Source of the DNA: a virus | Taxonomy: Duplodnaviria; Caudoviricetes | Virus record (IMG/VR): IMGVR_UViG_2898571807_000002 | Span: 36,977 to 100,976 of that record | DNA length: 64,000 nucleotides | Reading direction: 5' to 3' (one strand) | Shown here: in pieces, positions 1 through 64,000 of the stretch | Layout: the number at the start of each line of letters is the position of its first letter | How positions within the stretch are numbered: the stretch's first letter is position 1 | The notes under the pieces: generated by a model | The model's input: the letters and a program-made list of their open reading frames with translations, nothing else | The model's database searches: none | Told to the model about the DNA's origin: nothing | Program-made: the position numbers and the translations under genes

Positions 1-228
1 AGGTGGCTGCTCCGGAGGCGGCGGTGGCAGTGACCCGGTGCCGCCACCGCCATGCCTGGCCAAGAACCACGCGCCGCTGAGTCCGGGGAATGAGATCAGG
101 GCCATGTAGAGCAGCAGCAGCTCCACGGACGGCTTGTCCTTCAGCGCCTCCCACACAAACGCGGTGCTGGGCAGCACGATCAACGCCAGGTCTCGCACGA
201 CCTTCACCCAGTCCCGGCCACGCCACAC
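1..228 (-). CDS. Two-TM membrane protein, probable holin-like/lysis-region protein (runs off the window edge)
   Basis: Hand translation MWRGRDWVKVVRDLALIVLPSTAFVWEALKDKPSVELLLLYMALISFPGLSGAWFLARH...; GAGGTG RBS; follows the last tail gene. Confidence 0.55.
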   Translation of the reverse strand, partial: MWRGRDWVKVVRDLALIVLPSTAFVWEALKDKPSVELLLLYMALISFPGLSGAWFLARHGGGGTGSLPPPPPEQPP

Positions 229-315
229 GCGCTCACCTCGTTCTCTCTCGGATCGGAGCGGCGGCGAACCGCTGGACATCAACATCGGTTAGCGGTGTCC
301 CGTTCAAGACCTCGC

Positions 316-1227
316 CTACACCTCTCCCTGTGTGGCGACGGACAGGCCGGCCTCCTGCAGCACACCGTCGGACAACACCTTGATCCCTGTCGGAGGGCGC
401 TGCCCTGGCGCCGCCGGTACCTCCAGCGACACCTGTGCAATGCGCACCGCGCCGACCGTCGCCGCTGGTACCTCGAAGGCGACCTGCGAGATCCTGACCA
501 GAGGCGCGTCGCTTGGGTTCGGCACCTCGAACGACACCTGCGAGATCCGCACCGCTGGCGGACCGGACGGCGTGTACTTGTAGGTCGCGACCGCCGCCGC
601 GTACGTGCTGGCTGAGGACAGGCCGAGCGTGCCCTCCTGCGTCCCGGTCGCGGAGACATAGCGGTGAGCGACGAGCAGCGCCCGGTCGCCGCTGCCTGCG
701 GTCGTCTCGACCTTCGGACCGGCGGCCCATCCGCTCGGGACAGTGACGGTCCGGCCGCTGCCGAAAGCGAAGACGGCGACCACCAGTTCGTTCGCCTGGG
801 TGGTCGCAGCCGTGACGCCCGTCGACAGGCTGGCCGAGGAGCCAGGCGCGTTGCTGGCCGTCTTATCCAACGGCGTGGTGTTGACCTCGCTGTGCGCGTC
901 GGCCTGCGCCGCCCACCGGCCGCGGGCGGCGCCGGAGATCGTGACGGTGATCGTGTCGCCGGTCAGCAGCGCCGTCGTGACCCGCGCACGCAGGCCGCCG
1001 ACGGCAACCGTCGTGCCCGCAGCGACCGACATGTCCGGCGTGGTGCTCCAGGAGTTGCCGCGCGAGTCCGTCACCGACGCGATCGTGGGCACACCGCCCG
1101 CCGCCGCGTCCCAGGCGATGCCGAGCAGGACCGTCGAGCCGACGGGCGCGCCCGCCGACAGCGTGATGGTGATGCTGCTGCTCGTGGTGGACAGCGTCGC
1201 AGTGCCGATGGTGCCGAGGTGCGCCAT
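316..1227 (-). CDS. Minor tail / fibre-associated protein with three C-terminal VRI(S/A)QV(S/A)(F/L)EVP repeats
   Basis: Ser/Thr/Ala-rich beta-strand-like sequence in the tail module; visible internal repeat. Confidence 0.7.
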   Translation of the reverse strand: MAHLGTIGTATLSTTSSSITITLSAGAPVGSTVLLGIAWDAAAGGVPTIASVTDSRGNSWSTTPDMSVAAGTTVAVGGLRARVTTALLTGDTITVTISGAARGRWAAQADAHSEVNTTPLDKTASNAPGSSASLSTGVTAATTQANELVVAVFAFGSGRTVTVPSGWAAGPKVETTAGSGDRALLVAHRYVSATGTQEGTLGLSSASTYAAAVATYKYTPSGPPAVRISQVSFEVPNPSDAPLVRISQVAFEVPAATVGAVRIAQVSLEVPAAPGQRPPTGIKVLSDGVLQEAGLSVATQGEV

Positions 1228-1231
1228 CGGA

Positions 1232-2278
1232 TCAGCTCACCGTCGGGGTGAACCGCACCCGCAGGTCGGTGTAATCGACGATCGAATTCGCCTGCGTGCT
1301 CGTCAGCGTGTGCGAGAACGCGGTGAAGGTGCCCGAGAGGGTGTCCGTCCAGGACGCGCGGACGGTGCCGCCCTCGCGAACCTCGACCAGGACCGTGGCG
1401 GCAGTGGCACCGGCGACAAACTGCTGCCGGTAGCGGATCGTGTGGCCGGAGCTCGACAGCGGGTCGACGAGCGCGGAGAACTTCTCCTCGGTGTAGCCGC
1501 CGTTCTGGACCTCAACGCACGAGGTGTCCGCGTTCGCGGCGAGCCGGGTGGCGAGGCTCTCACCCGCACCCAGGGCGGGGATGGCCGTGGCGAGGCTGGA
1601 GGAGACATCGGACGCAGGCCGAGCAGTCTGCGTGCTGCTCGCCGGGGTGATCGCCAGCGTCCACGTCACGGCCTTGACGGAGGCGGCCCCGGCGACGAGG
1701 GACTCTCCACCGTAGCTGCCTACTGTGGGCGCGGGCTTGTCCTGGATCGTGACGGTGACGTGGCCGCTGGTGTTGACGTTGTCGATCACGTCTAGCTGCT
1801 TGGTGTACCCGGACGGGGTGTTCCAGGACTGCACGGCCGAGTCGGACTGGACACCGATGATGACGATCTGCCGGTTGGTGCCGGTCGTGTCGACAGCCGG
1901 GGTCGCGTGCGAGGCGGCGCTGACGTTCTCGACGCGGACGTCCCAGTCGTCGACCGAGGCGGACGGGTCGCCGCCTGACCAGGAGGCGAAGCCGACACCG
2001 CTCTTGCCGAGCGCCGAGGTGGGGAGCGTGACGGTGGATCCCTGATCCCCTGGCTGTGCGACGCGCAGGTAAAGGGCGGCGTAGAGGTTGCTGACGTCGC
2101 GGCCGTCCTTGAGGGTCCAGCCAGACGGCGTCGTCCAGTCTTTGGCGGGGTCGCCGCCGTTGTTCAAGCCGCCTGCGATGCACATGAGGTCCCCGGCCTG
2201 GATGGATCCGGGGATCGTGATCGTTGCCGATCCGGAGGTAGGGGTGGTGGACGTGGCCGCCCGGAAAGCGATCGTCAA
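1232..2278 (-). CDS. Minor tail protein
   Basis: Thr/Ser/Gly-rich; N-terminus (TIAFRAA...ITIPGSIQAGDL...TTPSGWT) typical of actinophage tail proteins. Confidence 0.7.
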   Translation of the reverse strand: MTIAFRAATSTTPTSGSATITIPGSIQAGDLMCIAGGLNNGGDPAKDWTTPSGWTLKDGRDVSNLYAALYLRVAQPGDQGSTVTLPTSALGKSGVGFASWSGGDPSASVDDWDVRVENVSAASHATPAVDTTGTNRQIVIIGVQSDSAVQSWNTPSGYTKQLDVIDNVNTSGHVTVTIQDKPAPTVGSYGGESLVAGAASVKAVTWTLAITPASSTQTARPASDVSSSLATAIPALGAGESLATRLAANADTSCVEVQNGGYTEEKFSALVDPLSSSGHTIRYRQQFVAGATAATVLVEVREGGTVRASWTDTLSGTFTAFSHTLTSTQANSIVDYTDLRVRFTPTVS

Positions 2279-2319
2279 GGGACAGGCTCCTTTCAGGGCA
2301 GGGGCGCATACTGGACGGC

Positions 2320-2574
2320 ATGGATGCCACGCCGGGAACCGCTTGGGTCGACACAGGGCTGCCGCACGTTCGGGTCTTCGCGTCCGCCGATTCCGAGTCG
2401 GCGCTGACCTGCAACGAGTGCGGGCGGCCCGTGGGCGGGGAGGCGTTCGTCACGGACCACAACAGCGGCACCGTGACCGCCACACACGAGCGCTGCTTGC
2501 CCGAAGAGGAGCACCAGGAGGCGGTGATGGCGCACCACTTGAGCCGCCTGGAGAAGCGGCTCAGCGACTCATAG
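2320..2574 (+). CDS. Small Zn-ribbon protein, antisense moron in the tail module
   Basis: CNECGRPV...HERC motif; fills an intergenic gap; CATACT -10-like box 7 nt before the ATG. Confidence 0.55.
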   Translation: MDATPGTAWVDTGLPHVRVFASADSESALTCNECGRPVGGEAFVTDHNSGTVTATHERCLPEEEHQEAVMAHHLSRLEKRLSDS

Positions 2575-3516
2575 CAGGTAGGCGTTGACGTCGGTGAAGT
2601 ACGCCTGCGAAATCGTCTTCGCCTTCGCCTGCATCGACGGGTCGCTCCCCGGCGTAGGGAGCACGCCGCCCGTGGAGTTGGAGAACCAGCAGAAATAGGC
2701 CGCCCTGCTGCGCCCGCCGCCCGCCGACGTCGCCCCTGCGTAATCCGCCTGAGCCTGCATCCAGGCAGTGTCCGCTGTCGTTGCACACCCGACCTCAGCG
2801 ATCCCCCACGGGATGCCCTTGCTCGTCGCGAAGTCGACGGCCGGTTTCCACAGCGTGGAGCCGCTGCCGGTGTTGGAGTAGCCGTCCACACCGTAGCAGT
2901 CCACATAGCCCGCGCCCGGCCAGAGGTCGGAGTAGGTACTGCCCGCCTTCGGCTGCTGCCCGGACCACGCCTCCAGGATCTGCGTGGTGTAGACGTGCGC
3001 CTTGCCCACCGACTTCACGACCTGGCAGAAACGCCGGAACGCCGGAAGGTATTGCGCGAGGGTGAACTGGCTCTTACGAATCTTGCCGTCCGGCTCATGC
3101 CAGCAGGTCAACCAGCACACGTGTGTGTCCGGGATCGACTGCACGAACGCGCGGATCGCAGAGTCCAGCGTCCCGGCGGCGAGCTGCCCGAGGTCCGGCT
3201 TGCAGCTCCACACGGATGCCCGCTTGTTGACGTCAATGCCTGCGACGCTCGCAGCAAATGTTGCCGGGAGCGCGGTGTCGTAAGACCGGCGGACGGTGAA
3301 AGGCCCGGCAGCCTGGTCGAGAGCAGGGAAGTCGCTGCCGGACAGGCTCGTCCCGGCCGCGCCAACGAGCATCGCGTTCCGGTTGCCCGTGCCTGGGTCG
3401 CCGCCTCCGGGGGTGCCGCCGTTGCCGCTGCCCGCGGTCGGCGGGATGATCGCTGGGCCACCCGCGAGCGGCAGCAGCCGACCGCCCGACAGCACATACA
3501 CCTTCGCTGCGGGCAT
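2569..3516 (-). CDS. Virion-associated glycoside hydrolase (GH26-like, clan GH-A)
   Basis: WHEPD acid/base motif, YVDCYGVDGY, and KGIPWGIAEVG nucleophile motif. Confidence 0.75.
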   Translation of the reverse strand: MPAAKVYVLSGGRLLPLAGGPAIIPPTAGSGNGGTPGGGDPGTGNRNAMLVGAAGTSLSGSDFPALDQAAGPFTVRRSYDTALPATFAASVAGIDVNKRASVWSCKPDLGQLAAGTLDSAIRAFVQSIPDTHVCWLTCWHEPDGKIRKSQFTLAQYLPAFRRFCQVVKSVGKAHVYTTQILEAWSGQQPKAGSTYSDLWPGAGYVDCYGVDGYSNTGSGSTLWKPAVDFATSKGIPWGIAEVGCATTADTAWMQAQADYAGATSAGGGRSRAAYFCWFSNSTGGVLPTPGSDPSMQAKAKTISQAYFTDVNAYLL

Positions 3517-3526
3517 CAGGCGCCCA

Positions 3527-4063
3527 TCACGCGGCCGAGGTGTTGACCCACAGGTCACCCTCCTCCATATACGGGGTGCCTGCTGTCGGCACCGACGGGC
3601 CGACCCACTGGAACAGGCGCGAGTCCCCGGCCGGGCGCTGTGGCCACGACGACGTCGCCGCGTTATAGACGACCATGCCGCCCGAGTTCTGCACCATCGT
3701 GGTCAGTGCCGTCACCGTTGTGGTGAGGTCTGCGACCGCCGACTGCAACTCGACGACATCACCGCCCAGATCCGTCGGGGTCAGCCGGTAGCGGATCCCG
3801 CCGCCCGCGTCCGCCCACAGCTCGCCGATGCCGTCCGGGCCCTGAAACTGCGGGATCGTCCCCTTGGGGAGGGTGCTGCCGTCGCCCGTGACGACCTCGG
3901 TGATCGGTGTCCCGGCCGCGTCCAACAGGTCGGTGTACTGCGTCCCGCCAGCCGCCGCATTCCAGAGCGTGACGGTCACGCTTCCCGCGAGGACAACCCC
4001 GTCCCCCGCATCGACGGAGAACGTCCAGTCGCTGGGGCTCTGCCCGAACCAGTGCCGCGCCAT
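3527..4063 (-). CDS. Minor tail protein
   Basis: MARHWFG...WNAAAGGTQYTDLLD...FQGPDG typical of actinophage tail proteins; position. Confidence 0.7.
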   Translation of the reverse strand: MARHWFGQSPSDWTFSVDAGDGVVLAGSVTVTLWNAAAGGTQYTDLLDAAGTPITEVVTGDGSTLPKGTIPQFQGPDGIGELWADAGGGIRYRLTPTDLGGDVVELQSAVADLTTTVTALTTMVQNSGGMVVYNAATSSWPQRPAGDSRLFQWVGPSVPTAGTPYMEEGDLWVNTSAA

Positions 4064-5013
4064 CAGTCGCCTCCGCGCAGATAGGTGAAGGTGAACCGGA
4101 TGTACTCACCGGTGCCGACGCCCTGCCACAGGTGCCGCAGATTGACCGTGCCGTTGGTCTCGAAATCCATGCGACCGTTGTTGTCGCCGGTGACGTGGAC
4201 GAAGCAGTACTTGTGCTGATCGACAGGCCGCAGAGAAGTAGGCAACGTCGTGATCACTGTCGAGCCGCCCTCAGGGACCGCACTGCCGGTCCGGCGAAGA
4301 TTCATGGTGATCTCCACCCAGCCGTTCAAGCAGCGCCCAGAGTTCGCTCCGTCCGCCGCCCACCCCGACGTCAAGGACAGGGCAACCGTGCCGGAGTTGG
4401 AGTACAGGGTGCGGCGGGCAGTGCCGTCCCACCCGAACCAGCCACGCGCAGTGGCGTCGAAGCCGATCTCGCCGAGCTTCGGGTAGAGCATGTCCGCGGC
4501 TTTCAGCCATGCCCGCACCCGGGACCCCACCCGATGCCCGTCGGTGTACACGTCCCCGGCGTTGATCGTCGCGGCGCCGCTGCCCACGGTGACCACCGAG
4601 CTGGGCATCTGCCACACCCCGGTCGTGCCCTCGTCGCGGGTCACCGGCGGGACGCCCGCGCCCGGAGACCCCTCGACGATGGCGGCGCGTACCTCCCACG
4701 TCGAGCGGTCCAGTTCCAGGACCACTCGGTCATAGCGGGTAGCGCCCGACGAGTTCGGGGTGATCGACAGGCTGACGTCGGTTCCGCCGCTGTGGTACGC
4801 GAACCCGCGTACGGATGCGTACTTGTCGGCGCGGACCTTTACTGTCATGCCTGAACTGTCGGCGTAGACGGGGCCGCCAGCGGTGTCGAGGTAGACCCCG
4901 TTGGGGTCCATGTACCAGCCGTCCTCGGTAAAGTGTGCGGCCTCCTGCTCGAACTCGGCCTCAGTGACCGCGCCGCCGTTGTAGGTCGATACGGGCCAGG
5001 ATGCTTCGGCCAC
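4063..5013 (-). CDS. Minor tail / baseplate protein
   Basis: GGAGG RBS before GTG at 5013; VYADSSGMTVKVRA...RYDRVVLELD baseplate-like motif. Confidence 0.75.
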   Translation of the reverse strand: MAEASWPVSTYNGGAVTEAEFEQEAAHFTEDGWYMDPNGVYLDTAGGPVYADSSGMTVKVRADKYASVRGFAYHSGGTDVSLSITPNSSGATRYDRVVLELDRSTWEVRAAIVEGSPGAGVPPVTRDEGTTGVWQMPSSVVTVGSGAATINAGDVYTDGHRVGSRVRAWLKAADMLYPKLGEIGFDATARGWFGWDGTARRTLYSNSGTVALSLTSGWAADGANSGRCLNGWVEITMNLRRTGSAVPEGGSTVITTLPTSLRPVDQHKYCFVHVTGDNNGRMDFETNGTVNLRHLWQGVGTGEYIRFTFTYLRGGD

Positions 5014-5044
5014 ACGTCCTCCCGTCGAGGGGCACAATGGTGGA

Positions 5045-5362
5045 ATGGATCTGGTGGAGTTCCTGCGGCAGCGGCTAAGGGAGGACGAGGCGGCAGCCAA
5101 GTCGTGGCTGCCGTTCGGCAATCCGGACACGGCAGCACGCGCCCACCCGGCCCGCCACAACCCCGGGCGGGTGCTGCGCGAGGTCGAGGCAAAGCGACGG
5201 TTGATCGAGCGATATGAGCGCGCGGCGACCATTCCTGCGTCAATCTCCGGCTTCGTGCGCGGCCAGGACGACGGATACCGGCAAGGTTGTCTCGACGCGA
5301 TCCACGACGCCGCAGCGGTGTACGCCGAACACCCCGACTATCAGGCGGAGTGGAAGCCCTAG
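5045..5362 (+). CDS. DUF6221-like protein, antisense moron
   Basis: MDLVEFLRQRLREDE...ARHNPGRVLREVEAKRRLI...YAEHPDYQAEWKP; CACAAT -10-like box 6 nt before the ATG. Confidence 0.75.
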   Translation: MDLVEFLRQRLREDEAAAKSWLPFGNPDTAARAHPARHNPGRVLREVEAKRRLIERYERAATIPASISGFVRGQDDGYRQGCLDAIHDAAAVYAEHPDYQAEWKP

Positions 5363-5369
5363 CCCGCGC

Positions 5370-6560
5370 TTACCGTGCCGCGAGGCGGCCGAGGCGGCGG
5401 CCCAACTCCCTGACGAGCTTGACCGTCTGCAGGTCAGTCGTCGCCTCCGACGACCCGATCAACGACGTCACGTACTCGCCGCCCTTCGGAGTCGCCTGCA
5501 AATGGATGCTGCGTACCAGGTCCGCGACTTCCAACCCCGTAGGCAGCGCCACCGTCACCCTGTCGCCAAGGTCAAAGTCACGGCCCGCGATCATCCCCGG
5601 CTGACCGGGCCGATCCGGGACGTCGACCGTTACCGTCGCCAACTCGACCGGAGCCGCACCGCCTGCGATCTCCTCGTTCCCGGCCTGGGTCAGTTCCCCG
5701 TTGGTGTCGTTGGCGGCCGAACCGTCCACGAACTTCTCCACCCGGTACCAGTTGCTCGCCGCCGCGGAGTCGGCCACCTCCACGAACGTCCGCGCGCCCG
5801 TTGTGTCGTCCTCGGTCCCGGCGATGAGCGCGTGTGTCACTGTCGGCGCGGAGATCTTCGCTCGCAGGTAACGGAGGTTGCCGAGGCCGAAGGAGAACCT
5901 GGCCGTCGCAGTGAGGTCGGATGGCCCGTACACCTCGAAGACGATCTGGTCTGCGTCCTCACGGGTGCGGAAGCCGAGCCCGTCGCCGTCGATCGCGACG
6001 CGGCGGCACACATCCAGGAGCCCTTCGAACCGCGTCTGCACGCTCGTCGTCGTCCCAACACTCGCGAGCGCCCCGAGGCCAAAGCTTGGGATCCGCCGGG
6101 CCGCCAACGCTGACGGCCCGCACGACTCGTCCACCAACGTCCGGATGATGACCTCGGCGTTCGTTGCGGTAATCTGCCGCCACGTCGAGATCGGCTGCAA
6201 CGTCCACGCCACCGCCGGGTTCGGCCATGTGAAGTAACCAGCGATACGGCCGAGGTCATCAGTGAAGTTGATCGTCACCTTGCCAGGCTGCGGCTCGGCG
6301 CTGCCTTCCCCGCCGCCGTAGCCCATTTCGATCTCCCGCGGAACCTCCATCGGGCCCGCGCACCAGACCTGACCGTCACGGATCACCCGCAACCGGTTGC
6401 CCTCCACAATCTGCGCGAGCACTTCCGGCCGCGCGGGGAGCACCACCGTCCCAGATGCAGGCTCGTTGAATTTCCGCGTCACGTCCAGGGACGTCCACCC
6501 GTCGATGGGATAGCCCTGAACGTTGAGGTTCTGGTCCGTGATGAGCACTGTGACTGCCAT
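5370..6560 (-). CDS. Minor tail protein (siphovirus Gp37-like / Tal hub)
   Basis: Follows Dit; C-terminal GRDFDLGDRVTV motif. Confidence 0.85.
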   Translation of the reverse strand: MAVTVLITDQNLNVQGYPIDGWTSLDVTRKFNEPASGTVVLPARPEVLAQIVEGNRLRVIRDGQVWCAGPMEVPREIEMGYGGGEGSAEPQPGKVTINFTDDLGRIAGYFTWPNPAVAWTLQPISTWRQITATNAEVIIRTLVDESCGPSALAARRIPSFGLGALASVGTTTSVQTRFEGLLDVCRRVAIDGDGLGFRTREDADQIVFEVYGPSDLTATARFSFGLGNLRYLRAKISAPTVTHALIAGTEDDTTGARTFVEVADSAAASNWYRVEKFVDGSAANDTNGELTQAGNEEIAGGAAPVELATVTVDVPDRPGQPGMIAGRDFDLGDRVTVALPTGLEVADLVRSIHLQATPKGGEYVTSLIGSSEATTDLQTVKLVRELGRRLGRLAAR

Positions 6561-7504
6561 CAGGCTGTCTCATACCGGGCGTTGTACGACAGGTCGACAC
6601 GGCTCCCAGGGCCTGCGCCATCAAGCTGGAAAGTGATCGCTGACTCACCGGGCGGCAAGGCCCACAGAACCGCGCCCGGCCAGTCCAGCCCTCCGATCCA
6701 GTTGGATCCATCCTGGAAGGTCACACGCGGCGGGTTCGTTGTGATCGTGACCTTCTCCCCCGCCAACAGGTCACCGTGGCCGATCGCCGTGGCATCAGGG
6801 TTGAAGGCGAACGACTCACCGGTGTCCTCGTTCGTGAACGTCACCAGCGACGCCGGGCCTGTGACCACCCACGTCGGCCACGCCTCCACGCCGCCAGGAT
6901 TGGTCAGAGTGGTCGCGCCGAGTACCTGCCCCGACGAAACGGTGGGGAATGGGTTCAGAAACGGGACGCCAACGCTGTACGCGCGGTATCCGGTGACCGG
7001 AACGGGGTCAATCCAGTACGGGTCCTCGCAGTACAGCGACAGGATCACCGAGTCAGATGCGACGCCGGTGCCTTGCCTGCCCTGCCCCTCGAACCCATCC
7101 TCGTAGTAGCAGGCAATGCGGCGCCGGGAGCCGTCCGGGCGAGTGATCTCTAGCCAGCCCGCCCCAATCCGAAGTGTCCGCGTAAATGCCTCAGCGAGCG
7201 CCCGCCACCTCGCAACGAACTGGAGATGATCCTTACCGAAGACGTGCATCGGCCAGACGATCGTCTTGTCGTTCGGCCGGGAACTGCGGAGTCGGGAGCC
7301 GCCGCGGGGATGGTCGTCCTTCGCCAACTCGTATGGTGCCGCGCCGAGCCCCGACACCCCCTCCGAAAGGGTAAACCACCCGGAGGTTGGGGAGGTCAAC
7401 GGCCAGATCGTGCCATTCGCCTCGACGAATCGCGCGGTCGCGAATCCGACGCCGGGAATCTGGACGGGCGGCTGGACGGTCCCCGGTTGTGCGAGCAGCG
7501 GCAT
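6560..7504 (-). CDS. Distal tail protein (Dit)
   Basis: Directly after the tape measure; CEDPYW and NPGGVEAWPTWVVTGP motifs. Confidence 0.85.
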   Translation of the reverse strand: MPLLAQPGTVQPPVQIPGVGFATARFVEANGTIWPLTSPTSGWFTLSEGVSGLGAAPYELAKDDHPRGGSRLRSSRPNDKTIVWPMHVFGKDHLQFVARWRALAEAFTRTLRIGAGWLEITRPDGSRRRIACYYEDGFEGQGRQGTGVASDSVILSLYCEDPYWIDPVPVTGYRAYSVGVPFLNPFPTVSSGQVLGATTLTNPGGVEAWPTWVVTGPASLVTFTNEDTGESFAFNPDATAIGHGDLLAGEKVTITTNPPRVTFQDGSNWIGGLDWPGAVLWALPPGESAITFQLDGAGPGSRVDLSYNARYETA

Positions 7505-7521
7505 TTACAGGCCCCCGTCCC

Positions 7522-10500
7522 TCACCGGGGCCTGCCGACCCGTGCCCGTGCTTCCTGCTTGCGCTGCAGAACCTCTAGGTCCTGCACCGTCAAGTCCAAC
7601 GTCCGCGGATAGAAGTTGTAGGTGTCTCCGCCGCGGGAGGAACCGTCAGCCAGCGCGGCGAACTGCGCATTGGTGAGCACCGGCTCCGGTCGGCCGGTGC
7701 CGTTGTAGACCAGCGACGGTCCTGGTGGGAGGAACCCGCCGTTGTCGTACCAGCCGGTCCGCTGCGAATGCGCCCACGCGCCCGCGGGGTTGCCGTAGCG
7801 GCCCTTGATGTAGCCGAGGCCCCACCTCACCTGGGTGATGGCGTTGGTGAGGTAGTCGGCGCCCGCCGAGCGCATCTTCGACGCGGGCAGCGCCTGCGGG
7901 ATCCCGTACGCGCCGCTGCCCGGGTTGCGGGCGTTCCACCGCCAGCCCGACTCGCGGATCCACAGCTTGTTCAGCGGGTCGTACTGGGACCCGGACCAGC
8001 CGAACTCGCCCATCTGCGAGCGGGCGTACGCGCGTGCCGCGGCAGCGGACTGCGCGGACCTGCCCGCCGCGTTCGATGCGATCAGGCGGATCTTGCCGCC
8101 GCCGCGGAACGGGGCGTAGCGGACGACGTCGCCGGTGTGCGGGGCGTGGATCATCTCCTGCCCGCTCCCGGACCCGGGTTTGACGAACATCATCACGTGC
8201 CCCGGGTCAGGGAAATGCAGGTCGCCGGGCCTCGCCGACCCGCGAGATCCGGCACGGCCAGCCTTCACCTGGTCGTAGGTGGTGCGGCCGATCTCCTTCC
8301 CGGCTGCCTGCCACGCCCGCATCGTCAGACCGGAGCAGTCGAACGTGGCCGGGCCTGTCGCGCCCCACACGTACGGTTTGCCGAGCTGCTTGATCGCGAA
8401 CGCGACTGCTTTCGCGCCGTCGCCGGAGCCGAGGAGTTTCGGGTCGATGGTGTTCTTCAACCAGCCGAGGAACGAGTCGATCATCTTCTTCGGCAGCCGC
8501 GCCATCGCCTCGGTCCACGGCGACGTGCCCGCGGGAATCCGGTTGAGGATCGGGTCGAGGATCTTCTTCGCCGCGAACGACGCGCCGTTCGCCAGCAGCG
8601 ACGACGCGCCGTGCACGACGAGGTTCTTGGCGCCCTTGAGGATCCCGCCGATCTTGCCGATGATGCCGCCGCCGGCGAACGCCTGGCCGATCGTGCCGGC
8701 GGCGAAGCCGGCGGCGCCGGACACTCCCCCGCGCATCGCGGCGGCGTTGATGCCGTACACCCACGCCGGGCCGAGTGCCCGCGTGGCCTCCGGGCGGATG
8801 ACACCTTCCCCGCCGGAGAACGCCGCCATCGGCATCACATGCGGGTCACGGCCCGGCGTGTACCCGGGGAACACGCCGCCGGTCGCGAACTTCAAGTCCG
8901 GGAGCTTGGGCAGCTTGACCAGCCCAGCTACGGTGTCCCAGGCTTTCTTGATGCCGTGCTGGTAAACCGTGTTCACCACGAACGCGACGGGCCCGCGGGT
9001 CTTGGCTTTGAGCCCGTCCCAGATCTTCCCGATCGCGGTGACCGCAGTGTGGAAGGCGTCGCGGACCTTACCGACCGCCGCCTTCAATGCGTCAAACGTC
9101 GGGCGGATCGTGGAGGTCCATACCGAGTGGATGATCGACCCGACCGTGTTCCACACGGGGCGGATCACGCTGTCGCGCAGCCACCGGAAGATTGGACCGA
9201 GCGTCACCCGCAGGTAGGTGACGATCAGGTTGAAGACCGCCCGGATGAGGCCCCACGCGAAGCTGATCGCCGTCTTGATGCCGTTCCAGACCGGAACGAC
9301 GATGTTGCGGTACAGCCACGTGAACCACGAGCCGACCGTGCGGAGCGCGGAGCGGATCGCGGCGAACACCGGCTGCAGCAGCGCCCACGCCCGCGTGGCG
9401 GCCCACACGATCCCGTGCCACACGGGAACGAACACGTACTGCCACAGGAACATCGCCGCGGCTTGGAGCAGTTTGAAGGCGAGGAGCAGCGGCGCGACGA
9501 CGACCACGAAGATCACTGCGGCGAGGATCTTGCCGGCGAGGACGATTCCCGCGAACGCGATCTTGATGATGTTCCAGAGGAACTGGGCTGCGGCGCCGAT
9601 GCCGCGGATCAGCCAGCCGAGGAACTGGAACACCGGGGTGAGGATCTGAGCGACCCAGGTGATCACGGTGACCATCAGCCGGAACACCGGGATCAGCAGT
9701 GAGAAGATCGTCGTCCAGTACTTGACCACGATGATGATCGCGATGCGGAGCACCGGGACCAGCGCCTGCAGGATCACCGCAGCGAGCTGGATCAGCACCG
9801 GCAGCAGCGGCGCGATCGCTGTGAACCACTGGCCCCACAGCGGTACCAGCGGCACCAGTTCCGGGAGCAGCCCTGCGATCGCGAGGATCATCTGCTGCAG
9901 CGCTGGCGCCGACTGCGTCAGTGCCTTGATCAGCACGCCGGAGATCTGCTGCGCGACCTGCGCGATGACGTTGACGATCGGGGTCAGCGCGGGCATCAGT
10001 CCCGCGACGAGGCTCGCGATGAACCGGCCGACCAGCGGCAGGACCGGCGCGACCGCTTGGAAGATCTTCGCGAGCGCCCCGACGAGCAGCCCCACCACCG
10101 GCACCAGCGACGCGATCGCCGGTTGCAGCCCCGACAGCAGCGCGGAGATCACGGGTGCGAGCCCGGCGATGATCTGTCCGAGGACCGGGACGAGAGAGAT
10201 CAGGATCGGGCGAAGCCCGTTGATCAGTTGGTTCAGCAGCGGAGCGAGCGCCTGCACGAGCTGCGTCACGACTGGTGCGAGCGACACGATGACCGCCGAC
10301 AGGCTGGTGCCGAGGGTGGACAGCACCGACTGCAGCGCGGGCCCGACGCTGCGCAGGACCCCGGCGAGCGCGGACGCCAACGTGTTGATCAGCCCGAGCG
10401 CCGGTTGCAGCGCGGGAGCGAGCGCGGCGAACACGCTTCCGAGCAGCCGCCCCAGGCTCAGGAACGTCTGCGCCATCAGCGGCGCCAACGCGATGAACTG

Positions 10501-13125
10501 AGCTGTGAACTGCTTGAACGCGGGGTTGCTCGCCAGGCCCGTCATGAACGCCGCGAAGCGCTGCGCGACCGTGTTCAGCACCTGCAGGAACGCGAACCCG
10601 ATCGGCGCGAACGCTTGAGCGAGCCCGGCAAGGCCGGTGAGAAGGTTGCCGAGCAGGTGCCCGAAACCGAGGATCGCCGGGCCCGCCGCCGCGCCGAGGA
10701 ACTGAGAGAACTGTGTCCAGAACGGCGACTTCGCCGCGGCGGTCGCCTCGGTAAGGAGCTGCCCGACCGCGCCGGCGGCGCCGTGCACGATCGGCGTGAG
10801 CAGCGGCAGGCTCGTGCGGAGCAGCCCGATCCCGCGGATCAACACGGGGATCACGTCGGGCTGCAGCGAACGCGCCCATTCGGTGAACGCGCCGGTCAGG
10901 CCCTTCCACGCGGTTGCGAGTTGCTGTTCGAGGGGCGTGAGTTTGGCCATGGACGCGCCGAGCGCAGCGTTCGCGGACGCTCCCTGCAGCGCAGCCTGCG
11001 CCATCGCACGCCGCGCCGACGCGACCTGGTCCGCAGACTGCTGATCGCTACGAGCGACGTTCTGCCTCGCCCGCTGCAACGCCAGCTCGGAGTTCGCGAC
11101 CTGCTGGTTGGCCTGCGCAAGGCGTTCCCTCGCGGCGCGGACTTGGTCGGAGCCCTCCACTCCGGCCTTGGCGGCGTTGCCCTCGTCCTGCCCCAGCCGC
11201 CGGAGTTGAAGCTGCTGCTCTTTGAGTCGCTGTACCGACTGCCGGTAGTTGATCTCCGCTTGTTTCGCGGCGAGGTCGGCGGCCTTCTGCTGGTCCTCGG
11301 CGCCCTTGACCGCTGACTTCGCAGCGTCCACCGATGCTTGCGCCTGCTGCTTCGCCGCGTCGGTCGATCCCGGGTCGGCGAGCACCTTCGCCTGCGCCGC
11401 CTGCGCCTGCGCGAGCGCCGTCTGCGCGGCGGCGACCTTCCCCGCCGCCGCTTGCGCCGCAGCGGCGGCCTGGTCCCACGTCGCCTTCGACTGCTCGATG
11501 GTGAGCCGCTGCTCCTCCACCGCCAGCTGGGCGTCGATGACCTGGTTCTTCAGGTCTTCGATGGACCGGCGTGCCTGGAGCCGCGCCGACGCGAGCGCAC
11601 GTTGCGCGTCCGCCTCGGCCTGCAGGCTCGCCTGGTACTGCTGTTCGGCCTGCCGGACCTGGTCCAGGGCCTGCTGGTGGGCGTACGCGGCGTTCCGGAT
11701 CGCAGACGCGAGTTGCTGCCGGGCGCTGGCCTCCGCGAACGCCCTCGACGCGGCCTGGCCCGACGCGGCCGATGACTGCTGTGACGCGGTCTTCTCCGCC
11801 TGCAACGCCTTGGACACGTTGCTGATCGCAGGCAGAGCAACGGCCGCGAGACCGCCGAACCCGGCACCCGCCGCGGCGAGGGGCCCGGCAAGCCCGATCA
11901 CGCCCGCGCCAACACCGACCAGCGCCGGCGCGGCCGCGGCACCGAGCCCGATCAGCGCGAGACGCAGCGACGCCAACGACGCCAACGCGGCACCGACGTC
12001 CGCGACGACGTTGATGTTCGCGCGGCGCCCGTCCAGCCGTGACACCTCGGCGTTCGTCGCCGCCAACTGAGCGTTCGCGCGTCCGGTGTCCGCCTCGACC
12101 TGCACGTCAGCGCGTTCGGCTTCGAGGCGGTCGACCTCACCCTGAATGGTCTGGAGTTGCGCCAGCGCCGCAGAGACGTTCGCGCGGACTTCGGCTTCCG
12201 GGGTCTCGCCGTCGATCCGTGCGAGCTCGGTCTGGAGTTCGGCGAGCTGCGCGAGGGCCCGCGCGGTATCGGCCTGGACCTGTACGCTCGGCGACTCGGC
12301 GCCCAGCGCCAACAACTGGGCGTGGAGCGTGCGGATCTTCTCCTCGGCCGACGCGACATCCGCGTGGACCTGCACATCCGACGACTGCGACCTGATGCGC
12401 TGCAGCTCGGTGTTCAGTTGCGCGAGGCGTTCCCGAGCCGCGGCCACGTCGACCTCGACACGGATCTCGGCGCGTTCCCGCTCCAGGCGCTGCACCTGCG
12501 ACTGGACCGCCTGCATCTGCGCGAGCGCACCGGCGATGTCGGCCTGGATCTGGATGTTCGGTGACTCTGCGCGGAGCCGCTCCAGCTCGGTCTGGATCGC
12601 GGCCATCTGCGCCAGGGCCTCGGCGTCGGAGATGTCGACGCCGATCTCCTTGCCGGAGAGTTCCGCGAGCCTGGCGCGGAGCTCGACCATCTTCCGGTCC
12701 GCGTCGGTGGAGTCCGCGCCGAGCTCGATCTCCGGCAGGCTCTGCATCGCGACTTCGAGACGCCGTTTGAACCCGCGGGCGAACCCGCCGGCGACGTCGT
12801 CACCGTCGCGGGGGGCGCGGCGCCGCTGCTGTTGCTGTTGCTCCCGGAACGGGCGAAACACGTCCTCGTCGCCGAGACCACGCCGGATCCCACGGCCGAT
12901 CTCCTGACCGACCTGCTGTCCGAGGCGCTCGACCTGCGCCTGGTCCATCTCGACGCGGATGTTGTTGACGTGCTGGTTGATCGCGCCGGCGAGGCGTTCC
13001 CCGACCTGGTTCCCGATGCGGGTCGCCGCAGGTAGCAGCGTTTCGCGGAGCTGCCGGACGAAGTCGCGGGTCGAGGGGACGACGGGGACAACGACACTAC
13101 CTGCGACGAACTCGGGCACGCCCAC
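7522..13125 (-). CDS. Tape measure protein with C-terminal NlpC/P60 peptidase and lytic transglycosylase-like domains
   Basis: 1867 aa with coiled-coil and amphipathic repeats; GKPYVWGATGPATFDCSGL...HV (NlpC/P60); RESGWRWNARNPGSGAYGIPQAL (SLT-like). Confidence 0.95.
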   Translation of the reverse strand: MGVPEFVAGSVVVPVVPSTRDFVRQLRETLLPAATRIGNQVGERLAGAINQHVNNIRVEMDQAQVERLGQQVGQEIGRGIRRGLGDEDVFRPFREQQQQQRRRAPRDGDDVAGGFARGFKRRLEVAMQSLPEIELGADSTDADRKMVELRARLAELSGKEIGVDISDAEALAQMAAIQTELERLRAESPNIQIQADIAGALAQMQAVQSQVQRLERERAEIRVEVDVAAARERLAQLNTELQRIRSQSSDVQVHADVASAEEKIRTLHAQLLALGAESPSVQVQADTARALAQLAELQTELARIDGETPEAEVRANVSAALAQLQTIQGEVDRLEAERADVQVEADTGRANAQLAATNAEVSRLDGRRANINVVADVGAALASLASLRLALIGLGAAAAPALVGVGAGVIGLAGPLAAAGAGFGGLAAVALPAISNVSKALQAEKTASQQSSAASGQAASRAFAEASARQQLASAIRNAAYAHQQALDQVRQAEQQYQASLQAEADAQRALASARLQARRSIEDLKNQVIDAQLAVEEQRLTIEQSKATWDQAAAAAQAAAGKVAAAQTALAQAQAAQAKVLADPGSTDAAKQQAQASVDAAKSAVKGAEDQQKAADLAAKQAEINYRQSVQRLKEQQLQLRRLGQDEGNAAKAGVEGSDQVRAARERLAQANQQVANSELALQRARQNVARSDQQSADQVASARRAMAQAALQGASANAALGASMAKLTPLEQQLATAWKGLTGAFTEWARSLQPDVIPVLIRGIGLLRTSLPLLTPIVHGAAGAVGQLLTEATAAAKSPFWTQFSQFLGAAAGPAILGFGHLLGNLLTGLAGLAQAFAPIGFAFLQVLNTVAQRFAAFMTGLASNPAFKQFTAQFIALAPLMAQTFLSLGRLLGSVFAALAPALQPALGLINTLASALAGVLRSVGPALQSVLSTLGTSLSAVIVSLAPVVTQLVQALAPLLNQLINGLRPILISLVPVLGQIIAGLAPVISALLSGLQPAIASLVPVVGLLVGALAKIFQAVAPVLPLVGRFIASLVAGLMPALTPIVNVIAQVAQQISGVLIKALTQSAPALQQMILAIAGLLPELVPLVPLWGQWFTAIAPLLPVLIQLAAVILQALVPVLRIAIIIVVKYWTTIFSLLIPVFRLMVTVITWVAQILTPVFQFLGWLIRGIGAAAQFLWNIIKIAFAGIVLAGKILAAVIFVVVVAPLLLAFKLLQAAAMFLWQYVFVPVWHGIVWAATRAWALLQPVFAAIRSALRTVGSWFTWLYRNIVVPVWNGIKTAISFAWGLIRAVFNLIVTYLRVTLGPIFRWLRDSVIRPVWNTVGSIIHSVWTSTIRPTFDALKAAVGKVRDAFHTAVTAIGKIWDGLKAKTRGPVAFVVNTVYQHGIKKAWDTVAGLVKLPKLPDLKFATGGVFPGYTPGRDPHVMPMAAFSGGEGVIRPEATRALGPAWVYGINAAAMRGGVSGAAGFAAGTIGQAFAGGGIIGKIGGILKGAKNLVVHGASSLLANGASFAAKKILDPILNRIPAGTSPWTEAMARLPKKMIDSFLGWLKNTIDPKLLGSGDGAKAVAFAIKQLGKPYVWGATGPATFDCSGLTMRAWQAAGKEIGRTTYDQVKAGRAGSRGSARPGDLHFPDPGHVMMFVKPGSGSGQEMIHAPHTGDVVRYAPFRGGGKIRLIASNAAGRSAQSAAAARAYARSQMGEFGWSGSQYDPLNKLWIRESGWRWNARNPGSGAYGIPQALPASKMRSAGADYLTNAITQVRWGLGYIKGRYGNPAGAWAHSQRTGWYDNGGFLPPGPSLVYNGTGRPEPVLTNAQFAALADGSSRGGDTYNFYPRTLDLTVQDLEVLQRKQEARARVGRPR

Positions 13126-13164
13126 CCTCCTCCGCGATCCAGAAGGGTGGGGCGGCGTAGGCGG

Positions 13165-13629
13165 CTAGTTCAGGCCGTTGATGTGCCGGAACAGCCAGTC
13201 GGCTTGGTCGAGCGTCAGCGGCGCGCGGGGGCGGCCCTTGCTGTTCTTGGCCTTGTCGTCGCCCGGCATCCGCAGCAGTTCCGGTTCGTCCGGCTTCTTC
13301 TGCCCCTTGGGGAGGTTGCGGAGTGTCTGCTCGTACCGCCACAGCCGGTGCTCGTTGACGAGGGTGCCGATGAGCACTTCCAGCGCCGACCAGGGCGCCT
13401 TCGCCAAGTCCCCGGGCTTCGGGAGGGCGGGGGCCGCGTTGCGGATCGCGGTCATCGTCGCCGACTCCGGCGGCAGACGCTCCAGCAGCACCCGCAACCT
13501 GCGGAACGACATTTCGCCTCGCCAGAACGCGTCGATCTGGTCGGCGTCCCGCGGGTACTGGTGGGCGAAGTCGCCCTCTACCGCCTCCGCATGCGCCTCG
13601 ACGACCTGGAGCGTCCACGAGATTTCCCC
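13165..13629 (-). CDS. Tail assembly chaperone, -1 frameshift extension (gpT part of gpGT)
   Basis: The -1 frame after ATG GGG AAA is open: GEISWTLQVVEAHAEAVEGDFAHQYPRD...MSFRRLRVLLERLPPESAT. Confidence 0.8.
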   Translation of the reverse strand, partial: GEISWTLQVVEAHAEAVEGDFAHQYPRDADQIDAFWRGEMSFRRLRVLLERLPPESATMTAIRNAAPALPKPGDLAKAPWSALEVLIGTLVNEHRLWRYEQTLRNLPKGQKKPDEPELLRMPGDDKAKNSKGRPRAPLTLDQADWLFRHINGLN

Positions 13630-14024
13630 ATGTCATCACCCGACGCCTTCGCCGCGGCGAGGGAGAAGTCCTGGAACTCGTCGACGGTGAGGTCCAGGTC
13701 GAGGAATGCGTCGAGGTCGTCTTCGTGGATGACGCACTCGGCCCAGCCGTCGAGGTCGCCGGTGTTGAGGAGCCGCATGTGCGACATCCGCCACTGGCCC
13801 TGCGGAAGGATCCGAACGGCGACACCGGTGTCGCCGACCGGGACGGTCACGTACTCGCCGACCGCTTCGGCCTCCTGCGCCTCTGCGGGCGTCAGCCCCT
13901 CGGCGGGGTAGCCGTTCGCCGGGGACGGGTGACCGGCGCTGATCGCGGCCTGGTGCGGTGCCTGCCCGGTCCCGTCGTGGGACGGGGCGGGCGCGCCGGG
14001 GATCTGGTCGTGGGTGACCGTCAT
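13578..14024 (-). CDS. Tail assembly chaperone (gpG)
   Basis: Between tail tube and tape measure; ends GDDMGKSRGRSRSSRRMRRR, containing a GGGGAAA slippery site. Confidence 0.85.
   Translation of the reverse strand: MTVTHDQIPGAPAPSHDGTGQAPHQAAISAGHPSPANGYPAEGLTPAEAQEAEAVGEYVTVPVGDTGVAVRILPQGQWRMSHMRLLNTGDLDGWAECVIHEDDLDAFLDLDLTVDEFQDFSLAAAKASGDDMGKSRGRSRSSRRMRRR
13623..13629 (-). other. Programmed -1 ribosomal frameshift site GGGGAAA
   Basis: Minus-strand sequence ATGGGGAAATC joins the gpG frame to the downstream open -1 frame. Confidence 0.75.
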
Positions 14025-14611
14025 CAGGAACCACCACCGCCGATCGCGACCGCGGGCTTGAACAGCCGGTACATCGTGATGCCGGCATCGTCGGGGTAGG
14101 TGGAGATCGTGACGCCGTACCCGGACATTTCGTCCTGCTTGAACGTGACGTCGTCGCGGTCGGTGACCTCGCCCTGCGGGATGTAGAACCGCTGCAGGGT
14201 GTTCCCGTCGTACACGTCGAACAGGTAGGCCCTCCGGTCGGGGGCGGGCGACGAGGACTCGGAGAAGGAGTAGACGCCGTTGCTGTCGGCGACGAGGTCG
14301 GCGACGGGCACCCGGTACATGATCGACACGACCGCGGGGCGGAGCGTCTCCCACAGCGTCAGCTGGAAGGTCCGCACGGACTTGGTGATCACGGTGCGGA
14401 ACGGGGTGGTCAGACCCCACGGCGTGAACTCCTGCGAGTCCTCGTCGAACCCGAGCTTCAGACCGTCGTCGGAGATGGCGCCCATCGGGTCCCAGGGGGA
14501 CGTGGGCGCGGTCATCAGGTCGGTGGGCTGCGCCGTACCGGCCGGGCCGACCCAGCCGCCGCCGTTCGCGCCGACCGCGACAAGGTCGGCGCTGCGCTCA
14601 ATGGTGGCCAT
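14024..14611 (-). CDS. Major tail (tube) protein
   Basis: GAISDDG...LWET...RFYIPQGEVTDRDDVTFKQDEMSGYGVTISTYPD; position. Confidence 0.9.
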   Translation of the reverse strand: MATIERSADLVAVGANGGGWVGPAGTAQPTDLMTAPTSPWDPMGAISDDGLKLGFDEDSQEFTPWGLTTPFRTVITKSVRTFQLTLWETLRPAVVSIMYRVPVADLVADSNGVYSFSESSSPAPDRRAYLFDVYDGNTLQRFYIPQGEVTDRDDVTFKQDEMSGYGVTISTYPDDAGITMYRLFKPAVAIGGGGS

Positions 14612-14703
14612 GAAAGGCTCCCCTTCACATGCGAAAACCCCGCCCAGCAGGACGGGGTCGGAGGTTCAGTGCTTGTCGTTGCGGGCCTGACGGCCGCGGC
14701 GGG

Positions 14704-15096
14704 CTATTGGGGGTGGAGGGTGAACTGGTAGGTCGCGGTGTACCGGCGCAGCGCAGGGTTGTCGTGCGGCACCTGATGGGGACCGGTGATCGTGTCGACT
14801 GCGGTGACGACGGCGCCGCCGGTCGCGGTGCGGGCCAGCCCGTCGTGGAGGGCCTGCTGGATCCGCAGCGCCAGCGCGGCGGCGGCGACACCGTCCGCGG
14901 CGTAGGCGTCCACGTCGATCTCGGGGCGGTCGAGTCTGAACCCGTCGTAGCCGCCGCCGATACGGACCACCTGGATCCACGGCAGTTGCGTCTCGAACCC
15001 GGCGGGTGTCTCGGTGGAGACGGTGCCGGGTTGCTCTTCGCCCTCCAGCCAGGACGACAACCACCCGACCAGCAGGGTCTCGGCGTCGACCATCAA
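14704..15096 (-). CDS. Tail terminator
   Basis: LPWIQVVRIGG...DRPEIDVDAYA motif; position. Confidence 0.8.
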   Translation of the reverse strand: MMVDAETLLVGWLSSWLEGEEQPGTVSTETPAGFETQLPWIQVVRIGGGYDGFRLDRPEIDVDAYAADGVAAAALALRIQQALHDGLARTATGGAVVTAVDTITGPHQVPHDNPALRRYTATYQFTLHPQ

Positions 15097-15416
15097 CGGC
15101 CCCGCTCAGCGGCTGCAGCGCGGCCGAGCGGCCGATACCGGGGTGTGCGGCTCGCGCCCCACTCCACGGCCGTCGAGTGATCGGAGGTGTTGATGACCTT
15201 CGCCCAGGCGCGGCGTCCGTCGCCGGGCCCACGGGACTGTCCCGACTTCACCCGAAAGGAGCGGGCGTAGTCGCCGGTGCGGCGCGGCGCGAATCCTTCA
15301 GCTCGCTGTTGGATTCGCTCGGCGCGGACCACCATCGCCGCTTTCATTTCCTTGGACCGCAGCATCTTCCCGATGCCGCCGTACCTGGGCCGGAACTTCG
15401 GACGCTCCACGACCAC
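15093..15416 (-). CDS. HK97 gp10-like neck protein
   Basis: APRRTGDYARS...AVEWG...RPLGRA motif. Confidence 0.75.
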   Translation of the reverse strand: MVVERPKFRPRYGGIGKMLRSKEMKAAMVVRAERIQQRAEGFAPRRTGDYARSFRVKSGQSRGPGDGRRAWAKVINTSDHSTAVEWGASRTPRYRPLGRAAAAERGR

Positions 15417-15428
15417 GCCCCCTCTCGG

Positions 15429-15770
15429 TCAGCCGGTGACGCGCGTCAGGGCGACCTGCACGCCCATCCGCGAACCGGTCAGCGGGGACTCGTGCACGCC
15501 GGGCTCACCGTCGATCTCGTAGATCACGCCTGCGACCTTGATCCGGTCGGTGGCGCGGACGTCGGTGCCGTGCGGCATCACCACGCTCAGCCCGATGGTC
15601 ACCTGGTCACGGGCGTCGGTGTTCTCCTGGGATCCGCGCGCCCACACCGCGCAGCCCTCCACCGGGGTGGGCACGTCGGGGCCGGGGACCTTGTTGCCGT
15701 GCGCGTCGCGGGACGGCGGTCCGGGCCGCAGGATCGTGACCGTCTTCCCCAGCGGGTATGGGGGCGGCAT
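15429..15770 (-). CDS. Head-tail adaptor / stopper
   Basis: DVRATDRIKVAGVIYEIDGEP motif; position. Confidence 0.8.
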   Translation of the reverse strand: MPPPYPLGKTVTILRPGPPSRDAHGNKVPGPDVPTPVEGCAVWARGSQENTDARDQVTIGLSVVMPHGTDVRATDRIKVAGVIYEIDGEPGVHESPLTGSRMGVQVALTRVTG

Positions 15771-15771
15771 G

Positions 15772-16194
15772 TCAGTACCACCCGTCGCCGGGGCCGAGGT
15801 CTTCCCACACTCCGCGCGGGTCGGGTTCGTCGCCCCACGTGACCGGCCACGTCACCGTCGGGTCCGCGTCCGCAGGTGTCGGGTCGACGGTGAATGCTCC
15901 ACCGCGTCCGGCGAGGCGCTGGAGGGTGCGGCGTTCGTCGCGGGTCATGTACAGGCCCGCCTGGGGCCTTTGCACACTGATCGGGCCGACGGTCTCGTAG
16001 GCGATGCCCTGCGGGTTGGCGTAGGCGCGGCCGGCGACCGCCAGCACCACCGCTGACGCCGCGTCCGGTAGCGGCTTGACGATCGACTCGGCCAGCAGCA
16101 CCGCCTGTTCGATCATCAGGTTGGCGCGGGCCTGGTCGATCTCGGACATGTTGAGGTAGACGCGGAGCTGCTCCGCGTCCACGGCTAGGGCCAC
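15772..16194 (-). CDS. Head-tail connector
   Basis: VVLAVAGRAYANPQG...ETVGP...LYMTRDE motif. Confidence 0.8.
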   Translation of the reverse strand: MALAVDAEQLRVYLNMSEIDQARANLMIEQAVLLAESIVKPLPDAASAVVLAVAGRAYANPQGIAYETVGPISVQRPQAGLYMTRDERRTLQRLAGRGGAFTVDPTPADADPTVTWPVTWGDEPDPRGVWEDLGPGDGWY

Positions 16195-16214
16195 GGCGAT
16201 GCACCTCGCTCAGG

Positions 16215-17351
16215 TCAGAGGGCTTCGACCGCCTCGCACCAGGCGGCAAGGTCCGCGGCCGGGTCCAGGGCCTTTGACCGGGCGAGGCACCGGTCGGAGG
16301 CTTCCGCCCACTGGACCGGGTCCTGCAGCGCCGTGACCGCCGACACCCACGCCTGCAGGTCGCCGCGCTCGGCGAAGATGCCCGCTTCGGCCAGCGACTC
16401 CGACAGGCCCGGGGTGCCGTTCGCGACCACCGGGATGCCCGATGCCATCGCCTCGACAGCGACACGGCCCCATGATTCGCTCGCCGAGGGCATCAGCAGG
16501 ATCCGGGTGCGGGCGTACACCTGCTCCCGCATCTGGTCGCCGGGGAGATGGTCGATGACCTCCACGTTCGGGAGTCCGCCGCGGCGCTCGACCTGGGTGC
16601 CGTAGGCGCCCTTCACGCCGAGGAACTCAAGGTCGGGAAGACGCTCGGCGAGCTGCCAGAACACCTCGCCGCCCTTGTCGGCGTTCAGGTTGACCAGGGT
16701 GATCCGATCGCCCGGGGTGGTGGCGTAGTCGCTGGTGAACACCGGCGGGCGCACCACGATGCTGCTGGTGGGGCGGAGACTTTCGGTGTACTCGCAGAAG
16801 TAGCCTTCCGCCTCGGCCTGCATGTGCAGCGAGTTGTACACCGCCAGCGCCGTCGACCCGCGGCCGACGTTCCGGAAGATCGTCGGGTGGGTGTTGTGGC
16901 ACACCGCGACGAACGGCCGTCCGAGCCCGCGGGCGAGCGCACCAGCCGCCGGGACGTTCTCGTGGTGCGCCACGATCACGTCGCTGGCCTTCGCTGCAGC
17001 GGCGAAGTCGAGGCTCGCCGCGAACGGCACCACCTTCACCCCGTCGACGTCGTAAGCCTCGTGGTCGGGCGAGTACCGGGACAGCCACACCGTCACCTCG
17101 TGGCCGCGGGCCACCAGGGCCCGCAGCATCGAGTGCAGCATCCACTCCGAACCGGCGTTGTGCCGCGGCGGGTAAGCGTGGACACGAGCGACGACCCGCA
17201 GTGGCTTCGCCGCGGTGCCGAGCCCCCGGAAATGCGAAACCGCCGGGTCCAGGATCTCGTCCTGACCGGCGGTCGACTTTCCCGAGGGCCTCCCGGGCGG
17301 CTTGGCTCTGGGCTTGCGGGGTCGGCTGGCGCGGCGGGGCGCCTCGGTCAC
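16215..17351 (-). CDS. GT-B (GT4-like) glycosyltransferase inside the head module
   Basis: HAYPPRHNAGSEWM N-terminus; LLMPSASESWGRVAVEAMASGIPVV (E-x7-E signature). Confidence 0.9.
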   Translation of the reverse strand: MTEAPRRASRPRKPRAKPPGRPSGKSTAGQDEILDPAVSHFRGLGTAAKPLRVVARVHAYPPRHNAGSEWMLHSMLRALVARGHEVTVWLSRYSPDHEAYDVDGVKVVPFAASLDFAAAAKASDVIVAHHENVPAAGALARGLGRPFVAVCHNTHPTIFRNVGRGSTALAVYNSLHMQAEAEGYFCEYTESLRPTSSIVVRPPVFTSDYATTPGDRITLVNLNADKGGEVFWQLAERLPDLEFLGVKGAYGTQVERRGGLPNVEVIDHLPGDQMREQVYARTRILLMPSASESWGRVAVEAMASGIPVVANGTPGLSESLAEAGIFAERGDLQAWVSAVTALQDPVQWAEASDRCLARSKALDPAADLAAWCEAVEAL

Positions 17352-18304
17352 GAGGTGACGCCCGCGCTGGTGTACTTCACGAACGCCTGCGCGTCACCCA
17401 TCACGAAGCCGTAGAACGCCTCCGCGAGCAGCAGCACCAGGTTCTCCTGGAAGGCACTGTGCACGCCGCCTTCCTCATCGATGTACGTCGCCTCCGCGGA
17501 GATCCGGATGGTGATGTCCATGCCCACGCCGTACGCGGCCTGCGACCAGTCACCGCCCAGGGCCCGCAGACCCGAGTCCGTGGAGGTGGACTGTCGGCGC
17601 TGCTTGCCGGACACGCCACGCGAGTACGCCAGCGGCTCACCGATGAGGGTGCCGGCGTTCGCCATGTTCGTGCCGGGCGTGGTGGTGTCGACCAGGATCG
17701 GCCGGCCCGTGGTGTCGGTGGCGAGCAGCAGCTTCGGCTTCAGCCGCGGGTCCGCGACGGTGCCGGTGAAGTCCCAGTCGTCGTCGACGACCAGGTCCAT
17801 GCCGTTCACCAGGTCCGCCCACAGACCGCCGTTGGCCTGGGAGGCGGTGCCGAGCTCGATCGCGTTGGTGGTCGCGGTGAGGTGCTCGGCGAACGGGCCC
17901 GCAGCGCCCTTCATCGACTTGCCGTGGATCGCGGCGTGGTCGAACGCCCGCGCGAACGCCGTCGGCAGGTCCCGCTGCAACTGCGTCCACAGGCCACCGG
18001 CGTTGGTCTTCACGACCTCTTCCGACACCGGAATCAGCACGGCGATCTTCTTCGGCGACATCTGCTTGACGTCGATACCGCCCGAGGACAGCGGCTTGCG
18101 GGCACCCGACCCGACCCAGTCTGCGGTCGGGACGTCCAGCGGGATCGGGATGGAGGTGTTCGCGTCGATCGACAGCGGCGCACGCTGCGCCAGCGACATG
18201 ATCGCGCTCTGTTCCACCGACTTTTCGAAGATCGGGCCCGCGAGCGTCCGCGGGAGGAGATTGTCGTTGACATCCGACAGGAGGATCGGGTCGGTGGTGG
18301 CCAC
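17348..18304 (-). CDS. Major capsid protein (HK97 fold)
   Basis: PKKIAVLIPVSEE...AFARAFDHAAIHG...GDWSQ...FQENLVLLLAE. Confidence 0.93.
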   Translation of the reverse strand: MATTDPILLSDVNDNLLPRTLAGPIFEKSVEQSAIMSLAQRAPLSIDANTSIPIPLDVPTADWVGSGARKPLSSGGIDVKQMSPKKIAVLIPVSEEVVKTNAGGLWTQLQRDLPTAFARAFDHAAIHGKSMKGAAGPFAEHLTATTNAIELGTASQANGGLWADLVNGMDLVVDDDWDFTGTVADPRLKPKLLLATDTTGRPILVDTTTPGTNMANAGTLIGEPLAYSRGVSGKQRRQSTSTDSGLRALGGDWSQAAYGVGMDITIRISAEATYIDEEGGVHSAFQENLVLLLAEAFYGFVMGDAQAFVKYTSAGVTS

Positions 18305-18316
18305 CTCAACCCCTTT

Positions 18317-19000
18317 CTAGCGGCGTCCCTTCAGGAGCCGCGAATTCACGAACCCCGCGAATTCGCTCGCGGGGTCCTTAGCTCTCGGTTGGTTGGCGCC
18401 CGACGCCTGCGTCCGGTCCGGTGCGGGTTTGCGCCGCTGCGGGGTGTCCGGCTTCGGCTTCGCCAGGTGCGGCTTGCGGTCGAGGAGGTCCTCCAGGTCC
18501 GCCTTGATCCGGTCGGTAGCGATCTCGCCGTCGTCGCCGATGTAGGCGTCCAGGTCGAGAAGCGCTTCCGGGTCGGTTTTGTCGGCGAACCCGTCCGCGG
18601 CCATCGCACGGACCTCGGACTTCACAGCCCGCTGCCGGATCCGGTGGATCTCCTGCTCGCGCTCGGTCAGCCGCGCCTGCAAACGCTGCGCCTCGGTCTG
18701 GTCGGCCTCGGCCGCCTCGCGGGCACGCTTGGCCAGCGGCTCCAGTTCCTGGTTCTTTCGCTCCAGCTCACGCAGACGCTTCCGCAGGTTCGCGGCCTCG
18801 GAGTTCTTCTTGCGGAGCTCAGCCTTGGCGGCCTTCTCGTCGAACGCGCCGCCCGCCTGGGGCTTGTCGTCCTCGGTGTCGTCGGCGCCGGTGTCGGTGA
18901 CCTCGCTGGTCTCCTGCTCCTGCTCCTCGGTCGCCGTGTCGTCGCCGGTGCTGTCGTCCTGCGCGGTCGTCTGCTCGGTGTCCGCGGTGTCGTCGGGCAT
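18317..19000 (-). CDS. Capsid scaffolding protein (internal start within the longer ORF)
   Basis: Acidic N-terminus, coiled coil, C-terminal KPAPDRTQASG; GGAGGG RBS before ATG 19000. Confidence 0.8.
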   Translation of the reverse strand: MPDDTADTEQTTAQDDSTGDDTATEEQEQETSEVTDTGADDTEDDKPQAGGAFDEKAAKAELRKKNSEAANLRKRLRELERKNQELEPLAKRAREAAEADQTEAQRLQARLTEREQEIHRIRQRAVKSEVRAMAADGFADKTDPEALLDLDAYIGDDGEIATDRIKADLEDLLDRKPHLAKPKPDTPQRRKPAPDRTQASGANQPRAKDPASEFAGFVNSRLLKGRR

Positions 19001-19468
19001 GATCGGGTAACCCTCCAGGGGTTCGGATAGGGACAACTCCCGCTCCAGGCGGGAAGAATCTGGGCGGTACAGCGACCACCAGCGGTCGATCGCGCGGCCC
19101 GTCCAATCGGGCCGGTTGTCGGCGGCGGCGCGGGCCCGCGCCTGCTCAGCCGATGCCGCGATCACAACCGTCTCGGTCGCGCGCAGCGACCGGGCGAGGC
19201 TCCTGCGCTGCTGCGGATCCGGCGCGGAACGGATCACCCACGCCGTCCCCGACTCCATCGCCGAGACCTGCCGCTCCAGCGCGGACCGCAGCACATGCGC
19301 CCGGTCCGCCACCTCGCGGGCGTGGTCGTGATGAGCGGTGGACCCGAGCTCTCGGCAGAGCCGGTCGAAGTCGATGACGGTGTCGCCGTCAGATGCCTGT
19401 TTGGCGACCCAGGTCGACTTTCCGGAAGCGGGCGGGCCGCACACCAACACGACCCGACGCACGATCAC
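18317..19468 (-). CDS. P-loop (AAA_33/kinase-like) domain, in frame with the scaffold
   Basis: Walker A GPPASGKST and IDFDRL; no stop codon before the scaffold start. Confidence 0.7.
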   Translation of the reverse strand: MIVRRVVLVCGPPASGKSTWVAKQASDGDTVIDFDRLCRELGSTAHHDHAREVADRAHVLRSALERQVSAMESGTAWVIRSAPDPQQRRSLARSLRATETVVIAASAEQARARAAADNRPDWTGRAIDRWWSLYRPDSSRLERELSLSEPLEGYPIMPDDTADTEQTTAQDDSTGDDTATEEQEQETSEVTDTGADDTEDDKPQAGGAFDEKAAKAELRKKNSEAANLRKRLRELERKNQELEPLAKRAREAAEADQTEAQRLQARLTEREQEIHRIRQRAVKSEVRAMAADGFADKTDPEALLDLDAYIGDDGEIATDRIKADLEDLLDRKPHLAKPKPDTPQRRKPAPDRTQASGANQPRAKDPASEFAGFVNSRLLKGRR

Positions 19469-21309
19469 CCCCGGGCGTCAAATGCCTTCCGCCACGCATG
19501 CATCTTGTCGCCCACATGGGCCGTGGCCTGCTCGTACAGCTGCTCCCAGTCCTGCACATGGGATGGCGGGACCCACAGCTTTCCTTCGAACACGGGCGCG
19601 ACGGTGCAGGAGCAATTAGATACAATTACTCCATTAGCTCGGTACCAGCCCGACTCCGTCTGAAAGTTGAAAACTTGGCCACGAAACTCACGGTGAGAGA
19701 GATCGACGATGCGGTCGCTCTCTACACGTCCGGAAAGACGTTCCAACAGGTCGCGGCCATACTTGGCGTAAACGCCAGCACCGCCTACGTCGCCATAACC
19801 CGTCGCGGGGTCAAAGCGCGACATGCTACCGCTGATAGGGCCATGCTTGACCAAGCGGTCAGTCTGTACGTCAGCGGCATGACCGGACCCGAGGTCCGGG
19901 ACGCCATCGGCATATCCACCAGCACGCTCCACCGGGAGTTGCGTAAACGTGGGATTCCTGCCCGCAGCCGCAGAACAAACATCCCATCTGCCGACGTGGT
20001 CTCCGCATACCTCGCCGGTGAAAGCCAACTCTCGCTCGCTACCCGGTACGGAACCTCGCGACCAGTGATCCGGCGGATCTTGGTCGAGCAAGGGGTTCAA
20101 CCGCGCGATCGGAGTGCGGCCAGTACGCTCGCGATGGCTGCGCTCACCGACGAACAGCGCGCCGACATGGTCAAAAATGCTCACGCGGCAGTCCGCGGGC
20201 GCGACGTCTCCATGGAAGAACGCATCTTGCGCTCGCAGAAGCGGGAACGGACCCAATCCCATGCGACTGGCCGTGAACGACAGTTCGGTCGCCACATCAG
20301 CTTCCCTGATGTGATCCCGCAGAAAGCGATCGGCCCCTACAACGTCGACTTTGCTGTCGGTTCCGTCGCCGTGGAAATCCTCGGGGGTACCTGGCACGCT
20401 TACAAGGCCGAGCATGCCCATCGCACGCCATACATCCTGAACCAGGGCTGGAACATGCTCTTCATCTGGGACAGACAGCAAGCTCCCCTGTGCATTGAGG
20501 CTGCTGAGTACGTCGTCGCCTTCGCGGAGGAGTCCAGCAGGCAGCCAACCCTGCACCGTGAGTACCGGGTGATTAGGGGTGATGCGAAGCTCGTGGCCTG
20601 CGGCGGTGCGCAGGACGACCAGTTCCCCCTCATAATCCCGTCGATAGCCAACTTCCGCGGCAGGGCCATCAACTAGCGTCCCGGCGGGCACACAGTGGTC
20701 GTGGAACTTGTACTGGCCTTCGCCCTCGAAGTTCCGGTTCGCTCGTCGGCCGGCGGTCTGCCGCGACTTGAAGACCGCGCCGCGGAGCGCCATCAAAGCG
20801 CAGAAGTAGCAGGGGTCAGAGTCTGTGATCCTCGCCCACGCAATCGCGCGGCGATCCTTCAGGACGCCCTGATGGATGGTGTCGCGTGCGGTGTCCGCGA
20901 CCGCTTTCTGCGCGGCGCCGATCACCTTGGTCTCGGCGTCTGCGAGGCGCCGCTCGATCGGCGGCGGGCTGTCACGTTGCGGGATCCACAGGTCCTTCGT
21001 CGCCCACCGCAGCGACGTGTCGATCTTCGTCTCCGGCACATCCGGCACGTCGATGTGGAAGGTCCCCGGCACGCGGGCGAGTTCGCGTTCGCTCTCGAAG
21101 TAGTCGGCGGCGAGCGACCCTGCCATGTCAGCGTGCTTGGTGATCGCCGCGTCCGCCGCGCGCAGCCACGCAGGCACCGTCGACCCGAATGACCCGAGCC
21201 TCACCAGCCGAAACGACGCAGCGATCTGCTTAGCGATCTCCTGCAGGATCTTGAGCTGCTGGCGGTGGTATTCAGCCGCCCGCGACTGCAGGCTCACCAG
21301 CCACCCCAC
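19465..21309 (-). CDS. MuF-like / capsid maturation protein containing an intein
   Basis: WARITDSDPCYFCALMALRG...FHDH-[intein]-CSCTVAP; lies between portal and scaffold. Confidence 0.85.
   Translation of the reverse strand: MGWLVSLQSRAAEYHRQQLKILQEIAKQIAASFRLVRLGSFGSTVPAWLRAADAAITKHADMAGSLAADYFESERELARVPGTFHIDVPDVPETKIDTSLRWATKDLWIPQRDSPPPIERRLADAETKVIGAAQKAVADTARDTIHQGVLKDRRAIAWARITDSDPCYFCALMALRGAVFKSRQTAGRRANRNFEGEGQYKFHDHCVPAGTLVDGPAAEVGYRRDYEGELVVLRTAAGHELRITPNHPVLTVQGWLPAGLLREGDDVLSSLNAQGSLLSVPDEEHVPALVQDVWRAMGMLGLVSVPGTPEDFHGDGTDSKVDVVGADRFLRDHIREADVATELSFTASRMGLGPFPLLRAQDAFFHGDVAPADCRVSIFDHVGALFVGERSHRERTGRTPIARLNPLLDQDPPDHWSRGSVPGSERELAFTGEVCGDHVGRWDVCSAAAGRNPTFTQLPVERAGGYADGVPDLGSGHAADVQTDRLVKHGPISGSMSRFDPATGYGDVGGAGVYAKYGRDLLERLSGRVESDRIVDLSHREFRGQVFNFQTESGWYRANGVIVSNCSCTVAPVFEGKLWVPPSHVQDWEQLYEQATAHVGDKMHAWRKAFDARG
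19615..20694 (-). mobile_element. Intein (Hint domain), 360 aa
   Basis: Block A CVPAGTLV, block B LRITPNHPVLT, block F/G VFNFQTESGWYRANGVIVSN/C; excision restores HDHCSC. Confidence 0.9.
19675..20676 (+). CDS. HTH-repeat plus DUF559/Vsr-like endonuclease encoded antisense within the intein
   Basis: Three HTH-like repeats (LYTSGKTFQQVAAILG, LYVSGMTGPEVRDAIG, YLAGESQLSLATRYG) followed by QKAIGPYNVDFAV..VAVEILGGTWH...GWNMLFIW; TTG start inferred. Confidence 0.8.
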   Translation: MATKLTVREIDDAVALYTSGKTFQQVAAILGVNASTAYVAITRRGVKARHATADRAMLDQAVSLYVSGMTGPEVRDAIGISTSTLHRELRKRGIPARSRRTNIPSADVVSAYLAGESQLSLATRYGTSRPVIRRILVEQGVQPRDRSAASTLAMAALTDEQRADMVKNAHAAVRGRDVSMEERILRSQKRERTQSHATGRERQFGRHISFPDVIPQKAIGPYNVDFAVGSVAVEILGGTWHAYKAEHAHRTPYILNQGWNMLFIWDRQQAPLCIEAAEYVVAFAEESSRQPTLHREYRVIRGDAKLVACGGAQDDQFPLIIPSIANFRGRAIN

Positions 21310-22705
21310 TCGATCCCTGCGGCGGCGTGGACTGCTCGGGGCCGTTCACGATCGTGTCCAACAGCGTCGCACCGCGGGCGCGCCGCCGATCAGACTGGAC
21401 CCGCTGCCTCTGCGACTCGGTGAGACCCACCATCTCCAACGTCACATCGCTGTCGGCCGGGAGAATCCCCGTCTGCACCAGCTTCACAGCCGCGTCGGTC
21501 TGGGATGCGATGGTCGGGGTTGCGGCGTTCCGCCATACCGTTTCGATCCGCCGCGCACGGTCCGGTACCTCGCCGTTCGCGACGAGCAGCGCCAGGCGTA
21601 GGACGTTTCCCCACACTGCGGACAAGACCGTCTGCTTCCGCTCGGCGCGCTTCACGAGCTGTGCCTCCGTCGAGCGGATCGCGTCCGCCGAGGCCGGGTT
21701 GTCGGTCGTGTAACCGAGATAGTGCGGCGGCAGACCAAGCTGGGTCGCCATGATCCGCGCATACAGGTCAACGATCTTCGTGTACGCGGACGGGTCGTAC
21801 GCGGCGAACGTCCCGACCGTGGGGATCTCACCGTCCTCGTCCCGCTCCAACGCAAGGACCCGGCCGATGTAGGTCTCCCACGCGCTCTTCGGGTTCCCCT
21901 CAGCATCCTGAAAGGCGCTCTCGGACGTGCCGAGGATGTACCGCTGCGGCGCCCCGTAGAACTCCCGCGCGACCTCCATCCCCAGCAACGTGCGGCACGC
22001 CGCGTCCGTGATCGACATGACCGCCGGGGTGATCTCCGACCGGCCCGACCGGTCCGCGACCCGCTGCCGGTTCGCAATCCGCACCACCGTGACGACACCC
22101 AGGCCGTGCAAGTCGCGGTCGACGACAATCCAGCCGCCGTCCGTGGACTCCTCCAGGTGGACTGTCTGCTCCGGCAGATACAGCACCGCCGCCTGCCGGT
22201 CGGCGTCCTTGTACAGCCGCAGCGCCGACGTCACCGCCCGTTTCCGCGCGTCATAGAACAGGGTCATGTCCAGCGGCGACTCGACCGTGATCACCGGCGG
22301 GTCGCCGTCCTCGTCCGCCGACCCCACCGCCACATACGACCGGCGGTAAATGAACGAGTCCAGGTGCGCGAGCTGCGACTCGGCGATCAGCTCGTTCGGC
22401 TCCCACAGGTCCTCAAGCTCGCCCGACTCCTCCGGATCGTCGGCGTACCGCCACGCCTCGATGTCGAGGCGCTGCTCCAGCGCGTCCACACCGATCTGCG
22501 GCCACCCGATCACCGTGTGAAGGCCCTTGAGCTGCGGGGGGATCGAAATCCCCAGGTCCCGGATGAGCTGCTCGCCGTTGTAGTAGCAGTCCCGCAGCTC
22601 CATCTGCCACCGGCACGCCATCAGGTCCGTGCGGAGCGCGTCGAGCAGGTTCGACTCGTCGTCCGACAGGTTCAGCAGCGGCAGGTCCGGGATCGTGACG
22701 GTCAC
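21272..22705 (-). CDS. Portal protein (SPP1 gp6-like)
   Basis: YYNGEQ...GWPQIGVDAL...GRSEI...NPASADAIR motifs. Confidence 0.93.
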   Translation of the reverse strand: MTVTIPDLPLLNLSDDESNLLDALRTDLMACRWQMELRDCYYNGEQLIRDLGISIPPQLKGLHTVIGWPQIGVDALEQRLDIEAWRYADDPEESGELEDLWEPNELIAESQLAHLDSFIYRRSYVAVGSADEDGDPPVITVESPLDMTLFYDARKRAVTSALRLYKDADRQAAVLYLPEQTVHLEESTDGGWIVVDRDLHGLGVVTVVRIANRQRVADRSGRSEITPAVMSITDAACRTLLGMEVAREFYGAPQRYILGTSESAFQDAEGNPKSAWETYIGRVLALERDEDGEIPTVGTFAAYDPSAYTKIVDLYARIMATQLGLPPHYLGYTTDNPASADAIRSTEAQLVKRAERKQTVLSAVWGNVLRLALLVANGEVPDRARRIETVWRNAATPTIASQTDAAVKLVQTGILPADSDVTLEMVGLTESQRQRVQSDRRRARGATLLDTIVNGPEQSTPPQGSSGVAGEPAVAGG

Positions 22706-24387
22706 GCCAGCACCACCGCCCTGCCCTTGCCGCGCCGGCCGATGCCCTTGCTCACCGCGTCGATACGCGCCTGCCACGCGAGTGTCGCCGCGACCGCAGC
22801 GTCGATCTTCCGCCGCGAATCCGGGTGCTCCTTGGCGATCTGCAAACCGGCGCGGGACGGGCGCCGGCGCGCATTCAGCACATGCCGCGTCAACGTGAAC
22901 GACCCGTCATGGGTGAGCTCACCGTTGATCACCGCCGCGTGGAACTGCTCCAACGCCCGCACGACCGCCTGCGGACGGTTCATCCACCACTCGATCGGGT
23001 GCGCCTGCGAAGACCGGACCCGCATCCGACGCCCGTAGGCGTACTCCCACTCCGCCACGAACGACCGCCAGTCCGCGGCAGGATCCGCGTAGAACCCGAC
23101 GACCTTGTACCTCTGGAACGCCGACCGGACCGCCGCCTCGACCTCCGCGGTCGGCACCCACCAGTCCTTGCCCGCCGGACCGTTCGGCTGCTCCCACACC
23201 GCGACCTCGAACAGAAACCCGTCCGACACCCGGCACCCGATCAGCGCGGTCGCATCAGCCACGCCCCGGTTGCGGTGCTTGGACCCGTCGAACCCCAGCG
23301 TGATCCGATCCCCCGGCGCCACCGTCTTCGACGGGTCCGCGCAACCCGCCCACTCGTGCGGCGCCAGCCAAGCATCCGTCGCGCCGGTCTGCGCGTTCAG
23401 GAAATAGCGCCGCGAATCCACCGGGTTCTTGCGGGTGTCGTAGAACTCGTCGACGATCCCGTCGAAGTCGTTCCACTCGATCGCCTCACCGAACGCCTCA
23501 AGAATCGCCGCCCGCAACTGATCCTCAGCCGACAAGTCCTCGCACTCACCCCACCGGTGGTCATACAGCAGCCGGGCCCGCCGCGACCGTCCCTCCTGAA
23601 TGTGCTCGGCCAGTTGGAACGTCGCCTCCGCGGTCGACTCCTCACCGGCGGCGAACATCGTGGTGGTCTCCAAGAACCACGTGCCCGCGCCCTTCTTCCG
23701 CTTCCGCAGGTTCCGGGTGACCGTGTCGTACATCCGCCGCAACTCCGGCTGGTTGTACAGGTGCGTCTCGTCGAACACCACGAACGTCTCCAGGCCGCCG
23801 TCCTTCGACGCCGACGACGCCGTCGACGGACGAATCTCCCCGCCCCCCGGCAGATAGATCCGCGTCAAGCCCGCGTCCATGCCCGGGATGTGCGACAGCA
23901 GCGCGTCTCCGTCGGTGAGGTTGAAGAACACCGTGTCGTAGACGTTGCCGGTCTGGCCCTCCTCAGTGGCCATGCACCGGATGAACGGGGACGTGACATG
24001 GCGACCCATCGGCTCACCCGGCTCGTACACATACCGGAACCCCAACCCCCACGGGTCCTCGTACACCTCACCGCCGGACGCCCAGCCCGCGAACCGGCAC
24101 GGCCCCAACGCCTCGAACACAGCGAGCCGACCACCGAGCCCCGACTTGTCGCAGCCCTTCGGCCGCGAGAAAAACGCCGAGTCATACAACCGCTGCGTGT
24201 TCTCCGGCTCGTCGCCAATCGCGTAGCAGTCGACGATGAAGCCCGTGAGCTCATCACCGTGGCTGACCGGCTGGCCCTGCACGTCGCCCCGGCCGTGGAC
24301 GACGAAGTACTCCATCCACACCGTCGCCAGCCACCCCAACGACCGGTGACGGTCATGCCCGGGGGCCCGGACCAGCGTGCGCGGCAT
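22702..24387 (-). CDS. Terminase large subunit
   Basis: SRPKGCDKS Walker A variant, VVFDETH Walker B, LGFDGS nuclease motif, KIDAAVA. Confidence 0.95.
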   Translation of the reverse strand: MPRTLVRAPGHDRHRSLGWLATVWMEYFVVHGRGDVQGQPVSHGDELTGFIVDCYAIGDEPENTQRLYDSAFFSRPKGCDKSGLGGRLAVFEALGPCRFAGWASGGEVYEDPWGLGFRYVYEPGEPMGRHVTSPFIRCMATEEGQTGNVYDTVFFNLTDGDALLSHIPGMDAGLTRIYLPGGGEIRPSTASSASKDGGLETFVVFDETHLYNQPELRRMYDTVTRNLRKRKKGAGTWFLETTTMFAAGEESTAEATFQLAEHIQEGRSRRARLLYDHRWGECEDLSAEDQLRAAILEAFGEAIEWNDFDGIVDEFYDTRKNPVDSRRYFLNAQTGATDAWLAPHEWAGCADPSKTVAPGDRITLGFDGSKHRNRGVADATALIGCRVSDGFLFEVAVWEQPNGPAGKDWWVPTAEVEAAVRSAFQRYKVVGFYADPAADWRSFVAEWEYAYGRRMRVRSSQAHPIEWWMNRPQAVVRALEQFHAAVINGELTHDGSFTLTRHVLNARRRPSRAGLQIAKEHPDSRRKIDAAVAATLAWQARIDAVSKGIGRRGKGRAVVLA

Positions 24388-24839
24388 CAGCCCGACAGCC
24401 GAGCCCGCCGCGACGAAATGTCGGTCACCGACCCGCCATCAACTGGCGCATCCGGCCCCGGCTCCGCCGGCGTAGGCAGCACCTCCATCCGCAAGCGCAG
24501 CCGATCCTCCGGCGTCGCCCCGAACTTCGCCGCCCGCAACCTCAACTCCGACGCGAACTCCCACCGGCCCTTCGTCCACATCACGTGATGCATCAGCGCC
24601 GTATCAACCAGAAAGTCCCAGTCAGTCGCCGTGAACGTCTGCGCCTGCGGCGACCGCCGCCACGTCTCCCACCACATCACCGTCCGCGGATGCCACGACT
24701 CCCCATCGGGCAGCACACCCTCCGGCAGGTCAGCACCGCGAACCACACCATCGACCGCGAGCTCCGTCATCGGCTTCGGGTCCGCGTTGCGCCGCCGGCG
24801 CTTCGCCGGGTCCTTCGGAGCAGGCCCGTGTCCAGCCAC
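24387..24839 (-). CDS. Terminase small subunit
   Basis: GPAPKDP...WWETWRRSPQA...ASELRLRAAKFGATPEDRLRLR; directly upstream of TerL. Confidence 0.9.
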   Translation of the reverse strand: MAGHGPAPKDPAKRRRRNADPKPMTELAVDGVVRGADLPEGVLPDGESWHPRTVMWWETWRRSPQAQTFTATDWDFLVDTALMHHVMWTKGRWEFASELRLRAAKFGATPEDRLRLRMEVLPTPAEPGPDAPVDGGSVTDISSRRARLSG

Positions 24840-24899
24840 AGAGAGTCACCACCCCTCGGGCAACGCAAGATCATCAAGGGGCCCCAGACCTGTACGCAC

Positions 24900-25130
24900 A
24901 GGCTGCGGCTACATGGGGCCGGGCGGGGTTCCGGCGGGGAGGGGGCTACCGCCCCAGGGTGTCAAGGCTCTGACCTGCCGTTATGCGGGCTTTGGCGCTC
25001 TGACCTGCAATAACTGGTCGTGTGACTCTGTGTGACCGACTCTGGATCATGGTCGATGCTGCTGATCAGCGATCTTGAGCGTCGAAGATCGATCATGCTT
25101 TGCGGTCAGTCGATCAGGTGTCGATCACGG
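24900..25130. other. Putative packaging/terminus (cos/pac) region
   Basis: Non-coding gap upstream of terS; G-run GGGGAGGGGGCTACCGCCCC; 12-bp direct repeat GCTCTGACCTGC (24967, 24997); GATC cluster. Confidence 0.45.
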
Positions 25131-25259
25131 TCGTCGATGGGCGTCGAGGCGACCTGTGCCCTGCGTGGCAGGCACACCGTGCCCTGGCTGGGGTGGAGGT
25201 ACGGGTGGGGGTGGGGCTGGGGCTGGGGTGCGGTTGGCCTCACGGTCCGAGGTGGCACG

Positions 25260-25444
25260 TCAGGCCTTCTTCCTCATGCCCTTGCGGGTTGGGAGCCTTC
25301 GGTATCGGACACCCTTGCCGCCTGGCGTGGCGTGTGCATGCTTCCTAGCCCAAGACTTGTGAGTGGCGAAGGCCCATCTCCACTGGATAACTGAGCCTTG
25401 CTGCGGAAGCCGTGATACTTGCCGCCGCGCTTGGCCACTGTCAT
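25260..25444 (-). pseudogene. Small basic phage protein disrupted by an 8-nt insertion
   Basis: GGAGGTG RBS; removing TTATCCAG (25383-25390) gives MTVAKRGGKYHGFRSKAQWRWAFATHKSWARKHAHATPGGKGVRYRRLPTRKGMRKKA*. Confidence 0.6.
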
Positions 25445-25456
25445 CACCTCCTGTGG

Positions 25457-25711
25457 TCAGCAGGCTGGGAGCGCCTGCACCAGGACACCTGCGATGCCTG
25501 TGGCGATGACGAACTCCACGCCTGGGAACGAGTCGCGTAGCCCTGCGAGCATCGCCTTGCGGTCGTCGTCGGATGGTTCATCGGCGATGGCGAGGAGGAC
25601 ACGGTCTCCGGGGCGGAGCACGATCATCGGGGGCTGGGTGTCGGAGCGGAGGACCTGCTCGGGCTCGAAAACCCCGAACGTGACGTCGTCGGGGTTGGGG
25701 GGTTCGGTCAC
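25457..25711 (-). CDS. Hypothetical protein
   Basis: Coupled ORF (GTGA overlap with the upstream gene). Confidence 0.6.
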   Translation of the reverse strand: MTEPPNPDDVTFGVFEPEQVLRSDTQPPMIVLRPGDRVLLAIADEPSDDDRKAMLAGLRDSFPGVEFVIATGIAGVLVQALPAC

Positions 25712-25959
25712 TTCCGCTTGCCGTTGCCCTTGCGCTTCCGGCCGGCCGCGGACATGGCGCCCATCTTCTTCGCCCCGTACTTCTTGCGGCCCACGCTCGC
25801 GGCGACGGCGTTCGGGTCGCGGGCACCGGACTTGGCGGCCGAGGCGGCGACCTGCTTGAACCGCTTCCCGGAGCCGAGCTTGGGGGCCTTGCCCTTCGTA
25901 CCGCCGCTCTTGGACTTGCCGCTGCTGGACTTCTTCGCTGCCACCGTGGTCACCTCCAA
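25708..25959 (-). CDS. Small Lys-rich basic protein
   Basis: KLGSGKRFKQ...ARDPNAVAASVGRKKYG; GGAGGTG upstream of a probable internal start. Confidence 0.65.
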   Translation of the reverse strand: MEVTTVAAKKSSSGKSKSGGTKGKAPKLGSGKRFKQVAASAAKSGARDPNAVAASVGRKKYGAKKMGAMSAAGRKRKGNGKRK

Positions 25960-25996
25960 CTTCAGCGCTGGTCTGGCGGCCGGTTGGCCCCTGCGG

Positions 25997-26581
25997 TCAG
26001 GCGCTCTTGAGCCAGGCCCAAACCTTGCCGTTGCGAATTTGTCTTATCAGAGACTCGCTAACCCCGTACCGATCGGCCAGGAGGGCATGTGGTGCCGATG
26101 ATGCGCGGATCTCAAGGACATCGGCCTCCTGGAGCTTCGCGCCAGGGTTGTCGGATCCGAGGTCTGTCCGCGACTCAAAGCGGCGGGAGTTACATCGAAG
26201 GCACGTCGGAACGAGGTTCGTTGGTGTGTTGTTACTTCGATCCCAATCCAGGTGATCGGCCGTCAGGGTGCCGTCTTCCCACGACACCATCCGCTCACAC
26301 CAATGACAGGCGTGCGTCCCGGGACCAATGGCGTCGTACAGAACCGCTCGGTGAACATAGACGTAACCCCGCTTGTTGCTGAGCGGGTGGTTCACGACCA
26401 TCTTCCTGATGTAGCCGTCTGGACGGAGATTGCCCTGCCCGTTCGGCCTGTGCCGGAGTTCCAACCCGCCAGGGTCTCCGTGCTTCTTCCAACGCCTCAC
26501 ATGAAGGGAGCACCATCCATGCGAATCGTGAGGGCGAACGCAGCCCTCAACGCCACAGACACGTTTAGGCTTGTTTGGCAC
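25997..26581 (-). CDS. Free-standing HNH homing endonuclease (Zn finger, HNH, C-terminal HTH)
   Basis: CGVEGC...GWCSLH; YVYVHR; DHLDWDRSNNTPTNLVPTCLRCN; NPGAKL...LADRYGVSESLIRQIRNGKVW; CATAAT -10 box 6 nt before the GTG. Confidence 0.85.
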   Translation of the reverse strand: MPNKPKRVCGVEGCVRPHDSHGWCSLHVRRWKKHGDPGGLELRHRPNGQGNLRPDGYIRKMVVNHPLSNKRGYVYVHRAVLYDAIGPGTHACHWCERMVSWEDGTLTADHLDWDRSNNTPTNLVPTCLRCNSRRFESRTDLGSDNPGAKLQEADVLEIRASSAPHALLADRYGVSESLIRQIRNGKVWAWLKSA

Positions 26582-26616
26582 ATTCTAATTATGGCAGACA
26601 AATTGCCTATCGTTGG

Positions 26617-26919
26617 CTATCTGACAATGCCTGGGTGAGCTTCCGCTGGTCTAGTGCGCTTCGGCTTGCGGGCCTGGGCTGCGCGTCCGCCCTCGGCCGA
26701 TGATTTGGTCTGGTGGCAGTCGAAGCAGATCGCTGCGAGGTTGGCGTCACTGTCGTCGCCGCCTGCTGCGCTGTTGGCGACGTGGTCGACGTGTGTGGCG
26801 TGGTTGCCGCACTTGTAGCAGGTGTGGTTGTCGCGGGTGAGGATCCGGCGTCGGATCTTGTCCCATCCAGTGGGCAGTGTCGCTTTCCGGGTGCTGGTCT
26901 TCCACTGCCCGTTCGGCAT
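26617..26919 (-). CDS. Packaging-associated HNH endonuclease (gp74-like)
   Basis: RDNHTCYKC...VDHV...NLAAICFDCHQTKS. Confidence 0.85.
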   Translation of the reverse strand: MPNGQWKTSTRKATLPTGWDKIRRRILTRDNHTCYKCGNHATHVDHVANSAAGGDDSDANLAAICFDCHQTKSSAEGGRAAQARKPKRTRPAEAHPGIVR

Positions 26920-26944
26920 CAGGCACCACCCGCCAAGATCGCCG

Positions 26945-27655
26945 TTACCCGCGGGTGGCGACTGCTGACTTGTCGCAGGTCACAGGCTCGGAGGTCAGGG
27001 CACGGATCGTGTCGACATCGCCCGCGTCACCGGCTGCGAGGTACCGCTGGTAGCGGGCGACGGCTGCGTCGTACGCCGGGCCCGACTTCGGTGGGCTGTC
27101 GTGGTGCAGCGCGTACACGCGGCCTTCGTGGCGGACGGGTTCCGCACCGAGTAGAAGCCGGTGGCTGATAAGCCATGCGACGTCTTCGGGCGCCCAGCCA
27201 CGGAAGTGCTCGTCTTGCCCGCCGCACGCCCACCAGGTGGCCGGGGTGGTGACGTACACACCCGACGTGGCAGCGAGGACGACGAGGTGTGCGCAGCGTT
27301 CGAGCGGGATGCCGTCCAGGAGTTGGTCTGTGCCGTCGCGGCGGAGAGAACGGTACTGGTCGTAGGGCAAGTGGACTCGGGTGTCGCCTTCCGCGTCGTG
27401 GATCGCGGCGAGGAGCGGCTCACGCTCGGGGAGAGTGTCCGCGTCGGCGAGAACCGCGACGTCGTACCCGCCGACCTCAGCAGTGCGGACGGCCTTGTTG
27501 CGGCACGCGGCGAGGCAGAACGGCTCGTGGTCGGTGTCAACGTCGATCACGTCGGCGTCCGGGAGCAGGTCCCGGTACCGCTGGACCGTCAGATCATGGG
27601 CGTACACGCGGTGAGGCTGAGAACGCCAAGGGATGCCGACGAGGACGCGGGTCAT
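26945..27655 (-). CDS. GT-A (GT2/GT7C-like) glycosyltransferase
   Basis: IPWR...CRNKAV...DADT...GGQDEHFRGWAPED...ALHH. Confidence 0.85.
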   Translation of the reverse strand: MTRVLVGIPWRSQPHRVYAHDLTVQRYRDLLPDADVIDVDTDHEPFCLAACRNKAVRTAEVGGYDVAVLADADTLPEREPLLAAIHDAEGDTRVHLPYDQYRSLRRDGTDQLLDGIPLERCAHLVVLAATSGVYVTTPATWWACGGQDEHFRGWAPEDVAWLISHRLLLGAEPVRHEGRVYALHHDSPPKSGPAYDAAVARYQRYLAAGDAGDVDTIRALTSEPVTCDKSAVATRG

Positions 27656-27960
27656 CGCCGACTCGCTGCGCGTAGGAACAGGTACGCCTCACGCTGCTCC
27701 GCCGGGAATCGGTCGGTAGGTGCACCGCAGCGGGGGCAGATCAAGGCGCGAAGCGGAGTCGGTGACCCCATGTCGTCGTCGGGTTCGATGTGGCCTTCAC
27801 GGGAGCACGCCTCCACGGCGGCGAGGTGTCTGGTCTCGCGTTCCTCCGCGTGGCGTTCCGCGTCCAGGTCCCGCTCGATACGGCGGATGGTCGCGTAGTC
27901 CGGGACCTGCTTCGGACGGGCTGTGAAGCGGCGCAGGGCACGCTCGGTGAGACTAGTCAC
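27652..27960 (-). CDS. Hypothetical protein with CxxC
   Basis: Translationally coupled ORF. Confidence 0.55.
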   Translation of the reverse strand: MTSLTERALRRFTARPKQVPDYATIRRIERDLDAERHAEERETRHLAAVEACSREGHIEPDDDMGSPTPLRALICPRCGAPTDRFPAEQREAYLFLRAASRR

Positions 27961-28355
27961 GGCTGGTTCTCCGTCAGCTTCCGCATCAGCGCCTCCGGAG
28001 GGCGACGCGGCGGGCGGCGCATCCCGTTGGTGATCACAGCACCCATGAGCGCGATCAGTTCGTCCACCCGCCTGCGTTCATAGTCCAGGTCAGCGCGGAG
28101 CGTCCGCATGTCGGTGGTACCGCCGTAGTGGCCGGCGAGAGCCTCTAGAAGAGCGCGTGCTTCGCTGTCGCCGATCCGAAGTGTTGGCTCAACGTCAAAC
28201 CGTTCTGTGGGCAGGTCGGCCCATTGGACCGCTGTGGCGTCTCCGCCCTCGATGATGCGGAGAATCCGGGAGGGGCGTTCACCGTCCTGTTGGTCGACCA
28301 GGTACACGGCGAGCGACAGGGACGGAAGGTCCTCGCGGATGTAGGCGCGGATCAC
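27957..28355 (-). CDS. Hypothetical protein
   Basis: Coupled ORF; GTG start inferred. Confidence 0.6.
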   Translation of the reverse strand: MIRAYIREDLPSLSLAVYLVDQQDGERPSRILRIIEGGDATAVQWADLPTERFDVEPTLRIGDSEARALLEALAGHYGGTTDMRTLRADLDYERRRVDELIALMGAVITNGMRRPPRRPPEALMRKLTENQP

Positions 28356-28513
28356 GACGCGCTGTTCTGGGCGCTGGTGATGACCGCGCACACAATCTGC
28401 ATTGCCTGACCCTCAGTGAACCCGGCCGCGACGAACGCCTCGTAAGCCTCGTGGAGTTGAGCCGCGCCAGCGGCGAGCTCGGTGATCGGGTCCGCGGGCA
28501 TGTTGTCGCTCAC
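28352..28513 (-). CDS. Small hypothetical protein (absent from the ORF track)
   Basis: Hand translation MSDNMPADPITELAAGAAQLHEAYEAFVAAGFTEGQAMQIVCAVITSAQNSAS; coupled at both ends. Confidence 0.65.
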   Translation of the reverse strand: MSDNMPADPITELAAGAAQLHEAYEAFVAAGFTEGQAMQIVCAVITSAQNSAS

Positions 28514-28842
28514 TGCAGCCCCACAGCCTTGGTTGCAGCCGCATGGGCTCGCTTCGCGGCCCGTTCGATTTCCTCGGCGTCGATCTCCGGCACGAACCGG
28601 ACGACCACCTCACCGACCGAGGTGGGTTCGTTGTCCACGTCGGCTTGGATGACGACGTCGTCCGGGAGCGGTGCCGCGGTTTGGATCATGTCGCGGACTT
28701 GGTCCTCGTCGAACCCTGCTTCGCGGAGTTCGTCGCGGTACGCGGCGAGACGCTTCGCTGTGGTGCGTGCATCGTCCACCGTAAAGATCTTGTTCAGAGC
28801 GTCGGAGGGGCGGAACGAGCCAGTGTCGGTGGGTTCGCTCAT
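28510..28842 (-). CDS. Hypothetical protein
   Basis: YRDELREAGFDEDQ motif resembles the neighbouring small gene. Confidence 0.6.
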   Translation of the reverse strand: MSEPTDTGSFRPSDALNKIFTVDDARTTAKRLAAYRDELREAGFDEDQVRDMIQTAAPLPDDVVIQADVDNEPTSVGEVVVRFVPEIDAEEIERAAKRAHAAATKAVGLQ

Positions 28843-29154
28843 GGCGGAGCCTTCCGGGTTGGAGTGGGTTGGGCCCGGTCTGCGTCCAGCACCACCCACT
28901 CCAAGAGCGGCAGAACACAGACCGGGAGTCTTCAGGGGCTTACGGCCGTCCGGTCGCCGCACCAGTGACACCAGCGGATCTCGCGGTTAGGCCCGGTCGT
29001 TGTGCGCCAGTGGCCGCCGAATGCGTGCAGGACTCGCATCGCGAGGCTGTAGCTGCGCGAGTAGACCCACACGTAGGGGTCGTGGGGGAAGCCGCGCTCA
29101 ACCTTGAAGCTGCGCTTTGCTCTGAACGTGCGCGGCATGTACGCGTCACCTCTC

Positions 29155-29856
29155 TCAATACGCAGTGCCGACGCGGTGGTGGCCGATGTGCTCCACAAGC
29201 GGAGGGTCCGTACGGCGGCCCCAGTACGCCCCACGGGCCCCTGCATCGGCGAAGAGAAGCTTCCCGAACCGGCTCTCGGACCAGTCGCCCTCTGGCCAGT
29301 CACGCTCGAACGTCCGACGCGGGATCAGGCACGGGTTCCCGGTGAAGCAGGCGCGGTGCTCGATCCAGGTGTGCTCGCCGTCCGTGGCCTCGGTGAAGGT
29401 CTGGCCCTGCGCTTCGAGGGCCTCGATCATCCCGCCGTGTGAATGCTCGTTGCCAAACCACGGCTGGCGCTTCAACGCGATCTGCGTCAGGTACGGGTGG
29501 CTGTCGAGGACACCGACGAGGGCGTCCAGGTTCACGTCCGCGTTGAACGTGAAGTCGTCCTCCAGCAAGAAGAACGAAGTGGTGTCGTAGGGGCCGGCCC
29601 AATGACGGGCCAGCGCCCACACCTGGCGCATCGCCTGCCAGTAGCCGTTGGGTTCTGGGAGGTGAAGGACCTTGCCGTCCCAGGGGCCGCCGATGAACTC
29701 ATCTGCGAGCCACTGCCCGTAGGTCGGGTCGCCGGAGTCGTCCACGATGACCATGCCCGCGACGCCCGACAGGTGGCGCTGCGCGGACGGGATCGTCTTG
29801 GAGATGCACTCCGGGCGGCCGTTCGTGAGGCAGATGATCGGGACCACGACGATCAC
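29155..29856 (-). CDS. GT-A (GT2-like) glycosyltransferase
   Basis: TNGRPECI...IVDDSGD...FLLEDDF...VEHIG. Confidence 0.85.
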   Translation of the reverse strand: MIVVVPIICLTNGRPECISKTIPSAQRHLSGVAGMVIVDDSGDPTYGQWLADEFIGGPWDGKVLHLPEPNGYWQAMRQVWALARHWAGPYDTTSFFLLEDDFTFNADVNLDALVGVLDSHPYLTQIALKRQPWFGNEHSHGGMIEALEAQGQTFTEATDGEHTWIEHRACFTGNPCLIPRRTFERDWPEGDWSESRFGKLLFADAGARGAYWGRRTDPPLVEHIGHHRVGTAY

Positions 29857-29871
29857 CTGCCCTCCAGCGGG

Positions 29872-30636
29872 TCAGTCGTTCTGCTGCGGCCCTTCGGGGA
29901 GGCGGCACTCGAAGGTGAGCGGGGTCAGGTCGTCGTCGGTCGGGTGCCATCCGGCCCATCGGCGTAGCCTGCCGCCGCTGGTGACGATGCGCCCGCAGGA
30001 GTCGCGGGACCAGGTGATCTCGTCGACGACCACCAGGTCGGCTGTCGCGGTGCGGGCGTTTTTCACTTCGTTGCGGGTGACAATGACCTTGTCGACCCGG
30101 CTCCGTGAACCCTTGACCTCGACCGTGCGGCTGCCGTGCTGCTTTTCAACGAGCAGATCGAAGGGTTTGCCGAGCACGGTGACGGACCAGCCTCGTTCGC
30201 GGTACCAGGCGGCAGCCACCTCGACCCCGCGCCGCTCGACAGCTTGACGGAGGACTGGGTCCGGCTCGCGGGTCAGCCCCTGTCGCACTGCCTCACCAAG
30301 AGCTTCACGTCTCGGGGCGGTCGTGCCCAGGCGAGACTCGATGCGGGGATCAAACTGAGGCTGATCGGAGATCTGAAGTACCGACTTGACGCCAACTCCG
30401 AACCTGCCGAGCCGGTTCAGGTCAGTCAAGGGCACGAAGTGGTTGGTCGTGAACTGCTGCTCAGTTGTTCGATCTTCGGTTGCCCGGAGTAGCTCACTAA
30501 TGATCATGCCAGCTTCGACCGTCTTGCTTAGGCCGACAGCGTGAGCTAGGACGATACCTCGGTGCAACTCTGACCACTGGAGCGGCGTCGGAGGCCGAAG
30601 ACGGGAGGCGGGATTCTGCTTGGACACGGGCCACAC
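29872..30636 (-). CDS. DUF3883/NOV_C-like PD-(D/E)XK nuclease-domain protein
   Basis: AVERRGVEVAAAWYRERGWSV...PFDL...VEVKGS...VTRNE. Confidence 0.75.
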   Translation of the reverse strand: MWPVSKQNPASRLRPPTPLQWSELHRGIVLAHAVGLSKTVEAGMIISELLRATEDRTTEQQFTTNHFVPLTDLNRLGRFGVGVKSVLQISDQPQFDPRIESRLGTTAPRREALGEAVRQGLTREPDPVLRQAVERRGVEVAAAWYRERGWSVTVLGKPFDLLVEKQHGSRTVEVKGSRSRVDKVIVTRNEVKNARTATADLVVVDEITWSRDSCGRIVTSGGRLRRWAGWHPTDDDLTPLTFECRLPEGPQQND

Positions 30637-30693
30637 CGTACGGTAAACGTCCGACAGCGAGCGGTAGTTCTACGGGCAAGGGTCCTCGACCAG

Positions 30694-31059
30694 CTACAAC
30701 GGATTTGAACCGTCGGGTCCCACGCACCGGACGGTACCGGCGTCTGAGACCTCGTAGACGTGAATATTGAGCCGTTCTCGCACTGCAGCCGGGACTCTGA
30801 GCGCAGCCGTCACGCCCTTGGTCGGCACCACGACTGCGAAGCAGGCACTTAGATCGGTCATGCGGCGCAAGATTTGGCCGTAGGCGATGTCGAGGTCCGT
30901 GCCGAAGTCACCGGCGTCGCCTTTGACTTCCACGTACAGCGCCTGACCGCTTCTCGCCGCGACGATGTCACAGTCCCCGCTGTCCTCGGCTAGGTCCCAA
31001 CCGTGCCCTTTGAGGTAATTGCAGAAGGCAGCCACCACTCGGGGTTCATCGCCAGCCAT
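30694..31059 (-). CDS. Small PD-(D/E)XK restriction-endonuclease-like protein
   Basis: DIVAARSGQALYVEVKG...AYGQILRRM. Confidence 0.7.
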   Translation of the reverse strand: MAGDEPRVVAAFCNYLKGHGWDLAEDSGDCDIVAARSGQALYVEVKGDAGDFGTDLDIAYGQILRRMTDLSACFAVVVPTKGVTAALRVPAAVRERLNIHVYEVSDAGTVRCVGPDGSNPL

Positions 31060-31107
31060 CGGAGTCCCTGCTGATCACACGCCCATTGTCCCAGAAAGGC
31101 GCAGTGA

Positions 31108-32007
31108 TCACATGTTGACGGACCGGGCGGCGAGCGCCCTCTTCACGCCCTCTGCCAGCGTCACGCGCGGCGTGTACAGCTCGTTGAGCCGGGTGGGGTC
31201 GCCGACCCGGTACGCCACCCCAGCAGGCTTCTCAGGGTGCAACTCGAAGCGCGGCGCGTAGCCCGCCTCCGCCGCGAACATGGCTGCAAGGTCCGCCATC
31301 GACGTGCCCACGCCCGTCGCGATGTTCAAGGGGCCGTCCACAGCGTTATCCACAGCCGCGAGAACAGCACCCACGACATCGTCCACGTGCACCCAATCGC
31401 GGACCTGGGAGCCGTCGCCCCAGATGACGAACGGGTCCTCGTGGCGGCGTGCGCGGTCCCTGAACGCACCGAACGGGAAGTCGCTCGACTGGTCCTCGCC
31501 ATAACCGGAGAACGGCCTGACGATCGTCACAGCACCGCCCTGAGCCCGGTATGCCTCCGCCAGACGCTCCCCCATGAGCTTCACGGCGCCGTAGATCGCA
31601 TCCGGGTTGTCCGGGCCAAGCAGGTCTATGTCCGTCTCCGTGAGACGGTAGGCACGGTCGCCCTCTTGGAAGGCGATCGGATACGCGGCGCTCGAACTCA
31701 GATATACGACTCGGCCGGGCTTGGTGCGGGCGGCCCACTCGAACATGGCACTATCCAACGCGAGGTTCCCTGCGCCGACCGCGAGCGCACGCCCGTCGAT
31801 CGCGGCGCGGTGCGGCGTGACGGCTGCGCAGTGGATCAGCAGATCCCAGTGCTGGTCGTCCTCGCGAAAGAACGAAAGCGCGTCTTGGCCCTTCGGTGAG
31901 CAGGGCACGTCGAGATACAGCCCGAAATCAACATCGGGACGTTCGTTCAGGGCGGCGACGAGATGGCGTCCGAGGAACCCGCGCGCTCCGGTTACGACAA
32001 CGTCCAC
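31108..32007 (-). CDS. NAD-dependent epimerase/dehydratase (extended SDR)
   Basis: TGARGFLG, SSSAAY, YGAVK, GDGSQVRDWVHVDD. Confidence 0.92.
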   Translation of the reverse strand: MDVVVTGARGFLGRHLVAALNERPDVDFGLYLDVPCSPKGQDALSFFREDDQHWDLLIHCAAVTPHRAAIDGRALAVGAGNLALDSAMFEWAARTKPGRVVYLSSSAAYPIAFQEGDRAYRLTETDIDLLGPDNPDAIYGAVKLMGERLAEAYRAQGGAVTIVRPFSGYGEDQSSDFPFGAFRDRARRHEDPFVIWGDGSQVRDWVHVDDVVGAVLAAVDNAVDGPLNIATGVGTSMADLAAMFAAEAGYAPRFELHPEKPAGVAYRVGDPTRLNELYTPRVTLAEGVKRALAARSVNM

Positions 32008-32017
32008 GGCGGCCTCC

Positions 32018-32698
32018 TCACACCCTGAGAGCGTCAGACGGGATGCGGAGCGTGCCGTCACCGTTGAAGCCCTGCCCCACGAACCGTCCCGGCATCCGGC
32101 GCGTCGGCCAGCCCCGAAGATCACCCCGAACGTCGTCGTCCATCCGCGGGGACTCCGGGGAGGCGTGGATCACCGCGCGGGACACCGCCACCGGATACAC
32201 CACATCCCGAAGCCACATCTGGTCCGCCTGGTAGTGCTCGACCGGGCCCGGCTCGTACGGGACGTGGTCGCGGACCCGGCGTGCGCCGTGGCGTGTGCAG
32301 CCCCACATGCCCGCGAGGATCGGCATCCCATGCTCAGGGTGGTCCCTCATGATGTGGAACTCGGCGCCCGTCCCGAGCCACTCCTCGACGGCGGCGCGTT
32401 CACGTTCGTCCGGGCGGGAGTCACAGTCCCGGAACATGATCACGTCGAGGTAGTCGTCGCGGAGGGCTCGGAGGCGCCAGAACGTCGACCACCAGTCCTC
32501 CACCTGCCCGCGCATCGCGACCAGGTCGGCGTTCCCGAACGCCGCGATCTCCTCGCACACTTCCGTGGGGATCGAGTCACCGACGTAGAAGCGGAGCATC
32601 CACCCCGGGTACAGAGTGGCGCAGATCTTTGCGTTCTCGACCGCGCCGCGCTGGTACAGCGGGTCCGTGCCGAACAGAGCGTAGGAGATCAGCCTCAC
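32018..32698 (-). CDS. Glycosyltransferase-like protein (DxD)
   Basis: ISYALFG...YPGW...RDCDSR...FHIMRDHPEH..ILAGMWG; lies within the sugar cluster. Confidence 0.65.
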   Translation of the reverse strand: MRLISYALFGTDPLYQRGAVENAKICATLYPGWMLRFYVGDSIPTEVCEEIAAFGNADLVAMRGQVEDWWSTFWRLRALRDDYLDVIMFRDCDSRPDERERAAVEEWLGTGAEFHIMRDHPEHGMPILAGMWGCTRHGARRVRDHVPYEPGPVEHYQADQMWLRDVVYPVAVSRAVIHASPESPRMDDDVRGDLRGWPTRRMPGRFVGQGFNGDGTLRIPSDALRV

Positions 32699-33381
32699 AG
32701 CAGCGCCCGGAGCTTCGCGACGTCCGCGTCGAACCCGGTCTCCAACCACCGTGCGTACGCCTGCCGGTCCCGCTCCGCGGCGTCCGGGTGGTTCACCTCG
32801 GCGTACCCATGATCGTCCTCGGCCTTTCCCGCGATCGGGTGCATGTGCTCCACGAGGACGTCCGGGAGGTAGCGGATCCGGTCGATCGCCCGGCCGAGAT
32901 CGAGCCAGCTATTGTCGGCCCACAAATGCAAAAGGCCAGGTGGGACCATGTATCCGAGAGTCTGGATGATGTTCGCGGTCATCGCGACGTGGGTTGGGAG
33001 CCGCTCCCCCATGTAGCCGTCATCGCCGTACACCATGCCTACACCGCCGAGCGATGCCAGCACCGCCAGGTAGGTCTCGTCGAACGCAGGGGTCCTCGGG
33101 CGGTGGTCGTCACCGAGGAACCCGATCGCGTAGTGATCGGCGGCTCGTTCGAGCGCGACCTTGTTGAGCGTCGGGCACATCCGAAGCCGCGGCCCGACCG
33201 TCAGCTCGATGCCCCGTTCGGCGCACACCTCGCGGTAGCCGTCCAGTGCTGGGTCATCGTCGTCCGCTGCGACGAGCAGTTCGGCGGCGCCGGTGGTCGT
33301 GGCGGACCAGGCGTCCCACAGGTCGGCGATGTTGTGGGGGCGGCCACGCGACGGAACGATCATGAGCAGGTCGGCGGGCAC
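32695..33381 (-). CDS. GT-A (GT2-like) glycosyltransferase
   Basis: IVPSRGRP...DDDDP...GFLGDDH...HLWADN...VEHMHP. Confidence 0.82.
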   Translation of the reverse strand: MPADLLMIVPSRGRPHNIADLWDAWSATTTGAAELLVAADDDDPALDGYREVCAERGIELTVGPRLRMCPTLNKVALERAADHYAIGFLGDDHRPRTPAFDETYLAVLASLGGVGMVYGDDGYMGERLPTHVAMTANIIQTLGYMVPPGLLHLWADNSWLDLGRAIDRIRYLPDVLVEHMHPIAGKAEDDHGYAEVNHPDAAERDRQAYARWLETGFDADVAKLRALL

Positions 33382-33390
33382 AGATGCTCC

Positions 33391-33672
33391 TCATGTGATG
33401 CGTAGGAGGCCGCTGCGGAGGACCGGGATCTCCGGCTCGGCGGTCACCCGGACCCACACCCGATAGGCGCCGTCCGCGAGTAGCAGCGTGCCGCCAGGGC
33501 CGATCAGAAGCTTCGCCGTCGAGCCGTCCCACACGTCCGCAGGCACCCAGTCGTCCTCTGCGGGCTCCTCAGCGCCTATGTCGACGACCGCGAGCTCCAC
33601 GGGCTGGTCTGCGGTCGCGCCGGACACGGGGACGTGGATGTACTCGCGGCTCGTCGACGGGATGATCAGCAC
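33391..33672 (-). CDS. Small Ig-like virion-associated protein
   Basis: LLIGPGG...GAYRVWVRVTAEPEIPV. Confidence 0.55.
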   Translation of the reverse strand: MLIIPSTSREYIHVPVSGATADQPVELAVVDIGAEEPAEDDWVPADVWDGSTAKLLIGPGGTLLLADGAYRVWVRVTAEPEIPVLRSGLLRIT

Positions 33673-33688
33673 GCGCCCTCCCGTGATC

Positions 33689-35347
33689 TCAGAGGGTGGG
33701 CGGGCCCGCGTTCCACGTCCTTGAGGCGGCACCGCCGCGCCACGTTCGCGTCAGCGAGCCGCACGACCATGAGCGGGCCAGAGACCCGACCGTGATGTCC
33801 GGGGGTTCGGCGACGTCGGCGTGCACCAGCAGGGCAGGGAACGTCACCGAAGCCGTCGCTAGGGCGGGCGAGGGTCGAGCGCCGACCGTGACCGTCGGGA
33901 CGGGGACCGTCGCTGTGAGAGCCAGTAGCGCGGTCTGTGCCGCGGTCTGGGCGAGCACAGCTGGCGTTGGGACCGTCACCGCGGCGGAGAGCAGCACGGG
34001 TGAAGCAGACGTTCCCAGCCTCGGTGTCGGCGCGAACGTCTGTGCCGCGGCGTGGAGCCTTGAGGGCTCCGCTGCGGCCTCTGTTGAGGGTGCGGGCGCC
34101 TGGACGGTCACCGCCGCGTCAAGGGTCGGCGGCGCCACCGTGGCCGTCGAACTCGCCTCAACGGTCGGGGCTACGATAGTCGCCGCCGCAGCCACGGTCG
34201 CTGGCGCCGTAGCCGCATCGGTGATCAGCTCCGGGACAGGAACCGCCGTGGTCGCGATGACCCGGCCCGGGGTGATCGTCGTACCGGACGATGTTTCGAG
34301 CGCAGGCCCCGCGAACAACGCCGCGGCCGGTGCGACCGCCGGCGCGGCGGTTGCCCCTGTCCTGATTGAGGACGCCGGGGCGGCGCTAGAGGCTTCCAAG
34401 CACGACGGTGATGCGGTCGCGGAGGCTGAAGGTTCAGCCGTCTGGAACGCCGCGGCGGCCTGGACACGGCTCAGTGCAACCGTTGCGCCGGTCCGCACCG
34501 TCGGCGCGAGAACCGAAGCCGATGCGGCGGCGCGGGCCGGGGTCGTGCTGCTGCCCGCCGACACCGACACCGAAGGTGTCGATGTGGCAGCGGCCGGGCG
34601 AGACGGTACGGTCGACGCCCCAGCGGACACTGCCGGTGCCGGGGTCGAAACCGCCCGCGTCAGCGCGCCCGGAGCCGCCGTCGCGGCGGTAGACGCGGCG
34701 AGCAGAGCCAACGACCACGTCGTCACACCCGCCGCGGAGACGGTCCCTGTCCAGTCCGGCGGCGTGACCGCCACACCCGATGCGTGGGTCGCGGCGAGCC
34801 CGTCGTCGGCGACGGCGCAGATCGTGCCGCCCGTCCCCGTCGCCAGGCCATCAGTGTCGGCGCGTTCGGTGTAGATCGTGCTGTAGCCCGTCGACCCGGA
34901 GGTGGCGCGTTCGGCGACCATCGACACGATCGAGCAGCCCGCGACCGCCGGCGTCACCGCCGGGCACGCATGCGCGGCCACCGGGGTGCTGCCCTCGTTG
35001 CGGCTCGTGAGCGCGTTCACCGGGTCGGTCTGGTCGCAGCCGCGGTAGATCACCAGGCAGCATGACTGGCGGTTCGCGGCGCTCATCACCATCGACAACG
35101 ACCCGGACTCCGAGCCGGTACACACCCGGGAGTAGATGCGGGTCCGCATGGAGCCCTGCGCCGAGTTCAGCGTCGCTTCGAGGGTGAAGCCGGGCGGGTC
35201 TGTGGTGATCGTCTGCGCTGTGCCGTTCGCCCACAGCAGCAGCGCCACATCCCCGGCTGCGGGCGCGGACCCGCCCGCGGGCCAGGTGACCGAGAGGGTG
35301 GCGATGTTCCCGCCGGCGGTGGCGGAGGAGACGTAGGAGATCGCCAC
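33689..35347 (-). CDS. Ala/Thr/Pro/Ser-rich putative virion surface (head fibre/spike) protein
   Basis: N-terminal domain resembles the tail proteins at 316-2278; about 300 aa of ~25-aa A/T/P-rich repeats. Confidence 0.7.
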   Translation of the reverse strand: MAISYVSSATAGGNIATLSVTWPAGGSAPAAGDVALLLWANGTAQTITTDPPGFTLEATLNSAQGSMRTRIYSRVCTGSESGSLSMVMSAANRQSCCLVIYRGCDQTDPVNALTSRNEGSTPVAAHACPAVTPAVAGCSIVSMVAERATSGSTGYSTIYTERADTDGLATGTGGTICAVADDGLAATHASGVAVTPPDWTGTVSAAGVTTWSLALLAASTAATAAPGALTRAVSTPAPAVSAGASTVPSRPAAATSTPSVSVSAGSSTTPARAAASASVLAPTVRTGATVALSRVQAAAAFQTAEPSASATASPSCLEASSAAPASSIRTGATAAPAVAPAAALFAGPALETSSGTTITPGRVIATTAVPVPELITDAATAPATVAAAATIVAPTVEASSTATVAPPTLDAAVTVQAPAPSTEAAAEPSRLHAAAQTFAPTPRLGTSASPVLLSAAVTVPTPAVLAQTAAQTALLALTATVPVPTVTVGARPSPALATASVTFPALLVHADVAEPPDITVGSLARSWSCGSLTRTWRGGAASRTWNAGPPTL

Positions 35348-35378
35348 GGCGGATCACCTCACGCCGCAAGCAAGACGA

Positions 35379-35837
35379 TCAAGGTACGAGGTCGACAGCG
35401 AAAACCCCAGCGGCATTCCACTGGATGAGGAATTGGCCTGCGGAGGTGCTGTAAGCCTGGCCGAAGTCGATCGCGCAGATCGCGTTGTTGCCCGCCAGGC
35501 CGTCGGCGTACAGCAGCACGCCCCGGGCGCCGGTGATCGTTGAGTTCGACCAGGACGTGTCCGCCTGGTCGTAGGTGATCACGCCGGACGCCCCGGTCAG
35601 TGTCGGTGAAGCGACCGCGGTGCCGCCTGCGGTGTAGCCGGTGCCGGACACCTCACCGGACGCCCACACCCCAGCGCCGTACGCGGCGTTCGCCGCGGAC
35701 GCATCGAAGTCGGGAGTGACGGCGTTGTCGAACAGCGCCCACTTGTTGCTCGTCGACGACAGGTCGACAGCGAGCTGGGTGGCGTCGAGGACGTCGATGA
35801 GTGTCGCGACGAACAGGCCGCTGCCGGACCAGGCCAT
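35379..35837 (-). CDS. Virion structural (fibre/decoration-type) protein
   Basis: EVSGTGYTAGG...DTSWSNSTITGARGVLLY...IDFG...FLIQWNAAGVF. Confidence 0.75.
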   Translation of the reverse strand: MAWSGSGLFVATLIDVLDATQLAVDLSSTSNKWALFDNAVTPDFDASAANAAYGAGVWASGEVSGTGYTAGGTAVASPTLTGASGVITYDQADTSWSNSTITGARGVLLYADGLAGNNAICAIDFGQAYSTSAGQFLIQWNAAGVFAVDLVP

Positions 35838-35843
35838 GATGAT

Positions 35844-36068
35844 CTACCGCTCCTCGTGAGTCGTGGTCTGCACGGTGACGCGAGGGGCGTTGATCGTGAC
35901 GTCCTGCCGGTCGCCAGACCGTTCGGTGACCGTGTTGCCGAGCTCGTCGGTCGTCGCCTTGAACCGCTGCCCGGCCTCGTCGCGGCCCGCGCGGACCTGG
36001 TCGCCGGAGCGGCGGGAGATCGACCCGATCGACCGCATCCGTTCCAGCCACTCAGGGTCAGCGGCCAC
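35844..36068 (-). CDS. Hypothetical protein
   Basis: GGAGG RBS; TTDELGNTVTE motif. Confidence 0.55.
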   Translation of the reverse strand: MAADPEWLERMRSIGSISRRSGDQVRAGRDEAGQRFKATTDELGNTVTERSGDRQDVTINAPRVTVQTTTHEER

Positions 36069-36289
36069 AACAACCTCCCGGGAAGCCTTGGTCTCGGGGC
36101 GGGTGCCTGCCCCGCGGTAAAGACCCCTCAAAACTGCGGGACAGGCACCCGGCGCGCGGCCGGTGGGGAACCGGGAACCGCGCAGGGGGCGCACCACGGG
36201 GCGGCGCGCAGCACACCAGACAGGCCCGTAACTATGTGACCAGCGGCAGGGCCAGGGTGTGCGCCTAGAAGATCGAGAAACGTCGGTGC

Positions 36290-36547
36290 TTAAGCCGCCG
36301 CGTAACTAACCGGGCCCCGGCGGGCCCTCTCGCGGAGCTTGTACTCCACCTCGATCACGTCACGGAAATCGAACAGTGGGCGCCCCTTCGGATCACGGAA
36401 TTCCGTGCCGTCGGTGTCCTTCGCGACTTTGAGGTGCCCGCGGTTTTTCCACTGCCGAATCGTGCCGGGCTTCACCCCGGCGATCTGAGCGGCGAGATCA
36501 GAGTTCACCAGTCCGGACGAGGGGATCTCGATGTCGTCTCTGCTCAC
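36290..36547 (-). CDS. MerR/excisionase-type HTH DNA-binding protein (late regulator candidate)
   Basis: AAQIAGVKPGTIRQWKNRGHL...GRPLF. Confidence 0.75.
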   Translation of the reverse strand: MSRDDIEIPSSGLVNSDLAAQIAGVKPGTIRQWKNRGHLKVAKDTDGTEFRDPKGRPLFDFRDVIEVEYKLRERARRGPVSYAAA

Positions 36548-36571
36548 GGATCGCCCCCAGACACGACGAAG

Positions 36572-36601
36572 GCCCCCAGCCGCAAGTTTCGGGCTGAGGG
36601 C
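36572..36601 (-). terminator. Stem-loop between the late-regulator genes
   Basis: GCCCTCAGCC...GGCTGGGGGC followed by CTTCGTCGTGT on the minus strand. Confidence 0.45.
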
Positions 36602-36685
36602 AGAAGGGTCCTAACCGGGGACAATACGCGTAACGGCGTTCCCGAGCAAATTAACGCTCCGGCCGGAACCTTCGGGCTGTCGTTG

Positions 36686-37519
36686 TCAGCGCGTCACCTG
36701 CTGATCGGCCTCCTCCTCGTACTCTTCGTACTCCTCCTTCGACATCACCCTGCGGCAGTCCTCGTTGTTGCAGTGGATGCGGTCATCGTCGTGGAGGAAC
36801 AGAGACCGGCGGCGGCACCGGGGGCACGGCAGCGGCTTGTGTCGGAGCGGTGGACGGGTGGACGTCGCCGCTTGGAGTTTCGAGTGCTCGATCAGGACTT
36901 CCCGGCCGAAGTCCTCGGCGAGGTCAGGGTGGGCGAGGACGGCATCGACGCGTTGCAGCATCCATGCGATGGCGGAGGTGAGGGCCGGAGCGTTCGCGCC
37001 ACGGTAAGGCGGATGTGGCCAGCCTTGCGTGTCCCGGTATGCGATCTCCCAGGAGGTGAGCCAGCGGAGCAGGTCATCAAGGTCGTCCTGCCCAGGTGAC
37101 GGGGTTCGCGCTGACTTCGTCGAAGAGACCCGGTCTGTGATGGCCTGGCCAGGTGCCTGGTATCCGTCGGTCATCGTGAGGCGCAGCGAGGCGAGTTCGT
37201 CGAGGTCCGCGAGAGAACGGCGGATGGACGCCACGCACGACGCGCACCACACCGGTTCTCCTGGCCGGGGGATCCAGCCGGGCGGCTCAGGCTCCTCGGG
37301 ACGTTCTGGGCGCGGCCCAGCAACGTCCTCCCCGTGCTCCGCGACGGCAGCCCGCCATTCAGCGAGCACCTCTGGGAGGGCGCTGCACTCGGCGTCCCAT
37401 TCCTGCCGGGCTTCCTCGTACGTGGCGAGAGCTCTGCGGTAGCCCGCATTGCAGCGCCCCGGGCAGATCGAGCCGCCGGCGGCTGGCGTGTCCAACTCGA
37501 TGTCCATCGCGTTCGTCAT
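36686..37519 (-). CDS. Zn-finger protein at the end of the early operon (probable late activator)
   Basis: CPGRCN, WCASC, CPRC...CNNEDC; position. Confidence 0.6.
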   Translation of the reverse strand: MTNAMDIELDTPAAGGSICPGRCNAGYRRALATYEEARQEWDAECSALPEVLAEWRAAVAEHGEDVAGPRPERPEEPEPPGWIPRPGEPVWCASCVASIRRSLADLDELASLRLTMTDGYQAPGQAITDRVSSTKSARTPSPGQDDLDDLLRWLTSWEIAYRDTQGWPHPPYRGANAPALTSAIAWMLQRVDAVLAHPDLAEDFGREVLIEHSKLQAATSTRPPLRHKPLPCPRCRRRSLFLHDDDRIHCNNEDCRRVMSKEEYEEYEEEADQQVTR

Positions 37520-37548
37520 GGTCCCCCCATGCTTGCTCGCGGGCTGGT

Positions 37549-37725
37549 TCAGCCCTTGACCTCAATGCGCTTGATGCTCGACCGCCACGTCGCAGTCGCT
37601 CGGACGACCGTGGTCCCCGGGATCTCGGCCCGCATCGCCTCCTGAACGAACGCGGCAAGTTCGTCCAGAGTCATGCCGTGTTTGGTGTCGGCGGCCTCGG
37701 CCTTCACGGTCTTTTCGGTGGCCAT
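37549..37725 (-). CDS. Hypothetical protein
   Basis: GGAG RBS; GMTLDELAAFV. Confidence 0.55.
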   Translation of the reverse strand: MATEKTVKAEAADTKHGMTLDELAAFVQEAMRAEIPGTTVVRATATWRSSIKRIEVKG

Positions 37726-37783
37726 CACAGGGTCTCCTCGCGGTCGAGTTCGTCGGCCCAGCACAGGTAGTCGCAGGCGCCGC

Positions 37784-37966
37784 TCAACGTCGGTCCATGC
37801 CGTCCACGAGCAGGATCACTCCCGCGATGACGAGGGCGGCGATGCAGACGGTGACCGCCATGGTGATGGTGGCGGCCAGCCAGCCCAAGTCACTCGCGCA
37901 GGCGGCGAAGAGTCCGCCGAACACCAGAGCCAAGATCGCCACCCCGGCGATCAGCCGGACGTTCAC
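37784..37966 (-). CDS. Small two-TM membrane protein
   Basis: Two hydrophobic segments. Confidence 0.6.
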   Translation of the reverse strand: MNVRLIAGVAILALVFGGLFAACASDLGWLAATITMAVTVCIAALVIAGVILLVDGMDRR

Positions 37967-38442
37967 GTGGTCTCCTCAGGGCCGGGGCAGATGAACGGGT
38001 ACGGCAGGTCGCGGCGTCCGGAGCACGCGGGGCAGTCCTCGGCGTTGCCGCCGGTGTGCTCGGCGGGCGGCGTCGCCTCCGGCTGGTCAAGGGCGGCGAG
38101 GACATCGGCGGCGGGCACGCGCGCGGGGAACGGCACGCCGCCGAGCATGAAGCCGGGGCCGTTCGCGGCCTTCTCCTGCGCTGCTGTGGCAAGGGCCCGC
38201 ACCCGTTCGGCAGCGGCGAGGGCCTCCCAGGCGCGAAGACTGTCCGCGGTCGGGTATCCGCTCACGTCGGCATCCCAACCGTCACGGTCGTCGGGCTCCC
38301 AGCGACTCACGGCGGCGGCGATCATGCTGAACAGGTCGTGACGCATGTCGGCGGGGAGGCTGAGCGGGACTTCAACGGCGACGGTCCAGGTGTCGACACT
38401 GGCCTGTCGGCCGCAGCCTTCGCAGGGGCGCGGGTGGCTCAA
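37963..38442 (-). CDS. Hypothetical protein
   Basis: AGGAG RBS before TTG; coupled. Confidence 0.55.
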   Translation of the reverse strand: MSHPRPCEGCGRQASVDTWTVAVEVPLSLPADMRHDLFSMIAAAVSRWEPDDRDGWDADVSGYPTADSLRAWEALAAAERVRALATAAQEKAANGPGFMLGGVPFPARVPAADVLAALDQPEATPPAEHTGGNAEDCPACSGRRDLPYPFICPGPEETT

Positions 38443-38599
38443 CGGGTCTCCTTCGGCTTCGGCGCGGTGATGCGGTGCCACCAGCGGGCGGGCCGCCATG
38501 CCGGGTACCGGCCGGTCGCGACCCAGGTCCGGCCGCAGCGGGGGCAGGCAACGCGGGCGCGGTGCGGGTGGTGCTCGGGGCGGCTCGGGGGCGGGCAGG

Positions 38600-39598
38600 T
38601 CATGTGAGCTCCTTCGACTGGTCAAGGGCAGCGAGGATGGCGTCGCGAGGAACAACTACCTGCACGTGGGTCTCGCCCTCGCCTCCCCGGTGGATCGCGA
38701 ACGCCCTGCCGGTAGGTGACGGCTCCAGGGCTTTGCGCACCCCATGCACGGCGGCTTCGTCCTGTTGGAGGCGCTCCTCGTGGCGGCTGGTGATGCAGGC
38801 GCTCATGTACCGGGTCGCCGTGTAGATCCGTTCGATGGTCGCGAGCCGCTCCGCAGGGTCGGCGCGGTTAAACCAGTGGAGCCACTCGCCCGGCGTGTAC
38901 ACGGCGGCGGGACGTTCGGCTGGTGGTTCGGTCTCACCCTCATGGATCGCTGCGAGCGCCCGCTCGGCCTGCTCGGCGCGGGCCTGCCAGGTGCTACTAG
39001 CCCCCCGGTCGAGGGCGGCTTCAAGGTCCGCAACTCGGACGACCTGCTCGGCGTCCGGTCCGGCGAGCATGGTCTTGTAGGCCATGACGTTGCGCACGCG
39101 TGCGATCGCATCCTCGGCCTGCTGTCGTCCGAGGCGCGCACCGTTGGCTATCTCGTTCCAGTCCTCTGCGTTCTGCCACGCGGACGCCGCTTCGGCTTCG
39201 GCCTGCTCGGCGCGCTGGGTCTGCTCGGCGAGCGCGGCCTCGGCCTTGTCGACGTCCTCTTCGGCGGACTTGTACAGGCCGATCTGGGTGGCGAGCGCTC
39301 GGCGCAGGTCGGCGATCTCGGCCTCAACGACGGGCAGGACGGCGTCGGCGCGGGCGAGGGAGTTCGCGTGGAGGTTCTCCAGGGTGCGCGGGTGGACCGG
39401 CGGGGACGTGCGGGCCGTCCCCGCCGCGTTGAGCGTCCACTTGTTGAGCGCCTCTGCCAGCCGATCGCGGAGCGCTGTGTCTGACGTTGACGCGAGCGGC
39501 TGGACCTCGGGTTCGGGTTCGCTGATCCGGTGGCAAATGCAGTCCGAGTTGTCGCAGAGCTGGTCACTGTCCGGCTCGGGTACAGTCGGTTCAGGCAT
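38600..39598 (-). CDS. Coiled-coil hypothetical protein
   Basis: RAEQAE repeats; GGAG RBS. Confidence 0.6.
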   Translation of the reverse strand: MPEPTVPEPDSDQLCDNSDCICHRISEPEPEVQPLASTSDTALRDRLAEALNKWTLNAAGTARTSPPVHPRTLENLHANSLARADAVLPVVEAEIADLRRALATQIGLYKSAEEDVDKAEAALAEQTQRAEQAEAEAASAWQNAEDWNEIANGARLGRQQAEDAIARVRNVMAYKTMLAGPDAEQVVRVADLEAALDRGASSTWQARAEQAERALAAIHEGETEPPAERPAAVYTPGEWLHWFNRADPAERLATIERIYTATRYMSACITSRHEERLQQDEAAVHGVRKALEPSPTGRAFAIHRGGEGETHVQVVVPRDAILAALDQSKELT

Positions 39599-40041
39599 AA
39601 GGGATCTCCTCGACACGGTAGGTCGGGCGACCGTCGCTGTAGCGCGGGATCAGGTTCTTGATCAGCCGGTCGGTCTCGTCGTCGCAGTACGGGCCGAAGG
39701 TGTTGCCGTCGCCCCCATCGGGGTCGAGGAGGATGACGAGGCGTCGGCCACGCGGCTTCTTGCAACCGTCGGCTGCGCAGATGTCGCTCGGCGCTGTGCG
39801 CGCTGGGCCGGTGCCTGGTGTACGGGAGTCGGTCACCGCGTCTCCCGGTGGCTTTGAGGCGCGCATGGGGCCTTCGTCGTGCGGCGGTCGATCTCCAGCT
39901 CGGCCATCTCGGCGTAGATGATCGCGGCGAGGCCGGTCGCCACCGCGCCGATGCTCGCGTGGAGCGGGTCCCTGGCGGCCCAGCCGACGACGCTGACCGC
40001 GACGACCATGGTCACGATGCGGATGATGCGAAGGCGCTTCA

Positions 40042-40641
40042 TCATCCCTCCAGGTGGACGTCGCGGTGTGCGGTCAGGTCCCCGCCCGTCCACGCGTCCG
40101 GGTCGCAGTTCGGGGCGCACTGACGGATCCCACCGCGCGGGTCGAGGACGTCGCCGTTGTGGCGCGGGATCAGGTGAACGTGCAGGTGGTCGATGCTGCG
40201 CCCGGCGGCCTCACCGTCGTTGATCCCGATCGTCCAACCGTCTGGGCGGCCGACCTTGGCCTCGACCAGGTTGCGGGCGTAGCAGAGGACGCCGTACAGC
40301 TCGGCGGACTCGGCGCCGTCCAGGTCGAAGGTCGAGACGACGTGCCGCTTGGTGACCAGCTCGACGTGCCCCGGGTTGGCCGGGTAGGCGTCGAGGCGGA
40401 TGTACCAGGAGGCGGACTCGCCGAGGATGGTGTGCGCGGAGCGGTCGCAGAACAGGCAGCCGTGCTGAGCCCTTGCCGTGGGCTCGCCCGTGCGGTCGAC
40501 GGTCACCGCCGTTCCGGTCGTATCGCGTCGGCAGTGGCGACCAGAGCCCCTGCGGTGCGGGTAGAGAGCCGACTCCGGACCGCCGCAGTAGCAGTTCTCC
40601 TCGGGAGGCCAGCGCCTGCTGGGCATGCGGTCCCCCGTCAT
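40042..40641 (-). CDS. HIT family nucleotide hydrolase
   Basis: CLFC, YPANPGHVELV, GINDGEAAGRSIDHLHVHLIPR (HxHxH). Confidence 0.9.
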   Translation of the reverse strand: MTGDRMPSRRWPPEENCYCGGPESALYPHRRGSGRHCRRDTTGTAVTVDRTGEPTARAQHGCLFCDRSAHTILGESASWYIRLDAYPANPGHVELVTKRHVVSTFDLDGAESAELYGVLCYARNLVEAKVGRPDGWTIGINDGEAAGRSIDHLHVHLIPRHNGDVLDPRGGIRQCAPNCDPDAWTGGDLTAHRDVHLEG

Positions 40642-41201
40642 GACTCGCCCCGCCCGATCTCCCGGGCCTGCCGGATCGCCTCGTTGAACGCCGCCTCACC
40701 GGCGACGCGGTGGCAGTTGTGCTCGTCACCGGCGTCGCACGGGTTCACCTCCTGGGGCTCCGGAGCGGACCACTCGCGCATGGTCGCTTCGAGCCTCGCG
40801 ACCTGTGCGGCGGCCACACGCTCGCGGACTCGCCGCTCGTGCTCGCCAGGCCTCGCCATCTCACACAGCCGGACCGTGTCGTCCGGTGTCCGCTGGGCGG
40901 CCTCGGTCTCCCGGTCGGCGATCTCCTCCGGCGTTCCGAACATCCATCGTTGGAACACTTGGAGGGCGCGATCAGCGGCCTCGTCGGCCGAGTGGAGCAC
41001 CACAGCCGGATAGCCGTCATCGGCGGTCACCGTGTGGGACGTGAGGCCAGCCGCGACCAGGAGACCGCGCAGGTCGTCCTTGCTCGGCGGGACCGGTTCA
41101 GGGGCGTGTCCGCAACGTCCCCAGACGAGCGTGTGCTCGCCCGCCTTACGGCATTCACGCGCACACCCCTCGAACTCGGCGGGCACTTCGCTGGGCTTCA
41201 T
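40638..41201 (-). CDS. Hypothetical protein
   Basis: GGAGG RBS; coupled. Confidence 0.55.
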   Translation of the reverse strand: MKPSEVPAEFEGCARECRKAGEHTLVWGRCGHAPEPVPPSKDDLRGLLVAAGLTSHTVTADDGYPAVVLHSADEAADRALQVFQRWMFGTPEEIADRETEAAQRTPDDTVRLCEMARPGEHERRVRERVAAAQVARLEATMREWSAPEPQEVNPCDAGDEHNCHRVAGEAAFNEAIRQAREIGRGES

Positions 41202-41229
41202 CCTGCCTCCCGCACGGCGTCGAGCGTGG

Positions 41230-41670
41230 TCACAGCAGTCCTCCTTGAACGGTGACGTCAGCGGCGGGCACATGACACGGCACCGGCCACCCGTACGGCT
41301 TCGGGCCCGGCGGGTACACGGCACGGGGACGCGGCTCGTTCACCGGCCCGAGCATCAGCGCCGCGTGACAAAGATCCGGTTCACCGGGCTCCGGGAGACG
41401 GCACCAGCACGCGAGATCCCAGCCCGCCAACTCGGCGCGGGCTCGGGTGAGTAGCGTCTCGTCGCCGAGGAAGTCCTCCTCGAACAAGTCGAGCGCCTCC
41501 CGCAGCGTGTGCACCTCACCGCCGCACTCCCGGCACGGCTTCCCCACCCTGTGCTGGTTCCGGAACGGCGACTGGCGCAGGCCCGGCGCGGCACGGCCCA
41601 CGTACACGGCACCGACCGGAACTGAGCCGTGGAACAAGTCGCCCTGCACCTTCACACGGCGCGGCATCAC
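41230..41670 (-). CDS. DUF4326-like protein
   Basis: AVYVGR...SPFRN...ELAGWDLACWC...CHA. Confidence 0.8.
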   Translation of the reverse strand: MMPRRVKVQGDLFHGSVPVGAVYVGRAAPGLRQSPFRNQHRVGKPCRECGGEVHTLREALDLFEEDFLGDETLLTRARAELAGWDLACWCRLPEPGEPDLCHAALMLGPVNEPRPRAVYPPGPKPYGWPVPCHVPAADVTVQGGLL

Positions 41671-42503
41671 GCAGCCTCCAGGTTCCGGCGGCCACGGACC
41701 CGAACCCGCTGCAAGTAGGACTCGGCGACACCAAGCCGCTCCGCCACCTGACGCAGGGTGAAGCCCTGCCTGAGTAGTTCCTCGCAGTTCTCGAAGAGAG
41801 CGTCCTGCCTGGACGTCTCCGCACCCACATCAGGGACGGCGGCAGGGTCGTCGATGGTGTCGTCGTCCCATGCCAACGGCGGAACCCAGCCGCGGTCCCG
41901 GGCATAGTTCCGCGCACGGTTCGACGCGATCTTCTCCCGGTGCCCGTCGGCCGGCGGCGGCTCGTCCCACAGTTCGTCGTAGAGGGCGCGGGCGGCCCGA
42001 GCCGTGCGGCAGCGGACCGGCATGTCTCCCCGGAGCGCCTTGTTCAGGTTCGTCCTGTCCACGCCGAGCCGTTCCGCCAGCCGCGCTTGCGGCCACCCGA
42101 TAGCGACGAGCGCCTGCATCCGCCGACGGGTGCCTGTCCCGTCGACCATGGCGCCGTCTGCGAGGACGTCCATCGAGGGTTCGATCGCCAACAGCGCCGC
42201 CGCGGTCGCGGGACGGACGCGCTTTGACGGTGCCATCCCGCGAGGCCCGTCGCCGTACAGGAGCTTCGACATCGACCCCCGCGGGACACCGGAGAGTCTC
42301 GCGACCGTCATCCACCCGACGCCGAACTCCTGAAGCCGACGGACATGATCACGTACCGGGGCGGCGTCAACGTACGGTTGCCACTGCCCGTAGGCCATGA
42401 GCCGGTAGCGGCGGTTCATGTAGCGGCGGTCGGCTGCGCGGCATGCGTCGCAGTTGCAGCCGTCGATCTTGGCCGCGCCGAGCGTTCCGTGCTCGTACCT
42501 CAT
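41667..42503 (-). CDS. Multi-HTH DNA-binding protein
   Basis: HGT...CNCDAC; GTRRRMQALVAIGW; C-terminal QVAERLGV. Confidence 0.75.
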   Translation of the reverse strand: MRYEHGTLGAAKIDGCNCDACRAADRRYMNRRYRLMAYGQWQPYVDAAPVRDHVRRLQEFGVGWMTVARLSGVPRGSMSKLLYGDGPRGMAPSKRVRPATAAALLAIEPSMDVLADGAMVDGTGTRRRMQALVAIGWPQARLAERLGVDRTNLNKALRGDMPVRCRTARAARALYDELWDEPPPADGHREKIASNRARNYARDRGWVPPLAWDDDTIDDPAAVPDVGAETSRQDALFENCEELLRQGFTLRQVAERLGVAESYLQRVRVRGRRNLEAA

Positions 42504-42711
42504 GCTGCGGCCTCCACCAGCTCGCGCCCGCCCAGGTAGGCCAGCACCGCCCGCATCGCGTCATCCCGGGCCACAGGGCACGCGCCCGGATCAGCGGCCA
42601 CCCGCTCGATCCGCTCCGCCACCCCTGCCCACGCCCCGCACACGTGGTGGGCCCGCATCATTGCGGCGACCTCGCGCATGCCATCCTCAAGGGAATGGAT
42701 GTCGCCCGTGA

Positions 42712-43230
42712 TCACGCGGCATCACCGCCCCGGCGGGCGCGTGTCGTGAACCGACGCACCGGAATCCCGGCGGCCTTCGCCGCGCGCAGGCAGTTCTCCG
42801 TGCCGGACGACCGCCCGAGCGGGAACCCGACCGCCACATCCGGACGCGGCAGCTTCTCCACCATCGCCAGGTTCCTCCGCGGCCCCGCCCCCGGGCAGTA
42901 GTCGTCGAGTACGCCCGGGTGGAACACGTCGCCCGGCTTCTTCCGAACCCGGTGACGGCGAGGCGGACAGTCCGGGCCGCAGAAGTCCCAGTCCGCGGGC
43001 ACCGGGTCCACGATCAGGCTCCGGCCCTCCCGGTCGAACCAAGCCGCCTCCGACTCGCAGAACTCCTGGAAGATCTGGTCGGCGCCGCCGGGGCACGCGC
43101 CGTGCCGGATCACGATGTTCCGGGCTCCCGTTCCGGCGATCACCTCGTACAGGCTTTCGCCTATGAGGCCCGCGTCCTCGTGGTGGCGGGACCCTGTGGC
43201 GAGGATGCAGAACACGTCGCCGTTGTTCAT
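42712..43230 (-). CDS. SLOG family (YspA/DUF2493-like) protein
   Basis: LATGSR...HGACPGGAD...AGPRRNLAM...GFPLGRSSGTENC. Confidence 0.8.
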   Translation of the reverse strand: MNNGDVFCILATGSRHHEDAGLIGESLYEVIAGTGARNIVIRHGACPGGADQIFQEFCESEAAWFDREGRSLIVDPVPADWDFCGPDCPPRRHRVRKKPGDVFHPGVLDDYCPGAGPRRNLAMVEKLPRPDVAVGFPLGRSSGTENCLRAAKAAGIPVRRFTTRARRGGDAA

Positions 43231-43483
43231 GCCACGGCACCGCCCCGGGCCAGGCCGCCGCCGGGCACGCGCCCGTCAAGCGCCTCGTTCATCTGCTCGT
43301 CGGTCGCGTTGTCGAAGGCGTCGTCCCAGTCGACGAACGTGCCGTTCGCTCGCGCCTCGGCGAACACCTGCCAGTCCGGCGAGCACAGCCACACCGGGGT
43401 CTCGCCCCACTTCGGGTCGGCTCGGAACAGCGGGCGGGTCTGCCCGCACCGGTGGCAGGTACCAGTCCTCGGCTCGGGGGCGC

Positions 43484-43873
43484 TCACGCCGCCTCCCCAC
43501 GGCTCGTCGTCTCCGGACGGATCTTTTCCACGTCCGGCTCACACCGGTGGTCGTCTCTCCAGGCGCACACGTCCTCCTCGGAAAGCGGAACCTCGTCCTC
43601 CCACTCCTCCGTGGCCCGGGCGTCGCAGGTGTGGCACACCGCGTCCCAGGTGGGGTCGTCCTCTTCCGGCTCGGGAACACGCCCAGCGCAGCGAGGGCAG
43701 AACACCCGCTTTACCTGCTCACCGCCGAGGGTGGTTCCTGACCAGACCGTCCATCCGGCGACGCGTGCGGCGTCGGGGGCGGGCAGCGAATGGGAACCGG
43801 CCCGGGGGTTGTCGAAGGTGCGGGGGCAGTTCTGGCAGCGGATCACGGACCGCTCGGCCGCCAGCGCACTCAC
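43484..43873 (-). CDS. Zn-binding hypothetical protein
   Basis: Three CxxC motifs; coupled. Confidence 0.55.
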   Translation of the reverse strand: MSALAAERSVIRCQNCPRTFDNPRAGSHSLPAPDAARVAGWTVWSGTTLGGEQVKRVFCPRCAGRVPEPEEDDPTWDAVCHTCDARATEEWEDEVPLSEEDVCAWRDDHRCEPDVEKIRPETTSRGEAA

Positions 43874-44238
43874 GCCGCGGCCCGCATCAGGTCAGCCGCC
43901 GCGGCGTCCACCCGCTCGGGAGCGATCCCCGCAGCCCTCAGCCACGAGTCCAGCCACTCCCAGACCGCGGCACCGTCGTGCCAGTCACGCCACAGATCCC
44001 GCGCCACCTGGTCCGCCGCGTCAGGTGCGACCGTCTGCAGGACCTTCAGCAGCTTCACCAGGCCGTACACGTCGACCAGCCGGTTCCCGCCCGCCACGGC
44101 GTCGTCGGCGTCTCGGCCGTGGACCATGCGGTGTCGGTTCGCCTGGGCCTGCACCATCAGCGATCGGGCCAGCGACTCTGCGGTCACCTCCGACTCACGG
44201 CGCGGGTACGGGGCGATGTCGTTCAGGGGGTTGCTCAT
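43870..44238 (-). CDS. Hypothetical protein
   Basis: AAGGAG RBS; coupled. Confidence 0.6.
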   Translation of the reverse strand: MSNPLNDIAPYPRRESEVTAESLARSLMVQAQANRHRMVHGRDADDAVAGGNRLVDVYGLVKLLKVLQTVAPDAADQVARDLWRDWHDGAAVWEWLDSWLRAAGIAPERVDAAAADLMRAAA

Positions 44239-44612
44239 GAGATCTCCTTCGAGGGGTAGTCGGGCCGCTGACCGTCCAGCGGCGTCACATCGGCCGCGAG
44301 GCCGTCCGCCCAGTCCGCGGCAGCCAATAGAGCCATCGCCAGACGGCGGGCATCGTCGGTGGTGAGCGCATCGAAGTCGCCGCTCACCTCAGTCCGGACG
44401 TGCTCGGGGTAGGTGACGTACACGAAGCACGGCTCAAGCAGCTCGTCGTTAATCGTGCGGACCGTCCAGTCCTTCACCGGGTGCCACGCCGCCCCGGCGT
44501 TCCGCTCCGGCGCCCGGGTGATCACGGTCGGGCGGGGCTTCGCGGCGGTGTCGATCTGCGACAGCAGCCCCGCCACCTGATCCCGCAACCTGGCGAGCGT
44601 CTCGTCGGTCAC
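44235..44612 (-). CDS. Hypothetical protein
   Basis: LTTDDARRLAMALLAAAD motif, common in actinophage early genes. Confidence 0.6.
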   Translation of the reverse strand: MTDETLARLRDQVAGLLSQIDTAAKPRPTVITRAPERNAGAAWHPVKDWTVRTINDELLEPCFVYVTYPEHVRTEVSGDFDALTTDDARRLAMALLAAADWADGLAADVTPLDGQRPDYPSKEIS

Positions 44613-45463
44613 GCGATCACGTCCTCGAACAGCGCGTCATGCAACGCTGGGAACGGACGGTTCGACCACAGCACCTCCGTGCGCGGGGACCGCTGCGCCG
44701 CCTGGCCCGTGAACGTGTCGATCTCACACCGATGCCAGTCGCGGTACAGGTCGTCGTACAGCGGCGACGCATACCCCGACAGCACCACCGAGGCGGCGCA
44801 GTCCGTCAGCGCTTCCGCCACCTCGATGTGCTGGTCTGGTCGCGGCATCTCGTGCTTGTAGTTCGTGGACGTGCGGGTCTCTGCCAGGTACGGCGGGTCG
44901 ACGTACAGCAGCACTTCGGCGTGCTGCCCGTATCGGGCGATGACGTCCAGGGCGGGACGGCATTCGAGGGAGACGCGCTTGAGGCGCTCGGCCGCGGCCG
45001 CGATCCGGTTCACGTAGCCGGCCAGGTAGTCCGGCATCCCCGTCGTTCCGACCGGGCGGACGTAATGCCGCCACCCCGTCGTCCGGAGCGTCCCGGCGCG
45101 GCCCTGGGTAAGCTTCACCCACACCCGGCGGGCCTGCTCCAGCTCATCCGCCGCGGCCTCGTACGCGGCGGCGTGCTCAGCGCGGGCGTGCGGTGTCAAC
45201 GCACACACCCGCTCGAACTCCGCCGGCCGGGACCGCAGCACCCGCCAGAACGCGACGATGTCGCCGTCCAAGTCGTTCACGGTCTCCATCCGCGACGGAC
45301 GCTTCGCCAGAAGCACCGCCAACGACCCCGCGAACGGCTCCACGTAGTGCTTGTGTTCGGGAAGCAGCGACACGATCTGGCCTGCGATCTGGGTCTTTCC
45401 GCCGTAGTAGGCGATCGGGGGTTTCACGTTCGCCTCCCTGGCCTGTGGGAGTCGCAACGCCAC
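44609..45463 (-). CDS. DNA adenine methyltransferase (Dam/D12 class)
   Basis: YYGGK, YVEPFAGS, VNDLD, YVDPPY, TEVLWSN. Confidence 0.92.
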   Translation of the reverse strand: MALRLPQAREANVKPPIAYYGGKTQIAGQIVSLLPEHKHYVEPFAGSLAVLLAKRPSRMETVNDLDGDIVAFWRVLRSRPAEFERVCALTPHARAEHAAAYEAAADELEQARRVWVKLTQGRAGTLRTTGWRHYVRPVGTTGMPDYLAGYVNRIAAAAERLKRVSLECRPALDVIARYGQHAEVLLYVDPPYLAETRTSTNYKHEMPRPDQHIEVAEALTDCAASVVLSGYASPLYDDLYRDWHRCEIDTFTGQAAQRSPRTEVLWSNRPFPALHDALFEDVIA

Positions 45464-45721
45464 CCGCCCGTCACGCGGACCACCTCACAGGCGCGTCCCC
45501 CGACGGCTTGGGCCGCTCCACGGCAACCGACACCCGCCCCGGGCAGTCGCACCCCACCTCGTTGCACCAGCCGGACGCAGTCGCCCACACCGGGTCGTAG
45601 ATCGCCCACCCCTCCTTCTTCGCCCCGCCCGTGTGCACCGCGTTCTGGTGGCCGCAGCGGCCACACGGCTGCTCCAACTCGGCCAGCGGGACGTGGCGAG
45701 GCTTAGGCGACCGGCGGCGGT

Positions 45722-46084
45722 TCATGCGGCATCACCGTCGAACCAGGTCAGCGGCGACCGTGCCGACCACGTGCACGTCCACCGGTGCCCGCACCGCTGG
45801 CACTGGTAGCCGCCCGTGACGCTCCCGCCGTCGACGGCGGCGGCGTACGGGACTTCCCGGCGCTCGATGCAGCCCGGACAGCCGTCCACGAAATGCACCG
45901 CGCACGCCATGTCGTGAAGGATCTGCAGCCAGTCGTCCTGCGGCAGGTCCGCCTTCACCTCGATCAGCGCTCGGCGCAGCCTGACGATCGCGCGGGACGT
46001 CTGCCAGTACTCCGGCCGGGACGCGAACTCGTGATGGTCGAACGACCTGATGCCCGTGGGGTTCTCGTGCGAGGCGGTCACCAC
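45722..46084 (-). CDS. Zn-ribbon hypothetical protein
   Basis: CPGC...YQCQRCGHRW. Confidence 0.55.
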   Translation of the reverse strand: MVTASHENPTGIRSFDHHEFASRPEYWQTSRAIVRLRRALIEVKADLPQDDWLQILHDMACAVHFVDGCPGCIERREVPYAAAVDGGSVTGGYQCQRCGHRWTCTWSARSPLTWFDGDAA

Positions 46085-47373
46085 TGCCCCCCGGGAACGT
46101 CATCCAGGCCGGGGACGTAGTCCGTCCAGGGCCAGTCCCCGCCCGCCGTCAGGCACTCCGGCCAGTCCCGCTCGTCGCGGTCACCGCGCCACGGCACCAG
46201 GTCCACCGTGCGCTTCTGCTTGGCCTGCGCGTTGTCGGAGAACCGGATCCCGTACCCGAACTCCGGCCACCCGAGCAGCGCCGACGAACCCCGCGGACGC
46301 AGGTCCCGGCGCCCGCCCACGCCGAGGGAGTGACCGGCGTGCGCCTCGACCAGCACGCACGCGCCCCTCGCCCGGATCATGTTCAACACGGCGATGATCG
46401 GCGCGACATCGTCGTCGGTGTTCAACGCCCGCGGCACCATCCGGTACAGCGGACCGACCATCACCACGTCCGGCTGGATCAGCGCGACCCTGCGCATCAG
46501 CCACGACACGTCCCGGTCCAACGCCAGGTCCAGGCCCTCGGGGCGGATCTCCAGCCACAGGTTCGCCTCGTCGACCGGCCGGCCCTGCGCGCCAGCCTGC
46601 ACCACCAGCGGTCGGACCTTTCGGCGGGTGTGCGCGGGTCCGTTCTCGCAGTCCACGATCAGGACCCGCTTCGGCGCGATGTGCGCACCCGTGAACGGGT
46701 GGATGCCCGCGGCGATCGTCACGCCGAGCTGGCGGAACAGCGTCGTCTTCCCGGCGCCTTCCTGCCCGGTGAGGATCATCCGGTCACCGCGCTCTAGCAG
46801 GCCCGGGACAACCCAGTCGTAGTCTTCGTCGGGCACGGCGAGGAACTCCTTGATCGTCGGGGTGGTGATGTCCTCGTCCGCGTCGAAGTCCCGGACCGCC
46901 TCGATCTCCCGGACCGCCCGCTCCGCGATGCCGTGCGCCTCCACGCCCTGCTGCCGCGCCATCTGCACCACCCGCTGCCCGGCAGCAACCAGGCGGCGCC
47001 GTACGGCACGCTCACGCACGATCGCGGCGTAGTGCTCCACGTTCGCCGCCGACGGGACCTGCTCGATCAGCCGGAATAGGTACGGCGGCCCGCCCACCTG
47101 CCCCAGCGCGCCGACGCTTTCGAGGCGGTCCTTCACCGTGATCGCGTCGGGCGCCTGGTTGTCGCGGTGCGCCGCCGCACACGCCGTGAAGATCGTCCCG
47201 TGCGCGGGCCGGTAGAAATCCCCCGCCGACAACGCGGAGATCGCCTTCTCCGTCGCGTTGACCGACAGCATCATCGCGCCGAGCACCGCCTGTTCAGCAG
47301 CGATATCGCACGGCTGGAGAGTGTCCAACTCGTCATCAGCGACGGGGGGCGGCAGGTCGTGGTGTGTGGTCAT
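46078..47373 (-). CDS. Replicative helicase (DnaB N-terminal domain plus RecA/AAA_25 ATPase)
   Basis: AEQAVLGAMM...DFYRPAHGTIF; GQEGAGKT; PRGSSALLGW. Confidence 0.88.
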   Translation of the reverse strand: MTTHHDLPPPVADDELDTLQPCDIAAEQAVLGAMMLSVNATEKAISALSAGDFYRPAHGTIFTACAAAHRDNQAPDAITVKDRLESVGALGQVGGPPYLFRLIEQVPSAANVEHYAAIVRERAVRRRLVAAGQRVVQMARQQGVEAHGIAERAVREIEAVRDFDADEDITTPTIKEFLAVPDEDYDWVVPGLLERGDRMILTGQEGAGKTTLFRQLGVTIAAGIHPFTGAHIAPKRVLIVDCENGPAHTRRKVRPLVVQAGAQGRPVDEANLWLEIRPEGLDLALDRDVSWLMRRVALIQPDVVMVGPLYRMVPRALNTDDDVAPIIAVLNMIRARGACVLVEAHAGHSLGVGGRRDLRPRGSSALLGWPEFGYGIRFSDNAQAKQKRTVDLVPWRGDRDERDWPECLTAGGDWPWTDYVPGLDDVPGGQW

Positions 47374-48248
47374 GAGCGGTACATCCATTCATCCCGGGGG
47401 TTGATCTTCGGCTGCGTTGAACCACTCCCGTTGGGCGATGCGCGCCCCTTCTGCGCCTGGGCCTGGGCTTGGAGCCGCAACTTGTCGTACTGCTCGCGAA
47501 GCTTGGGCATCGACATGACGTTGCCGCGCCAGAACTCGTCGTCCTGGCACCAGTCGATGGCGCGGTGGATCTGTTCTTCCGAGCGCTTGTCGCTGTCGAT
47601 CAACAGACGGGCGGAGTCACGCCACTTCTTCGTGATCGACGGACGCTTGGAGCCGTGCTGCTCAACACGGTCAGCGAGGTGAGTGCAGAGTCGTTCGACG
47701 TCTTCTCGTCCCTCGTTGAGGTCGGAACGCTGCGAAGCAGCTTCCGATGAGGCGTCGTCCGACGCTCCCTCTCCTTCTCCCTCTCCTTCTTCACCTACAG
47801 AAGAGGGAGAGGGAGTGTTGGAAATGCCGTTACCGGAGAGAGACTCGTGAGGCCCTCCGGAGGCGTTCATGAAGTCCTCATGAAGATCGCTCCGGGATGC
47901 TCCGCAATCAGTCCGATTGCACGGAGGGATCTTCGACGGCCTCGGATGCTGCGGCTTCTGATGACTCCGCCACTCCGGAGCGTGCAGGTACCGCCGGTTC
48001 CCCACCGAGTACCGGCACAGCGACCCGGAGTCGGCGATCAACCCGATCCACTTGTCAATGTCACCCGCGGTCAGGTCATCATCGAGCGGAAGGCAATCCG
48101 CCTTGATCAGGCGCGCCTCGTCCACACCCCGGCCCGTGTCATCGAGATACCCCCAGAGCAGCACCCAGAAGTAGCGGACCTCACGCGGCCACTCGGCCGC
48201 CGTCAACGACGTCCGGAGCTCTGGTTTGACGCTGCGGATACGAGCCAT
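47370..48248 (-). CDS. Phage replication initiator
   Basis: MARIRSVKPE...LWGYLDDTGRG...HQKPQHPRPSKIP; C-terminal FWRGNVMSMPKLREQYDKL; upstream of the helicase. Confidence 0.8.
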   Translation of the reverse strand: MARIRSVKPELRTSLTAAEWPREVRYFWVLLWGYLDDTGRGVDEARLIKADCLPLDDDLTAGDIDKWIGLIADSGSLCRYSVGNRRYLHAPEWRSHQKPQHPRPSKIPPCNRTDCGASRSDLHEDFMNASGGPHESLSGNGISNTPSPSSVGEEGEGEGEGASDDASSEAASQRSDLNEGREDVERLCTHLADRVEQHGSKRPSITKKWRDSARLLIDSDKRSEEQIHRAIDWCQDDEFWRGNVMSMPKLREQYDKLRLQAQAQAQKGRASPNGSGSTQPKINPRDEWMYRS

Positions 48249-48292
48249 CAGATGAGGCGTCCCTCCAGTGAGATCGCGGATAGAGATGTCGA

Positions 48293-48368
48293 GGTCCAAG
48301 CCATGCCAAGCCACTCCGGACCAGGCCGAACCGCAGCCAGCCACTGCCATGCCATTCCGGCCCGGCCG
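48293..48368 (-). repeat. Orphan GGY-NN pentamer tract downstream of the accessory gene
   Basis: ...GGTTC GGCCT GGTCC GGAGT GGCTT GGCAT GGCTT GGACC. Confidence 0.75.
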
Positions 48369-48382
48369 CGTGAAGTCCTGCG

Positions 48383-48937
48383 TTATGCGGCCGGGTTCGA
48401 CGGCGCCGTGACCCCGTGGCGCTCCAGGAGTTCGGCCAGCCGGTCGACGCGCTCGGAGATCTCCGCGACGTCCGCCGAGGTGTCCCGGCGGAGCGCCTTG
48501 ATCTCGGCCTGCCGCTGCTCGTCCCGGGCCTCCAACCGACGGATCATGTCGGCGTGCTGACGGAGGCTCATCTCCAGCCCGTCGATCCGCTTCCGCTCCT
48601 CCGGGGTGAGCTTCGACCGGTCCGCGCTGGCGGCCTTGGAGACGGCCTTGCGCATCTGCTTCCGGGACCGGCGGTGGTGTCCGACCGCGAGACGCTCGTG
48701 CTCGTTCGCGGCGGCGATCCTGTACCCGGAACCGCGGACCGTGGCGAGCGTCCGGTGGTCGCACTTCTCCAGCTCGCTGATGCACCGGTAGACGGGCGAC
48801 CGGTCGTCGCGGAAGTCGCGGCCGAGGATCTCGTCCAGGTCGTCGTACGTCAGCACGGTCCCCTCATCGAGGGCCGACACGCGCTGGTAGATGAGCCGCC
48901 ACTCGGGCAGATCACCCTTGGGTTCGAACGGCTTCAC
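48383..48937 (-). CDS. Winged-helix plus coiled-coil accessory protein of the pentamer-array cassette
   Basis: GGAGG RBS before GTG 48937; LTYDDLDEILG...TVRGSGYRI wing motif; C-terminal coiled coil. Confidence 0.75.
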   Translation of the reverse strand: MKPFEPKGDLPEWRLIYQRVSALDEGTVLTYDDLDEILGRDFRDDRSPVYRCISELEKCDHRTLATVRGSGYRIAAANEHERLAVGHHRRSRKQMRKAVSKAASADRSKLTPEERKRIDGLEMSLRQHADMIRRLEARDEQRQAEIKALRRDTSADVAEISERVDRLAELLERHGVTAPSNPAA

Positions 48938-48957
48938 TGTTCCTCCCGATGGTCGTA

Positions 48958-49985
48958 GATCCCTGCCTCGCCTGGCCCGACCTCGCCATGCCTTGCTGAG
49001 CCCATCCGGGCCGTGCGGAGCCGTGCGTGGGCGCCACGGACCCGAACCGTGGTGTCTGCCGGTCGCCCTGAGTTCCCTGCCTCGCCTCGCCGAGCCCGGC
49101 CGCGCCAGACCGCGCCCGGCCTGGCCCCGCCAAGGACGTGGGCGCTCGGGCCTCGAACCCCAGTGGTTGCCGATCGCCCGTGAATCCCTGCCTTGCCGCG
49201 CCCATCCCGGCCTAGCCAGACGGAGCCCGGCATTTCCATGCCTCGCCTTGCCGAGCCTCACCCTGAGGAGAGGGCGGCGCGGGAGTCGAACCCGCGCTGC
49301 GACCGCGCGCCCTGCCTCACCACGCCGAGCCTTGCCCAACCAGGCGCTGCCCAGCCGAACCTTGCCCCGCCGTACAAGGCGGGCCGCGAGGAGTCGAACC
49401 TCACCGAAGACCGTCGGCCCTCCAAGCCCAATTGAGCCGCGCCTGGCCATGCACTGACCTGCCTGGCCATGCCAAACCCAGAACTGCCGCACCCGGCCGT
49501 GCCTTGTCGAAGCTGCCCGGAGGCAGGGGAAGGTCCGGGCCCGAAGCCCCCGACCAACCTCCGTCACCGGATCCGCGCCACACCTCGCCTGACCTCGCCT
49601 GGCCCGACAGTGCCCATCCGCTCCAGACCAGGCCTCGCCCCGATGAGCGGGTGCCGGGGGCTCGAACCCCGGGGCCTGCCTGTCACCCGTTCCTTGCCCG
49701 GGCTTGCCAGGGACTGCCGCGCCCAACCGAGCCATGCCGGAGCCAGCACTGCCGTTGCCCTGCCCAGACCATCCGGGGATGGCGGGAAGCCCCGGGACGT
49801 GCCCGGAGCCAGCCGCCGTCCCCGGAAGCTCGCCACGCCTTGCCGTGCGCTGCCGCGCCCGACCCAGGCTCGCCATGCCACGAGCAGGCGTTGTGTCGTC
49901 CGAGACGGGAGACGAAGAGGAGTCCATGCCGTGCCAAGGCATGCCAAGCCCGGCCAACCCTCGCCCCACCAGACCCCGCCTCGCC
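48958..49985 (-). ncRNA. Array of nine GGY-NN pentamer tracts separated by hairpins / tRNA-like T-arm elements (putative guide-RNA array)
   Basis: Tracts at 49921-49985, 49830-49879, 49689-49738, 49570-49639, 49424-49503, 49312-49371, 49183-49262, 49072-49131 and 48958-49022, each 10-16 pentamers in strict 5-nt register. Confidence 0.85.
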
Positions 49986-49989
49986 ATGA

Positions 49990-50568
49990 TCAGATCTCCT
50001 CGACCTCAGCCGCGAAGCGCCCGTACATCGACCTGAAATCGCCGAGACCTTCGAGTTCGCCAGCCAGGCGTGCGACCTCCTTGAACTCGTCCGGGTCGAT
50101 GGCCTTCGGGTCGATCACGATCTCTGCCTCGATCGCCCACTCCCGGAAGATCGGACGGCACCGGTCGACCTTGTTCCGCTGCACCGTCACGGGGCGGATG
50201 TCGACGTACTCCGACTCGCCGCCGCCCCACAGCCCGTCCACGGTCCGGGGGCCGTCGTAGATCAACGGGCACTGGAAGTCCGCGATGGACACGCCCCGCT
50301 CGACCTTCTTGCCGGCCTTGTTCAGCCGGGCCCCGCCGACGAGGGAACGGAAGAGGTTCTGGCCGGGGATGTACGGGCCGACCACGTCGTCGAAGTACAG
50401 GGACCCCTCGAACTCGACGCGGGCGATCTCCATGCGGTCCTCGTCGGTCTTGGTCCGCTTGGAGTTGAGCGCCTTCAGCCGCTTGGCGTACGGGTTGAGG
50501 GGCGAGGCCAACTGCACGTTGTGCAGCAGCAGAGGGCGAGTGCCCGTCGCCGTGAGCCGAACCTTCAT
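49990..50568 (-). CDS. Stand-alone RAMP/Cas7-like protein (putative RNA-guided effector)
   Basis: N-terminal strand VRLTATGTRPLLLHN, PYIPGQNLFRSL (compare RAMP PxIPGSSLKG), RCRPIFREW, C-terminal Gly-rich loop GLGDFRSMYGRF; AGGAGG RBS. Confidence 0.75.
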   Translation of the reverse strand: MKVRLTATGTRPLLLHNVQLASPLNPYAKRLKALNSKRTKTDEDRMEIARVEFEGSLYFDDVVGPYIPGQNLFRSLVGGARLNKAGKKVERGVSIADFQCPLIYDGPRTVDGLWGGGESEYVDIRPVTVQRNKVDRCRPIFREWAIEAEIVIDPKAIDPDEFKEVARLAGELEGLGDFRSMYGRFAAEVEEI

Positions 50569-50593
50569 GCGATGATTCCTCCTGTCGATGGAG

Positions 50594-50624
50594 CGGGACC
50601 CCGGACATTCCGGGGTCCCGTTTT
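50594..50624 (+). terminator. GC-rich hairpin with T-tail
   Basis: CGGGACCCCGG-ACATT-CCGGGGTCCCG followed by TTTT; 11-bp perfect stem. Confidence 0.6.
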
Positions 50625-50634
50625 CACTTGTTGA

Positions 50635-50694
50635 GCTCCCTGCCGCGCCGAACCCGGGCAGGCCATGCCACTCCGCGCACCAGCCAGCACCGCC
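50635..50694 (-). repeat. Leader GGY-NN pentamer tract upstream of the RAMP-like gene
   Basis: GGAGT GGCAT GGCCT GCCCG GGTTC GGCGC GGCAG GGAGC. Confidence 0.7.
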
Positions 50695-50739
50695 CTGTCA
50701 TGCGACGTGCTTGTCCAGGGGTGACTCCGCAGACGGATC

Positions 50740-50842
50740 GAGAGTACTCGTTAATCTGATCTGAGTACAGGTTTATAGAACAGGAATAAGATACAGGGCG
50801 TAGAATCGGGTACAAGGGACACGATCTGGCAACCTCGGACCC
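50740..50842. promoter_or_regulatory. AT-rich divergent promoter region
   Basis: AT-rich island; minus strand TTGTAC-N16-TATCTT and TATAAA; plus strand TAGAAT. Confidence 0.55.
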
Positions 50843-51067
50843 GTGGAGGAAAGGGTGAAGACACGACTGCGGGAGGCCGCTGTGGCATACAAGGCCGCAC
50901 CTATTGAGCTGCGAGACGCCATCCTCGAAGCCGCCGACGACGGGGCGACCGACGCTGAGATCGCCGTTGAGATCGACCTGACCTACTCGCCCGACTACGT
51001 GGGCCGGCTGATCCGTAAGTACCGCGGTCCCCGCAAGCGCGGACGACGCCCCTCCTCTGAGTCTTGA
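50843..51067 (+). CDS. Small HTH regulator divergent from the RAMP/array cassette
   Basis: LRDAILEAADDGATDAEIA...YSPDYVGRLIR; one of few plus-strand genes. Confidence 0.7.
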   Translation: MEERVKTRLREAAVAYKAAPIELRDAILEAADDGATDAEIAVEIDLTYSPDYVGRLIRKYRGPRKRGRRPSSES

Positions 51068-51069
51068 CC

Positions 51070-51498
51070 TCACGCCGCCCCCTCTCCCCTGCCGAGCGAG
51101 GCGAGGCGGGTCTCGGAGATGCAGTACTGGCAGCGGGCCTTGCGGCCGTCCGGCTTGGTCGCGTCCCGGTGGAACACCCGCAGCGGCAACACCTCACGGC
51201 ATGACGTGCAGCGCTTCATGCCCTCGGGGATGATGCGGAGGATCTGGGCGTACTGCTCTGGGGTGACGTGTGGTCCGAACGACCACGCGAGAAGGTCTGT
51301 CGCGGGGACGTCGACGGGGGTCATCGCGGCGAGAGCAACGCACAAGGCCATGACGCGGGTCCAGTCACCGGCTTCGGCGAGTGGGGCGAGGACTTCTGCG
51401 GCGCCTTCTTGGTCGCGGTCGTGGACGACGATCGCCAGGCGCATCGCCGTCGGTAGGAGTTCCTCGACGAGGGCGTCGAGCTCGTGTGGGGCGGTCAC
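51070..51498 (-). CDS. Hypothetical protein with C-terminal Zn finger
   Basis: KRCTSCREVLPLRVFH...DGRKARCQYC. Confidence 0.65.
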   Translation of the reverse strand: MTAPHELDALVEELLPTAMRLAIVVHDRDQEGAAEVLAPLAEAGDWTRVMALCVALAAMTPVDVPATDLLAWSFGPHVTPEQYAQILRIIPEGMKRCTSCREVLPLRVFHRDATKPDGRKARCQYCISETRLASLGRGEGAA

Positions 51499-52154
51499 GC
51501 CGCATTCCTCTGCCGTCGGCGCAGCCACTTGCGGCGCGCTTCCTGGCGCACCTCTTCACCGAGCCCGCCCCATACGCCGTGGGCCTCGTTGTTGGTGAAC
51601 GCCCACTCCAAACACTCGTCGCGGACCGGGCAGTACATGCACACCTCGGCGGCCTCACGCTCCCGGGCGGCGCGCTCGTAGTTGCGTTCGCCGACAGGAC
51701 CGAAGAACAGGAGGAGGTCCATGCGCCGGCACGCGGCTTGGTCGTGCCAGGAGAAGCTCGGCCGTCCCGGACTGGCGGCCGGGCGGGGTGCGGGCTTCCG
51801 CGGCGGCGGTGTGGGCGCCGTGGCGGGTTCGTCGGTGTACGGGTCGTGGCCGGGGAGCGCGAGGACGTCCAGCGCGACGCGGAGCCAGTCGGCGTCCCGC
51901 CCGTGGTCGGGGTGCGTGCACACGGTGACGTTGTTGGCGGGGTCGAGTTCGCACGGGTGCTGCAACGCCAGGTCCGCAGCCTTCGTCGCGGCCTCCCGAC
52001 GCTCGGCGGCCTCGACCGTGTCCTCCACCGCTGGCATCGTCAGCAGCGGAGTCGCCATGTCCAGGTGCTTGCCCGCGAGAGGTTTCGCCTCGGCCTGGCG
52101 AACGGCGTGAACAGTAGCGACCTGGGCGTCCACCGGCCCCGTGCGGGTCCTCAT
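51495..52154 (-). CDS. whiB: WhiB family transcription factor
   Basis: WHDQAAC...FF...VCMYCPVRDECLEWA...GVWGGL. Confidence 0.9.
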   Translation of the reverse strand: MRTRTGPVDAQVATVHAVRQAEAKPLAGKHLDMATPLLTMPAVEDTVEAAERREAATKAADLALQHPCELDPANNVTVCTHPDHGRDADWLRVALDVLALPGHDPYTDEPATAPTPPPRKPAPRPAASPGRPSFSWHDQAACRRMDLLLFFGPVGERNYERAAREREAAEVCMYCPVRDECLEWAFTNNEAHGVWGGLGEEVRQEARRKWLRRRQRNAA

Positions 52155-53251
52155 CAGGCCACCGCCGTGCGGGTGTCGGGGAACTCGGTCCAAGTGCGGC
52201 CGTCGAGTTCGCGGCCCGCGCGCTTCTTCCCGAGCCGGAACACGATCTGCGAGCCCTCGCCCCACGGACCGGCGTAGTTCGTGGGGTAGCCGAGGTCCTC
52301 GTTGAACCAGACGTGGCCGGTCTCGCCGTCCGGGTTTATGAACGTGTCGCCGGGGCCCTCCTCGCCCTCGGGATGCCCGGCGCCGAGTCCCCAGGCACCC
52401 CACTGCTTGAAGAAGAACGAGACACCGGCGGCGGTGCACTGGTCGCGGAGGTCGCGCGCCCAGTCGGGGTGCATGGGCCGGGCGCCGGGACCGGACTCGC
52501 CGCCCACCACAACCCAGTCCAGGCGCGCCTCCGCCTTCATCGGCACCTGCCAGCGGCCGGGCACTCCGTACCGCTGGTTGAGGACGTCCCAGACCAGTTC
52601 GGGCTGCTGCTTGTTCGGGCGGCCGATCCGCGTCAGGTCGACCGGCCCGAGGAGCGGCTCTGCCGAGATCCACCGGACGGCGGCCGGGGTGTCGAGCAGT
52701 GCAGGGATGCGGAGGTTTGCGCGCTTCTGGTCCTCTACCGAGACACCCAGCCACAGATTCGGAAGCGGCCACTGCGGAATGAAGTCGCGCTCGTCCCCGA
52801 CGAGTGCGTCGACGGCGTCCTGGAAACTCTCGACGAAGTCCGGGGAGTTCAGCAGCGACCGCATCCGCCCGTGGCGCTTGGTGAGGATTTGGTACGTGTG
52901 CTGCGGCGTGGCCGCCATGACCGCGAACACGCGGGCGATGAAGTTCTCAGAGACACCGTCGTGGAACAAGTCGGCGAGACTGTTGACGAACACCTTGCGG
53001 GGTTTGCGCCAGCGGAGCGGCTGGGCAAGTCGCTCGGGCAGGAGGTTGATCCTTCCCGTCCAGTCGGTGCCCTGCTCGGTTCGTTCGGTCAGGCCAGCGA
53101 ACGCTTCGGCGACACGAGGGTGCGGGTTGGCAGCGCGGATGTGGGCCTGGGTGATCGCGTAGCAGTGGTCGCACCCGGGCGAGACCCGGTCGCAGCCGAG
53201 GACAGGGCCCCAGGTGGTGTCCGCCCATTCGATAGAGGTGTTGTCGCTCAT
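52154..53251 (-). CDS. DUF5131 (Gp37/Gp68) radical-SAM-like protein
   Basis: TSIEWADTTW...GCDRVSPGCDHCYA...FVNSLADLFH...WVVVGGESG...FFFKQWG. Confidence 0.9.
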   Translation of the reverse strand: MSDNTSIEWADTTWGPVLGCDRVSPGCDHCYAITQAHIRAANPHPRVAEAFAGLTERTEQGTDWTGRINLLPERLAQPLRWRKPRKVFVNSLADLFHDGVSENFIARVFAVMAATPQHTYQILTKRHGRMRSLLNSPDFVESFQDAVDALVGDERDFIPQWPLPNLWLGVSVEDQKRANLRIPALLDTPAAVRWISAEPLLGPVDLTRIGRPNKQQPELVWDVLNQRYGVPGRWQVPMKAEARLDWVVVGGESGPGARPMHPDWARDLRDQCTAAGVSFFFKQWGAWGLGAGHPEGEEGPGDTFINPDGETGHVWFNEDLGYPTNYAGPWGEGSQIVFRLGKKRAGRELDGRTWTEFPDTRTAVA

Positions 53252-53586
53252 GAGGGGTCTCCCGTGGTGCCGGTGATGGAGCGGGCAAGACGGACATGCG
53301 GGCACTCGTCCTCAGGCCACGTGCAGTCGTAGGCGCTGTGGGCGTCGGCGTGGTCGTCGAGCGCGTCGGCGAGGGGCTCGGCCTTGTCGGGGCCCATCAG
53401 CGCGATCCAGTCCGCGACCGGCTTCCTGGCCGCACTGGTGACGAGGTGGGGCGCGGGCGTGCCGACGAGCCACCATCCGTTGAACTCGGGCTCGATGTGC
53501 CACGGCGCGGGGTGGCCCTCGGTGGCCTTGCTCGCCGTCTCGCGCACCAGCCGGGCGGCGGTGCGCAGTTCCTCGGCAGCGGTCAT
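53248..53586 (-). CDS. Hypothetical protein (Ead-like)
   Basis: EELRTAARLVRE...PW...ADWIALMGP. Confidence 0.6.
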   Translation of the reverse strand: MTAAEELRTAARLVRETASKATEGHPAPWHIEPEFNGWWLVGTPAPHLVTSAARKPVADWIALMGPDKAEPLADALDDHADAHSAYDCTWPEDECPHVRLARSITGTTGDPS

Positions 53587-54050
53587 GCCGGGTCTCCCGT
53601 GGTGTCGTTCACGGAACGGGCGAGGACGTCATCGATGCCGTACTGGGCGCGGGCGATGGCGAGAGCAGCCGTCCAGACACGGGCCGGGGTGCCCTCGGCG
53701 ACCGCGTCGAGGAGGTCGGCCAGCTGGTCCTTGCCGGGCAGGCAGTTGTAGGGGTTGCGCAACAGGTGGACGGCGGCGCGTAGCACCTGTGTGGGCGCGG
53801 TACCGCCCGTCCCGGTGACGTGCGCCCAGTCGTCCGCGACCTCACCCGGATTGATCAACACCGGGGTCGTCTGGCCAGCCGCCCGATACAAAGCAGCGAC
53901 CATCTCCGGCACGGCGTCCGGAAGGACACGCACGGCGATGGAGTTGCCGTCGAACGCGTCGTAGGAGACGACGCGGACCCCACCTGCCTGCGCGGGAAGG
54001 ATCTGGAGGGAGTCGCCGTCCGGGTCGGCGTAGGAGTACGGGACGGTCAC
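53583..54050 (-). CDS. Hypothetical protein
   Basis: Coupled ORF with GGAGG RBS. Confidence 0.55.
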   Translation of the reverse strand: MTVPYSYADPDGDSLQILPAQAGGVRVVSYDAFDGNSIAVRVLPDAVPEMVAALYRAAGQTTPVLINPGEVADDWAHVTGTGGTAPTQVLRAAVHLLRNPYNCLPGKDQLADLLDAVAEGTPARVWTAALAIARAQYGIDDVLARSVNDTTGDPA

Positions 54051-54565
54051 GACGCGTTCGCCTCCTCGGCTTCGAGGAGCGCGTAGTACTCCGACAACTT
54101 GATCCGGTCCCACACGTTGGGGTCGATGTAGGAGCCGTCGCCCTTGTCGATCTCATCGGGCCAGGTGACGTACACGGCGTCGCCGTGCGGGGCGATCCCG
54201 CAGCGCATGAACGTGTGCTTGGCGAATGCGACGTCAGGCATGCCGCCGGGCAGGTCGCGGCGCGGGTCAGGACGGCGCAGGTCGTCCAGGCGTTTCCCGA
54301 TCTCCTTACCAACGGCGGTGCGGCGGGCCGGGGCGATCGACCCGGCGAGGTCGCGGTTGCGGCGCCAGCCCTCCGGCGGTTCGCCGTCGTACTCCACGCC
54401 GACGACGCGGGTCTCGCCCTTCAGCACCAGGCGGCAGCCCGCAAGACCGAGATCGGTCAGGGTCTCCTCGACGCGGGCACGCCACGCCTGCTGCGCCTCG
54501 GCCGAACCGGTGTTGCGCCAGTGATCGAGGACGTCCGGGTGAGTGCTCCGGTAAACGATCTTCAC
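54047..54565 (-). CDS. Hypothetical protein
   Basis: Coupled ORF ending IKLSEYYALLE. Confidence 0.6.
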   Translation of the reverse strand: MKIVYRSTHPDVLDHWRNTGSAEAQQAWRARVEETLTDLGLAGCRLVLKGETRVVGVEYDGEPPEGWRRNRDLAGSIAPARRTAVGKEIGKRLDDLRRPDPRRDLPGGMPDVAFAKHTFMRCGIAPHGDAVYVTWPDEIDKGDGSYIDPNVWDRIKLSEYYALLEAEEANAS

Positions 54566-54933
54566 GACGCCCCCGCCGCGCCCACGTTGTGGAGGACCCG
54601 CGCGACTGCCGCGTACGACACGTAACCGGCCTGTGTCCGCGCCACCTTGTCGGCCTCGGCCGGGGGCAGCGGGTGCGGGTTCTCGCGGGCGTCCAGGTCG
54701 TCGGCGAAGCCTTCGTTGTCGCCGCCGGAGACCTGGCAGCGCGAGCAGACGAACCGGTCACCGAAGCGGCGCCAGCCGCCGTGCTCCCCGAGTCCCTTGT
54801 TGAACTCCTCGGTGATGGACTCGGTGTTCGGCCAGTGGACGACGCCGGAGTAGTCGTCCTCGACGTCGTCGCGGAACGGCTTGTTACAGCGCGAGCAGTG
54901 GAGGATGACGCACACGATCGTCTCGGTGATCAC
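54562..54933 (-). CDS. Zn-binding hypothetical protein
   Basis: CSRC...GW...CSRC. Confidence 0.55.
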   Translation of the reverse strand: MITETIVCVILHCSRCNKPFRDDVEDDYSGVVHWPNTESITEEFNKGLGEHGGWRRFGDRFVCSRCQVSGGDNEGFADDLDARENPHPLPPAEADKVARTQAGYVSYAAVARVLHNVGAAGAS

Positions 54934-55358
54934 GACGCGCGCTCCTCGACGTTGAAGCGGCGGAGCACCTGCCGGGCAAGCTCCTCTGGGCTGGCGTCCA
55001 TCTCGTCGTCGAAGAACTCAGCGAGCATCTCGACCTGCGCAGGGTCGGGCTCGTTCTCCGCGTCCTCCGCCATCTCCGCGAGGACCCGTGCGAGGAGTCG
55101 CGCCGTCGTCGCGTTCAGTTCGCAGCCGAAGAGGTGGATAGTTCCACGGATGCGGTTCACCTTGACACCGTTGACGTGGTGCACGGTGCGGTCGGCGCCG
55201 TGCCAGTTGAGCCGCTCCAACACGATCGGCGGCGTCTGGTCGTTGACCTCGTAGCAGAACTTGAGGATCTGCGGACCAGCGGCGAGCGCTTCGGCCTTGG
55301 TTACAGCGGCGCCGATCTGGACCATGCCGTCGTACTCGCGGAGGGTATGCACACTCAT
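54930..55358 (-). CDS. Hypothetical protein
   Basis: Coupled ORF. Confidence 0.55.
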   Translation of the reverse strand: MSVHTLREYDGMVQIGAAVTKAEALAAGPQILKFCYEVNDQTPPIVLERLNWHGADRTVHHVNGVKVNRIRGTIHLFGCELNATTARLLARVLAEMAEDAENEPDPAQVEMLAEFFDDEMDASPEELARQVLRRFNVEERAS

Positions 55359-55873
55359 GAGGGGTTCTCCGGGTTGAGGGGTTCGAGTTCGGTGATGATC
55401 AAGACGACGCGGCCCTTCGGAAACGGGGCACCGATGCTCATGTGCGGGCCGTCGACACGGGTGTGGTCGTCGTCGGCGAAGACACCGGCGTCCACGAAAC
55501 CGTCGATCAGCGCTTTGTAGGTCGGGTACCAGTTGCCTGCGTCGCGGCGGCGGGAGTCCGGCGGCTCGTAGATCGCGTCGATGCGGGCGCGTTCGAGCCC
55601 GGGGATCTTCAGGTAGCGGGCCATGACGTGCGCGTCGGAGCGGAGCTGCCGGGTGATGCGGTTCCGTTTCGACCAGTGGATCCGGTCATTGGCGTTCAGC
55701 AGGTCCTGCCCGGGCGGCATCTCCACGCGCCACGCGCGGTCGAGGAACGTGGGCCGGGCAGGCGGGGTGTCACCATCGGGGGCCGGCGGCCCCGCCTGCC
55801 CGACGTTGGAGGCCCCGCCCGCCGCGGTGAAGGCGGCACGCGGCGAGCGGGACGACACGGGGCGGGGACTCAC
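55355..55873 (-). CDS. RusA-like Holliday junction resolvase
   Basis: LNANDRIHW...RRRDAGNWYPTYKALIDGFVDAGVFADDD. Confidence 0.8.
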   Translation of the reverse strand: MSPRPVSSRSPRAAFTAAGGASNVGQAGPPAPDGDTPPARPTFLDRAWRVEMPPGQDLLNANDRIHWSKRNRITRQLRSDAHVMARYLKIPGLERARIDAIYEPPDSRRRDAGNWYPTYKALIDGFVDAGVFADDDHTRVDGPHMSIGAPFPKGRVVLIITELEPLNPENPS

Positions 55874-56054
55874 GACTGCCCCGCCTTCTCCACCCGGGAA
55901 GGGGCCTGTGTGAACCCGGCTTCCAGGTGGCTGATCACTTCTTGCCGGGGCGCACCGTTCTCCAGGAGCGACACCGCCACGTTCGCGGCGTTCCGCAGGG
56001 CCAACTGCTGCAGGCGAAGCCGCCGGTTCTCCTCGCGGAGCTGTTCGAGCTCGG

Positions 56055-56567
56055 TCATGGGGTGGCCTCCGCGGTCGGCAGGCCGCTGATCGACGGCGAC
56101 GGCGAGGGTTCGGTTGAAGGCTCGCTCGACTCGGTCGGCGACGACGACGCGGAGGGCGTCGAGGTCGTGGGCTCCGGGGTCGGTGTCGTCCGCGTCGGAG
56201 ACGGCGTCGCGGATGTCGACGGGGCGCCCACCGGGCGGCGGGTCTCACGCGGGCGGGACCGGTCCGCGCGGGATGGCACCGGGGACGGCAGCGACGGGAC
56301 CGGCTCCGCGGTCGTCGGGTCCGCGGCGCGCGGCGACGGAGACACGGCCACCTGCGGGGCGCCGCCGTCGAAGAGGCCAGGGATCATCTGCCCGACCGCG
56401 AGCCCCGCCGCGGCGGTAGGAGCGCCGAGCAGAACCACCAGCGCCGCCTGAGGGACAGAGCGACGGCGGGCGCGGTGACGGCCCGTCGGGCCAGGCAGGC
56501 CCAGCGGCGGGGTGTCGTCGGGGCGCAGGCCCGGGATGATGTCCGTCCGGTCCGTCTCGGCGCTCAC
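56055..56567 (-). CDS. Membrane-anchored Pro/Ser/Thr-rich protein
   Basis: One TM segment followed by a low-complexity P/S/T tail. Confidence 0.55.
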   Translation of the reverse strand: MSAETDRTDIIPGLRPDDTPPLGLPGPTGRHRARRRSVPQAALVVLLGAPTAAAGLAVGQMIPGLFDGGAPQVAVSPSPRAADPTTAEPVPSLPSPVPSRADRSRPRETRRPVGAPSTSATPSPTRTTPTPEPTTSTPSASSSPTESSEPSTEPSPSPSISGLPTAEATP

Positions 56568-56905
56568 GTTGCCTCACCGCTCTCGCCGATCGGACGGAGC
56601 TGCGCGGTCGGCGCGGATGGGTCGCCCGCGCGCAGACGTTCGATCTCCCGCCGCTCAGCGGCCAGGTCGTAGTCCCGCTGGCGGAGCTGCTCCCGCAGCC
56701 GGGCCTCACGTGCCCGGTCGTGCAGGACGATGAACGCCATCGCGCCCAGTGCCATAGCGGTGAACCCGGCGGTGAGATGGCCAACGATCACCGCGACCAC
56801 GAGGACGGTCACGGCGTAGGCGATCACCGCGGCGACCGCAGCCCACTGGTGCCGCTCGGCTGCGTCCAGTGCCTTGTTAACGCGGGTCGGGATGCGGATG
56901 CTCAC
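56564..56905 (-). CDS. Two-TM membrane protein with coiled-coil tail
   Basis: Hydrophobic segments; coupled. Confidence 0.55.
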   Translation of the reverse strand: MSIRIPTRVNKALDAAERHQWAAVAAVIAYAVTVLVVAVIVGHLTAGFTAMALGAMAFIVLHDRAREARLREQLRQRDYDLAAERREIERLRAGDPSAPTAQLRPIGESGEAT

Positions 56906-57874
56906 GCCGACACCACCTCGGCCAGCACCTTGTCCGGGATCGCCTGCGTCGACAGAGTGTCGTCGCCCACCGTGGGATCGGCTGCGGCCTCCTCGAACAC
57001 GGGCAGCGGCATCGTGTCGTCGAGTAGCAGCACCGCGGTGATGGTGAATGCGACGCTCGCGAACGCACCCGTCGTGGACACGGTCACGTGCGCGCCCTCG
57101 GCGACCTCGTCCACCGGGGCGGCGAGTACTCCGGCATACGCGGTGACGATGTCCCGTTGCCCGGCCTCGTCTGCGTCGAGCGCGTTCACCTCGCCTGCCA
57201 CGGCGTTGACACCGAACCGCCAATGGAGCTTGGCGCCGGGCAGGTGCGGATGCTGGCCGTGCAGGGCGCGCACCGCCTGCTCCGGCGTCGACGGCTGCTC
57301 GACCGGCGCGGCCGTTGGCGGAACCGGGGCGGCGGCGAGAGCGGGCACGGGGTCCGGGGACGTCCGCTGCGGGGCGAGCCGCACCTCAGCGAACGGATCC
57401 CGTCGCTCGAACCTGGCTTGCGCCCGCTCGACCAGCCGTCGCCACGACCGTCCGACCGGCGACCAGGCGGCCCGCGCACTCCGCCACACCAGCCGGGACG
57501 GGACGATGACGAGCGTCAGCCGCACCCGGCGGCGCCGCTGAACCCGGTGTCGGCCGCTCACTGGAGCACCTGCCCGACCTCGACCCGCGGCCACACATCC
57601 GGGTCTAGGAACGTGAACTCGCCGCCGCCGTCACCGTCGCGGAACTCGACGACCAGGCGGCCGTCCTCATCGGTCCGGCGGGCGGTAACCTTCCACGCCA
57701 CCTCTGAACCGTCGACGGGATGACGGACGATCTTGTCGCCGATCGCGACGGTGATCTGCGGGACGTCCACCGTCAGCGGCAGGTCCGTTTCGACGAGGCC
57801 GTTCAGCACGGTGCTCTCCTCTGCATCGATGGCGGGAGGCGCGGCAGGGACAGGGAGCGAAGGTTCGAGAGCGG

Positions 57875-58366
57875 TCACGCGGCAGCCCTCCCGACCGGCT
57901 CGATGGAGCCGTCGTGGCCGAGCAACACAGGCCCGTACCGCCAGTGCAGGACCGGGGTGTTCGCCGGGTCCTGGCCGGTCTTCAGGCGGTAGCCCGCCAC
58001 GTGGTCGGCGGAGTGTCGTCCCTCGACACGGCCGTGGCATTCGGTCGTGGCCGAGCCCAGCAGCGTGACGAGGTTCGCCGGAGAGTTGATCAGCGGGTCA
58101 GACGTGCCTCCGAGGCGTCGCGCAAGGCGATGCTGCAGGCTGTACTGCTGGCCGATGATCGTCGCGCCGCAGCAGAAGCAGGCCCAGTCGTCGCGTTCGA
58201 GGACGAGCTCACGTGTGGTGCGGTCCGGTCCCGTGTCCCGCGGCCGGGTCGGCTTCCCGGTCGCGGCGGCGCGCTTGGCGGACACCTCACGCAGCGGCAC
58301 CCGGCGGGCGAGAGGGGTCCTCGCGGTGAGCGGGGTGCGGCGCTGCAGCCGCCCGGCCCGCTTCAC
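57875..58366 (-). CDS. HNH-like endonuclease
   Basis: VLERDDWACFCCG...QHRLARRLGG...NLVTL...CHGRVE. Confidence 0.75.
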   Translation of the reverse strand: MKRAGRLQRRTPLTARTPLARRVPLREVSAKRAAATGKPTRPRDTGPDRTTRELVLERDDWACFCCGATIIGQQYSLQHRLARRLGGTSDPLINSPANLVTLLGSATTECHGRVEGRHSADHVAGYRLKTGQDPANTPVLHWRYGPVLLGHDGSIEPVGRAAA

Positions 58367-58544
58367 GACGCTTCCTCTCGGCGGGCCCGCTCGATCTGCG
58401 TCTCGTGGTTCGGGCACGAGTCCCCGCAGATCCGGCACGGGTCACCCGGCTTTTCGTCGGCGTAGCGGAGGTGCCGGCAGTCCGGGCAGCGGAGCGGCGC
58501 GTACGGGTCCGACGGGGAGGAGTACGCCGCGGCGTGGGTGCGGG

Positions 58545-59051
58545 TCATGACTCACCCGCCACGGGCCGGACCGGGAGGAGTTGCCGCCAGTCCACGCCAT
58601 CGACCGTTGGGAGGTCCTCCGCGTCGATGACGGTCAGGAGATCCTCGGCGCCGTCCTCTGGGTAGAACCGCTGCTGCGGTGTCGACGTCTCGAACCGGAT
58701 CCCGGGAACGACCTCGCCGTTCTCATCGACCGCGCAGCCGCGGGCCTGCATCTCGCCGAGCAGCTTCCGTTCGAACGCCGGCCGGACCTGCTCGACCTGT
58801 TCCACCTCCGTCGACCACAGCGCGGCGACGTGCTTGGTGAATGCGTCCCGGTCCGCAACGACGGGCTTCTCGACGGGCTCGGTCTTGGCGACCTTCCCAA
58901 GGCGTGCCTCACCGAGCCGGGCGGTGTTCTTGTCGCCGGGCTCCTGGTCGATGAACGGCTCGAACCTCTTCAGCGCGGCGGCGAGGCGGCGCTGCTGCAG
59001 CTTCAGCAGCGCGAACGCCAGCCGGGCTTCACGCGGCGACAGGGCGGTCAT
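58545..59051 (-). CDS. Hypothetical recombination-module protein
   Basis: VRPAFERKLL...VDENGEVVPGI; near the annealing protein. Confidence 0.6.
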   Translation of the reverse strand: MTALSPREARLAFALLKLQQRRLAAALKRFEPFIDQEPGDKNTARLGEARLGKVAKTEPVEKPVVADRDAFTKHVAALWSTEVEQVEQVRPAFERKLLGEMQARGCAVDENGEVVPGIRFETSTPQQRFYPEDGAEDLLTVIDAEDLPTVDGVDWRQLLPVRPVAGES

Positions 59052-59395
59052 GGTGTGATTCCCGATCCGGCGAGGGACGCCTCCGCGCGGGCCGTGGACG
59101 CCAACGTCCGACCCACGTCAATACGGGCGTGCAGCGCCTTGATGTGCTCTTTCTGGATGTGGACCGCGGACGCGGCCAGCGACCACTGCCGCCACTCGGA
59201 GTCGCATTCGGCGACGGCCTGCTGCTTGCGGTCCTCCACCGACCCGGAACTATCGCGAAAGATCCGGGAGAACTTGGTCTTGTAGGTAGCCTCGGCGTCG
59301 ACCGCGGTCGCTTCGAGTTCACCGAGACGGCGGACCGCGGCGTCCAGGTCGACACCGAGTTGGCCGAGCTGCTGGGCGATGACGGCAGGAAGCAT
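59048..59395 (-). CDS. Helical coiled-coil protein next to the annealing protein (possible recombination mediator)
   Basis: GSVEDRKQQA...IKALHARIDVGRTLAS. Confidence 0.55.
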   Translation of the reverse strand: MLPAVIAQQLGQLGVDLDAAVRRLGELEATAVDAEATYKTKFSRIFRDSSGSVEDRKQQAVAECDSEWRQWSLAASAVHIQKEHIKALHARIDVGRTLASTARAEASLAGSGITP

Positions 59396-60168
59396 CAGGC
59401 AGCCACCCCCGACAGTTCCGCGTGCCGCTGGGCCCCGACCGTGTACAGATGGTCGTACTGGGCTTGGCTGCACTGGCCAGTGGCTTTCTTCTCCTCGACC
59501 TCATTGGCGAGGGTCTCCAGTACGTCGAGGTCCCCGGCCCTCTTGATCCGGCCTTCGACATCGGTGAACCAGTCGGCGGCGCCATCACCGGGCGCCCCGC
59601 CGTCCAGGTCGCGGTCGATCTCGTCGTTGCCGAGCGACACCTGCTGCGGGACGCCGTCCTGGACGTCGGCTGCGGCGGGCTCTCCCTCCGGCACGACGAG
59701 AGTCCCCCTCACCAGAGCCTCGAGCTGACCTTTGTTGTAGAGCGAGAGGCCGAACTGGTCCCCGAGGTTGATCGCGGCGCGCTTCTTCGACAGCGACAGC
59801 GCGGACTTGTAGGCCAGGTCGTGTGCGTCCCCGCGGGTCTGGTTCTGCGCGGTCGCGGTCGACCCGTCCTCGAAGTGGCAGATCTCCTTGCCGTCCTGGT
59901 CCTTGATCGTCAACCGGATGAGGGCGCGGTAGCAGCAGTCCCACCGGCCGCTCGGCTCTCCCGTGTTGCGGTTGATGCGTTCCTGCTCGAACACGCACTC
60001 CACGGAGACGACGTCGGTGTCGAACGACCCGAACCCGAACATGCGGATCAGGTGGGCGGTGACGTCTTGCTGGGAGACGTGGGAGTGGCCTTTGCCGTCC
60101 CGGAGGACGCGGTTGCGGTTGATCGGGCGGAGGAGTTGCTCGACCTGCTGCCGGGAGAACGCGGTCAT
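59395..60168 (-). CDS. Rad52/Rad22-family single-strand annealing protein (Sak-like)
   Basis: SHVSQQDVTAHLIRMFGFG...AYKSALSLSKKRAAINLGDQFGLSLY. Confidence 0.85.
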   Translation of the reverse strand: MTAFSRQQVEQLLRPINRNRVLRDGKGHSHVSQQDVTAHLIRMFGFGSFDTDVVSVECVFEQERINRNTGEPSGRWDCCYRALIRLTIKDQDGKEICHFEDGSTATAQNQTRGDAHDLAYKSALSLSKKRAAINLGDQFGLSLYNKGQLEALVRGTLVVPEGEPAAADVQDGVPQQVSLGNDEIDRDLDGGAPGDGAADWFTDVEGRIKRAGDLDVLETLANEVEEKKATGQCSQAQYDHLYTVGAQRHAELSGVAA

Positions 60169-60692
60169 CGGGTGCCTCCTTGGAGTGCCTCGGCGACCTG
60201 GGGAAGGTGGTCGGGCGAAGAGGTGTCAGGGATGCTCGCGGTGGTGTCTGCGGGGGTGGTGTGGTCAGGGCCGTCCGGCCCTGGGACCGAGTCACCGTCA
60301 GGAGCGGAGTCCGGGTGTTCCGGGTCGTTCCACTCCGCGGCCGAGTCGACCGGGCACGGGTCGGTCCATGTGACGGTCAGGGCGCCACGGTGGCGGGGCG
60401 GGACCGGCCGTGCAGGCGCCTGCCGGTCCGCCATGGCCAGCGCCTCCCCCAGCACCGTGGCTACGCCGACGGCCCCGGCGGCGATGAGGAGTCCCGTGAT
60501 CATCGGGCCACCGCCTCAGCGGCACGCCAGCCGCGCCCCTCATCCACGACCAGCCGGGCGTCCTGGTTGCCGCAGAACGCCAGGGCGCGCAGCCACCAGC
60601 GCGCGTCCACCTCATCCGAGCGGACGTCCACGTGATCCGGGGACGGAGAACCCCCGAACTCCACACCCCACACCGGGGCAGACAGGACGGCC

Positions 60693-61757
60693 TCAGACAT
60701 CGCGGGTCGCCTCCTCACCGTCACCGGCGGTGGCGAGGACCTTGCGAAGGTCCTGGACCGCTGCGCAGAGCTGGCAAGTGACCATGTCCTCGAACGGCGC
60801 ATCTGGGCCCTTGCAGGCCCAGAACACGCAGGGCTGCTGCTCCAGCACCTCGATGGCGTCGCGAAGGGTCTTGATCGCTTCGGCCTTGAGCCCGGCGCGC
60901 TCGTTGGGCGCCTCTTCCTCGCCCCCGAGGGCGCGAAGCCTTCTGGCGACCCGCCGCATGGCGGCGTCCCAGCCGCGGTCCCAGCGGTCTTCCGGGGCGC
61001 AGTCGGGGCCCGGATCCAACTCCGAAGCGAAAGTGCGCACCTGTTGCGTGATGCGGTCCGCTTCGGCGCGTGCAGCGTCGCGGTCGACCCGCGCCTGCTC
61101 CGCGGCATGCTGGAGGCGTTGCATCGCGGCGATCAACTCGCCGTGCCGCGCCTGCTCCTCCACGAGGTCGGCGCGCGCCTTGTCCCGCTCGGTCTCGGCC
61201 CGCCGCGCCCGCTTGTCCGCCTCGGCCTTCTCACCGGCCAGCCACTCGCGGAACCGCTCGCAGTCGTCGAGGTCACACCGCTTGGCCAGCTCGGCGCGGA
61301 GCCGCTTGGCGTCCTGCTCCCATCCGTCTTCCAGCTCCTGGATGCGGGCCTCGGCCTCGGCGAGCTTCCCGGCGGTGGCGACCGCCTCCAGCCGAAACGT
61401 GTCCCGCTGGGCCTTGAGGGCGGCGAGCGCGGGCAGGAACTCGGCCTCGCCTCGCGGCTGGGCGTGACCGCACTCGTCGCAGCGCGCGTCTTGGTTGCCG
61501 GGCTCGTCGTCGTGATGCCAGAGGCCGCAGTTGGCGCACTTGAACGCGACGCCCGTGGCGTCGGTCAACTCGGCGCGGAGACGCGCCACCACGGCCAGCA
61601 GCGTGGGCACGTCCTCCGGACCCGGCGGGCCCCACTCACAGGAGTGGTCGCCCTTCTGCTGGACGTCACGGTGCACACCGGTGTGGCGCGGGCTGCGGTC
61701 ACAGTCGTGGTCGTGGATCAGGCACGGCATCCCACACCGCTGGCGCTCGTCGGTCAT
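60693..61757 (-). CDS. Coiled-coil/Zn-binding hypothetical protein
   Basis: DVPTLLAVVARLRAE (Ead-like), CxxC motifs. Confidence 0.55.
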   Translation of the reverse strand: MTDERQRCGMPCLIHDHDCDRSPRHTGVHRDVQQKGDHSCEWGPPGPEDVPTLLAVVARLRAELTDATGVAFKCANCGLWHHDDEPGNQDARCDECGHAQPRGEAEFLPALAALKAQRDTFRLEAVATAGKLAEAEARIQELEDGWEQDAKRLRAELAKRCDLDDCERFREWLAGEKAEADKRARRAETERDKARADLVEEQARHGELIAAMQRLQHAAEQARVDRDAARAEADRITQQVRTFASELDPGPDCAPEDRWDRGWDAAMRRVARRLRALGGEEEAPNERAGLKAEAIKTLRDAIEVLEQQPCVFWACKGPDAPFEDMVTCQLCAAVQDLRKVLATAGDGEEATRDV

Positions 61758-62070
61758 TGCGTGAACACCTCCGCTCCCTTCTCGGAAGCGGTGGCGCACG
61801 GCCAGCCGGACACGATGCCCTCGTCCCAGCACACGGCGCAGTACCACAGGTTCGGGCTGCCGAGGTCGTCGAACCGGGGCAGGTGGAAGCGGGCGGGCAG
61901 CTTGGCCCTCTCCTCCAGCGTCAAGGCGCTGAGGTCCTCGTAGTCGGGCATGTCCGGGGGCTCGATGAGGTGGGCGCGGGCAGCGCACTCCTCGTGCTCG
62001 ACAGGCTTGCCGTCGGCGGTCAGCGCTCGGCAGGTCCCGCAGGCGTTCTGGTCGGCGTGCTTGGAGGCGG

Positions 62071-62640
62071 TCACGACCGGCCCCCGTTGATCGCGGGAAG
62101 CACTGTGGTCTGGAACCATGCGGTGGCCTCGAAGCCACCCGTGCACAGGTCGATCAGCCGTTCGTAGCCGGAGTGGATCTCGCCGGTGAACTCGTTCTGC
62201 CAGAGCCAACGCACGCCGCGCTCGTCCAGCCATCGCCCGAGGTCGGCGACGATAGAGGCGTGCAGGTCACCGCAGCCCCGGCCCTGCTCGTCGCGGTAGC
62301 CGTACGTGGTGTCAAAGGACACCTCCAGCCAGCACGCCGGGTTGCTGTGCTCGTCGCCGCAGCCGGGGTCGCAGTACCACTCGCAGCCGTTGTCGGCCGC
62401 GCGGAGCGGCATGTCCGGCCGGTAGTAGACGTCCAAGAGGGCGCACAGCCCTTGGTTGATGTCATTGCCGATGTGCCAGGCGTTGCCAGGCTCGGGCTTG
62501 CAGACGCCCCTCCGCCACGTCCTGAGCTGCTCATCGTGGGACAGTGTGGCCTCGGTTGCGCCGAGGATCTGGTTGCACTTCACGAACACGTCGCGGTGCG
62601 GGATTCGGTCGAGGACGTAGACCGTGGTGTCGAGGGTCAT
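62071..62640 (-). CDS. Hypothetical protein
   Basis: GAGGTG RBS; normal composition. Confidence 0.6.
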   Translation of the reverse strand: MTLDTTVYVLDRIPHRDVFVKCNQILGATEATLSHDEQLRTWRRGVCKPEPGNAWHIGNDINQGLCALLDVYYRPDMPLRAADNGCEWYCDPGCGDEHSNPACWLEVSFDTTYGYRDEQGRGCGDLHASIVADLGRWLDERGVRWLWQNEFTGEIHSGYERLIDLCTGGFEATAWFQTTVLPAINGGRS

Positions 62641-62963
62641 GACGCGCACCTCGTGGGCGTCGTCCCGTTAGGCTCTGTCATTGCTGGCCGACTCCTTGAT
62701 TTCGAGTTGGGGTTTGTCGGTTGGCGGTGAGTCCCGGTCGGGCGGAATCCGGCCGGGGCTCGTTGTTCATGCGGCTCCGCGTTCCTCACGTCGAGCCGAA
62801 GGGGCAAGGCATCCGCCCATGGACTGCCGGATCTGCTGGTACACGTCGTCGCCCGGGCCGAGCGTCGGAGCGGACTCGGCGGCGCGCTCGGCGGCCTCCC
62901 AGATCGCGACCTCCCCAGCGGGCATGCCGGGCGTCCACCAAGGCCGCGACTCGCGCGGCGCGG

Positions 62964-63656
62964 TCATGTCGCCTCCAGCTCAAGCTGAGCCGCAGCGGCA
63001 TCGACCTCAGACATCCCGATCTGCAGAAACCCGCGAGCTTCGAGACGGGTGATCGTGTCGTAGACCTTCGCCGCCAGGAACGCGACGGCAGTGGGGTTGA
63101 TCAGCCACGCGGTCCCGGAGAACCAGAACAGGTGCGCGAAGTCCTTACGCGGCGACCCGTTCTGCTTCAACACACCAGCCGAGCGGAGCGCCCGCGTCAG
63201 GGAGGTGACGGACAGGCTGATGAAATGCCGCTGGCTCAGAACCGTCGCAAGTTCTTCCCAGGTGAACGTCAGCGGTTCCTGCTTCGCCATAGCGCGCGGG
63301 TTGGTCGCCCGTCCCGCAGTCCAGTACTCGTGGATCGCATCTGCGACCTCGGCCTGGTAGGCGATGAGCTTGGGCCGGATCCGCTCGGAGACCTTGGCTT
63401 CGTCGATCGTGGCGAGCAGCATCAAGAACGTCCGCACAGTGCAGGTCAACATTTCCCTGCGTTGTGCCTGTTCAGAGACCTGCACCCCACTCAAGTGGGT
63501 CACAGCCCACGAGCGGCGGCGAAGCTTCTCGACCTGGCGCCAGTAGTCGACTCCCAAGGCATCGAGCGCTGTGCGGAGCACGATCTCCGGCTGACCCTGC
63601 ACGTCGACGAGTAGGAGACGGTCGCCGTAGAAGTCGAAGCTCTGCGCCCGGGTCAT
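62964..63656 (-). CDS. Phage antirepressor (P22 Ant N-terminal-like)
   Basis: FDFYGDRL...ALGVDYWRQVEKL...MLLATIDEAKV...LIAYQAEVADAIHEYW. Confidence 0.8.
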   Translation of the reverse strand: MTRAQSFDFYGDRLLLVDVQGQPEIVLRTALDALGVDYWRQVEKLRRRSWAVTHLSGVQVSEQAQRREMLTCTVRTFLMLLATIDEAKVSERIRPKLIAYQAEVADAIHEYWTAGRATNPRAMAKQEPLTFTWEELATVLSQRHFISLSVTSLTRALRSAGVLKQNGSPRKDFAHLFWFSGTAWLINPTAVAFLAAKVYDTITRLEARGFLQIGMSEVDAAAAQLELEAT

Positions 63657-64000
63657 GACGCCTGCCGGGTGAGGAGCGGCCCGGGGGTGTGCTCCGGGCA
63701 GTTGAGGCAGAGCGGCACGGTGGTGCCGTCCTCGGTGACGATCTCGAACAGGTCGGAGAGGTTGAGTTCGTCGCCCTTCAGTTCAACAACGTTGCGCGCG
63801 GCGAGGATCAGCCGGGCGGTGAACAGCGGCCCGGGATGGGACGCCCAGTTCTGCATGCGGCTGTAGGTGGAGGCGTCGACGCCGATGTAGCCGGCGACCT
63901 CGCCGTCGGTCCGGGCCTCGAAGATCTCGCGGAGGATGTCGTTGGCTCCGTGGCGGAGCCGAACGGTCGGCGCATTGATGCGTCGGGTGTGGGCTGACAC
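63653..64000 (-). CDS. Cro-like HTH protein
   Basis: EVAGYIGVDASTYSRM...PGPLFTARL...DLFEIV. Confidence 0.65.
   Translation of the reverse strand: MSAHTRRINAPTVRLRHGANDILREIFEARTDGEVAGYIGVDASTYSRMQNWASHPGPLFTARLILAARNVVELKGDELNLSDLFEIVTEDGTTVPLCLNCPEHTPGPLLTRQAS

Follow-up and report, generated by a model that had tools for sequence, protein, structure and literature searches.

Can about 1 kb of phage DNA specify two proteins, a self-excising intein on one strand and its homing endonuclease on the other? This question is raised by a locus of an uncultured, GC-rich provirus (an IMG/VR record), which we analyzed within a stretch of 64,000 nucleotides with a GC content of 68% (hereafter, the window). 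The original prediction, made from the sequence, was that a 360-aa intein interrupts a MuF-like protein and that the opposite strand of the intein carries a homing-nuclease gene expressed from a promoter of its own, with both strands under selection. Our analysis makes it highly probable that the locus is a mobile MuF-site intein whose splicing and homing functions are divided between the two DNA strands. Because the predicted nuclease gene is separate and lies on the strand opposite the intein, the same ~1 kb would specify both proteins. The features are listed in Table 1.

The product of the host gene matched Pfam VG15 (E 3e-42) as well as PHROG head-maturation families, and the gene is flanked by a portal gene (21272-22777) on one side and by scaffold-like and capsid genes on the other. 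As predicted, the insert splits the HDHCSC motif of the MuF-like protein, and the translation reads KFHDH/CSCTV around it. Three intein-free proteins (P0124, P0125 and P0126; 250-251 aa, 76-82% identical) read KFHDHCSCTV and join exactly at HDH/CSC. When compared as proteins, these orthologues thus lack the insert precisely at the predicted splice junction. P0124 (250 aa) showed 82% identity to the N-extein, its C-terminus was nearly identical to the C-extein, and it comes from a syntenic relative with the same portal-VG15-AAA_33-capsid-GT4 gene order as the window locus. When IMG/VR was scanned with the N-extein, all relatives obtained were distant (25-35% identity), and no close intein-free DNA allele was among them. 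The GC content dips across the insert, from ~0.70 to 0.58-0.64.

On the minus strand, the insert reads as an intein that starts at the Cys1 codon (20692-20694) and ends in ...VIVSN followed by CSC, in agreement with the predicted boundaries. The only single-sequence Pfam match was Intein_splicing (E 8e-5), whose 22.9 bits did not reach the gathering score of 35.8 bits. A profile built from 56 intein relatives (alignment A2) matched the Mtu RecA intein (E 1.5e-10), KlbA (5.9e-10) and Pho RadA (1.4e-9) among PDB sequences, and a Foldseek search with the intein model retrieved intein splicing domains (2imz; E 2e-4, probability 1.00). The agreement of the profile and fold searches supports the minus frame as a true Hint domain. 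Cys1 is kept in 139 of 145 relatives and the terminal Asn-Cys+1 in all 140 aligned relatives, and T39 and H42 of block B (TPNHP, 20566-20580; T39-P-N-H42) are invariant, together with G49, in the 56-sequence alignment. The penultimate residue of the intein is Ser, not the usual His; VSN/C is common to 51 of the 140 relatives, and His occurs in about 75. A penultimate His is usual but not obligatory, and some inteins splice without one. In the AF2 model, the pLDDT of the Hint N-lobe was 91-97 for residues 1-60, 51-75 for residues 61-80, and 50-92 from there to residue 124. The center of the intein had no LAGLIDADG or HNH match in Pfam, as the original prediction had noted, and the apparent constraint on this linker is to stay stop-free.

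The nuclease ORF on the plus strand is nested in a longer stop-free frame beginning at 19393 and contains no frameshift or internal stop. It lies entirely within the intein, where it overlaps block B as had been proposed, and some 160 codons are predicted to contribute to folded regions of the intein and the nuclease alike. Pfam, AF2 and structure matches bore out the predicted architecture of three helix-turn-helix (HTH) repeats followed by a DUF559/Vsr-like nuclease. The AF2 model of the plus product had a mean pLDDT of 90.0, with helical modules at residues 7-43, 55-91 and 105-138 that structurally matched Tc3 transposase, GcrA and paired-like DNA-binding domains (Z 5.8-7.5). The HTH_23 match scored 33.9 bits, above the Pfam cut-off of 24.6. 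The window copy has three HTH modules, versus two in most relatives.

The block-mean pLDDT of the nuclease domain was mostly between 92 and 97 but fell to 70-81 at residues 231-250. VIA-align with residues 195-311 against 48,161 chains ranked Vsr first (1cw0; Z 9.1, 108 residues aligned, rmsd 2.5), followed by the DUF559-like 3hrl (Z 8.3) and I-Bth0305I (3r3p; Z 8.2). Foldseek with the whole nuclease model gave no match at E ≤1e-3; the Vsr match came from the exhaustive aligner. The single-sequence Pfam matches were weak, both for DUF559 (PF04480; E 0.033, 14.5 bits with a cut-off of 20.6) and for MTES_1575 (PF18741; E 0.13). Several nuclease homologues have precomputed PF18741 or PF04480 matches, and the family profile matched 3hrl at E 1.8e-4. 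The residues that are invariant in a 38-sequence alignment (A1), namely Y222, N223, D225, E234, G237, G238, H241, R250 and W259, are all kept in the window copy. By analogy with Vsr and DUF559, D225, E234 and H241, which fall within the motif YNxD...VAVEILGGxWH, are putative catalytic residues.

Table 1. Positions of the host gene, the intein and the predicted antisense nuclease gene in the window.
Feature	Position	Strand	Description and evidence
Host gene, VG15/MuF-like head-morphogenesis (minor capsid) precursor	19465..21309	-	614 aa including intein; ORF and translation
N-extein	20695..21309	-	205 aa, end ...YKFHDH; Pfam VG15 E 1.5e-36
Class-1 intein	19615..20694	-	360 aa, Cys1 ... Ser359-Asn360 then Cys+1; translation, profile and fold matches
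Hint N-lobe	20323..20694	-	Intein residues 1-124; AF2; antisense to nuclease catalytic core and C-terminal tail
Central intein linker, predicted unstructured	19825..20322	-	Intein residues 125-290; AF2 pLDDT 30-48
Hint C-lobe	19615..19824	-	Intein residues 291-360, blocks F and G ...GQVFNFQTESGWYRANGVIVSN; AF2 pLDDT 66-98
C-extein	19468..19614	-	49 aa, start CSCTVAPV; translation; stop codon 19465-19467
Antisense homing-endonuclease gene (predicted)	19675..20676	+	333 codons, TTG start; TAG stop 20674-20676; codon-aligned with intein frame
Three tandem helix-turn-helix modules	19675..20088	+	Nuclease residues 1-138; Pfam HTH_23, HTH_17, HTH_28; AF2
Vsr/DUF559-like nuclease domain	20257..20607	+	Nuclease residues 195-311; VIA-align, profile, invariant columns
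TACAAT -10-like box	19621..19626	+	Reverse complement of rare codons ATT-GTA (Ile357-Val358, block G)

The length of the antisense ORF is by itself not significant in a window of 68% GC, where the estimated probability that 281 codons of a codon-aligned antisense frame stay open was ~0.33. A spurious antisense ORF of 609 aa (17201-19030) adjoins the locus. The significance therefore comes from the domain and fold matches, the keeping of both frames at GC below 0.55, the substitution pattern and the codon bias at the -10 box. In relatives with GC below 0.55 (38-55%), the per-locus chance of openness ranged from 7e-9 to 5e-2, and the product over 24 loci was ~1e-87, which is an upper bound on the significance because these loci are related and non-independent. 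An open MuF-intein frame lies opposite the nuclease in 145/145 loci, always in the same codon register, so that the antisense ORF proved to be conserved. The minus-frame coverage of the nuclease match was ≥0.9 in 144 of these loci, the two lowest values being 0.59 and 0.90.

Comparison of the window with a 90%-identical relative (L151) covered 1352 nt, gap-free, with 138 differences. In the exteins, 26 changes were synonymous and 6 non-synonymous in the minus frame. In the central 810 nt (19675-20484), the plus frame had 60 synonymous and 30 non-synonymous changes, compared with 20 and 70, respectively, in the minus frame, and within the nuclease catalytic core 2 of 7 changes altered the nuclease. 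In the last 20 intein codons (19615-19674), all 4 differences fell at minus-strand wobble sites. Family-wide, pN/pS in the nuclease core was 0.28 for the plus frame versus 0.87 for the minus frame, and in block F/G (19615-19674) it was 0.16 for the minus frame versus 2.17 for the plus frame; the minus frame of the central linker gave 0.84-1.21. These pN/pS values and the motif counts given below do not represent independent events, because the pairs and loci are phylogenetically related. As far as can be read from the sequences, the strand-switched pN/pS across homologues and the wobble pattern against L151 support a switch of purifying selection in the intein center, where the plus frame takes over from the minus frame, in accord with the original claim that both strands are under selection. 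A conserved minus-frame stretch, EDFHGDG..VDVV, was considered as a functional intein motif and rejected as the main driver, because it mirrors the plus-strand DUF559-type core VAVEILGG, where pN/pS is lower in the plus frame (0.28 vs 0.87).

The TACAAT -10-like box pointing into the nuclease gene was present as described, ~48 nt upstream of the TTG start, and its position recurs in relatives. Among 140 relatives, TAnnnT occurred at this position in 100 (13.8 expected from synonymous resampling) and TAnAAT in 67 (3.1 expected), and GTA encodes the Val in 40 of 50 Ile-Val loci, compared with an expectation of ~3.4. Of 139 relatives, 115 have the nuclease start codon exactly antisense to the His codon of block F, 113 start with ATG or GTG, and 100 have a Shine-Dalgarno sequence, where 34.7 were expected. 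The -10 box and, in most relatives, the Shine-Dalgarno sequence and the start codon thus appear to be spelled by the codons of blocks F and G, far above the synonymous-codon expectation. A sigma-70 consensus scan of 19300-21400 found no full -35/-10 promoter and no terminator, and, when the relatives were searched for a conserved -35 element upstream of the box, the conservation seen there was confined to the codons for Cys in the C-x-C motif.

The window copy and L151 both start with TTG and are without the GGAGG Shine-Dalgarno sequence usual in relatives, which makes the present activity of the window copy uncertain; judged by these signals, the nuclease here may be weakly expressed or heading to decay. 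Possible, though rather unlikely in our judgment, is a decaying relic, in which the intein still splices, the antisense nuclease is silent or inactive here and the dual coding is historical, as in a post-fixation stage of homing. The departure from the start codon and Shine-Dalgarno sequence of most relatives, the lack of a detected -35 element and the ease with which an antisense frame stays open at this GC content all favor such decay. However, the invariant residues of the catalytic core are all intact, the TACAAT box is retained, the ORF is free of frameshifts and stops, and the plus-frame changes against the L151 center are predominantly synonymous, with few altering the core.

The distribution of the family bears on the function of the antisense protein. 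The nuclease family was found at ≥556 IMG/VR loci by a profile scan, which was required as a scan with the single nuclease protein gave nothing. It also occurs in 57 species genomes spread over many phyla and in 126 cultured phages, 62 of them Salmonella phages. The carriers are phages and prophages of Actinomycetota, Pseudomonadota, Chloroflexota, Bacteroidota, Bacillota, CPR and Cyanobacteria; Gordonia phages Malisha, Angelicage, Vivi2 and Fosterous have the same layout, and a Salmonella Jerseyvirus and E. coli phage Snoke are further cultured carriers. Many of the nuclease homologues (n=199) are named 'very-short-patch-repair endonuclease' by JGI. Of 114 N-exteins, 40 matched Phage_Mu_F, 28 VG15 and 8 Phage_min_cap2. 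In all 145 loci examined, the nuclease gene lies in an intein at one same MuF-superfamily site with an invariant C-x-C junction. This fixed site, combined with the exact absence of the unit in relatives, is the signature of site-specific homing. In Acinetobacter phage P1068, a free-standing nuclease homologue, with no open frame opposite, is convergent to an intein-less MuF gene.

It is improbable, on this evidence, that the antisense protein is instead a regulator or an exclusion or defence factor, such as an HTH repressor-nuclease acting against competing phages or host DNA, with the intein as a safe harbor. The three HTH modules are indeed of transcription-factor or transposase type, and Vsr itself is a repair nickase and not a homing enzyme. 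However, the gene lies in an intein at the same site in every one of the 145 loci examined, the entire unit is missing from close relatives precisely at the junction, and I-Bth0305I, which resembles the nuclease in structure, has been proven to be a homing endonuclease (PMC3239194); moreover, to cut the MuF gene of an intein-less competitor would amount mechanistically to homing. That the plus ORF is a non-coding by-product of a high-GC minus gene, and the intein center a degenerate in-frame endonuclease domain, is scarcely credible: long spurious codon-aligned antisense ORFs such as the 609-aa one are common here and an open frame is no surprise at this GC content, but HTH_23 exceeds its Pfam cut-off, the plus product has a pLDDT of 90 against 30-48 for the minus-frame center and matches the Vsr fold (Z 9.1), the plus frame is open in relatives at 38-55% GC, substitutions cluster at plus-frame wobble sites, and the P1068 homologue has nothing open opposite.

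Under the preferred reading of a mobile intein divided between two strands, the minus strand would be read within the late head-morphogenesis gene, giving the two Hint lobes (residues 1-124 and 291-360) joined by an unstructured linker of ~165 residues. After translation, the intein would excise itself and ligate KFHDH to CSC, and the MuF-like protein would be restored. The plus strand, in exact codon register, would give a second, separate protein of 333 aa, in which three HTH modules precede a Vsr/DUF559-like (PD-(D/E)XK-type) nuclease; it would probably be produced independently of the late transcript. This nuclease would recognize the intein-less allele in a co-resident phage genome and cut or nick it near the HDH/CSC site, and recombinational repair would then copy the whole intein-plus-nuclease unit into the cut allele, that is, homing. 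The codon-aligned antisense register is the cheapest for keeping two frames open, since a stop arises only opposite TTA, CTA or TCA. We infer transcription, translation, splicing, the target site and cleavage from the features described above.

The original prediction called the arrangement rare and not unprecedented, in view of reports of out-of-frame intein endonucleases in actinophages, and this was correct. Gosselin, Arsenault & Gogarten (bioRxiv 10.1101/2025.01.02.630785) described anti-sense VSR-like endonucleases in actinophage minor-capsid inteins, and, as far as the text of that preprint describes them, these share with the window locus the minor capsid/MuF host, a contiguous intein whose in-frame center has no recognizable fold, and an antisense ORF with a helical N-terminal region ahead of a Vsr-matching core (1CW0; Z 10.6 theirs, 9.1 here). 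The four Gordonia phages named above are of the kind surveyed in their dataset. The differences on the same basis are that their phages come from PhagesDB whereas ours is an uncultured high-GC provirus with three HTH modules, and that the ORF here overlaps block B and the entire N-lobe. The words 'promoter' and 'Salmonella' and the string 'metagenom' do not occur in the main text of the preprint, which, to that extent, makes no mention of the breadth of the lineage or of embedded expression signals. The window locus has the layout reported in the preprint, a contiguous MuF/minor-capsid intein with an antisense VSR-like ORF inside it; since this layout is already in the preprint, the locus adds one example and supporting statistics and no new principle.

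Antisense endonuclease ORFs of the LAGLIDADG type, for example in Synechocystis DnaX (Gorbalenya 1998, as cited in bioRxiv 10.1101/2025.01.02.630785), are alike in that a homing-endonuclease ORF lies opposite a contiguous, spliceable intein; going by that citation, they differ in host gene and site and in having LAGLIDADG in place of the Vsr/DUF559-like nuclease with HTH modules. In 'fractured genes' (Dassa et al. 2009, PMC2677866), the halves of a split intein flank a free-standing gene for a Vsr-like endonuclease, and I-Bth0305I was described by Taylor et al. 2011 (PMC3239194). These cases, found mainly in phages, likewise tie to an intein a Vsr-fold endonuclease that is translated separately with its own expression signals. 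In fractured genes, however, the intein is split in two genes with the endonuclease between them and no overlap, whereas here the intein is one polypeptide with full antisense overlap. The likeness to the catalytic domain of I-Bth0305I, an enzyme of the EDxHD family, is one of structure (3r3p, Z 8.2, 18% identity); the motif here is YNxD...VAVE(I/V)(L/F)GGxWH. Canonical bifunctional inteins such as PI-SceI and PI-MtuI also carry a homing-endonuclease insert of ~1 kb between the Hint lobes at a conserved site in an essential gene, but theirs is an in-frame LAGLIDADG/HNH domain, in contrast to the unstructured linker and separate antisense enzyme predicted here.

The arrangement has a practical effect on annotation, as gene callers either sacrifice the MuF gene to the nuclease ORF or call MuF only and miss the nuclease, an omission seen even in Salmonella and E. 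coli phages that have been studied well. The modeled HTH-plus-Vsr nuclease may prove to be a new enzyme that nicks or cuts DNA at specific sequences. Bacteria and phages rarely use both strands of a long stretch of DNA to encode two folded proteins, and this clean natural case with hundreds of relatives is therefore good material for studies of proteins that share DNA. We lean toward the view that the family is not a rarity confined to actinophages but one old pan-bacterial lineage, in which the expression signals are hard-wired in blocks G and F and the ~160 dual-fold codons lock the selfish functions together, and that free-standing relatives of the P1068 type may mark its origin. The locus would represent one route by which a homing endonuclease that was once free-standing can become united with an intein without fusion of the two genes.

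The element is very probably a splicing intein in a MuF-like head-morphogenesis gene, combined with a separately expressed antisense homing nuclease. It lies in a provirus record of 100,976 bp with about 68–70% GC (IMG/VR), and the GC content dips from about 0.70 to 0.58–0.64 across the intein insert. The coordinates in the original prediction were all correct.

Coordinates of the element, its neighbors and the free-standing nuclease homologue
Feature	Position	Strand	Description
Terminase	22702-24387	minus	structural gene order
Portal	21272-22777	minus	after terminase
VG15/MuF-like head-morphogenesis gene	19465-21309	minus	614 aa; Pfam VG15, E 3e-42
Intein	19615-20694	minus	residues 206-565 of MuF-like protein
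Intein Cys1 codon	20692-20694	minus	
Scaffold-like gene, then capsid gene		minus	after MuF-like gene
Kinase-like/scaffold-like gene	18317-19468	minus	downstream of MuF-like gene
Stop-free frame	19393-20676	plus	
Homologue-matching nuclease ORF	19675-20676	plus	TTG 19675 to TAG 20674-20676; 333 codons
TACAAT	19621-19626	plus	
Most constrained doubly coding piece	20323-20387	both	
609-aa open frame	17201-19030	plus	antisense to capsid and scaffold-like genes, adjoining the element
Phage P1068 nuclease	L154:1974-2867	plus	OQ689089.1
Phage P1068 head-morphogenesis gene	L154:2861-3637	minus	258 aa, intein-less

The intein starts with CVPAGTLV and ends with VIVSN followed by CSC, and Pfam found neither a LAGLIDADG nor an HNH domain in it, in agreement with the predicted Ser-Asn terminus before Cys and unusual center. 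The Pfam Intein_splicing match of the single window sequence was weak (E 8e-5, under the gathering score). A profile of 56 relatives matched the Mtu RecA, M. jannaschii KlbA and P. horikoshii RadA inteins at E values of 1.5e-10 to 1.4e-9, and the AlphaFold2 model resembled intein splicing domains in a structure search. C1, T39, H42 and N360 were conserved among relatives. Three intein-free relatives of the MuF-like protein, P0124–P0126 (250–251 aa, 76–82% identical to the N-extein), read straight through KFHDHCSCTV, indicating that the 360 residues were inserted precisely where the splice junction is predicted; the gene order around P0124 (portal-VG15-AAA_33-capsid-GT4) was as in the window. 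The junction was constant among relatives, C..C....H(P)(N/R/H) / C.C, and the N-exteins form one superfamily (Pfam Phage_Mu_F in 40, VG15 in 28 and Phage_min_cap2 in 8 of 114). AlphaFold2 gave confident structure only at intein residues 1–124 and 291–360, with a pLDDT of 30–48 at residues 125–290; the center of the minus frame apparently needs only to stay stop-free.

One of the 114 N-exteins, from a related locus, matched additional Hint families (PT-HINT, Hint_2, Vint and Intein_splicing), pointing to another intein in that locus, upstream of the common site. In the window, the gene at the scaffold position is an unusual fusion: its N-terminus is P-loop kinase-like (GPPASGKST), and its tail is acidic, coiled-coil and scaffold-like. 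The counterparts of this gene in L151, the closest relative, and in the P0124 contig matched Pfam AAA_33.

On the plus strand, the open frame is a genuine nuclease gene. It is codon-aligned with the intein (plus position 1 opposite minus position 3, plus 2 opposite minus 2), matched HTH_23 with 33.9 bits (cut-off 24.6), several more HTH families and, weakly, DUF559, and had 199 homologues in the protein database, many labelled 'very-short-patch-repair endonuclease' by JGI. The predicted three HTH repeats and DUF559/Vsr-like nuclease were recovered in the AlphaFold2 model (mean pLDDT 90.0), which contains three-helix HTH modules at residues 7–43, 55–91 and 105–138, a helical connector and an alpha/beta domain at 195–311. 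Among 48,161 PDB representatives, Vsr was its best structural match (1cw0; Z 9.1 over 108 residues, rmsd 2.5). Next came 3hrl, a DUF559-like protein (Z 8.3), which the family profile also matched by sequence (E 1.8e-4), and third was I-Bth0305I, a homing endonuclease (3r3p; Z 8.2).

A free-standing homologue occurs in Acinetobacter phage P1068 (hhalign probability 99.9%, E 6.7e-32 against the nuclease alignment). It is convergent to the head-morphogenesis gene, which stops soon after an LPMCKC motif, with a 7-nt overlap of the 3' ends; the frame opposite the nuclease is closed and the GGxWH motif is replaced. The intein-borne nuclease may stem from such a free-standing state, or this homologue may have escaped from an intein.

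At the GC content of the window, a codon-aligned antisense frame remains open over 281 codons with a P of about 0.33, so the length of the antisense ORF is by itself no proof. The adjoining 609-aa frame has the look of a spurious ORF of the kind that high-GC DNA typically yields in the codon-aligned antisense register, and it serves well as a negative control. The case against chance rests on the relatives, not on the length of the window ORF. A nuclease profile scan detected at least 556 loci in IMG/VR, 80 of which were kept for analysis, and 57 further loci in GTDB species genomes (Actinomycetota, Chloroflexota, Pseudomonadota, Bacteroidota, Bacillota, CPR, Cyanobacteria and others). A long open frame overlapped the nuclease match on the other strand in 145 of 145 loci, always in identical codon register. 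Common descent of the loci inflates such statistics. Coverage was 1.0 in 143 loci, and 0.90 and 0.59 in the other two because the nuclease match was delimited too long there. Among the 24 loci whose GC is under 0.55, the chance probability of openness was 7e-9 to 5e-2 per locus.

Purifying constraint changes strand within the intein. The window and L151 aligned gap-free over 1352 nt with 138 differences, and the predicted selection on both strands was borne out by low family pN/pS in the plus frame for the nuclease core and in the minus frame for block F/G.

Differences between the window and L151, and family pN/pS from 77 pairs at 70–97% identity, which describe a pattern and are not independent tests because the pairs are related
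Segment	Differences	Minus syn/non-syn	Plus syn/non-syn	pN/pS plus	pN/pS minus
Exteins	32 (24 at minus wobble)	26/6	4/28		
Central 810 nt (HTH, connector, nuclease core)	90 (64 at minus position 1 = plus wobble)	20/70	60/30		
Nuclease core				0.28	0.87
Block F/G (last 60 nt of intein)	4 (all minus wobble)	4/0	0/4	2.17	0.16
Hint N-lobe / nuclease tail	12 (mixed; 5/0/7 by minus position)	9/3	5/7	0.69	0.40

According to AlphaFold2, about 117 codons (intein 8–124 opposite nuclease 217–333) and about 41 codons (intein 300–340 opposite nuclease 1–41) are structured on both strands. On its plus strand, the most constrained doubly coding piece encodes nuclease core YNVDFAVGSVAVEILGG; its minus strand encodes PEDFHGDG..VDVV. 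The piece shares 50–65 nt at 83–88% DNA identity with Salmonella Jerseyvirus phages despite a large GC gap.

Predicted expression signals of the nuclease are written into the splicing blocks and are conserved. TACAAT is the reverse complement of ATT-GTA, the block G Ile-Val codons, both rare in the window's genome; it occurred in 25 of 50 Ile-Val relatives (0.72 expected from each locus's codon usage), and GTA encoded the Val in 40 of 50 (about 3.4 expected). When both observed registers are allowed (offsets of 6 and 9 from the Asn codon), TAnnnT was present in 100 and TAnAAT in 67 of 140 loci, versus 13.8 and 3.1 expected from synonymous resampling. The start codon of the nuclease lies antisense to the block F His codon, which is conserved, and reads ATG in 76, GTG in 37 and TTG in 2 of 139 loci; GGAG, GAGG or AGGA lay 4–16 nt upstream in 100 of 139 (34.7 expected). 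No -35 element or terminator was found near the nuclease gene. In the window copy, and likewise in L151, Gln (CAA) replaces the block F His, which makes the start TTG, and there is no SD. It is unlikely that the nuclease of the window copy is no longer active; the copy has all residues invariant in the 38-sequence nuclease alignment (Y222, N223, D225, E234, G237, G238, H241, R250 and W259).

By tblastn, the nuclease was found in 126 phage records (Salmonella 62, Jerseyvirus; Pseudomonas 15; Gordonia 11; Klebsiella 8; Escherichia 6; others), almost always opposite a 'head morphogenesis', 'minor capsid' or MuF CDS. The annotation of E. coli phage Snoke marks the intein and not the nuclease. Gene callers retained the nuclease ORF and dropped the MuF-plus-intein gene in several records, both metagenomic and genomic, a systematic annotation error for this element. 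Public gene calls for a Streptomyces genome and two metagenome contigs (L004:4001-5011, L005:4001-4927, L007:4001-4858) have a called nuclease and a gap at the MuF-plus-intein gene.

An intein with an antisense Vsr-like nuclease is an already known arrangement, to which the window adds an example. Gosselin, Arsenault and Gogarten (bioRxiv 10.1101/2025.01.02.630785, October 2025 version), whose PhagesDB survey bears out the out-of-frame intein endonucleases named for actinophages in the original prediction, described inteins with 'anti-sense VSR-like' endonucleases. They reported that minor capsid protein inteins all carry non-canonical endonucleases, that the in-frame center is without recognizable structure and that the antisense product matches Vsr (1CW0, Z 10.6), and described such architectures as rare. 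Their layout of an antisense Vsr-like nuclease in a minor-capsid intein is common to the window; the words 'promoter', 'Salmonella' and 'metagenom' are absent from their main text. Inteins with antisense LAGLIDADG ORFs were described by Gorbalenya (1998), as cited there, and Vsr-like endonucleases between the halves of split inteins by Dassa et al. (2009; PMC2677866).

For the intein center to stay stop-free in the codon-aligned register, the nuclease gene need avoid only TTA, CTA and TCA. In the proposed mechanism, a -10 element belonging to the nuclease gene itself would drive its transcription, antisense to that of the late operon, and the tandem HTH modules of the nuclease would bind DNA. 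The nuclease would cut or nick the intein-less MuF allele near the HDH/CSC coding site, a putative target derived from the protein junction only. Repair would copy the intein and nuclease unit into this allele, and protein splicing would afterwards preserve MuF function.

Follow-up and report, generated by a model that had tools for sequence, protein, structure and literature searches.

A probable VIPR cassette in an actinobacterial provirus carries small tRNA-like structures between many of its guide RNA tracts

The DNA analyzed here, a window of 64,000 nucleotides (64 kb), is part of an IMG/VR provirus record of 100,976 bp. In the early/replication operon of this provirus lies a compact minus-strand cassette (window positions 48298 to 50694) that comprises vipr, encoding a 192-amino-acid (aa) RAMP protein (49990 to 50568), the accessory gene vap1 (here vap, 48383 to 48937), and eleven tracts of GGY-NN pentamers. 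These are the parts of a VIPR system, in which a phage Cas7-like protein coats guide RNAs (vrRNAs) made of about 9 to 16 tandem GGY-NN (YNNGG) repeats, each tract followed by a conserved structured 3′ tail, and silences rival DNA (bioRxiv 10.64898/2026.04.26.720920). Phage replication genes border the cassette: the flanking genes encode a Zn-ribbon/endonuclease-VII-like protein, a replication initiator (phrog_2149, E 7.6e-46), and a DnaB-like helicase. In relatives, the cassette is found beside integrase and cI/cro-like genes. A Megablast search of the locus against GenBank phages returned no match.

The initial annotation had drawn the same flanks and an AT-rich region ahead of the cassette, all of which we recover, and had counted a divergent HTH gene among the cassette's members. 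That gene is present as a 74-aa plus-strand open reading frame (ORF) at 50843 to 51067, but it has no counterpart in related loci; among the other VIPR loci compared, homologs of the Zn-finger and replication-initiator genes were likewise not found. Between the HTH gene and the cassette, the AT-rich divergent intergenic region (50700 to 50842) is a putative promoter/operator of the vipr operon. Its first part (50700 to 50799) has a GC content of 49%, compared with 69% overall, and a 14-nt direct repeat, GAGTAC..GTT.AT, occurs at 50742 and 50763. No match to the sigma-70 consensus was found in this intergenic region, and consensus scans for promoters and terminators came back empty.

Sequence and structural evidence converge on the identity of the 192-aa protein. 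A phmmer search aligned residues 4 to 189 with SUSP1 Vipr (PDB 36pp_D, E 1.9e-31), identity to the type II Viprs of SUSP1 and Pseudomonas fulva is about 36 to 37%, and the protein belongs to phrog_4652 (E 6.6e-51); Pfam gave no Vipr match and, for vap, nothing above noise. The protein is predicted to fold as a Csm3/Cas7-type RAMP, the AF2 model having a pLDDT of 90.1 and its best Foldseek matches being Csm3/Cas7 RAMPs. The stand-alone RAMP/Cas7-like gene proposed at the outset is thus upheld, and the suggested comparison of a predicted structure against RAMPs placed Csm3/Cas7 on top. In SUSP1 Vipr, residues H17, K33, R39, K82, R138, D177, W178, and R179 touch RNA or DNA; silencing is lost when K33, K82, R138, or D177 is replaced by alanine and is reduced by alanine at R39. 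The equivalent residues here, H16, K32, R38, R81, R138, D177, F178, and R179, are invariant or nearly so across 27 homologs. The glycine-rich loop GLGDFR, singled out earlier as a RAMP hallmark, is the G-loop, in which D177, F178, and R179 are the residues that read GGY.

With Csm3/Cas7 and Cmr4, Vipr shares an RRM core, G-loop, and thumb, as well as a filament on guide RNA with a base flipped at a fixed period. Unlike class 1 CRISPR systems, the locus lacks CRISPR repeats and Cas6, Cas5, Cas10, and Cas1-2, its period is 5, and DNA would be read in a gapped 2-of-3 pattern rather than by 5-of-6 contiguous pairing. The absence of CRISPR repeats and of further cas genes had been remarked on before; it holds for long-period repeat arrays of the CRISPR type throughout the 64-kb window (TRF), and for cas genes among the annotated neighbors, where the stand-alone Vipr is the only RAMP found.

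The gene first described as winged helix (48383 to 48937, minus strand) encodes a 184-aa protein with an N-terminal winged-helix-like region and a coiled coil, and sequence comparison identifies it as a vap1 homolog. It matches LittleE gp33 by BLASTP (2e-16) and the vap1 proteins of the SUSP1 clade and Pseudomonas by hhalign (98.1%, E 1.1e-13), and it belongs to phrog_5926. We predict that it is an accessory DNA-binding protein of the vap1 family.

To locate the guide tracts, both strands of the 64 kb were scanned in a phase-aware manner for GGYNN runs of at least four units. Thirteen runs fell at 48298 to 49985 on the minus strand and one at 50640 to 50669, while the rest of the 64 kb held only six chance-like runs of 4 to 5 canonical units. 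Within the array, the autocorrelation of GG peaks at lags of 5, 10, and 15 (0.31, 0.30, and 0.26). Grouped by their tails, the runs form eleven tracts, all on the same strand as vipr and 10 to 16 units long: a leader, nine tracts that separate vipr from vap, and a last one beyond vap, in agreement with the arrangement and positions originally read from the sequence. The leader, v0 (50640 to 50694; 11 units, 6 with canonical GGY), ends in GGCGC GGCAG GGA, and an upstream vrRNA is also present in the relatives and in the SUSP1 clade. Its tail is a perfect 12-bp hairpin just before the vipr ribosome-binding site (50594 to 50620, minus strand; −31.8 kcal/mol, z −3.8), a feature that had also been noted at first reading.

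Downstream of vipr, and likewise on the minus strand, follow v1 (49926 to 49985; 12 units) and v2 (49830 to 49879; 10 units), the latter with a long hairpin tail (49754 to 49829; −51.9 kcal/mol, z −3.4). Next come v3 (49694 to 49753; 12 units, 8 canonical), v4 (49575 to 49639; 13 units), whose tail is a noncanonical hairpin (49504 to 49574), and v5 (49424 to 49503; 16 units), which may be two fused guides. The final units of v6 (49307 to 49371; 13 units) overlap the acceptor strand of its tail, and v7 (49188 to 49262; 15 units) may also be two guides, with a small GGCAU/AUGCC hairpin between them. The series is completed by v8 (49077 to 49131; 11 perfect units), by v9 (48963 to 49022; 12 units, 9 canonical), which ends in GGCAG GGAUCUAC and abuts the vap ribosome-binding site, and, after vap, by the terminal tract v10 (48298 to 48367; 14 units, 9 canonical).

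Five of the tails in this array fold like the "top half" of a tRNA. These minus-strand minihelices follow v3 (49647 to 49690; 50.7 bits with our model R1, E 3.4e-9), v5 (49379 to 49422; 50.3 bits), v6 (49270 to 49314; 45.1 bits), v7 (49138 to 49181; 48.1 bits, with one T-stem mismatch), and v8 (49027 to 49070; 52.2 bits, E 1.5e-9), and a further 53 were found in related actinobacterial loci. Each is 40 to 44 nt long and consists of a 5- to 6-bp acceptor stem, a 10- to 11-nt linker with a conserved GG, and a 6- to 7-bp T stem closed by the T loop GUUCGANNC; no CCA is encoded. In the alignment, the equivalents of G53, T54, T55, C56, and C61 are invariant and those of R57 and A58 nearly so, and of the two linker G's, one never varies and the second is nearly invariant. 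The remaining tails of the locus are heterogeneous, two being plain hairpins and several weak; given this variety, a single function for the tails is not obvious.

Because folding-energy z-scores are uninformative for GC-rich minihelices, we relied on covariation. The seed alignment is 98% paired, with compensatory changes at 11 of 12 pairs, against 40 to 56% in slid controls. Model R1 gave 41 matches, all on the vipr strand, and in four independent loci 17 more, which are 99.5% paired with compensatory changes at 9 of 11 pairs; these paired percentages are inflated, since seeds and model matches were both selected for pairing. A pairing detector found four elements in the array, that of v3 included, and one elsewhere, against 0.9 expected, in 128 kb counted over both strands. 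Neither the remaining 37 kb of the provirus nor the SUSP1 and Pseudomonas loci gave an R1 match. Rfam returned only subthreshold hits, namely, tRNA-Sec at 15 to 18 bits, where the gathering score is 47, mascRNA, and spurious miRNA matches to a CTCCCT repeat. Relative to tRNA (RF00005 clan) and to the tRNA-like domains of tmRNA and YrlA, the elements share the 12-bp acceptor-plus-T stack, the G53-C61 closing pair, and the T54-T55-C56-R57-A58 loop, and their GG could mimic G18-G19; they differ in having no D arm, anticodon arm, or encoded CCA and in falling under every Rfam threshold.

Related loci were not found by a search with the single Vipr sequence but were retrieved with an alignment query. 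They include the Mycobacterium and Gordonia phages LittleE, Trine, and MakoManhole. Tracts adjoin the gene at 20 of 20 homologous loci examined, which answers the question, raised initially, of whether arrays always accompany homologs. The initial annotation had named the lack of a RAMP fold and homologs devoid of neighboring arrays as grounds for giving up an RNA-guided system; the proposal survives both, since the protein is Vipr by sequence and fold and tracts adjoin it in every homologous locus. Gene callers place ORFs over such arrays, as with Trine gp40 and a 338-aa call in the related locus L033.

In light of these similarities, we conclude that the cassette is very probably a VIPR system like those of SUSP1 and P. 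fulva. The label type II-like reflects the closest characterized Vipr, that of SUSP1 (type II), together with the vap1 homology, rather than a placement in the published tree. Type II VIPR has been described from Escherichia phage SUSP1 and a P. fulva prophage (bioRxiv 10.64898/2026.04.26.720920,.720927, and 2026.10.15.759431). The name "VIPR," mentioned in the first description of this locus, belongs to a real published system, and the cassette is not new as a kind; its only new element is the set of small tRNA-like structures between many of the guides, a feature not reported previously. The word tRNA occurs nowhere in the text of the VIPR papers compared. Shared with type II are a homologous Vipr with equal GGY-reading residues, vap1, tracts of about 10 to 16 units, one upstream vrRNA with a downstream array, a viral or proviral site, and no cas genes nearby. 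The cassette differs in placing its array ahead of vap, between the two genes, where type II has it after vap; its guides abut without AT-rich spacers, its tails take the form of tRNA-like minihelices or plain hairpins in place of H-type pseudoknots of about 40 nt, and its host is a high-GC actinobacterium.

From these data we infer how the cassette may be transcribed and processed and how it may silence its targets. By homology to SUSP1, Vipr protomers would polymerize along every tract. The GGY of each unit would be clamped by two adjacent protomers via H16, R138, D177, F178, and R179, leaving the NN pairs exposed to read double-stranded DNA with one base skipped per unit. In competing mobile elements, targets bound in this way would be silenced at the level of transcription, an effect that vap would boost. 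Polymerization of a RAMP protein on GGY-NN with NN as the guide had been the central idea of the initial annotation, and it is supported by the homology to Vipr, the fold, and the adjacent tracts.

The tracts are packed between vipr and vap with no space for individual promoters, and the array would be transcribed as one precursor. Types I and V VIPR have vrRNA arrays interspersed with hammerhead ribozymes (VIPR preprint, fig. S19). In both those arrays and the present one, vrRNAs are polycistronic and structured RNA punctuation would set the guide ends, but the hammerheads are self-cleaving, while here, in another Vipr clade, we propose that host enzymes cut. Punctuation by tRNA is familiar from mitochondrial transcripts, polycistronic tRNA-gRNA (PTG) arrays, MALAT1-mascRNA, and the tRNA-miRNA units of gammaherpesvirus 68, in which an acceptor/T-arm module between the functional RNAs allows release by RNase P and RNase Z; in these cases the unit is a full cloverleaf or a nearly complete tRNA-like structure. 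The elements described here, for which processing is a proposal, have the top half only, a GG-containing linker standing in for the D and anticodon arms. Host tRNA-processing enzymes would most likely cut the precursor at these elements: cleavage after the discriminator base would fall to RNase Z and a possible cut on the 5′ side to RNase P, and the guide ends would thereby be fixed. That actinobacterial VIPR has passed guide maturation to the host tRNA machinery in this way, with RNase Z and RNase P acting on half-tRNA modules between the guides, is a proposal to which we give an even chance.

A less probable but credible alternative is that the element stays on the mature vrRNA as a 3′ cap, a functional counterpart of the SUSP1 pseudoknot that would serve the Vipr filament as a nucleation or termination point and shield the 3′ end from exonucleases. 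In SUSP1 the guide retains its tail, which forms a cap for the filament and is regarded as necessary for the complex to form. The elements are placed as SUSP1 tails are: the last unit of the tract is conserved, reading GGCAG GGA here and GGTAT GGG in phage wV8 of the SUSP1 clade, and the structure lies directly 3′ to it. Against a retained cap, anywhere from 2 to 11 nt separate the last unit from the acceptor stem, and the tails are unlike within one locus. Moreover, two phages, MakoManhole and Trine, have an element ahead of their first tract, where no tract lies upstream and there is hence no guide to cap. Free acceptor/T minihelices that carry a 5′ leader are also standard substrates of RNase P.

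We next consider what the guides may address. A natural target was defined under the 1-nt skip rule as a match at at least 80% of NN positions; the IMG/VR and GTDB searches used exact patterns. For 10 of the 11 guides, no target above chance was found. On the provirus itself, no guide with enough informative positions reached an 80% match or exceeded the permuted-guide null, and v0, with only 12 positions, scored 10/12, at the null level. Exact scans of IMG/VR for v8 and v6 gave zero matches. In GTDB, v8 had 10 exact matches in unrelated phyla, none reaching the next unit, and v6 had 2, from Thorarchaeota and Clostridia; we attribute all of them to chance. Across 401 genomes of the Nonomuraea order, chosen around a relative (G001), a search allowing up to 2 mismatches gave 2 matches compared with 3 for a reversed control.

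The exception is v1, whose NN code matches, under the skip rule, the part of related vipr genes that encodes the G-loop (EGLGDFR). Against the vipr gene of a related prophage (offset 516), 18 of 22 NN positions agree (82%), including 7 consecutive perfect units, in frame and with the skip falling on the wobble base. Among 1,000 permutations, 6 reached the score, 1 the run, and 0 both (P of about 0.001 to 0.006). R-loop growth in SUSP1 starts at the 3′ end, but the v1 match is on the guide's 5′ side. Against its own vipr, v1 scores 17/22, equal to its score on most rival genes, so that self-avoidance by an AGG codon would be weak; the distinction of self from nonself hangs on this single Arg codon. 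Published work has reported vrRNAs that target vipr, and sequence matching suggests that v1 probably addresses the vipr G-loop coding segment as well, whether in rival VIPR prophages or as feedback on its own gene.

It is improbable that the locus is a decaying, nonfunctional VIPR remnant. Many units are degenerate (about a quarter of the total), several tails are noncanonical, and most guides lack natural targets, all as a remnant would have it; but vipr and vap are intact, with strong third-position GC bias (0.65/0.41/0.93 by codon position for vipr, and vap likewise), the functional residues are retained, frequent internal degeneracy is noted by the VIPR authors in active vrRNAs, and few targets are to be expected while actinobacterial mobile elements are so sparsely sampled. 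Least likely by far, despite a 534-aa frame open across the array (48383 to 49987), similar gene calls in Trine and L033, and ARAGORN labels of tRNA-Ser here (49378 to 49461) and tRNA-Gly/Pro in a relative, is that the array is coding or the elements are real tRNA genes or pseudogenes: the period is 5 and not 3, codon-position GC in the array is unbiased (0.74/0.72/0.72), which makes the ORF spurious, and ARAGORN in both cases borrows the upstream tract to complete elements whose linker replaces the D and anticodon arms and which Rfam places below threshold.

VIPR, characterized so far in phages of Escherichia coli and Pseudomonas, is thus common in temperate phages of high-GC actinobacteria, and LittleE, Trine, and MakoManhole are cultivable phages in which it can be studied directly. 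The arrays also call for caution in annotation, as tRNA finders and gene callers mislabel them as odd tRNAs or long ORFs. The v1 match suggests that conflict of VIPR against VIPR, or self-regulation, occurs in this clade too. The tRNA-like punctuation offers a testable answer to how packed vrRNA arrays without promoters or ribozymes of their own are matured, and it suggests a compact natural design for making several guides at once. If half-tRNA processing is true, it would be a natural counterpart of engineered tRNA-gRNA arrays and, to our knowledge, the first prokaryotic RNA-guided DNA-targeting system matured by the tRNA machinery, and its modules may expose the guides to CCA addition or to tRNA-modifying enzymes.

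The 192-aa protein encoded on the minus strand at 49990 to 50568 matches the SUSP1 Vipr protein (PDB entry 36pp, chain D) over residues 4 to 189 (E value, 1.9e-31). Vipr is the minimal RAMP protein of the Viral Interference Programmable Repeat (VIPR) system; published VIPR guide RNAs (vrRNAs) carry 9 to 16 GGY/NN units and a structured 3' tail, targets are read with one base skipped per unit, and the systems include vap accessory genes and are mostly viral or proviral (bioRxiv 10.64898/2026.04.26.720920,.720927, and 2026.10.15.759431). An AlphaFold2 model of the 192-aa protein, built with 27 homologues as input (pLDDT, 90.1), had Csm3/Cas7 subunits of type III, type VII, and Cmr complexes as its top Foldseek matches in the PDB, in agreement with the RAMP assignment of the initial annotation. 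In SUSP1 Vipr, residues H17, K33, R39, K82, R138, D177, W178, and R179 read G1, G2, and Y3 or hold DNA; alanine substitution of K33, K82, R138, or D177 abolishes silencing, and that of R39 reduces it (VIPR preprints). The aligned residues of the window protein (H16, K32, R38, R81, R138, D177, F178, and R179) are invariant or nearly so across the family in a 27-homologue alignment. The 184-aa protein encoded at 48383 to 48937 (minus strand) matches the gene 3' of vipr in mycobacteriophage LittleE (E value, 2e-16) and, by profile comparison, vap1 from both a Pseudomonas phage and wV8, a phage of the SUSP1 clade (98.1%; E value, 1.1e-13). PHROGs places both window proteins in unknown-function families. 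By its Vipr, fold, residue, and vap1 matches, the locus belongs to the VIPR family, to which the initial annotation had likened it, and the mechanism proposed there, a RAMP protein on GGY-NN units with NN as guide, is the published one. The VIPR finding at this locus is real.

The window has a GC content of 69%, and the genes around the cassette lie on the minus strand. A phase-aware search of both strands of the full 64 kb for GGYNN runs of at least 4 units found 13 at 48298 to 49985 and one at 50640 to 50669, all on the minus strand; six runs of 4 to 5 canonical units each in the remaining window are chance-like. Parsed in register, the minus strand carries a leader tract at the start of the cassette (v0), nine tracts between vipr and vap (v1 to v9), and one tract 3' of vap (v10), with 10 to 16 units per tract and a degenerate share of about one-quarter. 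Scan and parse thus bear out the leader, nine-tract array, and final tract first described, and the accompanying AT-rich stretch, hairpin (12 bp, 3' of v0), and three ORFs were also found in place. GG autocorrelation in the array has maxima at lags 5, 10, and 15. GC by codon position is 0.74/0.72/0.72 in the array versus 0.65/0.41/0.93 in vipr, and because the array lacks the strong third-position bias of the flanking genes, a 534-aa ORF called over it (48383 to 49987) is spurious; of this ORF, only the portion that encodes vap is genuine.

Actinobacteria and metagenomes yielded 296 Vipr homologues, most of them 192 aa long; a homologue is encoded by 131 phages in GenBank. We compared 20 loci, from Gordonia and Mycobacterium phages, Nonomuraea, Streptosporangium, Micromonosporaceae, Nocardiopsis, IMG/VR and metagenome contigs, wV8, and Pseudomonas phage Medea1. 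GGYNN tracts adjoin vipr on the same strand in every one, the adjacency that the initial annotation had proposed to test for. The order vipr, array, vap is common to close actinobacterial relatives, in which the cassette usually lies 3' of integrase and cI/cro-like genes. The window HTH, Zn-finger, and replication-initiator genes have no homologues in related VIPR loci and are therefore neighbours rather than components; the divergent HTH gene had initially been counted within the cassette. The motif GAGTAC..GTT.AT occurs twice, 21 nt apart (50742 to 50776), in the AT-rich DNA that separates the HTH ORF from the vipr leader, and the pair could be an operator. Within the replication-initiator gene, a CTCCCT/GAGGGA-rich near-palindrome (47730 to 47846) encodes a Gly/Glu repeat and draws spurious Rfam microRNA matches.

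Five window tails share one plan: an acceptor-like stem of 5 to 6 bp, a linker of 10 to 11 nt with a conserved GG, a second stem of 6 to 7 bp with an invariant G-C closing pair and a TTCGANN loop, and lastly the 3' strand of the acceptor with an A/G discriminator; CCA is not encoded. The two stems sum to 11 to 13 bp, like the acceptor/T minihelix of tRNA. A pairing detector found four tails in 660 nt versus a single further one over both strands of the entire window (0.9 in Markov shuffles). In an alignment of 32 tails from 10 loci, whose seeds were chosen for pairing, 98% of cells were paired versus 69% in shuffles and 40 to 56% for slid partners, with compensatory changes in 11 of 12 pairs. 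As a check on this selection, a covariance model was run on four loci fetched later; it recovered 17 more elements, each of them between vipr and vap and on the vipr strand, with 99.5% pairing and compensatory changes in 9 of 11 pairs. All 41 confident matches in the first 17 sources were likewise on the vipr strand, and the other 37 kb of the provirus gave none. Nor did the SUSP1-clade and Pseudomonas loci, where tails take other forms, H-type pseudoknots among them. The element corresponds to no Rfam family. The VIPR authors analyzed tails in the SUSP1 clade only (VIPR preprints), and the text of four VIPR-related papers contains no mention of tRNA.

Guides abut in the actinobacterial clade, the next tract starting 3 to 10 nt after the discriminator; with no space for individual promoters, a precursor would have to be cut. 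For RNase Z and RNase P, the classic minimal substrate is an acceptor/T minihelix lacking CCA. The tails are rather likely to be processing sites that punctuate the array. A cap retained on each guide is a distinctly less probable role, since the acceptor stem lies anywhere from 2 to 11 nt after the last unit, a single locus can carry tails of different kinds, and in phages MakoManhole and Trine an element precedes the first tract, where there is no upstream guide to cap.

Among the guides, v1 stands out for its matches in the related loci. Its NN series (GA GG CT GG GA TT CG) equals codon positions 1 and 2 of E-G-L-G-D-F-R, the skipped base falling on the wobble position, and matches vipr genes at offset 516 in prophages that include those of Streptosporangium and Nonomuraea (best total, 18/22). 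Among 1,000 permuted guides, 6 reached this score, 1 had a run of seven perfect units, and none had both; one of four exact IMG/VR matches to the core pattern was again a vipr G-loop. The provirus's own vipr scores 17/22, under the authors' 80% cutoff, the difference being a rare AGG Arg codon, and most rival vipr genes likewise score 17/22, so anti-VIPR targeting and autoregulation fit the v1 score alike. Exact core matches in three IMG/VR contigs of 42 to 48% GC (L036, L037, and L039) encode EGLGELRRIY or EGLGDLRQM; tblastn detected no Vipr there, and these may be G-loops of very distant RAMP/Vipr proteins or chance matches. Across all guides, the own provirus gave no match above the permuted-guide null, and only chance-level matches came from exact scans of IMG/VR and of GTDB genomes with v8 and v6 and from a mismatch-tolerant scan covering 401 genomes. 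The last guide of a Nonomuraea prophage (L006:5247-5301) agrees at 18 of 20 NN positions with the conserved catalytic HxxR region of a Streptosporangium prophage tyrosine integrase gene (L007:359-387, minus strand), a candidate inter-prophage target in line with conflict between prophages.

ARAGORN at times merges a tail and its upstream tract into odd 80- to 84-nt "tRNAs." Its calls of tRNA-Ser, tRNA-Gly, tRNA-Pro, and an undetermined tRNA at window 49378 to 49461, at 3603 to 3686 and 3741 to 3820 of the related contig L033, and at 3789 to 3857 of the Gordonia phage Trine locus each consist in fact of a vrRNA tail and a piece of the tract before it, and such miscalls can mislead counts of phage tRNAs. 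Like the 534-aa window ORF, and on the same grounds, long ORFs over the arrays of the Trine locus (gp40 in GenBank, 3591 to 4394) and L033 (338 aa, called by JGI, 3579 to 4595) are probably spurious. As a kind, the system is already known as VIPR, and the window locus is a new member from actinobacteria that, by its array layout and tRNA-like punctuation, is apparently an undescribed VIPR variant.

What the first reader, a model, noticed from the sequence alone, without database searches (positions are those of the whole stretch)
48958..49985. Each tract holds a different message in its NN positions (a non-contiguous guide code)
Seen in sequence (minus strand), NN of each pentamer. T1 (49921-49985): GA GG CT GG GA TT CG TT AT TT AC AT CT. 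T2: AT GA TG CG GC AG AC AA GT GA. T3: AT TC TG GC AG CT AA CG AA AC. T4: GA CT CT GC TG AC CG CA GA CA GA GT GC TC. T5: AC CG GC AG TG TT AT CA AG AG AT CA GC TC TG TT. T6: GG AA TC TG AG CT TG AA TC GT GA AG. T7: GA TC AA GA AT AA CG TC CT TA CG TG GC AA AG TT. T8: GG CA CG GC CT GC CG TC GA GA AG AC. T9: TC AC CC TG TC AA AT GA CG CA GA AG TC. The 5-nt register holds even where the GGY is mutated (GCC, CGC, TGT, AAT), and no two tracts share an NN string. A slippage microsatellite would instead homogenise its units. Inference: each tract specifies about 20-30 nt of target, read either contiguously or with a skipped base (NNx). A 3-nt target period could skip codon wobble positions and resist synonymous escape. 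I could not find a target in this window by eye.
Basis: partly seen in the sequence, partly recalled or inferred. Interest (0 to 1): 0.9.

Follow-up and report, generated by a model that had tools for sequence, protein, structure and literature searches.

The report
Phage VIPR guide-RNA array
The nine five-base repeat tracts are guide RNAs of a VIPR system, a CRISPR-related phage weapon first described in 2026.

Summary
There are nine tracts of 10-16 GGY-NN pentamers on the minus strand (48958-49985). GG and Y are conserved, and the NN positions are close to maximum entropy.

The gene just upstream (49990-50568, minus strand) is a clear homolog of the SUSP1 Vipr protein (PDB 36pp, E 1.9e-31) and keeps its GGY-binding residues. 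VIPR preprints from 2026 show that vrRNAs made of GGY/NN repeats read double-stranded DNA through the NN bases, skipping one target base per repeat, usually the codon wobble base.

New for this locus:
- Tract T7 matches 11 consecutive codons (22 of 22 bases, in frame) in the most conserved block of a small gene. That gene belongs to a family of roughly 17-kb integrating phages found in Actinomadura genomes.
- Tract T6 matches 21 of 22 bases at the Walker A region of a prophage DnaC-like helicase loader.
- Reversed-pattern controls and the 0-nt and 2-nt skip versions of T7 gave no comparable hits.
- No self-targets were found.
- The other tested guides gave nothing above controls (T8 ambiguous); T3 was not run against the genus.
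- Five of the nine tails are tRNA-like minihelices, not the published pseudoknot.

This scan has already found VIPR arrays on other DNA. Verdict: a new member of a known kind.

The parts
50635..50695 (-). Leader pentamer tract upstream of vipr. About 8 clear units end in GGCAG GGAGC, followed by a stable hairpin at about 50595-50619. Probably a solo upstream vrRNA.
   Evidence: Sequence read. The hairpin folds at -31.8 kcal/mol, z -3.8. The sibling L004 has a tract in the same position.
49990..50568 (-). vipr gene, 192 aa: the RAMP/Cas7-like filament protein that binds the GGY motifs.
   Evidence: PDB 36pp_D (SUSP1 Vipr) matches at E 1.9e-31, residues 4-189 against 5-189. H17, K33, R39, R138, D177 and R179 are conserved, and W178 is replaced by F (compared). 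It hits phrog_4652 at E 6.6e-51, the same PHROG as wV8 gp096. No Pfam family matches.
49921..49985 (-). vrRNA tract T1: 12 guide units plus a terminal GGACT unit. The 3' flank is unstructured.
   Evidence: In the genus search the only hit has 3 mismatches, the same as the control.
49768..49879 (-). vrRNA T2: 10 units (49879-49830), followed by a long stable hairpin (49829-49768).
   Evidence: The hairpin folds at -50.3 kcal/mol, z -5.2. No target found with up to 2 mismatches.
49643..49767 (-). vrRNA T3: irregular units, then 10 units ending in GGAAC, followed by a tRNA-like minihelix tail (49690-49643).
   Evidence: The tail is 86-92% identical to stand-alone intergenic elements in Streptomyces phages.
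49505..49639 (-). vrRNA T4: 13 guide units plus GGATC, then a hairpin-rich tail that is not the canonical minihelix.
   Evidence: z -1.1. No target with up to 2 mismatches in the genus. The IMG/VR seed extensions are at chance level.
49375..49503 (-). vrRNA T5: 16 units, 4 of them degenerate, followed by a minihelix tail (49423-49375).
   Evidence: ARAGORN's tRNA-Ser(gga) call at 49378-49461 sits on this tail. No target found.
49267..49371 (-). vrRNA T6: 11 guide units, then the constant GGCAG GGCGC, then a minihelix tail (49313-49267). Candidate target: a prophage DnaC-like helicase loader.
   Evidence: The match is 21/22 bases at G730:C570:89827-89858, in frame as GKSWSLWKCVE, and every skipped base is G or C. 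The target protein hits phrog_50 at E 1.2e-21. Shuffled guides reach at most 17/22 on that contig.
49134..49262 (-). vrRNA T7: 14 guide units, then the constant GGCAG GGATT, then a minihelix tail (49181-49134). Candidate target: a conserved 118-aa gene of small integrating Actinomadura phages.
   Evidence: The match is 22/22 bases over 11 consecutive units at L269:5196-5227, in frame as EIKRSLYRCAK. It is 21/22 in G767 and 19/22 in G775, with 0 control hits. The matched block is the most conserved 11-residue window of 108 in the 37-member family.
49023..49131 (-). vrRNA T8: 10 guide units, then GGCAG GGAAC, then a minihelix tail (49070-49023).
   Evidence: Three 19/20 hits in the genus against 0 in the control, but they lie in unrelated contexts and my rough expectation is about 1 chance hit, so the result is ambiguous.
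48958..49022 (-). vrRNA T9: 11 guide units, then GGCAG GGATC. It has no tail and runs into the ribosome-binding site of the next gene.
   Evidence: The genus hits have 3 mismatches, are out of the wobble register and contain an in-frame stop, so I read them as chance.
48383..48946 (-). vap-like accessory gene, 187 aa: a weak winged-helix N-terminal half and a coiled-coil C-terminal half.
   Evidence: It hits phrog_5926 at E 4.9e-8. That is the PHROG of wV8 gp095, the gene directly after vipr in a Felixounavirus (E 7e-76). It is 42% identical (E 1e-40) to the gene in the same position in sibling L004. The Pfam Trans_reg_C match is only E 0.16. Direct BLASTP to wV8 gp095 is not significant.
48293..48367 (-). 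Trailing pentamer tract after the vap stop codon: about 14 units with two register slips, ending in GGACC.
   Evidence: No target found in the loci held locally. Not run against the genus.

Best explanation
The 1-kb 'non-coding' stretch is the guide-RNA (vrRNA) array of a type II-like VIPR system carried by an actinobacterial prophage. The layout on the minus strand is: leader vrRNA, vipr, nine vrRNAs, vap-like gene, trailing vrRNA.

Mechanism, as established in the literature for SUSP1 and P. fulva VIPR: Vipr protomers polymerise along each vrRNA, one protomer per pentamer. They bury G1, G2 and Y3 of each unit and present N4 and N5. The NN pairs bind double-stranded DNA two bases at a time, with one target base flipped out per repeat. 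Binding silences transcription of the target.

Shown here:
- The protein is a Vipr homolog that retains the GGY-contact residues.
- The tracts have the vrRNA anatomy.
- Two guides (T7 and T6) have near-perfect 1-nt-skip matches that are in frame, with the skipped base at the wobble position. The matches lie in conserved blocks of genes of other prophages in Actinomadura genomes. The prophage's own genome has neither a match nor a homolog of either target gene.

Inferred:
- The prophage uses the array to repress competing mobile elements in an Actinomadura-like host.
- The effective guide is the roughly 11 units directly 5' of a constant GGCAG-GGR handle. Both good matches stop exactly there, and T7's three 5'-most units do not match.
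- The tRNA-like minihelix tails (acceptor-like stem plus T-arm) mark or protect the 3' ends, probably through host tRNA-processing enzymes.
For: - Vipr homology and residues: read.
- The published code.
- Tract anatomy and statistics.
- Conserved synteny (vipr, array, vap) in sibling L004 (70% Vipr identity), with different NN strings.
- VIPR loci with the same tail type in G083 and in phages LittleE and MakoManhole.
- T7 target.
- T6 target.
- Skip-length controls for T7.
- No self-target at skips 0-3.
- No homolog of either target gene in the prophage's own genome.
- NN composition (GC 0.51 in a genome of GC 0.68; TA seen once in 112) fits codon positions 1-2 far better than any register that includes the wobble base.
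- Tail covariation (97% paired, 9 of 11 pairs with changes on both sides, score 0.60 against 0.155 in shuffles).
Against: - I have no expression or processing data.
- Five tested guides (T1, T2, T4, T5, T9) gave no hit above controls in IMG/VR seeds or in 104 Actinomadura-genus genomes; T8 is ambiguous and T3 was not run against the genus.
- About a quarter of the units deviate from GGY. Some have a purine at position 3, which the SUSP1 pocket excludes. Some tracts may therefore bind poorly or be decaying.
- T7 matches only 22 or 23 of 28-30 informative bases over the whole tract, which is just under or at the papers' 80% cut-off.
- The host is inferred only indirectly: a flanking GntR gene is 77% identical to one in Actinomadura oligospora, and the targets lie in that genus.
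- The significance of the T6 and T7 hits rests on one reversed-pattern control each plus my own rough probability estimates.
Confidence: 0.93

Rival explanations
1. The tracts are protein-binding decoy or sponge RNAs, like the (G/U)AG-N2-3 repeats bound by the TRAP ring. Only the GGY triplets would matter, and the NN positions would be meaningless spacers.
For: The 5-nt period with a constant triplet resembles TRAP sites; this is my own recollection and was my first guess. NN composition is statistically indistinguishable from uniform. Seven of the nine guides have no confident target.
Against: The neighbouring protein is a Vipr homolog, not a TRAP-like ring. T6 and T7 match conserved coding blocks in register with codons, far better than shuffled or reversed guides. 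TA dinucleotides are depleted, as expected for codon positions 1-2.
Confidence: 0.03
2. The region is coding. The 534-aa ORF 48383-49987(-) runs through the whole array, in frame with the downstream gene, and would encode an Arg/Gly-rich repeat protein.
For: The ORF is open for 1.6 kb.
Against: All three minus-strand frames are largely open here, as expected for G-rich DNA of about 70% GC. A 5-nt period cannot preserve a peptide repeat. The downstream gene has its own ribosome-binding site and GTG start at 48946, which the sibling L004 also uses. The tails co-vary as RNA helices, and the same elements are intergenic in other phages.
Confidence: 0.01
3. It is a genuine VIPR array, but the T6 and T7 'targets' are chance matches. 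The true targets would be unknown or extinct, and part of the array would be decaying.
For: Each guide was tested with only one control pattern. T8 shows that GC-rich guides give 19/20 hits by chance. The T7 seed also hit three tRNA genes in unrelated low-GC DNA. T7's 5' three units never match. Many units are degenerate.
Against: T7 hits the single most conserved 11-residue window of 108 in its target family. The match is in frame, and it occurs in three independent records from high-GC phage or prophage contexts. T6 is 21/22, in frame, with all skipped bases G or C, in a phage replication gene. My rough codon-based expectation for such hits in 104 genomes is below 0.001 for each guide; this is my own inference, not a tool result.
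Confidence: 0.12

Closest known systems
Type II VIPR systems (Escherichia phage SUSP1 and the Pseudomonas fulva prophage; bioRxiv 10.64898/2026.04.26.720920, 10.64898/2026.04.26.720927, 10.64898/2026.10.15.759431; PDB 36pp)
   Same: - The Vipr protein is homologous over its full length and keeps the GGY-contact residues.
- vrRNAs consist of 10-16 GGY/NN repeats with hypervariable NN.
- One vrRNA lies upstream and an array lies downstream of vipr.
- A small predicted DNA-binding accessory gene from the same PHROG is present.
- The system sits in a provirus.
- Targets follow the 1-nt skip rule in register with codons, lie in competing prophages, and none is in the prophage's own genome.
   Different: - The array sits between vipr and the vap-like gene rather than after both.
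- There are 9 guides in the array plus 2 flanking tracts, against four in SUSP1.
- Tails are tRNA-like acceptor/T-arm minihelices (5 of 9) or other hairpins, not the SUSP1 pseudoknot.
- A constant GGCAG-GGR unit pair precedes the tail.
- About a quarter of the units deviate from GGY.
- The host is a high-GC actinomycete.
- The three VIPR papers I searched never use the words tRNA or Actino.
VIPR loci of cultured actinophages: Mycobacterium phage LittleE gp34/gp33 and Gordonia phage MakoManhole gp78/gp77. Both are annotated only as hypothetical or DNA-binding proteins.
   Same: The Vipr proteins are 46-48% identical. vrRNA tracts flank the genes. The tails contain GGTTCGA T-loops inside an outer stem.
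   Different: The NN strings are different and there are fewer guides. In LittleE the cassette lies among tail genes. I found no published description of these loci as VIPR in the papers held here.
Class 1 CRISPR crRNA-Cas7 filaments
   Same: A RAMP protein polymerises on a guide RNA and flips out bases periodically. The guides are programmable and aimed at mobile elements.
   Different: There are no repeat-spacer units, no cas1/cas2 genes and no other cas genes. Three of every five guide bases are buried. The target is read 2 bases plus 1 skipped, not 5 plus 1.

Membership tests
VIPR system (type II-like) | A Vipr protein (minimal RAMP) is encoded next to the repeat tracts | tested here: met
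   The ORF 49990-50568(-) matches PDB 36pp_D 'SUSP1 Vipr protein' at E 1.9e-31, residues 4-189 against 5-189. It hits phrog_4652 at E 6.6e-51, the same PHROG as the Felixounavirus wV8 Vipr homolog.
VIPR system (type II-like) | The residues that hold G1, G2, Y3 and the DNA strands are conserved (SUSP1 H17, R138, D177, W178, R179, K33, R39, K82, K88) | tested here: met
   In the alignment these correspond to H16, R138, D177, F178 (aromatic), R179, K32, R38, R81 (basic) and K87. The residue roles come from 10.64898/2026.04.26.720927.
VIPR system (type II-like) | vrRNAs consist of 9-16 tandem GGY/NN units with conserved GGY and hypervariable NN | tested here: met
   There are nine tracts of 10-16 units. 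Entropy at positions 1-3 is 0.62, 0.44 and 1.17 bits, and at positions 4-5 it is 1.99 bits each. Sibling arrays carry different NN strings.
VIPR system (type II-like) | A conserved structured 3' tail follows each repeat tract (a pseudoknot in the SUSP1 clade) | tested here: inconclusive
   Five of the nine tracts end in a co-varying minihelix (97% paired, 9 of 11 pairs with changes on both sides). T2 has a long hairpin, T4 has other hairpins, and T1 and T9 have none. A tail is therefore present, but it has a different fold from the published one and is not uniform.
VIPR system (type II-like) | An adjacent vap accessory gene that is predicted to bind DNA in type II systems | tested here: met
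   The ORF 48383-48946(-) hits phrog_5926 (E 4.9e-8), the PHROG of the gene directly after vipr in wV8 (E 7e-76). It is conserved in sibling L004. The winged-helix signal is only weak (Pfam E 0.16). That wV8 gp095 is vap1 is my inference from its position.
VIPR system (type II-like) | Natural targets follow the 1-nt skip rule, lie in competing mobile elements, and none lies in the system's own genome | tested here: met
   T7 matches 22/22, 21/22 and 19/22 bases in three phage or prophage records, against 0 control hits. Its skip-0 version gives 0 hits, and its skip-2 version gives 0 hits against 3 for the control. T6 matches 21/22 in a prophage DnaC-like gene. The prophage's own genome has no match above shuffles at skips 0-3. 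The feature is met for 2 of 9 guides only.
VIPR system (type II-like) | vrRNAs are expressed as discrete ~100-nt RNAs that co-purify with Vipr | not testable with these tools
CRISPR array | Direct repeats of about 23-50 nt separated by unique spacers, with cas genes nearby | tested here: not met
   The only periodicity is 5 nt. Rfam reports no CRISPR direct-repeat family or any other family. The neighbours are vipr and a vap-like gene only.
tRNA genes | A full cloverleaf with D arm and anticodon arm that scores as tRNA | tested here: not met
   There is only one weak ARAGORN call, Ser(gga), on the T5 tail. The Rfam tRNA-Sec hits score 17-18 bits against a threshold of 47. The elements have an acceptor-like stem and a T-arm, joined by about 11 nt.

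The most novel reading that the evidence does not exclude
In the actinophage branch of VIPR, the guide RNAs end in tRNA-like acceptor/T-arm minihelices. These could recruit host tRNA enzymes (RNase P, RNase Z, CCA-adding enzyme) to cut and cap each guide. That would be a maturation route different from the published pseudoknot tails and hammerhead-interspersed arrays.

The same minihelix is scattered as stand-alone intergenic punctuation in Streptomyces phages that showed no Vipr match. There it could be a general RNA-processing signal, or a decoy that competes for Vipr nucleation.

In addition, the two target matches suggest a fixed guide of about 11 units, measured from a constant GGCAG-GGR handle.
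Probability: 0.35. Interest if true: 0.55.

Novelty: new member of a known kind. Interest (0 to 1): 0.38.

Why it matters
- It shows that the recently published VIPR code can be recognised from raw sequence alone.
- It extends VIPR to a large guide array (9 plus 2 tracts) in a high-GC actinobacterial prophage.
- The two candidate natural targets give concrete, testable examples of phage-against-phage silencing in actinomycetes. One is the most conserved block of a small gene in roughly 17-kb integrating phages. The other is the Walker A region of a DnaC-like loader.
- The tRNA-like tails, and the presence of the same cassette in Mycobacterium phage LittleE (host M. smegmatis), offer a tractable system for studying guide maturation.
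- The core idea, a non-contiguous NN code that skips wobble bases, is already published, so the finding itself is not a discovery.

Tried and rejected
**Readings rejected**
- A TRAP-like protein-binding repeat RNA was my first reading. I dropped it once the neighbouring gene matched Vipr.
- Rfam found no family in the 64-kb window at gathering thresholds, and only weak sub-threshold matches in 48500-50300 at E up to 10.
- I rejected the coding reading of the 534-aa ORF.

**Target searches**
- Own genome at skips 0-3: nothing above shuffles. One skip-3 value for T1 (20/26) exceeded 100 shuffles, but I treat it as a multiple-testing fluke.
- Cross-targeting between this array and the sibling contigs G403, G404 and the G083 locus, in both directions: none.
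- IMG/VR exact 9-NN seeds: T8 gave one seed-only hit in a low-GC phage, and T6, T7 and T9 gave none.
The best T1 hits are in phages of 30% GC.
- Three of the four metagenome hits for T7 are tRNA genes, which I read as chance.
- Genus scans: T9 hits are out of register, T1 equals its control, T8 is ambiguous, and T2, T4 and T5 gave none.
- No other guide hits within 20 kb of the T6, T7 or T8 sites.

**Host identification**
- Vipr had no close relative in the species-representative genomes and was found in only 1 of 401 sampled Actinomycetes genomes.
- Only the GntR/NUDIX part of the left flank matches Actinomadura oligospora, at 71% DNA identity.
- The T7 target protein has no relative in cultured phages or in IMG/VR by the pattern method.

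**Tools**
Full report
**1. The observation**

Reading the minus strand of 48700-50300 and laying it out in its best local 5-nt register gives nine tracts of 10-16 pentamers.

Over 119 units, position 1 is G in 90%, position 2 is G in 93%, and position 3 is C or T in 89%. Positions 4 and 5 are almost uniform, at 1.99 bits each, and all 16 dinucleotides occur.

GG at lag 5 occurs 91 times, against 32.8 +/- 5.8 in shuffles. The GGC autocorrelation is near zero except at multiples of 5.

The register persists through 29 degenerate units. No two tracts share more than three consecutive NN units. Across the 101-kb provirus record, such tracts occur only here and in two flanking tracts, at 50695-50635 and 48367-48293.

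**2. What it is**

Rfam finds nothing. ARAGORN makes one weak tRNA-Ser call.

Notes from earlier runs of this scan on other genomes pointed me to VIPR systems. I checked that lead myself. The preprints describe a minimal RAMP protein, Vipr, together with vrRNAs of 9-16 GGY/NN repeats followed by a structured tail. The NN bases pair with double-stranded DNA while one target base per repeat is skipped, usually the codon wobble base.

The ORF immediately upstream of the array (49990-50568, minus strand, 192 aa) matches the solved SUSP1 Vipr chain 36pp_D at E 1.9e-31 over residues 4-189. The residues that the structural paper names as holding G1, G2, Y3, the skipped base and the non-target strand are conserved or conservatively replaced (H16, K32, R38, R81, K87, R138, D177, F178, R179).

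The ORF downstream of the array (48383-48946) falls in phrog_5926. This is the PHROG of the gene that directly follows vipr in Felixounavirus wV8. It is 42% identical to the gene in the same position in a sibling locus.

That sibling is IMG/VR contig L004, with 70% Vipr identity. It has the same order: leader tract, vipr, tracts with tails, vap-like gene. Its NN strings are different.

Vipr homologs with flanking GGY/NN tracts also occur in an actinomycete genome (G083) and in the cultured phages LittleE (Mycobacterium) and MakoManhole (Gordonia). The locus is therefore a VIPR system of the SUSP1/P. fulva (type II) kind.

**3. Testing the guide code on this array**

*Self-targets.* The prophage's own genome has no match above NN-shuffled guides at skips of 0, 1, 2 or 3 bases. 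This agrees with the papers' finding of no self-targeting.

*IMG/VR.* Exact-seed scans gave nothing credible.

*T7.* A 10-unit seed from T7 in the metagenome collection returned four records. Three are tRNA genes in low-GC DNA and look like chance.

The fourth, L269, is a phage-like contig of 68% GC with a capsid-like protein, a packaging ATPase and an NlpC/P60 peptidase. There T7 matches 11 consecutive units, 22 of 22 bases. The match is exactly in frame with a 118-aa ORF, with NN at codon positions 1-2 and the skipped base at the wobble position. The matched residues read EIKRSLYRCAK.

The protein family has 37 members, on contigs of up to about 17.7 kb. One member is from Actinomadura violacea. 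The matched block is the most conserved 11-residue window of 108, and 26 of the 37 members are amino-acid-compatible with all 11 units. Shuffled T7 guides never reach the observed score on L269 (0 of 200).

I then scanned the 104 genomes of the genus that contains Actinomadura oligospora with the 11-unit pattern, allowing up to 3 mismatches. This gave two hits and none for the reversed-pattern control. G767 matches 21/22. G775 matches 19/22, on a contig of the same length as the A. violacea record.

The same guide written with no skip gave 0 hits. Written with a 2-nt skip it gave 0 hits, against 3 for its control.

In G767 the target gene sits in a small integrated element beside a host sigma-70 gene. 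The element carries a tyrosine integrase, a Prim-Pol and the same structural genes.

*T6.* In the same 104 genomes T6 gave one hit, with a single mismatch (21/22). It is in frame as GKSWSLWKCVE, and all ten skipped bases are G or C. It lies in a DnaC-like helicase loader (phrog_50, E 1.2e-21), next to a DnaB fragment at a prophage-like contig end.

*Own genome.* The prophage encodes no homolog of either target gene.

*Other guides.* T8 gave three 19/20 hits against none for its control. Their contexts are unrelated, and my rough expectation for this GC-rich pattern is about one chance hit, so I call it ambiguous. The T9 and T1 hits are at control level. T2, T4 and T5 gave nothing. T3 and the two flanking tracts were not run against the genus.

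**4. Details that come out of the matches (inference)**

- Both good matches end exactly at the unit before a conserved GGCAG-GG(A/C) pair. That pair also closes most tracts here and in the sibling. I read it as part of the constant handle, not of the guide.
- Both matches span 11 units counted from that handle. T7's three 5'-most units do not match any family member. This fits the reported 3'-to-5' assembly from the tail and suggests a guide of about 11 units.
- The T7 match runs through four non-canonical units (GGAAA, TGCCG, CGTCT, GGATG).
- NN composition has GC 0.51 in a genome of GC 0.68, and TA occurs once in 112 units. This fits codon positions 1-2 much better than any register that includes the wobble base, but it cannot be told apart from a uniform distribution.

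**5. Tails**

Five of the nine tracts (T3, T5, T6, T7, T8) are followed by a roughly 45-nt element. It has a 5-bp outer stem, about 11 nt with a conserved CGGCA core, and a 6-bp stem capped by a GTTCGAG T-loop.

I aligned 18 copies: 5 from this locus, 2 from the sibling, and 11 stand-alone intergenic copies in Streptomyces phages BroPlease and Endor1. In that alignment 97% of cells are paired, 9 of 11 pairs change on both sides, and the covariation score is 0.60. Shuffles give 0.155, and slid partners give at most 0.126.

T2 has a very stable long hairpin instead (z -5.2). T4 has other hairpins. T1 and T9 have no clear tail. The tails in LittleE and MakoManhole also carry GGTTCGA T-loops.

The three VIPR papers I searched do not contain the word tRNA. 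They describe a pseudoknot tail and hammerhead-interspersed arrays. Earlier follow-ups in this scan had already noted tRNA-like tails on other DNA, so this is not new to the scan.

**6. Mechanism and confidence**

Established in the literature: Vipr polymerises on GGY/NN repeats, NN pairs with DNA under a 1-nt skip, and binding silences transcription.

Shown here by homology and sequence: the protein, the RNA anatomy, the accessory gene, the proviral setting, the absence of self-targets, and two guides with codon-register targets in rival prophages.

Inferred: expression and processing of the RNAs, silencing of the small integrating phage and of the DnaC-bearing prophage, an Actinomadura-like host, the 11-unit ruler, and processing of the tails by tRNA enzymes.

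I put 0.93 on 'VIPR vrRNA array using the NNx code' and about 0.85 on at least one of the T6 and T7 targets being real.

**7. Novelty and verdict**

This locus is a new member. It is large, actinobacterial, has tRNA-like tails and has two plausible natural targets. Interest is moderate to low for the finding as stated. The tail biology and the cultured LittleE cassette are the parts most worth following.

Noticed in passing
L001 (Streptomyces phage BroPlease) 1803-1850, 2307-2354, 2845-2892, 4442-4489; L002 (phage Endor1), seven copies between 319 and 4630: The same acceptor/T-arm minihelix occurs as a stand-alone element after almost every small gene in the right arm of these phages. These copies have no pentamer tracts, and no Streptomyces phage is named among the Vipr tblastn hits. 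It may be a general tRNA-like punctuation or processing signal of actinophages, which VIPR arrays here also use.
   Followed up: partly
L295 (Mycobacterium phage LittleE, record 23698-27467) and L296 (Gordonia phage MakoManhole, record 57651-61405): Cultured phages carry unannotated VIPR cassettes: LittleE gp34/gp33 lies between tail genes, and MakoManhole has gp78/gp77. Each has several GGY/NN tracts whose tails contain GGTTCGA T-loops. LittleE grows on M. smegmatis mc2 155, so it is a tractable test system.
   Followed up: partly
window 49378-49461 (-): ARAGORN calls a tRNA-Ser(gga) here. The call is built from the last units of tract T5 plus its minihelix tail, and is almost certainly not a real tRNA gene.
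   Followed up: yes
L281 (G767:C1:2990001-3010000), about 2091-18000: A small integrated phage-like element lies next to a host sigma-70 gene. It carries a tyrosine integrase, a Prim-Pol, the 116-aa T7-target gene transcribed divergently from a compact structural module, and a packaging ATPase. Related contigs elsewhere reach about 17 kb. No family in the 'phages' collection matches the target protein.
   Followed up: partly
L268, L270, L271 (metagenome contigs): The T7 10-unit NNx seed exactly matches the antisense strand of the D-arm and anticodon stem of a tRNA gene in three low-GC contigs. I read this as chance, made visible by how abundant tRNA genes are, and did not examine it further.
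   Followed up: no
G000:C1:1-24500 (outside the window; L008, L009): The left 23 kb of the provirus record holds host-like genes. A GntR/UTRA regulator there is 77% identical to one in Actinomadura oligospora, and a NUDIX-like ORF is also present. A tyrosine integrase lies at 23378-24499. The record may include host flank or a second element, and the true prophage end may be near the integrase.
   Followed up: partly
L004 6060-6315: The sibling contig ends in a long, nearly perfect tandem repeat of a 10-nt unit (GGCCAGGTCR-like) inside an ORF. It is unrelated to the pentamer tracts.
   Followed up: no
window 49072-49081, 49183-49192, 49307-49316, 48958-48967, 50635-50644: Tracts T6-T9 and the leader all end in GGCAG followed by a GGA or GGC unit. 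Both credible target matches stop just before this pair, so it behaves as a constant handle or stop signal rather than as guide.
   Followed up: partly
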